NCBI RefSeq assembly: GCF_006345805.1
Contig: NW_021834891.1
Span: 1 to 43,335 of the forward strand
DNA length: 43,335 bases
Direction: 5' to 3'
Origin: Octopus sinensis
Lineage: Eukaryota
Part shown: positions 1 through 43,335 of the stretch, piece after piece
Layout: every line of letters starts with the position of its first letter
Numbering within the stretch: the stretch's first letter is position 1
The notes under the pieces: model-generated
Databases searched by the model: none
What the model saw: only the letters and a program-made list of their open reading frames with translations
What the model was told of the DNA's origin: nothing
Translations under genes and position numbers: made by a program

Positions 1-843
1 TTGGCAGTGGAGTTGGTTATATCTTTCTTCGTTTGCTCATGGAACTACCATAATATTAGCTGTGCTGAGACACAATCATATTCATAGTAATGAAGGCTAT
101 ATGTTCTTTACTCAGATTATATACAATCTATATTGATATCTAGTATTGCACCGTCAAGCACAGTGCCATTCTATCACATATATACCCAATTCTCATGATA
201 ATTAATAAGCTATAATTCATTAACTCTCTTACATTTGTATGTCTGAAATGTAAACTTATTTTGTCATAGGAACATCCTGTACCCTCACCTTACATTTTAT
301 ATCTTGTTAGGGATCATGTTGGGGAAGGGTGTATGGAATTTGGCTTGTGGAGATGATTTTTAGGGGACAGATTGTGTGCGGGGTGGAGGGTATGCACATA
401 AAGGACATGTCTTTATGACCTCAGTTTTACTTAATTAGAGAGGAATGTTGATTAGTGAATTCTAGAGATGAGAGGACTGTGCCATGCCATAAATTTGGCA
501 CAGTTATAAGAAAAGAAAGACAATGCTAAGAGAAAACTGTCATCAAGTGTTAATTAAATGAGATAATTGGTACATTGTTAGAATATTTAATGTGTTTTTA
601 GAGAGAGAGAGAGAGAGGGAGAGGGTGGATTTAGAAATGTTAGTCTGTTTTATTGTGGACATATTGGGCTATTACATGGGACCACTGTAGAAAGTACAGA
701 AATATTGACCAAAACCATAATGGTCAACATTTGACCAGTAACGACAGGAATTGAATGTCTCACAATAACAAGATAGAGTTTAATAAAAATAAAGATGAAG
801 AAAGTTTATTTTTAAATGTAAAACTTGGAAATATTTATTTCAG

Positions 844-921
844 GGGCTCCAAAGTGTGAGGACAGGTGTGTACAAACAGAGGCTACATGTCAGGAATTAG
901 GGGCTGCATCTCAGGCAATAG
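844..921 (+). CDS. Candidate 78-nt symmetric (phase 1-1) internal exon, APKCEDRCVQTEATCQELGAASQAI
   Basis: Acceptor tatttatttcag| and donor |gtgagt. Length is a multiple of 3 and the frame is open. Paralogous to 4199-4276, 7516-7563 and 10073-10143. Confidence 0.6.
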
Positions 922-1170
922 GTGAGTATAAAATAATAGTTCCCAATTGATTTCTGTAAGGTTTTCTTCCCCGCGAGTATTGTGCTCGAAAGAATAACTG
1001 AAAACAGCTTCCATTCCTATTTTCCAATTGAACGATTATCTGTATAATAATTGAATTAAAGATATCGATTTACTGAGAGTTTATGAAATACCCATTGAGG
1101 TTAATGCTGTTGGTAATAATGTTCAAATTAGAAGACACAATAGAGTTAATTTTGTCATTTGGTCACAGAA

Positions 1171-2010
1171 CTCATCATCATCATCATCATCATCATTTAA
1201 CATTCGTTTCTTATGGCGGCATGGGTCGGACGATTTCACTGGCAAGGCAGTAGGCTGCGTCAGGCTGCAATGTGATCTGGCAAGGTTTCCACATATGTAT
1301 GCCATTGCTAACGCCAACCACTCCGAGAGTGTGGTGGGTGCTTTTTACGTGCCACCGACACAGGAGCCAGTTGAAGTTGGGGCTGGCATCGACCACGTTC
1401 GGAAGGTGCTTTTTACGTGCCAACGGCACAGGGAACCAGTCAGGCGGCACTGGCAACAAACAATGTTTGAATGGTACTTATTATGTGCCACCGGAACGGG
1501 TGCCAGCCAGGCGGCACTGGCATCGGTCACAACTACAATTTCCATTTTGATTTTGATCTTGATTTGATTTTGATTTGTGATTTCTGGTTTTTGGTTTTAC
1601 TTGACTCAGAAATTCTTCTCAAGCACAACTTATCACTCTGTGATTCAAGGGTACTTTTAAAAAGGGCTGGTTATGTGCCACTGGTATAGGCTACAGCTGT
1701 GATCTCACTTCACTTGCCGGGTCCTCTTAATCACGTCATATTTACAGAGGTCCCTGTCTCTTGCCATTACCTCTGTGAGGCCCAACGTTCGAAGGTCGTT
1801 TCACCACGTCATCCCCTGTCTTCCTGGGTCACTCCTTTCCACGGGTTCGTTCCACTGTTAGGGTGTAACACTTCTTCCCACAGCTCTCCTCATCCATACA
1901 CATGACAATACCAGTGCAGTTGTCTCTCTTGTACACCACATCTGATGCTTCTTATGTCTAACACTTCTCTCAGGCCTCTTCCCTCTGCCTTGTGTGCACA
2001 CTGACATCGT
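1171..2010 (-). mobile_element. 5'-truncated RTE-type LINE (decayed ORF2 C-terminus, 3'UTR and (GAT)n tail)
   Basis: The minus strand of ~1700-2000 reads ..EVLDIRSIRCGVQERQLHWY..MDEESCGKKC..DLRTLGLTEVMARDRD.., matching the copy at 22055-22366. (CAT)n tail at ~1171-1196. Confidence 0.8.
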
Positions 2011-2258
2011 TGCGTTCAAATTATTTAATGAATGATAGTCATTGTTATTTGACCAGGAAATGAATTAATCATTAGTATTTGGCAGTGGACTTGGTTATAT
2101 CTTTCTTCGTTTGCTCATGGAACTACCATAATATTAGCTGTGCTGAGACACAATCATATTCATTGTAATGAAGGTTATATGTTCTTTACTCAGATTATAT
2201 ACAATCTATATTGATATCTAGTATTGTACCGTCAAGCACAGTGCCATTCTATCACATA

Positions 2259-2825
2259 CACTTGCGTCGGAAATTAATTAGCACTTCTCAAATTTCTACA
2301 TTTTCTTACATTTTCTTAATTTAATTACCTTATTATCAGAAACGAACTCGTTTTTAATCAAAAATTTATTAAAACATATCCCAGCACACCACATAATTGA
2401 TATTAATCGTGAAATTTAGTCAATATCTTGTTGCTCCTCCTTTGGCAGCAATGACGGCTGCTACGCGGGTCGGCATGCTGTCTATGAGTGCCTGCAGGTA
2501 CTGTGCAGGGATGGCCCCTCATGCAGCAAGAAGTGCCCCAAACAGCTCGTGTCGGTTCCTGTATTGCTGCACATTCAAATCCCTACTTAATCGACTCCAG
2601 AGGTTCTCAATAGGGTTCAGGTCAGGTGACTGGCCAGCACGTACTCCTCGCCACCAAAGAGGTATCCCGTACTATCTCAACATACTTTGCTGCGTTGATG
2701 TTGCCTTCGACGGCATAGAGCCGCCCAACACAACTGTAGCTGAACGCCCCTCACACCATCAGACCACCCCCACCATGCTTCATGGTGAGCAAATCAAGGG
2801 TGCTAATTAATTTCTGACGGTAGTG
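2259..2825 (-). mobile_element. Internally deleted Tc1/mariner element (567 bp) with 26-bp TIRs and a TA target-site duplication
   Basis: Left TIR cacttgcgtcggaaattaattagcac; right TIR gtgctaattaatttctgacggtagtg. TA at 2257-2258 and 2826-2827. Minus 2636-2420 reads GQSPDLNPIENLWSRL..AA*GAIPAQYLQALIDSMPTRVAAVIAAKGGATRY* (Tc1 transposase C-terminus). Empty sites are present in the paralogous units near 178 and 3540. Confidence 0.95.
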
Positions 2826-3214
2826 TATATACCCAATTATCATGATAATTAATAAGCTATAATTCATTAACTCTCTTACATTTGTATGTCTGAAATGTAA
2901 ACTTATTTTGTCATAGGAACATCGTGTACCCTCACCTTACATTTTACAACTTGTTAGGGATCATGTTGTGGAGATGATTTCAGAGGACAGATTGTGTGCG
3001 GGGTGGAGGGTATGCACATAAAGGACAGTCTTTATGACCTCAGTTTTACTTAAAGAGAGAGATGTGTGATAGTGAATTCTAGAGATGAGAGGACAGTGCC
3101 ATGCCATAGATTTGGCACAGTTATAGAAAAGAAAGACAAAGCTAAGAGAAAACTCTTATCAAGTGTTAATTAAATGAGATAATTAGTACGTTGTTAGAAT
3201 ATTTAATGTGTTTC

Positions 3215-3248
<34 letters not shown>

Positions 3249-4198
3249 GAATTTAGGAATGTTAGTCTGTTTTATTGTGGACATATTGGGCTATTACATG
3301 GGACCACTGTAGAAAGTACAGAAATATTGACCAAAACCATAGTGGTCAACATTTGACCAGTAACGACAGGAATTGAATGTCTCACAATAACAAGATCGAG
3401 TTTAATAAAAATAAAGATAAAGAAAGATCGAGACACAATCATATTCATTGTAATGAAGGTTATATGATCTTTACTCAGATTATATACAATCTATATTGAT
3501 ATCTAGTATTGCACCGTCAAGCACAGTGCCATTGTATCACATATATACCCAATTATCATGATAATTAATAAGCTATAATTCATTAACTCTCTTACATTTG
3601 TATGTCTGAAATGTTAACATATTTTGTCATAGGAACATCGTGTACCTCACCTTACATTTTATATCTTGTTAGGATCATGTTGGGGAAGGGTGGGTGTTTG
3701 GAATTTGGCTTGTGGAGATGATTTTTAGGGGACAGATTGTGTGCGGGGTGGAGGGTATGTACATAAAGGACAGTCTTTATGACCTCAGTTTTACTTAATT
3801 AGAGAGGAATGTTGATTAGTGAATTCTAGAGATGAGAGGACTGTGCCATGCCATAGATTTGGCAGTTATAAGAAAAGAAAGACAAAGCTAAGAGAAAACT
3901 CTTATCAAGTGTTAATTAAATGAGATAATTGGTACATTGTTAGAATATTTAATGTGTTTTAGAGAGAGAGAGAGAGAGAGGGTGGATTTAGGAATGTTAG
4001 CCTGTTTTATTGTGGACATATTGGGCTATTACATGGGACCACTGTAGAAAGTACAGAAATATTGACCAAAACCATAATGGTCAACATTTGACCGGTAAGG
4101 TCACCAATTGAATGACTCACAATAACAAGATAGTTTAATAAAAATAAAGATACAGACATTTTAATATCAAATGTAAAACTTGGAAATATTTATTTCAG

Positions 4199-4276
4199 GG
4201 GCTCCAAAGTCTGAAGACAGGTGTGTAAAAAAAGAGGCTACATGTCAGGAATTAGGGGCTGCATCTCAGGCAATTG
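4199..4276 (+). CDS. Candidate 78-nt symmetric exon, second copy, APKSEDRCVKKEATCQELGAASQAI
   Basis: tatttcag|GGGCTCC...GCAATTG|gtgagt. Open frame; duplicate of 844-921. Confidence 0.6.
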
Positions 4277-4529
4277 GTGAGTATAAAATAATAGTTCCCA
4301 ATTGATTTCTGTAAGGTTTTCTTCCCCCGAGTATATTGTGCTTGAAAGAATAACTGAAAACAGCTTCCATTCCTATTTTCCAATTGAACAATTATCTGTA
4401 TAATAATTGTATTAAAGATATCGATTTACTGTGAGTTTATGAAATACCCATTGAGGTTAATGCTGTTGGTAATAATGTTCAAATTTTAAGACACAAAAGA
4501 GTTAATTTTGTCATTTGGTCACAGAACGC

Positions 4530-5375
4530 ATCATCATCATCATCATCACCATCATCATTTAACATCCGTTTCTTATGGTGGCATGGGTCGGACGATTTCA
4601 CTGGCAAGGCAGTAGGCTGCGTCAGGCTGCAATGTGATCTGGTAAGGTTTCCACATATGTATGCCATTCCTAACGCCAACCACTCCGAGAGTGTGGTGGG
4701 TGCCTTTTACGTGCCACCGACACAGGAGCCAGTTGAAGTTGGGGCTGGCATTAACCACGTTCGGAAGGTACTTTTTATGTGCCAACGGCACAGGGAACCA
4801 GTCAGGCGGCTCTGTCAACAAACAATGTTTGAATGGTACTTATTATGTGCCACCGGCACGGGTGCCAACCAGGCGGCACTGGCATCGGCCGTAATTACAA
4901 TTTCCATTTTGATTTCGATCTTGATTTGATTTTGATTTGTGATTTCTGGTTTTTGGTTTTACTTGACTCAGAAATTCTTCTCAAGCGCAACTTATCACTC
5001 TGTGATTCAAGGGTACTTTTAAAAAGGGCTGGTTATGCGCCACTGGTATATGCTACAGCCATGATCTCACTTCAATTGCCGGGTCCTCTTAATCACATCA
5101 TATTTACAGAGGTCTCTGTCTCTTGCCATTACCTCTGTGAGGCCCAACGTTCGAAGGTCGTTTCACCACGTCATGCCTGTCTTCCTGGGTCACCCCTTTC
5201 CACGGGTTCCTTCCACTGTTAGGGTGTAACACTTCTTCCCACAATTCTCCTCATCCATACCCATAACCATACCAGTGCAGTTGTCTCTCTTGTACACCAC
5301 ATCTGATGCTTCTTATGTCTAACACTTCTCTCAGGCCTCTTCACTCTGCCTTGTGTGCACACTGACATCGTTGCG
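4530..5375 (-). mobile_element. 5'-truncated RTE-type LINE, duplicate of 1171-2010
   Basis: Near-identical to 1171-2010 and in the same position within the duplicated unit. Confidence 0.8.
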
Positions 5376-6474
5376 TTCAAATTATTTAATGGAAGTTAGT
5401 CATTGTTATTTGACCAGGAAATGAATTAATCATTAGTATTTGGCAGTGGACTTGGTTATATCTTTCTTCGTTTGCTCATGGAACTACCATAATATTAGCT
5501 GTGCTGAGACACAATCATATTCATTGTGATGAAGGTTATATGTTCTTTACTCAGATTATATACAATCTATATTGATATCTAATAATGACCGAGAACAGGT
5601 TCCACTGCTAGATTTCATTTGAATGCTTAGCTATAAAGAAATTCTGTTCTTCTACAACAACACGAATATCCAATAAATGTACTTTATGCAAACATCAGTT
5701 ACTCATTCACTCGCAGAAAGAAAGATACAAAAATTAAATATAAACCCTGAAACGGTTCTCTCCCGTTAAGGAGAATATTCGCCCTGTTTGTCATCTCATT
5801 GTACTCATTCATTCTCTCTCTCTCACTCATGCTCTTTCTCTCCGTCTTTTCAAGAAAGATGCTGGTTAAAAGTTTCAATACAATAAATGATATCATCCTC
5901 ATCTGCTCTCCATGCTCCCATACACTAGGTGGGTCATCACTGTCCAAGTCAGTTGTATCTGAAATTACTGCCAACCGTCATTTGTTGAGGAAAACATCTC
6001 ACTTAAACATTGCAGCTTTTCTAAGGTGGTAGACCCTTTCTAACCCCAACCATTTTATAAAGGGTCCTGGGTATATTTTATTGTCGCACAAGCATTAGAA
6101 ATGATCAATTTCCCAACAATATCAAACGTTACTTTCAAACTTGTGGTGTCATCTTTCCTAGTTTCCAACAACCACTTCCTAATGTGTTCTGGGAGCATTT
6201 AATTATAGCACAAGTAGTAATCAAGTTGTGCTACATTCTATATAATGAGACGGTCCTCACTACTCTATGATGTTTTGCTTCACTGAAGCTGATGACATTT
6301 TCAGGAGGTGAGAAGGGAATGTGATGACAAAAGAATCAGGATGCGGGGAGAGAAATTTGCAATACCCCCTCTCCCGGCTGTGGGGTCTTTGTCTTACATG
6401 TCTTTTGGCTAAATATTCCAGTACTTGTGCGTTACACAAAGGGGCCACGTACACTCTGTGAGGTGGTTGGCATC

Positions 6475-6617
6475 AATAAGAACATCCTACCGTAGAAAAC
6501 CATGCCAAAGAAACCATCTGGGGCCTGGTGCAGTTGTCTGGCTTGTCAGATCCTGTCAAGATTTCCAACCCATTCCAGCATGGAAAACAAACTTTGAATG
6601 TTGATGATGATGATGAT
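6475..6617 (+). mobile_element. Old 3' tail fragment of the RTE-type element with a (GAT)n tail
   Basis: ggttggcatc...ccaacccattccagcatggaaaa...gatgatgatgatg is the diverged reverse complement of the tails at 1171, 15158 and 21697. Confidence 0.55.
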
Positions 6618-7049
6618 GTCTTCCAGTAACTCATCATAATTCTTTGTCTTAGATTGTTACAGTAGTTTCCTGTCTGGTATAACATATTAGCTCAGTATAA
6701 TAATATCGATTGTGGAAACCGATTCAGTGATTTTGATAACATTCATATTGAACAGAGAACATATGTTCACATTTGAACAAAACATTGATGCTAACATATG
6801 CAATACATGGAAAGGAATGAACGTATGAGATTCCAGTGTGACTTGAACTCACAACTCTTTTCTAACTATATATATATAATTATCGCTTGTTACGATGTTT
6901 GAATAACGTTTACTGTCCATATATAGACATCGTTATACTGACAATTGTTGGCTTTGAGATGGTTTCAATTGTAAGAGAGTCACTGTTTTCAGTCTTCCAC
7001 ATTTTGGTTTTACTTCCGACTTGATTGTTATGTTGAAATTAGATCATGG

Positions 7050-7900
7050 AACCTGGTCATTGTTATTTGACCAAGAAAAGAATTCATCATTAGTATTCGG
7101 TACTGGAAATGGTTACATTTTTCTATGGTTTCTCATGGAACTACCATAATATCAACTGTGCTGAGACACAACCATTTTACAATGTAACAAATGTCACATG
7201 TTCTTCACACAGATTTTATACAATCTATATTGATAGTTAGTGTTTAAACGCCGCATTAACATGATAATTAATCAGCTATCATTCATTAACTCTCTTAAAC
7301 TTGTCTGTGTGAATGTTTCATAGCATTATCTTGTACCCTCATCTGATATTTTACACCTTGTTACCCTCAAAGTTAACATAACTTTTACATGGGTACACAA
7401 CCACATCCCTACGAAATGGTTTTTACAGCTGTATGCCCTTCCCACAATTATAAAGTGTTGATTATCAATAACTATAATGAAATTATACTATAAAACTTGA
7501 AAATATTCATTTCAAAGACTCCAACTTCTGTGAAGGATGCCTTGACAACATCACAGCCAGTTGGTGAGAAGCAAATAACAGTACCTCATGGATTTCTATA
7601 TTTTTAACCTTCACCTGAGCATTTGTAGTTTATCAGAATGACTGAGGACAAGATCCATTCCTAATTTACATCTGAAATATTAGCTGTATAATAATTCTAT
7701 TAGACATTTTGATATCAATGGAATTTCACAAAATATCCAACGGGGTTGGCATGGTTCAGAAAATGGATAATTTAGAAGACAATAGAATTAATACTGTATT
7801 TTGAAACGGAGGACTAAAATATGTAGTTACTAAGTTTACTGATAGGTTATTGCTGTTGTTGCTATTTAGGCAAATATCTCTCATAATGTGACAGATTTAC
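7050..7900 (+). repeat. Older diverged copy of the intron-exon cassette, containing a degenerate 48-nt exon (7516-7563, TPTSVKDALTTSQPV)
   Basis: Shares gtcattgttatttgacc, catggaactaccataat and aaaacttgaaaatattcatttca with units 1 and 2. The donor |gtgag is retained, but the acceptor cag has become caa. Confidence 0.7.
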
Positions 7901-8314
7901 AATGAAATGTGTTCCTTATGTGAACACCCTGCCTTTTTTTTTCACTGATAATAAATTTATCATTACATCCCCTAAACATTGTCTTTATCCATGTAAAAGT
8001 ATTAGGTTTGATGTTGAGACAACCGTTCTCTCTCTCTCCCTCTCTCTCCAAGATAGACACTGATGACCCTCATCCTTCATCATCTGATGTCTATGCTCCG
8101 ATCGATGGATGGATGATTCCTATCCATGTCAGTTCTTATTAACAAATACTGTCCCCTTGATTGGATGAGGAACACATTCCGGCTTTTCTATGGTGATGTG
8201 CCTTTCCTAACATCAACCGCTTTAAAAAGTCCTTGGGCACAATTTTGCTCCAAAAGCACTAGAAAAATGATCATGTTGTCAACAAAATTAAACGCTCCTC
8301 TTTAACTTCTACAG

Positions 8315-9330
8315 GAAATTCTGTTTGCAGATACTGAGAACAAAGCTAAATACAATAAAGATGAACTGGATGGATATATGCAGAGATCCAAAGCAAAAGC
8401 AATGATTCCCATTCATAGACAGTTTGAAATGTCCATTGAAACCAGCAATCAAATACCTATTGATTAGTTCAGACTAATTTCAACTTGAATATAAATGGCA
8501 AGATTTACAAGGTTGTATTCACAAAGAGATCAACTGTAAATCTACAGAATAATGAATATGGGACTAAAAGTATCTCGAAGACTGGAATCCTCTGGCATTC
8601 CTGCTGGGTGGAACATGTGTCTTAAATCTAGGATGTGATACAAGACGGAAAGAAGAATAAAAGGGATTGAATGTTGTGTGATTTGATCTGGTTTATGGTT
8701 CTCTAGCAAACAAATTGTTGATGGAAGCAGTGGACCTGTTTTATATATGAGAAAAGATTAAGGATCTGATGAGGAGCTGCTATAACAATTTCAATATGCA
8801 GTTCATGAGGAAAACTTTCTCGATAGACTGGTATCATTTTGAAACGGGAATTGCTGTAGTTTTCTACAAATCAGTCATTTGGTTTGTGATTGTTATGGAG
8901 ATGTTACTTAAATCAGCAGATTGATAAGAAATGGCTCAAAGGAAAACCACTCGAGAAGACATTAATGGATTACATAACAATAGTAACAACAAATAAAGGA
9001 TATGCAAATAGTTCTGGATTAACTGGGTAGACTGAGGAACTTGGTGAAGAATGTGCTTCAATGCAAATGGGTAATGACCCGTCATTTGTGAAAGGTCAGC
9101 AGAAACAAGTGAAGGTCAAAATAGCAGGAGAAACCCTGATGAAGTTTAAAGGGAACTTGAAAAACTATTACGACGATGGTAAACTACCTATTTTGCAATA
9201 ATAGTAAAGGCATTGAGATCACGTCACAGAACGAAGATGGGTTAAAAGAAATAAATATGCCAAACATTCTGGAAAATAAAAGATTTGGAGCTCGCACTTT
9301 GTATTCCCGTCTTTCTTATATATTTTTGAG
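8315..9330 (+). pseudogene. Decayed coding-like segment (possible dead large exon), product uncertain
   Basis: Starts at acceptor aacttctacag| with a 50-codon open stretch (EILFADTENKAKYNKDELDGYMQRSK...). Further open stretches follow, broken by stops and frameshifts. Confidence 0.35.
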
Positions 9331-9519
9331 TATCAGTCCTTTTGTACCATTTCAGATGTCTTCACTGCATTAATGTGTAGATGTCCAGTTGTATGTAGTT
9401 AATGGGGTTTTGTACAAGTGTGCAGTGTTTTAGGACACCTGATATCACTTTTTGTTTCATCTGTGGAGAACTGATCATTGCTCACCTTTATTAAGGAGTC
9501 TTAAAATATTCCCTGCACC

Positions 9520-10450
9520 AGATAATGACCAGGTGATCTGGGATGTAGGATGATAAAATTCAGATTTTCCAACAGCAAAGAGAACTGGTATTATGTTTAT
9601 TTTACTTGAAGTGGTGTGTCATGCATTTGTGACGAGATCTTTGGAGACCACATTGGATGATATTGCACTTTAGCAGAAGATGAGGAGAATGGTGGTTAGT
9701 GAAGTCTAGAGTTCAGAGGACAGTCGCATGTCATAGATTGGTTCAGAGATATATCAAAGGAGAGAGAGAACTATGAGAAGAAACAGTCTCATGAAATGAT
9801 AATTAAATAAATAATTGCAACATTGTTAGATTATGTAGGATGTCTCTTTAAAGAGAAACAAAGTTTCGGAAAGTTAGTCTATTTTGTTGCGGGCCTAAAT
9901 ATTGAGCTATTACCTGGTCCCACAATGGAAAGTATAAAAATACTGAGCAAAACCCTAGTGGTCACCAGCCAACCACTGATGATAACAATGTCCCACAACA
10001 ATAAACTACAGAATATTTATAGAGATAAATAAGTTTTACAATAATTATATAACTTGGAAATATTTATTTCAGAGAGTCCAGTTCTGAAGGAGAGGATCTT
10101 CTGAGAGTGGCTAAGAGGTTAGGAAGTGATTGGTGGCAAGTGGGTGAGTATATTTGATTTCTCTATATATTTACTTTCACCCATCTATTTTATTTGTCAG
10201 AATGAATGAGAACAAGTTACATTCCTCATCCCATTGATAGGTTATCTGTATGACAATTTTTATTACGATATTCCTGATATTTCATAAAATATCCACTGAG
10301 GTTAGCATGGTTGGTAATAATGGATAAACTAGAAAATAAAATGGCGTTTAATATTATCTTTTGGAAGAGGAACTAAATATATTGTTTAAGGGTAAACAGA
10401 TGAGTGAATTTGTTTTACATTTTCTTTAGGTTCACTGTTAGGTTATTGTA
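9520..10450 (+). repeat. Older diverged copy of the same intron-exon cassette, carrying the first death-domain exon
   Basis: aacttggaaatatttatttcag at ~10051-10072, plus upstream and downstream intron motifs homologous to units 1-3 (e.g. gaaagtataaaaatactgagcaaaaccc, atatccactgaggtt). Confidence 0.7.
10073..10143 (+). CDS. Death-domain N-terminal exon (ESSSEGEDLLRVAKRLGSDWWQV)
   Basis: tatttatttcag| ... GTGG|gtgagt. The LLRVAKRLGSDW motif matches death-fold helices 1-2 (L..vA..lG.dW..l). 71 nt, so the 5' phase is ambiguous. Confidence 0.65.
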
Positions 10451-11159
10451 ATGAAGGACAAGTACCAAAGTTAACATCTAAAACAAAGCATCTTTCTTCA
10501 AACAGAAGACTTTGAGTTTGGTTCTTCTTGCAGCCATTATTTATTGGATTATTGTGTTGGAAGCTGATAATTCCAATTTAGATTTGTCATTTTGTAATGA
10601 CTTTACCACATGACATATGTCTGTAAATGCTTCAATAAAAAGAGATTTAATAAAGGTGACACAGCGAAATCCTATCATACTCCTCAGGCGAAAACAGAGA
10701 ATTCCTTTAAGGGAATTTACCAGAAAATGAACATTCACAAGTCAAGCCGAACTGGAGGTGGCATCTCTCATTGAGACTGACATAATAATAACTGAATAGG
10801 CTCTGTAGAATTGATTGAACCTGGAGTTCATTGGAGAAGTTTGAAATGGGTTGAATTTGACTTAGAATTATCGACTGTTGGACAATCACTGATCATTCGA
10901 TTTCTAGTGTCCTCTTGGGAACTTTGCAAAGTAGTAGATGGCACAGAGGGACAGTACTTTCATGACCCTTTGAATACCAGGTCTGAAATCTACCAGAATA
11001 AGACAGATATATGGGATTCCTCTAAAGGGTTTTTGGAGTAATGTTACTCAATAGGATTTATAGTTCAGGGATCTGGGAGTCTCTCCAGGTTGAGCCACGT
11101 CTCCTCCACATCTGTGGTACCTCGGACATGTGATCAGGGTGTTGCAGGAATGAATTACA

Positions 11160-11335
11160 GGACATGTTCTCAAAGTCAAACCAATGGAACAGGATACCGA
11201 GGGGGAGGCCAAGAAAGAAATGGTTGGATGATATCCATAGTCTTAGTTCTTCACATCATAGAATACAAGCAGAATGTCTAATGATGGATGCTTCTGATAG
11301 GACCCTATGGAGGAGGTGCCTGAGGACTCTTTCCC
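11160..11335 (+). mobile_element. Old RTE-like LINE C-terminal remnant within the intron
   Basis: Translation RIPRGRPRKKWLDDI...MDASDRTLWRR matches the RGRP..W.D.I...A.DR..WR end of RTE ORF2. Confidence 0.6.
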
Positions 11336-11711
11336 CACAGCCCTTTCAAGAATATTGAGCAGAGGAAATGGATGGATCATATGCTTTCTTCACTGTTGGA
11401 GGTCAATGTTAATTCTTGAGGTTCTGATATACTTTTGCCTTCACAAAAGTTTTCCTGCCCTCGTTTACCATATATTTTCTCAAGTATAATTTTCAATTAA
11501 TTTTCTTTAAAAATCTCGTTTAATTCAAACTCTTTGTTATTTTTGTCAATAGAAAACATTGTCTTATATTTTTCATGTTTCTTAGCTATTTCTTTTTTAC
11601 TTCTCTATTGATAAAGTTTGTTTGTTATATTCATAACAACCTACAGTACACAGCGTTTTATGTTATTGTCAATGTTGTTGCATTTATTTCTTATTGTTGT
11701 GTCTTTTGCAG

Positions 11712-11910
11712 CTATTTTTTAGGAGTTGATACAACTGAACTGAAAATTGATGATGAGTCTATTGACACTGTAAAACAAGGCTACCTGATGCTTCGCGAAT
11801 GGTTCAAAAATTGCGACCCAGAAACACGGACACACGCAACATTAAGTGCAGCTCTTGAAGAAGCTGAATGTTTCACTGCGATGGAATGTCTGTCATTAGA
11901 CGCAAAGTGA
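11712..11910 (+). CDS. Terminal death-domain exon (..LGVDTTELKIDDESIDTVKQGYLMLREWFKNCDPETRTHATLSAALEEAECFTAMECLSLDAK*)
   Basis: Acceptor gtcttttgcag| at 11711, or tttttag| at 11722. Death-domain pattern LG....EL..I....Q...ML..W......L..AL. TGA at 11908-11910. Confidence 0.75.
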
Positions 11911-12151
11911 ATTTCCATGTAACTGTTGTTGTTTAGCTTCAGATTAACCTTGACCAAACAGAGTCTTTTGATCAAACGCATTCCAGCCAGGACCATCATG
12001 CCTATTTCCAAAGAGAACCCCAACCATCTCGTCCAATATGCCCTTCTGTACAGTGATATCGTGTGAATTTAGCTGCTAATTCTAGCAGGTATATCAACCA
12101 CATTGTGATCCCATCACTGGTTTTGCTCCTTTGTTAAAAATTCACTTTTAA

Positions 12152-12157
12152 AATAAA
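12152..12157 (+). promoter_or_regulatory. Candidate polyadenylation signal (AATAAA) of the death-domain gene
   Basis: AATAAA ~240 nt after the stop, followed by T/GT-rich sequence. Confidence 0.4.
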
Positions 12158-14213
12158 GACAAACTTTGAAATGTTCATTTATTGTTGTTGCTGTTGTATA
12201 TCTATCTAATCCCATCCCTATATTGTTATATAGACAGCTTTAATATCTTCTCCTATATTGATAGTTATCTACCTTCATTTTAGCTGAGAGTAGAATGCCT
12301 GGATATATATATTGATGTCTTTTTCCTTTATATATCCTATAGAGATAGTATTTCTATATAATACATGATGTATCTAAGGATATATCTCACTTTGTCCTGT
12401 TGTGGTTTAAGACAGGCCTCTCCAAAGTGGCGGTGGTTGAATAAAAATTCAGGGGGTTTGAGTGCAATATACAATATTTTAATTTTATATTCTTACTTTA
12501 TGACCTTCGTTATTTACTAATGACTGCAATTTTCGTCAGTAAAAATAAAACTTCACTATTATACATATGAAAATAAATCCAAAAAATTATAATTAAACAA
12601 TAGCTGTGCTGAAAAATTGTGAGATAATAAAATAATGACACAACATTTGTTGTTTTAATTGCATGTGATTGTGGAAAAGCCACAGTGTCTCCCTCTTTTT
12701 AAATAACTTCAGATAAAGGAAGAGTACAATTCTTCCCTACAATATTTACCTTCATATTACTCCACTGTTATTACATGTTATTTTAATTGAAATTAGATTT
12801 CAAGTTCTTACAGCAGAGACCAAGATTAAATAAGTAAAATACATGAGACCTTTATGTACATTATAAGATGTGACAGGAAGCTCTACCGAGCAGACTTTTG
12901 TGGAATTGGAAAGAAGACTCATAAGTATTCTCCACTTTTTATTGGATTCTTTTGTGATAGAAGTGAACAAACCTGATTGTTTTTAAATTAAATAATCAAG
13001 ATATTTAAATTAGATAAAATAAACTTTATTCAGAAATTGATAATTACTTTTAAAGCAAACCGAAATTTTACCGGTGAGTGTGTTAAATAATAAGGCACTA
13101 AAAGAGAATGACTCTCCCCAGACACAACAAAATTATTTTGTATCAAACTTTGTACAAAATTATTCCAAATAAATTGATAACATAAGTTTCTGATTTTTTT
13201 CTTGGATAACTGGGGGAGAAATGCTTTTCACACATTATATGCAATGTAATACACAACAAAAAAATAAAGCTGTCCAAAGCTATAGGTTACTGTTTATATA
13301 GACCAGCTGGAGAAAATTTAGTTTTAACATTTAATGCGTAGCAATAAACTCATTTATAAAAGTGTTAGTTTTCTATAAATTGAGAAAACGTAAGACTTTT
13401 AGTGACTTTATAAAACTAAAAGAGTAACTTCTTCAAACTTTGGTGACCCCAGACAAATTCCTTTACTGACGGAGATATTCGTCTTGTTTTGGTCAATGAC
13501 TGTCAAAGTAATTTTCATATTTTAAAAGCATCAAAAGGAAAATATGTTGCCCAGAGAAGAGAGGTTGAATTTGTCAAATTATAAAAGCACAGAGAATAAT
13601 GATGGACTGGACATTTTCTTTAGGTTAATGATCAGAGGATCCTTAAACAGATGCTATATGCTAAACTTCTGTATGGAGAGAGCCCCCAGCAGAAACGAAG
13701 ACTACGATTTAAGGACTGTGTATGTATATATATATATAAACTGAGCGGATACTTACCAGGCTGAAAAAATTACTTTAATGAGGTCAATTGGTTCGACTAA
13801 AATCCTGCAAGGCGGTAACCCAGCATGGCCACAATTCAATGACTGACAAAAGAAAAAAAAAAGAGGCAATATACGAAAATTGTCATCGATGTCAACAAGT
13901 TCCCGTCGCTCTTTCACAAATTCAGCGAAGCAGAAATGAAAGCACACACACACACACTCATACACTTTCTTCAGAACGTCACAGTTTTATGGTCAACATT
14001 TTTAAAGCATAAATAGCTACGAGTGTGCGTCTTTGCATGTATCTATATGTGTGGGTGATAGGACGGGTGGGTGTTTGAGCACAGTCCACCCATACCCAAG
14101 GTGGTCGCATCGTCTCATGTGACCCAGCCACGAGTGTTCCGGATCCCATTAATGAACTCATTTGCATACAACCAGTCAGAGCTCACCTTCAACTTGTTGT
14201 CAGGTTAACAAAC

Positions 14214-14577
14214 AGGAGTGTCTGTAGGGGAAGTAGCTCGCTTACCAACCACATGATTCCAGGTTCAATCCCACTACATGGCACCATGGGCAAATGTTTT
14301 CTACCATAGCTTCGGACCGACCAAAGCTTTGTCAGTGGATTTTGTACACGGAAACAGAAGGAAGCCCGTCGTATATATGAATATATATATGTATGTGTGT
14401 GTGTATGTTTCTGTGTCTGTGTTTGTCCGCCCAACATAGTTCCACAACCGATGCTGGTGTGTTTACGTCCCTGTAACTTAGCGGTTCGGCAAAGGAGACC
14501 GATAGAATAAGTACTAGGTTTACAAAGAATAGGTCCTCGGGTCGATTTACTCAACAAAAGTCGGTGCCCCAGCATAC
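14214..14577 (+). mobile_element. tRNA-derived SINE (family with an internal (TA)/(TG) tract)
   Basis: The head aggagtgtct..ccaaccacatgattccaggttcaatccc contains a B-box-like motif. The body gtaacttagcggttcggcaaag..gatagaataagtactagg also occurs as fragments at 13770-13835, 17140-17270, 21215-21360 and 27290-27330. Confidence 0.75.
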
Positions 14578-14579
14578 AA

Positions 14580-14950
14580 CCATATATGTATATACATATA
14601 TATATATATATGTAATATATATATATATATAATATATATGTATATATATATATATATATATAATGTATATATATATATATATATATGTATATATAATATA
14701 TATATGTATATTATATATATGTATATATATATGTATGTATGTATATATATATGTATGTATATATATATGTATGTATATATATATGTATGTATATATATAT
14801 ATATATAGATATATATATATATATGTATATATATCTTTATATATATGTATATGTATATGTATATATATATGTATATGTATATATATCTTTATATATATAT
14901 ATGTATATGTATATATATCTTTATATATATATATATATGTATATATATCT

Positions 14951-14985
<35 letters not shown>

Positions 14986-15157
14986 TATATATATATATAT
15001 ATATATGTTATATATATATATATATATTATATTATATATATATATATATATATCTTTATATATATATATATATATATATACCTTTATATATGTCTATATC
15101 TATCATTATATATATCTATATCTATCTATCTTTATATATATATATATATATATATAT
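14580..15157. repeat. Long interrupted (TA)n/(TATG)n microsatellite, ~580 bp
   Basis: Directly visible; it is the source of the YIYI ORFs. Confidence 0.98.
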
Positions 15158-16740
15158 CATCATCATCATCATCATCATTTAACGTCCGCTTTCCATGCTA
15201 GCATGGGTTGGACGGTTCAACTGGAGTCTGGGGAGCCCGAAGGCTGCACCAGGCCAGTCATATCTGGCAGTGTTTCTACAGCTGGATGCCCTTCCTAACG
15301 CCAACCACTCCGAGAGTGTAGTGGGTGATTTTATGTGCCACCGACACAGGTGCCAGGCGAGGCTGGCGAACGGCCACGCTCAAATGGTGTTTTTATGTGC
15401 CACCGACACAGGTGCCAGACGAGGCTGGCAGACGGCCACGCTCGGATGGTGTTTTTATGTGCCACCGACACAAGTGCCAGATGAGGCTGGCGAACGGCCA
15501 CGATCGGATGGTGTTTGTTACGTGCCCACAGCACGGAGGCCAGTCGATGCGGTACTGGCTACGGCCACGTTCGGATGGTTTTCTTGTGTGCCACCGGCAC
15601 TGGTACCATAAAGATACAAATTCCATTGATGTTCATCTATTTTGATTTGGTTTGATTTTCACTTGCCTCAACAGGTCTTCACAAGTGTCATAAGAAGGAA
15701 GGTATGCACAGGTGGACTGACTACGTCCCAGGTAGGGGCCACGGGTTATGGCCTGACTAGTCTTGCCGGGTCTTTGGATGGTGTTTTTATGTGCCACCAA
15801 CACAGGTGCCAGATGAGGCTGGCGAACGGCCACGATCGGATGGTGTTTGTTACGTGCCCACAGCACGGAGGTCAGTCGATGTGGTACTGGCTACCACCAC
15901 GTTCGGATGGTTTTCTTGTGTGCCACCGGCATTGGTACCACAAAGATACAAATTCCATTGATGTTCATCTATTTTGATTTGTTTTGATTTGATTTGATTA
16001 TGATTATGATTATCACTTGCCTCAACAGGTCTTCACAAGTGTCATTTGATTTGATTAGATTAGCACTTGCCTCAACAGGACTTCACAAGTGTCATAAGAT
16101 GGAAGGTATGCACAGGTGGACTGACTACATCCCAGGAAGGGGCCACGGGCTATGGCCTGACTAGTCTTGCCGGGTCTTCGGACAGGTGCCAGATGAGGCT
16201 GGCGAACGGCCACGATCGGATGGCGTTTGTTATGTGCCCACAGCACGGAGGCCAGTCGATGCGGTACTGGCTACAGCCACGTTCGGATGGTTTTCTTGTG
16301 TGCCACCGATACTGGTACCACAAAGATACAAATTCCATTGATGTTCATCTATTTTGATTTGGTTTGATTTTCACTTGCCTCAACAGGTCTTCACAAGTGT
16401 CACACACTTGCCTCTGCCTCAACAGGTCTTCACAAGTGTCACACACTTGCCTCTGCCTCAACAGGTCTTCACAAGTGTCACACACTTGCCTCAACAGGTC
16501 TTCACAAGTGTCATAAGAAGGAAGGTATGCACAGGTGGACTGACTACGTCGCCGGGTCTTCGGATGGTGTTTTTATGTGCCACCGACACAGGTGCAAGAT
16601 GAGGCTGGCGAACGGCCACGATCGGATGGTGTTTGTTGTGCCCACAGCACGGAGGCCAGTCGATGCGGTACTGGCTACGGCCACGTTCGGGTGGTTTTCT
16701 TGTGTGCCACCGTCACTGGTACCACAAAGATACAATTCCA
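15158..16740 (-). mobile_element. RTE-type LINE 3'UTR with internal tandem amplifications (62-bp, ~330-bp and 33-39-bp units)
   Basis: (CAT)n tail, then tttaacgtccgctttccatgctagcatgggttggacgg. ttttatgtgccaccgacacagg recurs at 15329, 15391, 15453, 15785 and 16571. Confidence 0.85.
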
Positions 16741-17269
16741 TATATATATATATACATACGTACATACATACATAAATACATACATATATAGGTGTATATA
16801 CCCACACACGCATATATACTATCTAAAACAAAATAATCTTCTGATCAAGTCCAAAGGTTTGTACTAGATATTGTTATTACTTTATATAGTTGTGGCGTGT
16901 AATTAAATGTAAATTATAAGCTAGTCAATGTTTATTTGTTAAAGGTATCAGCAGAAAGCTTGCATGCGTATGTGTGTCTGTTGGTGCGCCAATGCTCGTG
17001 TCCCCTTCGCAAGCGAAAAACGAGCCCGTTTCAATTCGAAACTGTCACGTCGGTTTTATATGACTAAGATGTTATTTTTTAGTTATCTCCCTTAATTAAA
17101 GAATATACACTTTTGGCACTATTTGCTCTTTTAATCTCTCACTTGTTTCAGTCGTTTGACTGCGGCCATGCTGGTGCACCACCTTTAGTCGAGCAAATCT
17201 ACCCCAGGACTTATTCTTTGTAAGCCTAGTACTCATTCTATCGGTGTCTTTTGCCGAACCGCTAAGTTG

Positions 17270-17990
17270 CATCGTGTGGCGTTGCTTTTACAAGGCAAGT
17301 TTGATGTGAAGGTATGGAAGGAAGATTTTTTTCTGGGTTTACCAGCGGCACATGCTGCACATTGTAGGGACCAATTATGCGCTCATCTCTTTTAGAGCAG
17401 TCTTTTACAGTGCAATGGTTGCTGTCATCACGACTGTTCCAAAAATACAAGAAGTGCATATTTTTTATGTATTCCAGCTGCAGTCCTAGGAGGAGGAAAA
17501 TCATCTTTAAATCACCAGAAATATTTCACTTATGAACTGAGTAATTAACTCCTTTCAGAATGAGTTCCATCGATTCATAAGTTTCTTCCATACCGATAGC
17601 ATGACCCACAGGAATGGAAGGTTTTTCATTACCATTATGTAACAGCACAGCTTCGAGGCTAACCTTACTCGAGTCTTTAAACATTCTCCATTCGTTAGTC
17701 ACATACACTTGTCGTAGTTTTTGCATAAGTGCATTAACGTTAGTGCAGAAACAAGCATTATTTTCTTGCTTGAAAAAGACAGATAAGCCTTCATGGCGAG
17801 AATGGAAAATAGAAATTTTCGCACCTTACTGTTGGAGATTCCGTTGCTGTAGTCTGGATCCCAAAACTTCTGCCTTCTCCTTTGACAATGGTAGGTCTTT
17901 TACTAAATCATTCAAATCTTCTTGATTAAACAAGCTTGGCTCACTTTTCTTAGAATCAACTACGTACTCTCCATTATTTACATCATTTAC
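17270..17990 (-). mobile_element. Decayed DNA-transposase fragment, probably Chapaev3-like (CMC superfamily)
   Basis: Minus strand reads DLNDLVKDLPLSKEKAEVLGSRLQQ..EWRMFKDSSKVSLEAVLLHNGNEKPSIPVGHA..ETYESM..LLLGLQ..PLVNPEK, with stops and frameshifts. The family name is from memory of the WRLFIDSS.SLKAVLLHNGN motif. Confidence 0.6.
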
Positions 17991-18026
17991 ATTTGACGGA
18001 TATTTGTCCTCATCTGGTTTGTTGTT

Positions 18027-18072
18027 AACACAACATTTCGGCTGATATACCCTCCAGCCTTCTTCAGGTGTC
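18027..18072 (-). ncRNA. Degenerate minimal type-I hammerhead ribozyme motif (Penelope-like-element type)
   Basis: Minus strand: GACAC CUGAAGA A GGCUG-gaggguauau-CAGCC GAAA UGUU GUGUU. Stem I, core and stem II are present; C15.2 appears mutated to U. Confidence 0.5.
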
Positions 18073-18136
18073 TTGGGGGAATTTGAAACCTGAGTTCACA
18101 TTCCTAAGGTATTTTTCAATGTTGTTGTTATTATTA

Positions 18137-18170
<34 letters not shown>

Positions 18171-18399
18171 CATCATCATCATTATTATTATTATTTTATT
18201 ATTATTATTATATTATTATTATTATTATCTTTATATATATATATTATATATATATATATATGTTAAAGTTTCAGCCCAGAGCTACGGCCATGCTGATGAC
18301 AGCATTTATATGTACCTGTATCTATAGTTATATTTCTCTCTCTCTCTCTCTTTCACTCTCTCTCTTTCACTCTCTCACTCTCTCTCTCTCTCTACTCGC

Positions 18400-18447
18400 T
18401 CACATATATGTATATATACAAATAGATAGATAGATAGATAGATAGAT

Positions 18448-18484
<37 letters not shown>

Positions 18485-18501
18485 TAGATAGATAGATAGA
18501 T

Positions 18502-18572
<71 letters not shown>
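18400..18572. repeat. (GATA)n microsatellite, preceded by (ATT)n, (TA)n and (CT)n tracts from 18120
   Basis: Directly visible. Confidence 0.97.
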
Positions 18573-19079
18573 GCATAAAGACGAGAAATGTGTATATTCC
18601 TACATTTCTGAGGTCCTACATAAGTAGCAGGCAACAACACAAGCCTACATAAGCACAGACATAAACGAAGAGAAAGAGAGAGAGGGGGAAAGAAAGAGAG
18701 AAAGTGAGCGAGAGCGAGATAGAGTGAGAAGGGGAGGGTTACGGAAAAGAAAGACTGAGCGAAGAAAGGTTTGGGGTGAGAGAGAGAGAGAGAAGAAGAA
18801 AAGAGGTGAAAATGACTAACACTCATTTTAAATCAATTTTTCCTTATGACGTCATAATCTCTCTGCCTGACATCGTCCGACACCTTAACATTCAGTCGAA
18901 TTATCTGTCTATACACACACATAGACAAGCTTTATAGATATAGGTGTGACTGTGTGATAGAGATTTCAGGTTCAGTTCCACTGCGTGACACATAGAGAGA
19001 TTTTTTTTCCGTTTTTTTTTGCCATAACCAAATACCTGTTTGTGGGTTTCAGAGATGGTCAGTGAAAGAAGCGTACGAT

Positions 19080-19255
<176 letters not shown>

Positions 19256-19499
19256 GGAGACGCAATGGCCCAGTGGTTAGGGCAGCGGACTCGCGGTTTC
19301 GATCCCCAGACCAGACGGAAACTGAAAGAAGCCTGTCGTATATGTATATGTGTGTGCCTGTGTTTGTCCCCCCAACATCGCTTGACAACCGATGCTGGTA
19401 TGTTTACGTCCCCGAACTCACAACGTAACGACAAAAGAAATACGGCAAAGCATTTCGCCCGGCGTGCTAACGATTCTGCCAGTTCGCCACAAATCTGTA

Positions 19500-20000
19500 A
19501 ACTCTGTTGTTGAAGACATGGGGATTGCCGATTATCTGGTTGAGTTCTTAAACTCACTGGATCCACAACGATCCCCCTCGTTGCCTTCCATTGAAAATGA
19601 GCGCTCCAATCATGCCTCTGCAGACCTTTTCCCAACCGAAGCTGTGCAGTGGTACAAGAATTGTTGTGAAGAAATTAACGAGAAATATCATAGAAGCCAC
19701 AATAATTTTTGTCTTTGGAAAAGGTGAAGATATATTTATGCCTCACTTAAGTTTAATACCTTCAAAATATTCGCATCGAATTCAAACGACTTCAATTTCC
19801 AATACGTCAGTCTCTTGCGATGTCCATTGATAAGTACCAAGATCAGACTTTCAAAGTTACTGCTTTGCAATTAGAGAAGGGTTGTTTTTTTACAAAGACA
19901 TATGCTGGGGTTCCAGAGTGGGGAGCAAAGACAATTTTATCATTTTCACCCCTACAGGTAAAACTCAAACCAATGTTTGTAAGAACGTTTTTAGCATGGG
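19500..20000 (+). mobile_element. Helitron Pif1-like helicase C-terminal remnant
   Basis: Frameshifted translation YLVEFLNSLDP..LKMSAPIM..PKLCSGTRIVVKKLTRNIIEATI..GKGEDIFMP..IDKYQDQTF..LEKGCF..SRVG matches the end of the Helitron RepHel helicase. Confidence 0.85.
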
Positions 20001-20245
20001 ATCAACGAACAAGATTTGCAGAATGAATAAAAACTTTGAATTGAAATTGTCAACGCAACACTATATTCGCATAAGAAAATGTATTTCTATTTTTTGGTTG
20101 TTGTAATACTTAAGTTCAATAATTCTGTTGTTTCTGGAGAGAATCCTTTTCGTTTTGTGCCTTATTATGTAAAACACTCACCTGTAAAATTCCCACTTTT
20201 TTCTTATTTTTATTGTCCTAAAATTTTCGTTGCGTCTTGCAATCA

Positions 20246-20278
<33 letters not shown>

Positions 20279-20289
20279 CCGGTGAATGT

Positions 20290-20955
20290 GTTATATTATA
20301 ACATCCGAAAGGATGAAAGGCAAAGTCGACCTCGGCGGAATTTGAACTCAGAACGTAACGGCAGACGAAATACCTATTTCTTTACTACCCACAAGGGGCT
20401 AAACACAGAGGAGACAAACAAGGACAGACAAACGGATTTAAGTCGTTTATATCGACCCCAGTGCATAACTGGTACATATTTTATGGACCTCGGAAGGATG
20501 AAAGGCAAAGTCGACATCGGTGGAATTTGAAACCAGAATGTAACGGCAGACGAAATACCTATTTCTTTACTGCCCACAAGAGGCTAAACACAGACGGGAC
20601 AAACAAGGACAGAAAAGCGGATTAAGTCGATTATATCGAGCCCAGTGCGTAACTGGTACTTAATTTATCGACCCTGAAAGGATGAAAGGAATTTGAACTC
20701 AGAACGTAACGGCAGACGAAATACCTATTTCTTTAGTACCCACAAGGGGCTAAACACAGAGGGAACAAGCAAGGACAGACAAACATATTAAGTCGATTAT
20801 ATCGAGCCCAGTGCGTAACTGGTACTTATTTAATGGGCCCCGAAAGGATGAAAGGCAAAGTCGACCTCGGCGGAATTTGAACCCAGAACGTAACGGCAGA
20901 CGAAATACTGCTAAGCATTTCGCCCGGCGTGCTAACGTTTCTGCCAGCTCGCCAC
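20290..20955 (-). mobile_element. tRNA-derived SINE (Meta-SINE-like core) with ~3.5 head-to-tail internal repeats of ~190 bp
   Basis: ggatgaaaggcaaagtcgacctcggcggaatttgaac recurs at ~20310, ~20497 and ~20847 (truncated at ~20680). A single tRNA-like head ends at ~20953. Confidence 0.85.
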
Positions 20956-21359
20956 ATTAATAAAAGCGAAATTCCCATGTGCCTGTGACCCCTGTCCCTC
21001 AGTCTACATAGACATATTCTACCTTTTTGGAATCAGGATGATCCCAGGATTGAAACTCTGCTCTACATTTGGTTCTTGACGATCCAGCATTGGGATCTGG
21101 CTTAAAACCATTTTGGCTGCTATTTCTAGCAGTTGAAGCCAGTGTGAGGTACAAGAGTTACGTCCCTTAGCTTAAGGTGTAACTGAGGAATTTTGTAGTT
21201 TTTTTCACATTTTTCAGTTACTAGACTGCGGCCACGCTGGGGCACCGCATTGAAGAATTGTAATCTAAGAAATTGACACAAGTTATTTCTTACTTCTGTC
21301 TGGTAGATTTTATTGGCCTCTTATAGCGAACCGCTAAGTCACATGGAGATAAACGTAAA

Positions 21360-21696
21360 CGACAGACATACACACAAAGCCACTATACACGCACGCACAC
21401 ACACACACATACATACATACATACGTACATACATACGTATATACAGACGTACATACGTACATACATACATACATACATACATACGTAATACATGCATAAT
21501 ACATATATACATACACACATATATACATACATACATACGTACATATTTACGTACGTACATACATACACACATACACGTACATACATACATACATAATACA
21601 TACATACGTACGTACGTACATACATACCACATACATACACACAGAAATGTATGTGTGTATATATATATATATATATATGTATATAAATATATATAT
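21360..21696. repeat. (CATA)n/(CGTA)n/(TA)n compound microsatellite
   Basis: Directly visible. Confidence 0.95.
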
Positions 21697-22322
21697 CATC
21701 ATCGTTTAACGTCCGTTTTCCATGCTAGCATGGGTTGGACGGTTCGACCGGGGTCTGGGAAGCCAGGAGGCTGGCAACGGCCACGATCGAATGGTGTTTT
21801 TTATGTGCCCCCAGCACGGAAGCCAGTCAAGACGGCGGTGGCATCAGTCACGTTGAGATGGTGTTTTGAAAGTGCCATTGGCGCGGGTATCAGAACTACA
21901 ATTTCCATTTGATGTTGATGTACTTGACTCAATAGGTCTCCTCAAGCACAGCAGGTCACCCCACGATCCAAGGTAACCACAGCAGGCCGTCCTGCGATCC
22001 AAGGTATTTCCGATGGGTTGGGGCTGTTATGTGAAGCTGCTGCAGGAAACAGCCTCACGTTATTTGTCGGGTCATCGCAGTTACAGCATATCTCCAGATG
22101 TCTCGGTCTTTCGTCATTGCCTCTGTGAGGCCCAACGCTCGAAGGTCATGCTTAATCACCTCATTCCATGTCTTCCTGGGTCTACCTCTACCCCGGATTC
22201 CTTCAACTGTTTGGGAGTGGCACTTTTTCGCACATCTCTTCTCATCCATCCGGAGAACATGACTATACCAGCGCAAACATCTTTCTTGCCTGCCACATCC
22301 GATGCTTGTTATGTCCAGCATT

Positions 22323-22329
<7 letters not shown>
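21697..22329 (-). mobile_element. 5'-truncated RTE-type LINE with an open C-terminal ORF2 fragment
   Basis: ORF 22055-22366 includes LRWYSHVLRMDEKRCAKKC..EGIRGRGRPRKTWNEVIKHDLRALGLTEAMTKDRDIWR. (CAT)n tail at 21697. Confidence 0.88.
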
Positions 22330-22358
<29 letters not shown>

Positions 22359-22362
<4 letters not shown>

Positions 22363-23853
22363 ACAATCAAGGAACGACCATAATAGGCCATTCACCCACT
22401 AGAAATAACAGCCAAAGCTTCAACCGCAAATAAAGATTAATTCCGTAAACAGGAGAAAATTTTAAAAAACATTTACCCTGTAATTTCTTGTACGATGTAC
22501 CGTTTCATCTGCTGTTTAATGGTAAACTAACCTGATTAAATTAAATCAAGCCAATCTTCCATAGGCCCTCAGATTCTTCAGCAAGAAATAGCCAAGTCGG
22601 AACAGATATTTTCACGAGGCATTTCCGACCCTGCCAAGGCAATATCTGACCTAAAATTTTCAAATCGTCGCACTGTTTACGGAATTAATCTTTATTTGCG
22701 GTTGAAGCTTGGCTGTTATTTCTAGTGGGTGAATGGCCTATTATGGCCGTTCCTTGATTGTTGATGTTGAACTTAAAAATGGTCTGTGACTATTTAATTT
22801 TTTCCCACTAGGTCGCTGGTGGCAAAAGGAATTCTACAAAATTTTTTTTGCCACCCTATATTGATTAATTATGGATTTTCTGTTAATTCCGTAATGGAAT
22901 CGGCGGCTTATATTTATTTGCTGCCGATAAATTTGGCGCGAGTGCGACGATTTGAAAATTTTAGGTCAGATATTGCCTTGGCAGGGTCGGAAATGCCTCG
23001 TGAAAATATCTGTTCCGACTTGGCTATTTCTTGCTGAAGAATCTGAGGGCCTATGGAAGATTGGCTTGATTTAATTTAATCAGGTTAGTTTACCATTAAA
23101 CAGCAGATGAAACGGTACATCGTACAAGAAATTACAGGGTAAATGTTTTTTAAATTTTCTCCTGTTTACGGAATTAATCTTTATTTGCGGTTGAAGCTTT
23201 GGCTGTTATTTCTAGTGGGTGAATGGCCTATTATGGCCGTTCCTTGATTGTTGATGTTGAACTTAAAAATGGTCTGTGACTATTTAATTTTTTCCCACTA
23301 GGCCGCTGGTGGCAAAAGGAATTCTACAAAATTTTTTTTGCCACCCTATATTGATTAATTATGGATTTTCTGGTTAATTCCGTAATGGAATCGGCGGCTT
23401 ATATTTATTTGCTGCCGATAAATTTGGCGCGAGTGCGACGATTTGAAAATTTTAGGTCAGATATTGCCTTGGCAGGGTCGGAAATGCCTCGTGAAAATAT
23501 CTGTTCCGACTTGGCTATTTCTTGCTGAAGAATCTGAGGGCCTATGGAAGATTGGCTTGATTTAATTTAATCAGGTTAGTTTACCATTAAACAGCAGATG
23601 AAACGGTACATCGTACAAGAAATTACAGGGTAAATGTTTTTTAAATTTTCTCCTGTTTACGGAATTAATCTTTATTTGCGGTTGAAGCTTTGGCTGTTAT
23701 TTCTAGTGGGTGAATGGCCTATTATGGCCGTTCCTTGATTGTTGATGTTGAACTTAAAAATGGTCTGTGACTATTTAATTTTTTCCCACTAGGCCGCTGG
23801 TGGCAAAAGGAATTCTACAAAATTTTTTTTGCCACCCTATATTGATTAATTAT
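22359..23853. repeat. ~490-bp tandem repeat (2.4 copies) preceded by an inverted ~315-bp copy, between (TA)n tracts
   Basis: Units start tgtttacggaatt at 22674, 23163 and 23654. 22359-22673 is the reverse complement of 22942-23255. Confidence 0.95.
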
Positions 23854-23854
23854 A

Positions 23855-23885
<31 letters not shown>

Positions 23886-23886
<1 letters not shown>

Positions 23887-26800
23887 AAATATTATTAGAG
23901 ACAAAACCACTATTTTGCAAAGCAAACAAGGAAAGACTTAATCAATACATAAAATTTTAATAAATAGTCAAAAAAACCGCCACTACAATCGTTTCTTGTC
24001 TTGATCGACAATCTTCAGGTGGACTTCCAATCTAAAAAATCAAAATTTTAAAATATAAAAATAATAATTTTAAATAATTAAAGTATAAATGAAAAAATAT
24101 AAGTATATAATCCATATATAACCTATATATAATCCATATCGAAAATATAGACAAATTACCACGAATTCCCTAAAAAAAACCATGATAAAACAAAACTCTT
24201 AAAAACATATAACGATAAAATCTCCCTTTGCTAAATTCTAAAACAAACCTATATAGTAATCCCCCTAACCTAAACATTCACACACAAATACACACACGTA
24301 AACCACAGACCCACGACTTATACACATACCTATACTAACTTATAAACCTCAATATACACCAAAACCCACTCCCTCCCCACACAGACAAATTAACACATAC
24401 ATCCCAAAACCTAAATAACAAACCCATATACACATTCACACACAAACACACACACACACGCAAAACACGCACACACAACAGATACATATACTCCCTCACA
24501 TATACGCATATACATACTCACTAAACTCGACATATACAACAATACTTACACACCCACAAAAATCATTAAATACATTTATGAGCTTTAACTCAGCTTAGCA
24601 GCTCTAACAAACAACTTGCAGTAACCCAATCCCATTCTCTATGCCTACCTCACTACTACACTATTCCATTCACATTCCAAGCAACGCTAGTCCACCACCC
24701 GGTTATGCACGTGGCAAAACGAACACCACTCAAAAATTATGAATGAAACAATGTAAAAAAATAACCAACATCGAAAATAGACAAATTACCACGAATTACC
24801 TAAAAAAAACCATGATAAACCAAAACTCATAAAAGCATATAACGATAAAATCTCCCTTTGCTAAACCCTATAACAAACTTATATAGCAATCCCCCTAACC
24901 TAAACATTCACACACAAATACACACACGTAAACCACAGACCCAAGACTTATACACAAACCTATACTAACTTATAAACCTCAAAATACACCAAAACCCACT
25001 CCCTCCCACACAGACAAATTAACACATACATCCCAAAACCTAAATAACAAACCCAAATACACATTCACACACAAACACACACACACGCAAAACACACACA
25101 CACAACAGATACATATACTCCCTCACATATACGCATATACATACTCACTAAACTCGATATATACAACAATATTTACACACCCACACTCATACAGATAAAT
25201 AAATTAATTATACAACTAAAAACTCACAACCAATCTCATATACATAAACACTCCTATGAAAACAACATTAAATACATCGTAATTAACCAGAATATCAAAA
25301 ATAACAATATGACATAAGGATAAATCAAATACATACTTACAATTCAGTTACAAATTATGAAGTGAAATTAAATTCTTAGCCGTTAAAAAACCAAACAAAA
25401 ATTACGTTACCATAGAAATAACTTATGTAAAAAAAGAATACGCGCCATAGAAAGTAAACGTCATTCAAAATATGAATGGAGAAATATAATAAATGGAACT
25501 AAAAACTATATCACGTAGCAAACCAACGCTACTTAAAAAAATTTATTATGAATGGATTCTATAAAAACTACCATGAAAATCATTATATACATTTATGAGC
25601 TTTAGCTCACCCTAGCAGCTCTAACAAACAACTTACAGTAACCCATAACTATTCTCGATGCATACCTCACTACCACACTAATCCATTCACAATTCCAAGC
25701 AACGCTAGTCCACCACCCGGTTACAATTCCCAACTCCACCTATTCATTCACAATTTAAACGACGTTCCCTTCCACAACGCTACATATAAGCCTCAACATA
25801 TACACCGGAGATACACTTACACATCCGTGCGGATGGGTGAGAGTATACATTAAGTGTAGTGATGGGGCTCCCATTTCTAAACAATTTGTACCTATGTGGT
25901 AGTCTCCATGTGTATATTCACGCACGGGTATAAATGCAGGGGGTACACGCTCACTTCATTTGCGTGTACCCCTCACATGTACATATGCATACTATTTTGG
26001 CTCGATATATGCAACAATGTAATCGCGCCCGTGTGTGTGAGCATTCACTGGTTGTGCAATTCACCCATCTGGGTGTGAGTGGGTGTAAACGTATCGCTGT
26101 GGAGGTCGAGCTTGATACGTATATATTAGTGTGTATTAGGGGTTGTACGTACTAATTATGTGCATGTGCTTCACGCACTTGCGTCCATGTATGGATGAAT
26201 ATATTGGGATTACTATGTGGGTGTAAATAGGGTATGGGGGGGAGTTTTGTCATTGTATGGGTGTGGGTTTCATTTATGATGGTGGTTAGTTGGTGATTAT
26301 TAGTATGTTCTGTATATTTGGGTTAGTTATATATTATTCTAGTGTGTATAATTGTATACATATAATTGGTGTGAATGGGATTACTCCCATTTTTGGGGAT
26401 GTATGTGTTTATTTATCCATGTGGGGCGGGAGTGGCCGTTAGGTGCATATGCTGAGGCTCACATGCAATCCCAAGTACAACGAATGAAGTGGGCACTTAT
26501 ATTTGTTATGGGTGTGTGTACTTTATTATAAAAGACAATACCCAAATAAAATCTGTCAATTCAACATACAATAAAAAACAAAATACAAAGGGATCTTAAA
26601 CATTCACACATACATACAAAACTCAATAAAAACACCACTAAATAACACCCAAAACATATAAATATATCCTCCAATACATATAACAAATGCAAAATAAAAA
26701 TAAAAATAAAAATAAAAATAAAAAAATTAAAAAAATAAAAAAATCTAATATAAATTATTAAAGTTTTAACGTACCATAAACTGTTAAATTAATATACATT

Positions 26801-27203
26801 AAAAATGAACTAATTAAAACAAAGAAATATCAATAAAGACTAACTATAATTAAAGCCTAGACAACATAACCAAAAATATATTATCTAAACTAATTTAAAC
26901 TAAACTAAAGTAACCTAAAAGGGAACTATTATTGCTATTTATCATGAAACTTATTATATAGGTAAAGTAACTTGTGTCTGCATTTTATTTTGCGCTCTTC
27001 ACCAGTATTAAGTAAATTATCATACTTATAAAATAAAATTTCTTTAAACTCATTAGAGCATAAATAACAACAATTAGCTCCTATATTATAAATAATATTT
27101 TATAATATTTTATAATATTTTATAATATTTTACTATAAAATTGGATTTAATCCTAAATCTGATTTTTTTCCCTGTAAATTTGGATTTATTCCCTAATATT
27201 TAT

Positions 27204-27205
<2 letters not shown>
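23886..27205. mobile_element. Strongly strand-skewed non-coding element with internal direct and inverted duplications; probable Penelope-like or retrozyme-type remnant
   Basis: A/C-rich 23.9-25.8 kb, G/T-rich 25.85-26.52 kb, A-rich afterwards. 24138-24557 matches 24770-25184; 24570-24705 matches 25587-25725. Hammerhead motif near the left end; bounded by (TA)n. Confidence 0.45.
23980..24022 (-). ncRNA. Minimal type-I hammerhead ribozyme motif
   Basis: Minus strand: CCAC CUGAAGA UUGUC-gaucaa-GACAA GAAA C-gauu-G UA GUGG. Complete catalytic core, three helices and a GUA cleavage triplet. Confidence 0.7.
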
Positions 27206-27265
<60 letters not shown>

Positions 27266-27329
27266 TATATTATTTTATTTTTATTTTATCTAGTTTCATC
27301 TCACGAGCTGTGGCCATGCTGGGGCACCG

Positions 27330-27375
<46 letters not shown>

Positions 27376-28424
27376 TGTTGAAATGGAAAGATGAATTATC
27401 TTGTTACAGATTATTTAAAAGTTTAACCGATACCTGGGTAGCAAAAATCACAGCAGAAAAAACATGGTTGGAGTTATGACCATAGGGTGTTGCAACCGTG
27501 CGTTTGTGCGGGTAATTGAAGTTTAATATAATTAGTGAATGGAAGAAATGGAGTTGAACGAAGACTGTACAGAATTCCTTTTATTACATTCTACACATGT
27601 TTCAAAGGCCACAATTTTCCAAATTCTGATTGAATAAGGATACCATATTGCAGCTTTCTCTTCAGGAAAATCCAGGAATTACGATGTCCAAACAAAAACA
27701 AAGGCGCAGCAAGCAATTCGAACAATAACGCTCCTTAAGAGCCCATGTATTGGGGCAAACTGTTTCTCAATATACGTTGAAATCGGGGGGTTGGTGGAGG
27801 CCGACAAAAAGGTCCGTTGGAATAAATCAAGGTCAGGCCGCGGTCAAATCTAGTAGGTGAGGAATTAATGAAAACAAGGGGTGTGAAGATATTCTGTGTA
27901 ACCAAAATTAAAGCTCTGAATATTTTAAGAATTCAGGGTGTATTATTTAGGTGCGAGACACTACCTACCTACATGCATGTGTGTGTATGCTAGCCTGTGT
28001 ATGCGTGGGGCGCGAGATAGTGAGCACTGCTGAAAATAGCCGGTCAGGCGGCTGAAATAATTCTGTGTTCGTGTGTCCGTCAGTGGCCTGCTTATCTAAA
28101 TTAACATCGCCAAAAATCAGAGGGGTATATAACTCCTGCCCTTGCTTCTAAAAACCGACCAATCGCCCAAGGGGAGTAATTTCCCCTTGCAAAAATTGTT
28201 CAGAGATTTTTTTCAAAAAAAATTTTTTCAAAATTTATTTCCTTTTATTAGGATATCAAGGTGTTAATTGTCTTAGGTATCATTTATATGTAAGAAACGT
28301 ATGACGCCGCCAATGGGGACATCGAAAAGCAGTCTGTAAAAGCCCGTTTACCAAACGGCCTCTGGCGAACAATATGTGGAAAAGCTCAGAGTTACAAAGA
28401 TTACATATCCTTTATTCCATTCAC

Positions 28425-28439
28425 TAATTATATATATAT

Positions 28440-28525
<86 letters not shown>

Positions 28526-28557
28526 ATATAGGTATATAGAAAGATAGATAGATAGAT

Positions 28558-28651
<94 letters not shown>

Positions 28652-28652
28652 T
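28425..28652. repeat. (TA)n plus (GATA)n/(GA)n compound microsatellite
   Basis: Directly visible. Confidence 0.97.
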
Positions 28653-28865
28653 CATCTCTCTGTCTATATATCTACCCTCTTTGTAATGTTGGAAAATGGA
28701 ATAAGTATAAAAATGAATATTGTCGATTTAATTTAAAATGTCCATATGTGGCTGAAGCGTGCTCTACATTTTAAAACTGACGTAATATTTACATTGTTTA
28801 ATTAAATGAAGTAGCATGAAACGAGTAAACTACACTACCTTTGGATATTCTCGTTGCTTATATTG

Positions 28866-28907
<42 letters not shown>

Positions 28908-29302
28908 GACTCCGGCACTCGGGCTGTTCGAGCTTAGCCCGAATATAAATGTAATAAGGTGGACGTGTATTTATAAGCTGATTTCATTTCTGCCAACACT
29001 GACTTCAAGTATGTAATTGCAGCCAATAACTCGTGCTCCTTTTATTGAGCCTGGTCGCTGTTGGTTTATTTTCGTTCACCGTCTGTGTCAAAATATCATT
29101 CGTAGCAGACGTTCTCTCGACATCGTTCACACGCGCCTGACTCGGTCTCAGAAGTTACATCCCGAGTTCTTATCAATAATCGTAAAAATTAAAATTAATT
29201 CAAATGCAATGTTTTCTTGAAACTATAAATTTTTAGAGAGATTAATATTTAAATTAAAATCCATGAAAAGTTTCCGTTCTGTAATATTCTTAAAGGAACG
29301 AA

Positions 29303-29717
29303 GGATCTTTTCGGTTTGAACGGCAGTTTTTTTCTAGCGGTGGCATATGAAATTGTCACCCATAGTTATGACCCTAGTATCGATCTATTGCATTTCAATC
29401 TGTTTTAGGGTTAGGGGTGAGGGAAGGGTATCTGTTTTTCTTCAGAAATGTAAATAAACCCAATCTGTTTCTTAAACGAGGGACATATTCATACGGCACA
29501 GAATGTTTTTTTACCTCAATAGACGTCAATGATTGGTTGAAATTGCAGAAATTGAAGAAAAAAACAACAACAAATATCTTACATACTATAGAATTTTCTC
29601 AATAAAGCCAAGAGAAAAAGATGTTTTATAAACACATTCTATCAGTATACGAAGTTTAAAAGTGTTTAGTTACGTGGAAATTATTTTAAAAAACTGCCGT
29701 TCAAACAGAAAAGACCC
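29303..29717. mobile_element. 415-bp non-autonomous TIR element with an 8-bp TSD (Merlin-like)
   Basis: TIRs ggatcttttcggtttgaacggcagtttttt and aaaaaactgccgttcaaacagaaaagaccc (2 mismatches in 30). Perfect flanking direct repeat ggaacgaa at 29295-29302 and 29718-29725. GG termini with an 8-bp TSD fit Merlin. Confidence 0.85.
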
Positions 29718-30095
29718 GGAACGAAAATTTATCCAGCAACTCGGGCTAATAGGAACGAGCCTGGAAGGTGTAAAGGAGAAACTGGCATCTCTTGTCAAGA
29801 TTACAAGCGACAGTCAGATCGCTGGTGTTTGCTTGTGCACTCTGCTGTCGTAATTTGATTGCTGTTATTCTGTGCATTTGTGCGCAAAAATCAGTTGTGT
29901 TTTGCAGGGTTGCTTTCTTGTAATCCTTAACTTAGAAACGGAGAAAGACATAGCGTTAGATGTGAAAAAATAAGCCATTTGGGGCTAGAAATAAAGCGGG
30001 AAAACGTGAAATTCTTCGAGTAGAAATGTGTCTTGTATGAAATCTGTGATGAGCCCGTGTGACACTGAATCGCCTCTGAGATATATATATATAAA

Positions 30096-30141
<46 letters not shown>

Positions 30142-30160
30142 TCATGAACGTATGCGCGTG

Positions 30161-30216
<56 letters not shown>

Positions 30217-30931
30217 GGTCCATAAAGACACACCCGATGGTTTTGATATCACGATGGGAAGATCTGCTTCAGCACAAGTAACTGATTTGGTCTGAATATA
30301 TATACTTTCTGAAATGGCAGACCAGTTCCCAAACATCAACAGAGGTCTATATCGTGTTGATTGTTTACTTTACCTCAAAAATGTTTCTGACCAAAAAGTA
30401 CAAAATGTTAAGAATACTTCAGTTAAGTTTTTTTTTCCGTAGAATGGGTTTAGGCATTGTCTTTAGGATGATGTAACGAAAGCCAACTTAACTTACGCAA
30501 TAATTCTTACGTCCCATACCACAAACAATCGACCAACCTTAAGTATATTAGCCAATTAAATAATCATTCTAAGGCGATCACTAAGAACTTAGTTAAGAAT
30601 ATTTCATTTAGATTTTCTAAGTTCTCTGCCTATGTAGGCACTTTTAACGACAAGGCTCAATTTTGTACCCCTGCCTTACTTAAAGCAGTTTATACAGATA
30701 AAGTTATCTACATTGATTGCATTCAATCTTATTCTACCTTTAGTAAGGGAGACATGAAATCTAGCTGTAAGGATATAAACGATATCAGTTTTAATTTATA
30801 CACCAACTCCAAACAGAGGAAGGGAGATAACCGTTATTTAAACCCCTTTTTTCAGTCTAAAGGTAAGTCGATGTCTTTCAAAGGTGGTTACACTAAAAAT
30901 AAGGCACTAATAGCAAAACAATTTGGTTGAT

Positions 30932-31016
<85 letters not shown>

Positions 31017-31117
31017 GAATTTGCATATCGGAACTGAAATATTTCTGTCTGTGTGTACACATCATTGTATATATCTATCTATATAAACACATTCAAGCAC
31101 ATAAAAAGACAGTCACG

Positions 31118-31151
<34 letters not shown>

Positions 31152-31284
31152 CGGGCACGCACACGCACACACACAAACACACAGACATATATATATGTTT
31201 GTGTGTGTGTGTGTGTGTGTTTGAAATTAAAGTAGAACAAACGCCGAAATGTTACTCAATAAAAGTCAGAGAGCCAAACGATTT

Positions 31285-31558
31285 TTTGATTAAAATAACC
31301 TTTTATTTATTAATTAATATATTCAATTAATATAATGATCAGAGAAAGCTAAATTACGTTAATATAGTACTAAGATATAATTGAGATATTTGGATGAGGG
31401 GATAGTCTTCTCTGTAAACTTCATCGAAGATAACCTGGTAATAACTGGCGATGTAGGTCATACGGAGATAAATCAGGCGGGAGATGTCTTGCTAGGAATG
31501 TGACCGACAGATATTTCCTGCTGGGAATATTTTAAAATTCGTTAAAATTAGCCGATAC
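31285..31558 (-). other. Probable terminal non-coding (3'UTR) exon of the EMI-EGF gene
   Basis: Minus acceptor gtcttattttcag| at 31559-31571, AATAAA at 31302-31307, and a matching consensus donor |gtaagt at 32848. The 3' end position is approximate. Confidence 0.5.
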
Positions 31559-31962
31559 CTGAAAATAAGACACAAATAAATAAATATAAGCAAAAATTTA
31601 AAAAATATGTAACAATATACAAAAATGTAAGAAGCGAACGCTATACTAATGGAGCATCCCACAAAAGGGTTTATTATAATCTTGCGTTCAGGAGGTCAAG
31701 ATAAGAAACGCTCATTTGAATAGTTCAGGGGTGGCGGGATATGTTACTGTTTCCTTTCCCTGGTAAACAGAATTTTCAGAACCTTCTGATGTTCAGCTAA
31801 GTCTGTTCTACTCTGACAGACTCCACTTAATGTAATATTGTGCGGTGGGTTCTTTCAGGATCCATACATATCTTGCCAAAGCAGTGGTGATGATATCTCT
31901 CCTGCATATTACTTGAGAAGAAAATTTTAGTAGATATACTGAAACGTCAAAACTTAGAACCA

Positions 31963-32002
<40 letters not shown>

Positions 32003-32004
32003 GG

Positions 32005-32365
32005 TGAAGGCGGTGAGATGGCAGAGTCATTAACACGCCGGGTAAAATGCTTGGCGACATTTTGCCCGTTCATTTAACGTACTGATTTCAAATTCCACCG
32101 AGGTCGACTTTTCCTTTCAGCCCTCCGCGGTCGATAAAATAAGTACCAGTCAAGGACGGACGAATCGTTAACACGCCGGACAAAATGCTTGGAGGCAAGT
32201 CGACCGTATTAATGTTTTGGGTTAAAATCCCGCCGAGATCAACTTTGCCTTTCGTCCTTCGGGATCGATGAATTAAGAACTAGTTCTAGACTGGGGTCTA
32301 TGTAATCCACTTCACCACCTCCTCCACAAAGTTCAAGCCTTGTTCCCATAGTAGAATGGCTTATT
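32005..32365 (+). mobile_element. tRNA-derived Meta-SINE-like element with a duplicated head
   Basis: aggcggtgagatggcag..ttcaaattccaccgaggtcgacttt..gtcgataaaataagtacc occurs twice, followed by the tail gccttgttcccatagtagaa. Confidence 0.75.
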
Positions 32366-32367
32366 AC

Positions 32368-32482
<115 letters not shown>

Positions 32483-32513
32483 TATTATTATTATTATTAT
32501 TATATTATTATTA

Positions 32514-32830
32514 TTGAGTTAGAGAGCAGTGCATGCCATCAAAGTGACACTGGGGTAAAATATAAGAAGCCAAGTATACCCATCATGAATACCCGTCTGA
32601 TAAGGGTAGACCAGGCATATGCATCACAACCATATGTGCGCGACATGGTGACCTCATATGAAGATAAATAGCACCTGACCTTTCTGGGGAGGGGAGGGCC
32701 CAGTTAGAATTTTCTTTTGGTCGAGTAGCCTATCCCTTTAAAAAATTTCCTGAATAAGGGTTGTTTAAGGATGTTGAACGAAACACCCACGATTCCAAAG
32801 GTGAATTATCCAAACCCCGAAGAATTCAAC
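32514..32830 (-). mobile_element. Retroposon (SINE-like family) 3' part with an (AAT)n tail
   Basis: gagagcagtgcatgccatcaaagtgacactgggg is shared with 36540, 37822 and 41322, each abutting (ATT)n. Confidence 0.75.
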
Positions 32831-32871
32831 CCAATTACTTATACTTACACGTTTTGTTGTTGTTGTGTGCT

Positions 32872-32999
32872 TTATCTACGAACACATGTTCTCCCATTGA
32901 AACGGAACCCTGGTTTACACAAACATTTGTAGGACCCTATTGTGTTGACGCATTTCCCGTATCTACCGCATCGAAAACTCCTTCTACACTCGTTTACAT
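32872..32999 (-). CDS. EMI-EGF gene last coding exon: calcium-binding EGF ([42 protein letters not shown])
   Basis: Acceptor ttttcatttgcag|, phase 1. D-x-N-E-C...C-x-N-x-x-G-S-Y-x-C cbEGF signature with 6 Cys. TAA at 32874-32872. Confidence 0.93.
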
Positions 33000-33304
33000 C
33001 TGCAAATGAAAACAAATTTATTGCACTTAATTGCATGTATATAAAACAGATGCATTATTTGGGGTTGGGTCAATGTAATAAGCACCAGTTATACTCTGGG
33101 GTCGATGTAATCGACTAGACCGATTCCCCCAAAAGTTTGTGACATTAAATATGTTCGTTGTTACACTGATTTTTACACGGATTTTTCAAACGGAAAAACA
33201 CTTTGTAACTTTAGTCCTGTGTTTTGTCCCTTTATGGTATAATTGATTTTTGTTAGCCCTTGTGGCGAATAAGCGAATTAATTATTATTATCTTTTTTCT
33301 TCTT

Positions 33305-33376
<72 letters not shown>

Positions 33377-33467
33377 TATTATTATTATTATTATTATCTC
33401 CCAGCCAATTGCTTATAGATATACGTGTGTATATTGTTCTTGTAGCTGCTGTTTGTCCTTTACTTAC

Positions 33468-33587
33468 CAACACATGTTCTTCTATTGAAATAATAGCCCC
33501 GTCTGCAGTAACAAGTGAAAGAGGTTCCTCTCTTGACGCATCTACCATTTCTCCCGCACCGATTCCATCTGCACGGTCCTCCGACGG
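33468..33587 (-). CDS. EMI-EGF gene exon: EGF repeat (AVGGPCRWNRCGRNGRCVKRGTSFTCYCRRGYYFNRRTCV)
   Basis: ctgctttccag| ... |gtaagt. 120 nt, phase 1-1, 6-Cys EGF spacing. Confidence 0.93.
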
Positions 33588-33865
33588 CTGGAAAGCAGAA
33601 CAGAAATAACACAATTATATATAACAATCAGAATTCTTTCATCATCATCATCATCATCATGATCATCATCATAATGACAGATAGTTACCACACCGGGTGT
33701 CATTTCGACAGCGTCTGTTCTTTCTAAGTTCAAACACCACAGACGTCAACTTTGCCTTTCATCGCTTCCGGGTCGATTGAATAAGTAACAGATGTTCACT
33801 GGGGTCGATGTAATCGACTTATCCCCGACCCAGAATTACTTGCCCTCTGTGGCAATTTGGAAATC

Positions 33866-33871
33866 ATCATT

Positions 33872-33923
<52 letters not shown>

Positions 33924-34045
33924 ACATCATCATCATCAATCATCATCATCATCATCATCATCATCACACATCATCATCATCATCATTATCATCATTATGA
34001 TCATCAACACCAACATCATCATCATCATCATCACCATCATTATTA

Positions 34046-34095
<50 letters not shown>

Positions 34096-34116
34096 TATTA
34101 TTATTATTATTATTCA
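33866..34116. repeat. (CAT)n to (TAT)n compound trinucleotide microsatellite
   Basis: Directly visible. Confidence 0.95.
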
Positions 34117-34447
34117 TATACACACAACCAGCCAGACTGTTAGAAAAGAAAAGACCCAAACAGGGGTCTACAAGCCGCCTTAAATATCAAGAACCCACCT
34201 ATTGGGTTGCAGCAAGTAACCTTAGATGCCAAGATCCCTCCTAAGCTTCTTAGCTGTCCATAATAACACTGTTTTCTGGAGCTGTACGAAACTGGGTTTT
34301 CTGCCTATGTCCTCTCTCCATCTGTTCAGACCTTTAGGGATAGTTTCCAATGCTCCTATAACTACTGGGACGCATTTTACCCGCACTTTCCATAGTTTCG
34401 GTAATTCAATGGCTACGTCCTGGTACTCTGCTATTTTTTCTATGGAT
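34117..34447 (-). mobile_element. 3' end of an R4/Dong-like (restriction-like endonuclease) LINE
   Basis: EKIAEYQDVAIELPKLWKVRVKCVPVVIGALETIPKGL..IG..QLQKTVLLWTAKKLRRDLGI* matches the RLE C-terminus of the R4 clade. The 3' end runs into (TAA)n. Confidence 0.75.
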
Positions 34448-34828
34448 GGAAGCACTCCGTTGGTTACGACGATGATGGTTCCGGTTGATCCGAATCAATG
34501 GAACAGCCTGCTCGTGAAATTAACGTGTAAGTGGCTGAGCACTCCACTGACACGTGCACCCTTAACGTAGTTCTCGGGGAAATTCAGTGTGACACTGAGA
34601 GTGACAAGGCCGGCCCCTTGAAATACAGGTACAACAGAAACAGGAAGTAAGAGTGAGAGAAAGTTGTGGTGAAAGAGCACAGCAGGGATCACCACCATCC
34701 CCTGCCAGAGCATCGTGGAGCTTTTTAGGTGTTTTCGCTCAATAAACACTCACAACGCCCGGTCTGGGAATCGAAACCGCGATCCTATGACCGCGAGTCC
34801 GCTGCCCTAACCAGTGGGCCATTGGGCC
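34448..34828 (-). mobile_element. Full-length tRNA-derived SINE (third family)
   Basis: Minus head ggcccaatggcccactggttagggcagcggactcgcgg..gcggtttcgattccc has A- and B-box-like motifs. The same head occurs at 19255-19310 (+). Confidence 0.8.
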
Positions 34829-35374
34829 TCATTTTTTTTCTATACTTCCCATATTAATGTTTTCATCATTTGGGACCGTAAAGTCGGTTATCTGGCACTT
34901 TCTATTCTCTTTATCTTCTGCTACCAAATCAGGCCTTCTAGCTTCTATTACTGTCAGTCTGAATGACGAACTCCCACAACATCTTATATTTCTTACTTTC
35001 TAATACTTTTCCAGGTTCGTGTTCATACCATTTGTCAGCATGTTAAAAATCCTAGATGTCCACACAAATCCCAGTGGATTACTCTACCGAAGATGTCATA
35101 TATTTTCTTGAATTCTTTCTGTGACGTCATGCTATATTCAATTACTATATGAGAAATGCCTTCTTCCTTTGATTTGCATAGGCTACATTTGGAATCTAAT
35201 TGGTTTTTGTATATCTTGGTGTTTATCCAATTAGTCCTTAAAACTTGATCCCGTGCTGCTACTAAAAAATTTCTCCCATTTTAAACTTCCTTTATGCAAC
35301 CGTAGCCATGTCTCAGTTATTATTATTATTATTATTATTATATTATTATTATTATTATTATTATTATTTTTATT

Positions 35375-35590
35375 AAGGTCTCGAGCTGGCAGAGTCGTTA
35401 GCGTGCGGGGCGAAATCTTTGCGGTATTTCGTATGTCGCTACGTTCTGAGTTCAAATTTCACAGAGGTCGACTTTGCCTTCCATCGTTTTGGGGTCGATA
35501 AATTGAGTACCAGGTGAGTAGTGGGGTCGACGTAATCGACTTACCACACACCAAAATTCCAGGCCTTCTGTCTAGAGTAGAAAAGATTAT
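35375..35590 (+). mobile_element. Meta-SINE-like element
   Basis: gagctggcagagtcgttagc..gagttcaaatttc..gaggtcgactttgccttccatcg..gggtcgataaattgagtacc. Confidence 0.78.
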
Positions 35591-35644
35591 TACTTATACA
35601 TAAACGTGTGTTGTTGTTGTTGTTGTCTATTCTGCTTCACTTAC

Positions 35645-35764
35645 CAACGCATGTTCTCCCATTGAAACGGAAACCTCGACGACAGAAACATCTGTAGGAT
35701 CCTGGGGTGTTGATGCATCTCCCGTATCTTCCGCACACATACTTCCATCTGCACTCGTTTCTGT
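35645..35764 (-). CDS. EMI-EGF gene exon: calcium-binding EGF ([40 protein letters not shown])
   Basis: tttacttttccag| ... |gtaagt. 120 nt, phase 1-1, cbEGF signature. Confidence 0.94.
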
Positions 35765-35807
35765 CTGGAAAAGTAAAACAAATTCATTGCATGGATGTAA
35801 CACTTAT

Positions 35808-36330
35808 GTATCATCATCATCACCATCCTCATCATAACCATCATCATCATCATCGTCGTCATCATCATAATCATCATCATCATCACCACTACCACCACCA
35901 TCATCATCTTCATCATCATAATCATCATAATCATCATCATCATAACCATCATCATCGTCTTCGTCATCATCATCATCATCACCACCACCACCATCATCAT
36001 CTTCATCATCATTATCATCATCATCATCAACATCCTCATCATTACCATCATCATCATCGTCGTCATCATCATCATCACACCACCATCACCACCATCATCA
36101 TCATCACCACCATTATCATCATCATCATCATCCTCATCATAACCATCATCATCATCTTCATCATTATCATCATCATCATCATCATCACCATCATCTTCAT
36201 CATCATATCATCATCATCATCATCACCACCATCATCATCATCATTATCATCATCATCATAACCATCACCACCATCATCTTCATCATCATAATTATCATCA
36301 TCATCAGCAGCAGCATCACCACCATCATTA
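35808..36330. repeat. Long degenerate (CAT/CAC)n trinucleotide tract (intronic)
   Basis: Directly visible; it is the source of the poly-His and poly-Met ORFs. Confidence 0.95.
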
Positions 36331-36485
36331 TTGATATTGATGTTTTGGTTGGTGTTATTCTTCAGGTGGTACGCTGGGAGGATTGTAACAAAAACCACTG
36401 AAACAGTGGCGGGAGGGGAGCGATGTGATCGACTATCCCCCACCGCTAAAATTTCAGGCCTTCTGCCTACAGTAAAAGGGATTAA

Positions 36486-36539
<54 letters not shown>

Positions 36540-36540
<1 letters not shown>

Positions 36541-37050
36541 GAGAGAGAGAGAACAGTACTTGTCATCAAAGTGACACTAGGGTAAAATATACGAAGCCCA
36601 GTATACCCATCATGACTACCCGTTTGATAAGGGTATACTAGGCACATGTTTCACAACCACATGTGTGCCACATGATGATCTCATTTCAAGATAAACAGCA
36701 CATGACCTTGCAGGTGGGGCCCAGTTGGAAATGTCTTCAGTTGGAGTAGCCCATCCCGCTCAAAACGTCCCTAAATAAATTGTTTAAGGATGTTGAACAA
36801 ACCACCCATGTTTCCAAAGGTGAATTATCCAAACCTCCAAGAATGCCTCTCAACACGTGGCTATGATGCTCCCCCACTACTTCTGCTCATGATCAGAGAT
36901 GCACAAATCGTCAGCCACTAAGGGACATGCTCAAACTGGTTAAGGTCAAACAAATGACAAGCAAATCTGTTGTACTGAGCAGAATATGTGCTGCAGCCCA
37001 AAACTTCGAATCAGTTAAGATCAGAAACCATGAAAGCCACTGTGGGGCAT
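36540..37050 (-). mobile_element. Longest copy of the (AAT)n-tailed SINE-like retroposon
   Basis: Same family as 32514-32830, 37822-38012 and 41322-41600, extending further 5'. Confidence 0.7.
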
Positions 37051-37089
37051 TTATTATTATAATTGTTATCATTATTATTATTATTGTTA

Positions 37090-37142
<53 letters not shown>

Positions 37143-37176
37143 GTTGTTGTTGTTGTTGTTGTTGCTGTTGTAGTTG

Positions 37177-37222
<46 letters not shown>

Positions 37223-37292
37223 CTCCCAGCCAATTGCTTATAGATATACGTGTGTATATTGTTCTTGTAGCTGCTGTTTGTCCTTTACTTAC

Positions 37293-37412
37293 CAACACAT
37301 GTTCTTCTATTGAAATAATAGCCCCGTCTGCAGTAACAAGTAAAAGAGGTTCCTCTCTTGACGCATCTACCATTCTTCCCGCACCGATTCCATCTGCACG
37401 CTCCTCCGACGG
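37293..37412 (-). CDS. EMI-EGF gene exon: EGF repeat (AVGGACRWNRCGKNGRCVKRGTSFTCYCRRGYYFNRRTCV)
   Basis: ctgctttccag| ... |gtaagt. 120 nt, phase 1-1; differs from 33468-33587 by 4 nt. Confidence 0.93.
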
Positions 37413-37477
37413 CTGGAAAGCAGAACAGAAATAACACAATTATATATAACAATCAGAATCCTTTCAACATCATCATT

Positions 37478-37515
<38 letters not shown>

Positions 37516-37770
37516 AATTATCATCGTGGTCGTCGTCGTCGTTAGCAGAATCGTTTGCACGACGGTAAAAATGTTTGGCGGCATTTTGTCCGTCTTTACA
37601 TTCTGTGTTCAAATCCGCCTTTCTTTCAGGGTCAAGAAAACAAATTTATTGCGCTTAATTGCATGTATATAAAACAGATGCATTATTTGGGGTTGGGTCA
37701 ATGTAATAAGCACCAGTTATACACTGAGGTCGATGTAATCGACTAGTCCCCTTCTCCAAAATTTAGTGAA

Positions 37771-37823
<53 letters not shown>

Positions 37824-38059
37824 GTGAGAGAGCAGTGCATACCATCAAAGTGACACTGGGATAAAATATACGAAGCCCAGTATACCGCTCATGACAACCC
37901 GTCTCACAAGGGTACACCAGGCACATGCATCACAACCATATGTGTGCGACATGGGGATCTCATATCAAGATAAACAGCACATGACCTTGCAGGTGGGGCC
38001 CAGTTAGAATTTTTGTACCATCCTCATCATCATCATCATCATTGTGGTTGTTATTATTA

Positions 38060-38270
38060 AGGCGGTGAGCTGGCAGAGTCGTGAAAACGCCGGACAAAAT
38101 TCTTAGCGTTATTTCGTCGTAACGAGTTCAAAATCTGCCAATGTCGACGTTGGAATCCATCGTTTCGGAGTCGATGAAATGAGCACCATTGAAATATTAG
38201 GCTCAATGTAATCGACTGACCCCCACCTAACCCCAAAATATCAGGCCTTTTGCCTATTGTAGAATAAGTT
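38060..38270 (+). mobile_element. Meta-SINE-like element, diverged
   Basis: aggcggtgagctggcagagtc..gagttcaaatctgcc..gtcgatgaaatgagcacc..ggccttttgcctattgtagaa. Confidence 0.7.
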
Positions 38271-38608
38271 AGATGCACCATGTTCTTTTAACAGAAGTCA
38301 GACCTTTCTCAGCTCAGTTGCTGTGGCAAAGGGATTACATACATCAAAATGCACTCCATCTGATCAAATATGGTGGAAAGAAGACGAGACGATACGACGC
38401 TCATTTGCATATATTACAATATAAAACAGGAAAAAGAAAATTGAAGAAATAGCGATGTCTTTCTTCAAAGGATTGTGATACGAAAGAAAAAGGAAATTTG
38501 AAACGAGACCATTGGATGTCATATTTGGATATAAAATAGAAAATATCAAGAAAATATTAGGCCTTATCTACACATAACATCCGGAGAGAACTGAACACAT
38601 GTTCTTAC

Positions 38609-38685
38609 CTCTGCACCTTCCAGGCGTGCCGGTCCATCCTCTGCAGCATCTGCGACAGGTTGTAAGGATTCTCCTGGAAGCTGTA
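38609..38685 (-). CDS. EMI-EGF gene exon: EMI domain second half (RTASRRILTTCRRCCRGWTGTPGRCR)
   Basis: ctctcatttaacag| ... |gtaaga. 77 nt, phase 2-1, in frame with both neighbours. Contains the CC.GW.G...C EMI terminus. Confidence 0.9.
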
Positions 38686-39205
38686 CTGTTAAATGAGAGA
38701 AGGATAGAATAAAAGGATATATAACCAGAAGGATATATAACACAATGATGGTAAGTTCAGACAACCACACAAACACATACATACACACATACAAGTTACA
38801 CTTTCAGAATATACGACTGTGTAGTCTGAAAATGCGATTATCCTAAATAAAGTGCTTTTCACATTGAAGGCTCTGATGAAGCTAGAGCATGATATCCTGG
38901 TACTCAACTAATCCTCCACCACAACCTACATCAGAAACAGCTGTTAGCCAATGAAGTGCGTTACATAACCTTTGTTTTTGCCGGTGCCATTTCTTTGCTT
39001 TCTCTTACCATTTTACACTTATCTACAATTGAATTCTGGATCACACCTAGATTGAGTTCTACACCATATTGTTATTTTCGCTATGCCCAAGCGAAATATT
39101 AAGATATTAATGTGCGAGGGTAATGAATACTTTGTCATCGGTGGATGCCGTAATATTGAAAGTTTACTCTGTATAGAAAATCCGGAAAGGTGGCTTCGTA
39201 TTTAC

Positions 39206-39298
39206 CGGTATTTTGTACACCGTCTCAAAAACCAGCACCAGCTTCTTCGGGCCCTTTTGTAGGTCACGGTTTTATAACATCTCACTCGACATATTCCC
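39206..39298 (-). CDS. EMI-EGF gene exon: EMI domain first half (RGICRVRCYKTVTYKRARRSWCWFLRRCTKYR)
   Basis: ttctttttttccag| ... |gtaaat. 93 nt, phase 2-2. C...C..W..RC..YR EMI pattern. Confidence 0.9.
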
Positions 39299-39539
39299 CT
39301 GGAAAAAAAGAAAGAAGGAATATATAAGTGTGTGTGTGTGTATAAATATATATACATATACATATAAACGCATATAACACTATAAAAATAAAATCCCTTG
39401 AAGGAATGGGTGGGGGGTTCCAGAGATATAAAAAGACGAATATACAAAGAACTGACTTGCGATCGCCTTGGAAACAAGGCCACTACTCAACGACATTAGA
39501 TCACTAAGTGTCGATGTAATCGCCATCAGTGAAACTAGA

Positions 39540-41225
39540 CTTTCCGACCGACATGCTTTCTTGCCATCTTTCGCGGGATACGAGAAGTATTTATCTCCAT
39601 GTCAACCGGGAATCGGAGGTTGAACGGCGGCGTTGATCCGTAGGGGCATGGATCTCAACATAAGGACTATCTTCCTGGATCCAGAAGGAGAGATGATGGT
39701 CCTGGATGCGAATTGTAGTGACGGGGGTACTTACAGACAGGTACCTGTTTATACTCCGATAGAAGCAGGGAAGCCGTATATCTTCAGACATCGAGAGGTA
39801 TTCCTAGGAATGCCTCGAAATTTAGAGTTAGTGGGCAACTGGTACGGTGCCTTAGAGATACAATTGGACTGTGTGGGTCTAGCGAATAGAAAGCGGATGG
39901 TAAAAGCCTGTATGGGGTCAACCAGGTCGTATTTTGATGAGGAACGGGGTTCTATAGGCAAGTAGATTAACGTTAGTAGAAGTTGTTAACCTAGATAGGC
40001 TTAGAAGGCAGGGATCCGGTTACTGGAGGCTGAAAGCGTTGCTCCCAAAGTGCCAATCCAACAGAGACCGAATTAGACAATTAACTAAGATGGCGTTGAT
40101 GGGGCTAATCGTCAACAACAAATGATGGTTGGCGTTAGGTAGGTTTATTAAAGCATTAGTGGTAGAGATGGATAAAACAGAAGGGAATTTAGTCAGTAAC
40201 TTCGAAATGGCGCTTTGGAAGAACATTGCAGCTGACCTGCTTGCTGCAAGATTAGCTCTGGACCATTTGCTCAAAGATAAACACGAAGGTTGCCTTGTCA
40301 GATCTAAGGTGCACTCTGTAAGAGAAGAGGGAAGGAAAGCCCCATAATGGGGGTCGAATGACAGACGCACAACGTCAAAGCAAAGTCACTATTCAGTCTT
40401 TGGTGGACCAAAATGGGCGCAAGGAACTCCAACCGGAGAAGATGTGTGAGGTATTTCAAGATCCCTTTGGCAAATGTGTGGAACGTAAAGATATCCAGAA
40501 CGTAGGATGAACAAACGGATTAAGTCGATTATATCGATCCCAGTGTGTTACTGGTACTTATTTAATCGATCCCGAAAAGATGAAAGGCAAAGTCGACCTC
40601 GGCGGAATTTGAACTCACAACGTAACGGCTGTCGAAATACCGCTAAGCATTTCTCCCGTCGTGCTAACGATCCGCCTTTGTTTGACAGCCTTCTAGTAGA
40701 TCTGCCAGAACTGCTACCGTAACTGGTACCAGAACAGGCCATTTCCCAATTCTGTGAGTCTAGGAGCGGTGGCACTGCTAAAAATGGACCCAAACAAGGG
40801 AGATGAAATAGAAAACTAGGTTCATAACGCTGCTGAACACAGACATCAAACTTTCGAGCAGGCTGTTAGCAAAGGGGTCGGCGCTTATCATCGAAGAACT
40901 GCTCCCACTTGGAGGACGGATTCGGATTTCAGCTAAGTTATTGGTAAGGATCAGCCCGCTGCTTTCTTCCAACCGGGAGGGACAGGCATCTTTGCTTAGT
41001 CTAGTGGCCATAGCGAAAGAGGTTGCCTGGTGGACCTTGCTGAAAGGGCTGAAGACAGACACTTTCCTCTTTACCCAGAATCTCAAAGTGAGGGTAAAGA
41101 GGGAAGTGCTGCCACCTAGCAATTTTGTTAAAAGATGGGTGAATGTAGCTCGAATGGCCCTAGTGAATGGTCTTTCTAGAAGTACGCGCCTGTACATTAA
41201 GGGCACATGAAGTGAAGAGAGCATA
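39540..41225 (+). mobile_element. Decayed Tx1/L1-like LINE ORF2 (APE endonuclease and RT fragments), interrupted by a SINE at 40508-40676
   Basis: IFLDPEGEMMVLD..VYTP..LELVGNW..QLDCVG (APE-like); EGCLVRSKVHSVREEG (linker); RFITLLNTDIKLSSRLLAK (RT start, RPISLLNTDYK-like). Confidence 0.7.
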
Positions 41226-41321
41226 CACCCTAGATGTCAGAGTGATCGTTGTTTTTGTGGGGTTTCAATGAGCAGCCCCTTTTGTGTAAACCCTTAGTGG
41301 CGAAAAAAGAAATTATTATTA

Positions 41322-41600
41322 TTGAGTGAGAGAGCAGTGCATGCCATCAAAGTGACACCGTGGTAAAATATACGAAGCTCAGTATACCCATCATGACTAC
41401 CCGTCTGATAAGGGTACCCCAGGCACATGCATCACAACCATATGTGCGGGACATGGTGATCTCATATCAAGATAAATAGCGCATGATCTTGCAGGTGGGG
41501 ACCAGTTAGAATTTTCTTCTGGTCGAGAAGCCCATCCCACTCCAAAGTTCACTGAATAAGGGTTGTTTAAGGATGTTGAATAAGGGTTGTTTAAGCTATA
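41322..41600 (-). mobile_element. (AAT)n-tailed SINE-like retroposon fragment
   Basis: Same sequence as 32514-32830. Confidence 0.75.
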
Positions 41601-42011
41601 TTTGACCCGTCGCTCCGTTCTGATTTCGAATTCCCCAAAGTGCACTTTGCTTTCTTCCTTTCAACGTCGAGAAAATAACAGACTAGGCTCTATGTAATCG
41701 ACTCGCCCTCACCTCACCCCAAGCTGCTCTTGTGGCAGAAATTTGAAATCACACTAATTATCATTATTATTTGAAACAGTTTTATTTGGGCCCCTTCAGG
41801 TTCGTCGCTCCGTTACAGGAATCTGGCTTGTTGAAGATTGGCGCAACAGAACCAGAATATATCCAGAAAGTTGGTGGAACATCCCAATAGAATCAGCAAA
41901 CAGGATTAAATACAGCGGACCCTATATTGATGCAAGGATCAGGAAAACAAGTCAAGTACTTTTAGGAGAGATCGTCTGCCCAGTCGTATGTCAATATCTC
42001 ATCGTATTAAA

Positions 42012-42410
42012 GAAGCGAGCTGGCAGAAACGTTAGCACGCCGGGCGAGATGCTTAGCGGTATTTCGTCTGCCGTTACGTTCAGAGTTCAAATTCCGCCGA
42101 GGTCGACTTTGCCTTTCATCCTTTCGCGGTCAATAAATTAAGTGCCAGTTACACACTGGGGTCGATAAAATCGACTTAATCCCTTTGTCTGTTCTTGTTT
42201 GTCCTCTCTGTGTTTAGCTCCTTGTGAGTAGTAAAGAAATACGTATTTCGTCTGCCGTTAGGTTCTGAGTTCAATTTACGCCCAGGTCGACTTTGCCTTT
42301 CTTCCTTTCGGAGTCGATTAAATATGTACCAGTTACGCACTAGGGTCGATATAATCGACTGGCCCCCTCCCTCCAAATTTCGGGCCTTGTGCCTCAAGTA
42401 GAAAAGAATA
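42012..42410 (+). mobile_element. Meta-SINE-like element with one internal ~190-bp duplication
   Basis: Head gcgagctggcagaaacgttagcacgccgggc, B-box gagttcaaattcc, and the core repeated at ~42245. Reverse complement of the array at 20290-20955. Confidence 0.85.
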
Positions 42411-42821
42411 TCTCATCATATATTAAAGAAAAAGAGGGATCTATGGAGAACTGTTTGAAAAAATACAGTTATGATATACAGGCTATGGGTTTTCATTTCT
42501 ACCTACTGACAGAGATGCACTGGGCTAAGTAAAAACAGATCGACATAAAAACTACAAATGCTGGGGTAATTCAGGTACCCTGAGTCCCTTCTGTTGCAAT
42601 CGTTAGGGCCAAGCCCCACCTCACCCATTGCTTCCCACATATGCCAGGGGCCCTGAACAGAGCTACGGGCTCAACTCCTCTCTTTTCACTAAAACACTTA
42701 AAACATTCACACGAAGATAGACACGGTCCGATTATTTAATAAGAAAAAAGTAAAAAACCACAAGAAGCCCCGAAGAGGAAAGTGGCGATGTGAAACCGGG
42801 TGGAATGAAGCATTAACTTAC

Positions 42822-43335
42822 CGAGAACTGGACACAGCAAGGCTTTCTCCTTCGGTTGTTGAGTTTCCAGAATCAAGCGTTTCGCTAGAAACCGACGTTC
42901 CATTATTCAGTAAGAGACTCTCAGTCGCTGCTTCATCTTCACTCTCGGAATCTGCTTCATCCGCTGACTCCTCTTCGTCCACTGACTCGTCGTCACCCAC
43001 TGATAGTCCTCCATCGTTTGAGTCTTCATCCGCTGACTCGCCTTCATCCACTGACTCGTCTCCCACCACTGACTCGTCGTCGTCCACCCATAGTCCTCCA
43101 TTATTTGAGTCTTCACCCTCTGACTCGTCTTCATCCACTGACTTCTCTCCATCCACTAACTCGTCTTCACCGTCCTCTGACGACGCGTCATCCACCGGGA
43201 CTCCGTCCTCTTCTGATTCCTCTCCACCCTCTAACAATCCTTCGTCATCTGATTCTGCTCCACTCTCTTCTGGCTCTTCATTATCCGATGAAACATCATT
43301 TACCGACGGGTCTTTGTCCCCTAATGTGACATTCT
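42822..43335 (-). CDS. EMI-EGF gene exon: hyperacidic Asp/Glu/Ser-rich region (5' end outside the window)
   Basis: Frame is open from the window edge (NVTLGDKDPSV...EGESLAVSSSR) to the donor TCTCG|gtaagt. Phase 2 joins exon 39298 in frame. 66 of 171 residues are D/E. Confidence 0.88.

Follow-up and report, generated by a model that had tools for sequence, protein, structure and literature searches.

A hyperacidic block joined to an arginine-rich EGF chain in a multi-copy Octopus gene family: a possible charge-compensated precursor

A genuine, multi-copy gene without annotation was found in the genome of Octopus sinensis (contig NW_021834891.1, of which the analyzed window covers 43,335 nucleotides). 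The gene occupies positions 32,872–43,335 on the minus strand, consists of seven exons (hereafter, the window gene), and encodes a secreted protein in which an acidic disordered stretch is followed by a basic chain of EGF modules. It belongs to a multi-copy family restricted to Octopus. We tentatively interpret the product as a charge-compensated precursor, in which an acidic, pro-piece-like block would be mounted on a polycationic EGF rod. The following features were recognized:

42822..43335, minus strand: exon 1, 5′ truncated by the contig end (CDS boundary 43333-42822); product of 171 aa, hyperacidic, Ser/Gly-containing, disordered, with three potential N-glycosylation sites (N-x-S/T)
42955..43171, minus strand: tandem repeat within exon 1, 87 nt × 2.5 copies, 83% matches
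39299..42821, minus strand: intron 1, GT..AG, phase 2
39206..39298, minus strand: exon 2, first half of the EMI-like Cys-rich domain, GICRVRCYKTVTYKRARRSWCWFLRRCTKY-R
38609..38685, minus strand: exon 3, second half of the EMI-like domain, TASRRILTTCRRCCRGWTGTPGRCR, with the CCxGWxGxxxxC signature
37293..37412, minus strand: exon 4, EGF module A1, AVGGACRWNRCGKNGRCVKRGTSFTCYCRRGYYFNRRTCV, net charge +10
35645..35764, minus strand: exon 5, cbEGF module B, net charge +8, acidic residues limited to the Ca-ligand D and E
33468..33587, minus strand: exon 6, EGF module A2, net charge +10
32872..32999, minus strand: exon 7, cbEGF module C and stop codon TAA, net charge +7, plus an RR tail

The seven in-frame, canonically spliced exons proposed in a preliminary description were recovered: every internal boundary was of the AG/exon/GT type with compatible phases, and the spliced CDS of 1170 nt contained no internal stops. 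The coding part of exon 1 ends with ..GNSTTEGESLAVSSS-R, the Arg codon (CG/G) being shared with exon 2, which results in the junction ..SSSR/GIC. At the 3′ edge of exon 2, a phase-2 intron splits an Arg codon four residues past the C-x5-C pair. Exon 6 arose from exon 4 by recent tandem duplication (the 300-nt blocks, which include intron flanks, are 97% identical and spaced 3825 nt apart), and exon 7 encodes nothing beyond cbEGF C, with no further domain. Intron 1 contains LINE-like ORF fragments on the plus strand.

The start of the window gene is unassembled because the contig ends inside exon 1, and a 100-N gap occupies the same place in the chromosome copy. Both the start codon and the signal peptide, for which an upstream search had been suggested, were present in two sister copies, C10767 and C27b (98% identical), where exon 1 itself opens with ATG and the signal peptide MKNLVLFLFLFVVGLWVTEG/Q. 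Thus, the protein is secreted.

The acidic part of the window protein (171 aa) contains 66 acidic residues (D30 + E36) versus three basic ones (K2 + R1), and the basic part comprises 218 aa with R49, K10, D2, E2, and C32, or 219 aa with R50 when the junction Arg is included; the charge counts of the preliminary description (66 D/E versus 3 K/R and 50 R plus 10 K versus 4 D/E) were reproduced in both cases. The acidic block is generated by tandem 18/87-nt repeats, the 18-nt sub-unit (6 aa, DESVDE-like) occurring 12 times in exon 1. The mature N-terminal block is 191–226 aa long, and its length varies from copy to copy. It was predicted to be disordered (AF2 model of the orthologue, pLDDT < 50), whereas the Cys-rich parts were predicted to be ordered. 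According to the alignments, paralogues with short linkers (38–75 aa at the same place) lack the block, which was inserted and grew by repeat expansion inside exon 1.

The basic part is a disulfide-knotted rod composed of a shortened EMI-like domain followed by EGF–cbEGF–EGF–cbEGF. Arg or Lys make up 27% of its residues (Arg, 22%), and aromatic residues are represented by W6, Y14, and F11 among 218. GC content does not account for the Arg enrichment, since AGA is used for 30 of the 49 Arg codons. Pfam identified four EGF-type modules (cEGF, 3.3e-21; EGF_3, 8.8e-18; EGF_CA, 5.6e-14), and two of the four carry the calcium-binding signature D-x-N-E-C / C-x-N-x4-[YF]-x-C, in agreement with the cbEGF modules initially described. 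The D and E of these two D-x-N-E-C motifs are, by direct reading, the only four acidic residues of the basic part; module A1 has none, and its Ca-binding signature is gone. In other copies, one Ca-ligand D has become Y, and R has taken the place of several K, S, or W residues. A control set of 167 EGF modules, taken from 27 unrelated proteins with EGFs, had a net charge of −1.3 ± 2.8 and reached +6 at most; all four modules of the window gene (+7 to +10) lie above this value, confirming that the charge polarity is unusual for EGF proteins.

The proposed domain order was correct apart from the name EMI, which stood in part. The first Cys-rich domain matches a genuine octopus EMI gene in its Cys pattern, CCxGW motif, and intron position and phase; the Pfam EMI profile (PF07546) gave no match to the window protein even at E ≤ 10. 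EGFL7 and EGFL8 are secreted vertebrate proteins in which a signal peptide is followed by a Cys-rich domain closed by CCxGWxG..C and then by EGF and cbEGF modules. The window protein resembles this layout in its signal peptide, CCxGW-type Cys-rich domain, and order of EGF and cbEGF; however, EGFL7/8 are not known to have a hyperacidic block or Arg-saturated EGFs. Kinship with EGFL7/8 is unsupported because the EMI assignment fails the Pfam test, and exhaustive phmmer found relatives in the octopus family alone. A fibulin identity was rejected, as the fibulin-defining domains were absent according to Pfam.

Exhaustive phmmer revealed only five relatives among 1.84 billion representative proteins, all of them from Octopus, and the family was not mentioned in any paper in the literature searched. 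The chromosome-scale contig C27 contains a segment 100% identical to the window contig, and additional near-identical copies are located on unplaced contigs. All twelve splice sites, 32 Cys, and open frames are retained in five of five copies. Between copies, exons 2–7 and introns diverge equally, neither being higher nor lower; therefore, over this time-scale, the copies do not demonstrate that the basic block is under selection. A second hyper-charged gene pair, with a distinct acidic repeat (ESEDEG) and strongly basic EGFs, was found on contig C8, representing another chromosome; one EGF exon copy of its member C8L is frameshifted.

P0016 (UniParc UPI00069532CB), 84–86% identical to the window protein, is probably a transcript-derived ORF of O. 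bimaculoides and the orthologue of the window gene. The databases contained no other orthologue-like protein, and none of ordinary charge as envisaged in the preliminary description. It joins exons 1-2-3 exactly as predicted and differs in its junction, RRSR/G instead of SSSR/G. The polarity is conserved in this second species: following a signal peptide, P0016 has an acidic block of 238 aa with a net charge of −82, even more acidic than that of the window protein, and the same EMI-like domain (+18), the comparison covering these two parts since P0016 is a partial model running into intron 3. Further relatives are P0001 (O. vulgaris CAI9741403.1), P0036 (O. bimaculoides), P0038, P0039, and P0040, automatically named “fibulin-1-like” or “adhesion G protein-coupled receptor E2”. 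By sequence comparison, these octopus proteins are true paralogues of the window gene. They share with its family the signal peptide (MKNLVLFLFVFVVG.W.TEGQ), the linker end DSGNSTTEGESL, and an 8-Cys EMI-like domain followed by a row of (cb)EGF modules, each encoded by its own exon; 23 of approximately 60 columns of the EMI-like domain were invariant in the four sequences compared, and the Cys-rich part was 51–52% identical to that of the window protein. In contrast, the paralogue linkers have net charges of only −4 to −9, compared with −61 to −81 for the long block of the window gene family, and their EGF modules have −4 to +6 each.

The two blocks of the window protein nearly cancel (−61 versus +55). 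The corresponding values were about −68 and at least +34 for C8R, with the EMI-like exon left out of the sum, and −81 and +56 for C27b, in which the balance is only approximate. Across nine family members, the net charge of the N-terminal linker (−4 to −81) correlated with EGF charge averaged over the modules (−3.8 to +9.0), with a Spearman rho of −0.84; these members are phylogenetically non-independent and may include only two independent hyper-charged lineages. Since both charges rise together across the family, the acidic half probably neutralizes the basic half; the neutralization idea put forward earlier thus gains indirectly. It is non-obligatory, since relatives of the P0001 type are secreted at +33 versus −9, moderately cationic with little acidic compensation.

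The junction is SSSR/G in all five copies of the O. sinensis genome, a lone Arg without basic residues at P4 and P2, and a canonical convertase site was absent there from all five. A furin-type RRSR was found in P0016, TKR in P0001 and P0038, and RHRK in P0039, while several paralogues have no basic residue at this position (FRPP, WTPP). The lone Arg and the FRPP/WTPP paralogues mean that a conserved processing site is not demonstrated.

The main competing interpretation, somewhat unlikely in our opinion, is an uncleaved diblock polyampholyte: acidic tails would bind the cationic rods of other molecules, producing a dense coacervate or gel that could serve as glue, egg-stalk/egg-case cement, mucus cross-linker, or beak/sucker matrix. 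Opposite and nearly cancelling blocks fit such self-assembly, as do the Arg and aromatic content (the usual cohesive residues) and the absence of a canonical cleavage site in this genome; repeat-driven length and copy-number variation is typical of structural and adhesive secreted proteins, and in seawater the rod would gain stiffness from the calcium sites kept in its cbEGFs. However, the cationic block is not disordered but folded and locked by disulfides, dibasic or furin-type sites lie exactly at the junction in the orthologue and several paralogues, and the ionic strength of seawater weakens purely electrostatic coacervation. It is improbable that the protein is an ordinary fibulin-like ECM protein whose composition reflects drift and repeat slippage within a gene family that is young and redundant, without any charge mechanism. 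The automatic fibulin-1-like names, the recent tandem duplications, and a mutational hot spot in exon 1 (2.6–3.6% divergence between copy types versus 0.2–0.4% in introns) are in line with drift, which does not explain the purge of all non-ligand acidic residues from 218 aa, module charges beyond the control maximum, the separately built C8 pair, or polarity conserved in a second species; the fibulin-defining domains are also missing.

A role in calcium handling or as a biomineral matrix protein (e.g., of statolith, stylet, or egg-case) appears still less probable. Ca2+ or mineral would be bound by the poly-Asp/Glu block, which the basic EGF rod would tether to an anionic organic matrix. Mollusc shell-matrix proteins typically possess repetitive hyperacidic blocks rich in D/E/S, and EGF modules are common among them (PMC9290575; bioRxiv 10.1101/2021.07.10.451900), a likeness that favors this role together with the retained Ca sites. 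In the described EGFL/EGF-ZP proteins, two EGFs follow the signal peptide and precede a ZP or ZP-like domain (PMC9290575), an architecture unlike that of the window protein. Gigasin-2/EGFL and EGF-ZP/LUSP-17, often set among acidic repetitive matrix proteins (PMC9290575), are likewise secreted, molluscan, and built of tandem EGF modules, but lack the EMI-like domain and acidic N-block; protein searches, including exhaustive phmmer, found no relationship of the window protein to shell-matrix EGF proteins. With only three S-x-E sites, the protein gives no indication of heavy phosphorylation by secretory kinases; moreover, mineralized tissue is scarce in octopuses, and the rise of EGF charge alongside the acidic block is left unexplained. 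Least probable is a non-functional copy or assembly artefact, i.e., a redundant haplotig of a decaying, unexpressed duplicate. The identity with C27, near-identical unplaced copies, C8L frameshift, and unassembled start agree with it; against it are the splice sites, Cys, and open frames kept in every copy and the other-species database protein P0016, with exons 1–3 joined as predicted.

The charge-compensated precursor has analogues in pro-eosinophil major basic protein (PRG2) and pro-alpha-defensins, which likewise consist of a signal peptide, a negatively charged N-terminal pro-piece, and a C-terminal domain that is cationic and disulfide-rich, the charges roughly cancelling. In proMBP-1, the acidic propiece (residues 17-106) is considered to neutralize the basic MBP-1 (pI 11.4, +15) in transport (PMC11483036). 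Their folds (C-type lectin, defensin) are unrelated to the EMI-like and EGF domains, the charges of the window protein are about four times larger (−61/+55 versus about −15/+15), and cleavage and cytotoxicity are documented for PRG2 and the defensins.

In the precursor that we infer, the acidic block would act as a covalently attached counter-polyion, comparable to the pro-pieces of PRG2 or pro-alpha-defensins, keeping the polycationic rod soluble and harmless during folding, packing, and secretion. Unmasking might proceed by cleavage at the junction Arg (SSSR/G in the window gene, RRSR/G in P0016, and KR in paralogues); alternatively, seawater Ca2+/Mg2+ might screen the acidic block. The working part would then be the cationic EGF rod, which may bind polyanionic surfaces, for example sulfated glycans, mucins, or the surfaces of cells or microbes.

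The gene under study was encoded on the minus strand of the window by seven exons:

43333–42822, minus strand, exon 1, acidic block
39298–39206, minus strand, exon 2, EMI-like domain
38685–38609, minus strand, exon 3, EMI-like domain
37412–37293, minus strand, exon 4, EGF module A1
35764–35645, minus strand, exon 5, EGF module B
33587–33468, minus strand, exon 6, EGF module A2
32999–32872, minus strand, exon 7, EGF module C and stop codon

Each internal boundary had canonical sites (AG/exon/GT), the phases agreed, and the coding sequence of 1170 nt ended with TAA and contained no internal stop, which bears out the seven-exon, in-frame splicing proposed in the preliminary description. Its charge counts were reproduced: the first 171 residues contained 30 D and 36 E versus 2 K and 1 R, and the remaining 218 residues contained 49 R and 10 K versus 2 D and 2 E, along with 32 C, 6 W, 14 Y, and 11 F. 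The two parts met at ..SSSR/GIC.., the Arg codon being split CG/G.

The window was the entire unplaced contig C11362 of the genome assembly (2.72 Gb, 13,516 contigs). It was 100% identical to a stretch of the chromosome-scale contig C27 (approximately 21.14–21.19 Mb), where the gene was found on the plus strand. A scaffold gap of 100 N was located at C27:21185261–21185360 (approximately 9270–9369 of the extracted locus L009), exactly where the window contig ends, within exon 1. The sequences of C11362 and of contig C11170 occurred a second time within C27; thus, the assembly carries redundant copies of the region. Extension upstream to a start codon and a signal peptide succeeded in two sister copies, one on the unplaced contig C10767 (98% identical) and one on C27 (C27b, C27:21316630–21327187). 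In both, the open frame ran upstream to an ATG, reading MKNLVLFLFLFVVGLWVTEG/QRV.., and the N-terminal residues had the classic makeup of a signal peptide: a short polar stretch, then a hydrophobic core, with small residues at positions −3/−1. The start, the signal peptide, and the acidic block are thus all encoded in exon 1. The protein of the window gene is predicted to be secreted without a membrane anchor, its end lying two residues past the last EGF module.

Several copies of the gene, five in all, were present in the genome. Two copies on unplaced contigs contained an extra cbEGF-EGF-cbEGF (B-A-C) exon set 3′ of the stop-bearing exon (C10767:18727–21591 and C11577:11751–14648, loci L013 and L015); such sets could be copy-number variants of the module array or could supply longer isoforms. 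At the site corresponding to the donor of the other EGF exons, the stop-bearing exon read GTAGAT, and this sequence looks like a decayed donor.

The remaining part of the window and the introns of the gene contained the following elements:

1055–1567 and 4435–4929, plus strand, pair of ORFs of approximately 165–170 aa each, approximately 90% alike and 3.4 kb apart
15183–16775, plus strand, run of similar units (‘..FMCHRHRCQMRLANGHDRMVF..’)
22055–22366, minus strand, LINE-like ORF fragment upstream of the 3′ end of the gene
24000–26000, plus strand, approximately 2 kb nearly free of G (GC skew −0.65 and −0.41, AT skew +0.35)
34222–34494, minus strand, LINE-like ORF fragment in intron 5
39456–41236, plus strand, LINE-like ORF fragment in intron 1

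The ORF pair and the run of units probably belong to a dispersed or tandem repeat family. The LINE-like fragments, among them an endonuclease-like piece and an ORF2 tail of the ‘..RGRGRPRKTWNEVIKHDL..’ type, were ordinary transposon debris. Tandem Repeats Finder called no tandem repeat at 24000–26000, which was a strand-asymmetric C/A-rich tract.

The basic block consisted of a 56-aa domain with eight Cys (net charge +18) and four 40-aa EGF modules in the order A1-B-A2-C (+10, +8, +10, and +7, respectively). The EGF and cbEGF assignments of the preliminary description were checked with the EGF-type Pfam families PF00008, PF07645, PF12662, and PF12947, a module being accepted when it scored above the curated cut-off and had the six-Cys pattern. 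They were confirmed: four stretches matched well above the cut-offs (cEGF, 75.2 bits with a cut-off of 26.6; EGF_3, 64.7 with 28.5; EGF_CA, 52.5 with 27; EGF, 41.5 with 21.5). The AF2 model of a paralogue matched the EGF arrays of NELL, EMR2, Notch, and fibrillin in a Foldseek search. By direct reading, modules B (DRNEC..CINTPGSYRC) and C contained the calcium-binding consensus D-x-[DN]-E-C ... C-x-[DN]-x4-[FY]-x-C; modules A1 and A2 read AVGG[AP]C..CVKRGTSFTC and lacked this consensus. The only four acidic residues of the 218-aa basic block were the D and E of the two D-x-N-E-C motifs. The D of module B was replaced by Y in three other copies, and other changes between copies in the basic block included K to R, S to R, and W to R. 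Module A2 was a recent tandem duplicate of A1; the two lay 3825 nt apart and shared 97% identity over 300 nt, intron flanks included.

The charge polarity described at the outset as extreme proved unusual for EGF proteins. In a control of 167 EGF modules from 27 unrelated EGF proteins, the mean net charge was −1.3 (standard deviation of 2.8) and the maximum was +6, compared with +7 to +10 in the window protein. The G+C content was 0.48–0.51 in the exons versus 0.40 in the introns, and 30 of the 49 Arg codons were AGA; GC-rich codon bias, therefore, does not explain the Arg content.

The N-terminal Cys-rich domain of the basic block had been labeled EMI. This label stood in part. The Cys framework C..C..C-x5-C....CC-x-G-[WYF]-x-G..C was present when the domain was aligned with a genuine octopus EMI domain, which was reconstructed from contig C2 as follows:

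C2:90174048–90174176 (locus L035) and C2:90190031–90190120 (locus L034), two exons of the genuine EMI domain, 55.9 bits when spliced

In the genuine domain, a phase-2 intron lay within an Arg codon four residues past the C-x5-C pair (C-S-T-L-R/), and the EMI-like domain of the window gene had an intron at the same place and in the same phase (C-T-K-Y-R/); being a single comparison, this coincidence is suggestive rather than proof. The domain had one additional Cys, and each half was approximately 10 aa shorter than in the genuine EMI. Pfam EMI (PF07546, gathering threshold of 25 bits) had no match in the whole protein (E ≤ 1), in the isolated domain, or in a paralogue (both E ≤ 10), while the genuine domain scored 55.9 bits in the same test; the term “EMI-like” is used here for this reason. 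When the family profile was compared with the genuine octopus EMI by hhalign, the alignment covered the CCxGW motif alone (probability of 9.6%), and the profile of the domain gave 0 matches at E ≤ 10 among PDB sequences. AF2 confidently modeled the domain as a long β-hairpin and a small hairpin (pLDDT 82–90). No solved counterpart was found among PDB structures by Foldseek with the models of P0016 (UniParc UPI00069532CB, orthologue-like) and P0036 (a paralogue from O. bimaculoides). Matches of the P0016 model (E > 1, pore-toxin stems included) were chance β-hairpins and were dismissed as meaningless; the P0036 model matched EGF arrays only and nothing in its EMI-like part. We conclude that the domain is EMI-like, probably EMI-derived and approximately 20 residues shorter, membership in the EMI family not being established.

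Kinship with EGFL7/8, to whose layout the EMI–EGF order had been likened, was not established: no homology was detectable beyond generic EGF similarity, and EGFL7/8 were absent among the matches of the word-indexed search. When the N-block and EMI-like domain of the orthologue were searched exhaustively with phmmer against 1.84 billion representatives, five octopus family members and nothing else were retrieved. The best named match was the O. vulgaris ‘fibulin-1-like isoform X1’ (CAI9741403.1, hereafter P0001; 51–52% identity). The label “fibulin-1” was assigned to the paralogues by automatic annotation; real fibulin-1 matches carried both the anaphylatoxin and the fibulin C-terminal modules, whereas neither the anaphylatoxin-like domain (PF01821) nor the fibulin C-terminal domain (PF22914) was found by Pfam in the window protein or in P0001, and a fibulin was rejected. 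Molluscan EGFL and EGF-ZP shell proteins were also rejected as relatives, as their architecture differs.

The closest database proteins were all from Octopus species, and, judged by these matches, the family is restricted to Octopus. A full-length counterpart of the window gene was not found in a collection of 5.8 billion protein clusters, the Arg-rich EGF module pair A+B used as a query for short annotated fragments retrieved nothing, and exact look-ups of P0016 and P0001 returned no record. P0016 (found in MetaClust, probably from O. bimaculoides) was 84–86% identical and had a signal peptide, an acidic block of 238 aa (net −82), and an EMI-like domain (+18), joined at ..AVRRSR/GLCRV... It joined exons 1, 2, and 3 exactly as the gene model of the window predicts. 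Past the EMI-like domain, the sequence read through into intron 3; with a translated 5′ leader and no stop, P0016 looks like an ORF from an incompletely spliced transcript. The predicted hyper-charged design is thus conserved in a second species, and the ordinary charge that an orthologue might have had was not observed, the block being −82 and the EMI-like domain +18. The literature search on octopus proteins yielded no description of this family.

The acidic block contained an 87-nt repeat (2.5 copies, 83% matches) built from an 18-nt sub-unit present 12 times. The signal peptide and the final part of exon 1, ..DSGNSTTEGESL.., were the same in the window gene, in paralogues located on C10 and C27 (20.998 and 21.028 Mb), and in the proteins P0036, P0001, P0038, P0039, and P0040 (the last three being further paralogues). 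In these paralogues and proteins, the linker between the two was only 38–75 aa long. Since the paralogues keep both flanks around a short linker, the acidic block is an insertion grown by repeat expansion. The mature N-block was 191 aa long in the window type (net −61) and 226 aa long in C27b (net −81). The two types of exon 1 differed by 2.6–3.6% and the introns by 0.2–0.4% (Fisher p = 1e-6 to 3e-11), and exons 2–7 diverged between copies at the intron rate. Positive selection on the basic block was rejected on account of this intron-like rate; divergence was elevated in the repeat-bearing exon 1 alone, where repeat slippage or gene conversion can explain it. The acidic block of P0016 had pLDDT below 50 throughout its AF2 model, which is consistent with disorder. 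Three N-x-S/T sites were found in the acidic block. S-x-E sites numbered only three, and a phosphorylation cluster of the Fam20C type was not indicated.

The net charge of the N-linker was compared with the mean charge per EGF module in nine family members.

Net charge of the N-linker and mean charge per EGF module in nine family members
C10 (paralogue on contig C10): N-linker −4; EGF mean 0.0
P0036: N-linker −5; EGF mean +2.0
P0039: N-linker −8; EGF mean −3.8
P0038: N-linker −9; EGF mean +1.5
P0001: N-linker −9; EGF mean +3.8
Window gene: N-linker −61; EGF mean +8.8
C8L (contig C8): N-linker −67; EGF mean +8.3
C8R (contig C8): N-linker −68; EGF mean +5.7
C27b: N-linker −81; EGF mean +9.0

The two charges were inversely correlated (Spearman rho −0.84, p = 0.005, n = 9, uncorrected for shared ancestry). 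The EMI-like domain was basic (+11 to +18) in all members measured. The two C8 genes form a divergently oriented pair, each with a hyperacidic exon 1 of its own:

C8:72620826, minus strand, C8L, locus L024 5490–6122
C8:72628172, plus strand, C8R, locus L025 3088–3750

Their acidic blocks (net −67 and −68) were built from a different repeat (ESEDEG..), and their EGF exons had charges of +4 to +12; one EGF exon copy of C8L was frameshifted. Their N-terminus was closest to that of P0039, though the EGF modules of P0039 are acidic. These sequences suggest that the C8 pair represents a second, separate escalation of both charges.

The blocks of the window protein (−61 versus +55) had calculated pI values of 4.05 and 10.7, and the whole protein had a pI of 5.3. 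With a predicted signal peptide, an anionic region, and a cationic disulfide-rich domain whose charges approximately cancel, the layout is that of acidic propiece/cationic effector proteins, a functional class and not a homology family. Masking of the basic domain by an acidic pro-piece is assumed for proMBP-1 (pro-eosinophil major basic protein; PMC11483036). The co-variation of charges is most simply explained if the acidic block serves to neutralise the basic one. By analogy, we tentatively prefer to read the acidic block as a pro-piece on a polycationic rod. The block would mask the EGF rod during folding, packing, and secretion, and unmasking would then proceed by cleavage or by seawater cations. 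In most family members, a basic residue preceded the first Cys of the EMI-like domain by one or two positions: SSSR/G in 5/5 copies of the gene, RRSR/G in P0016, TKR/T in P0001 and P0038, RHRK/C in P0039, PKR in C8L, and TTR in C8R; the short-linker paralogues had FRPP or WTPP with no basic residue. These motifs make processing at the junction plausible in part of the family. A canonical processing site was not found at the junction in this genome, all five gene copies reading SSSR/G.

In the main rival reading, the protein is not cleaved and is itself the final product, a diblock polyampholyte forming a glue or matrix by self-assembly; we consider it possible but rather unlikely. An ordinary matrix protein with drifted composition is improbable; the EGF charges of the window protein exceeded the control maximum. 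A role in mineral or calcium handling is quite improbable. That the window gene is a dead copy we regard as very improbable. A broader proposition is speculative and likewise rather unlikely: octopuses, possibly twice in one young family (the C27 and C8 clusters), may have evolved an encoded diblock polyampholyte, with a disordered polyanion and a folded, calcium-stiffened polycationic EGF rod whose charges are balanced by selection. Its role would be either that of a material whose self-assembly is triggered by secretion (a glue working underwater, a cement for eggs, or a cross-linker of mucus) or that of the first cationic effector of EGF fold with a built-in anionic safety catch. If this is true, the diblock material or EGF-fold effector would be a protein design not previously described.

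Neither the EGF, cbEGF, and EMI-like modules nor the principle of joining an anionic pro-piece to a cationic domain is new. In the literature searched, four features were not described: the combination of these modules with such a pro-piece, the scale of this combination, the role of polycation played by EGF modules, and the family-wide charge series. The practical value hinges on tissue and activity; biomaterials and the search for antimicrobials are possible applications. The multi-copy gene for this secreted protein is overlooked in public octopus annotations. Should the charge blocks prove functional, the gene would be a natural case of a principle otherwise known only from small immune effectors (pro-defensins and proMBP) and multi-protein marine glues, scaled up approximately four-fold and built from normally acidic EGF modules. 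The family, with linkers of −4 to −81 and EGF modules of −4 to +10, provides a ready series for the co-evolution of opposite charge blocks.
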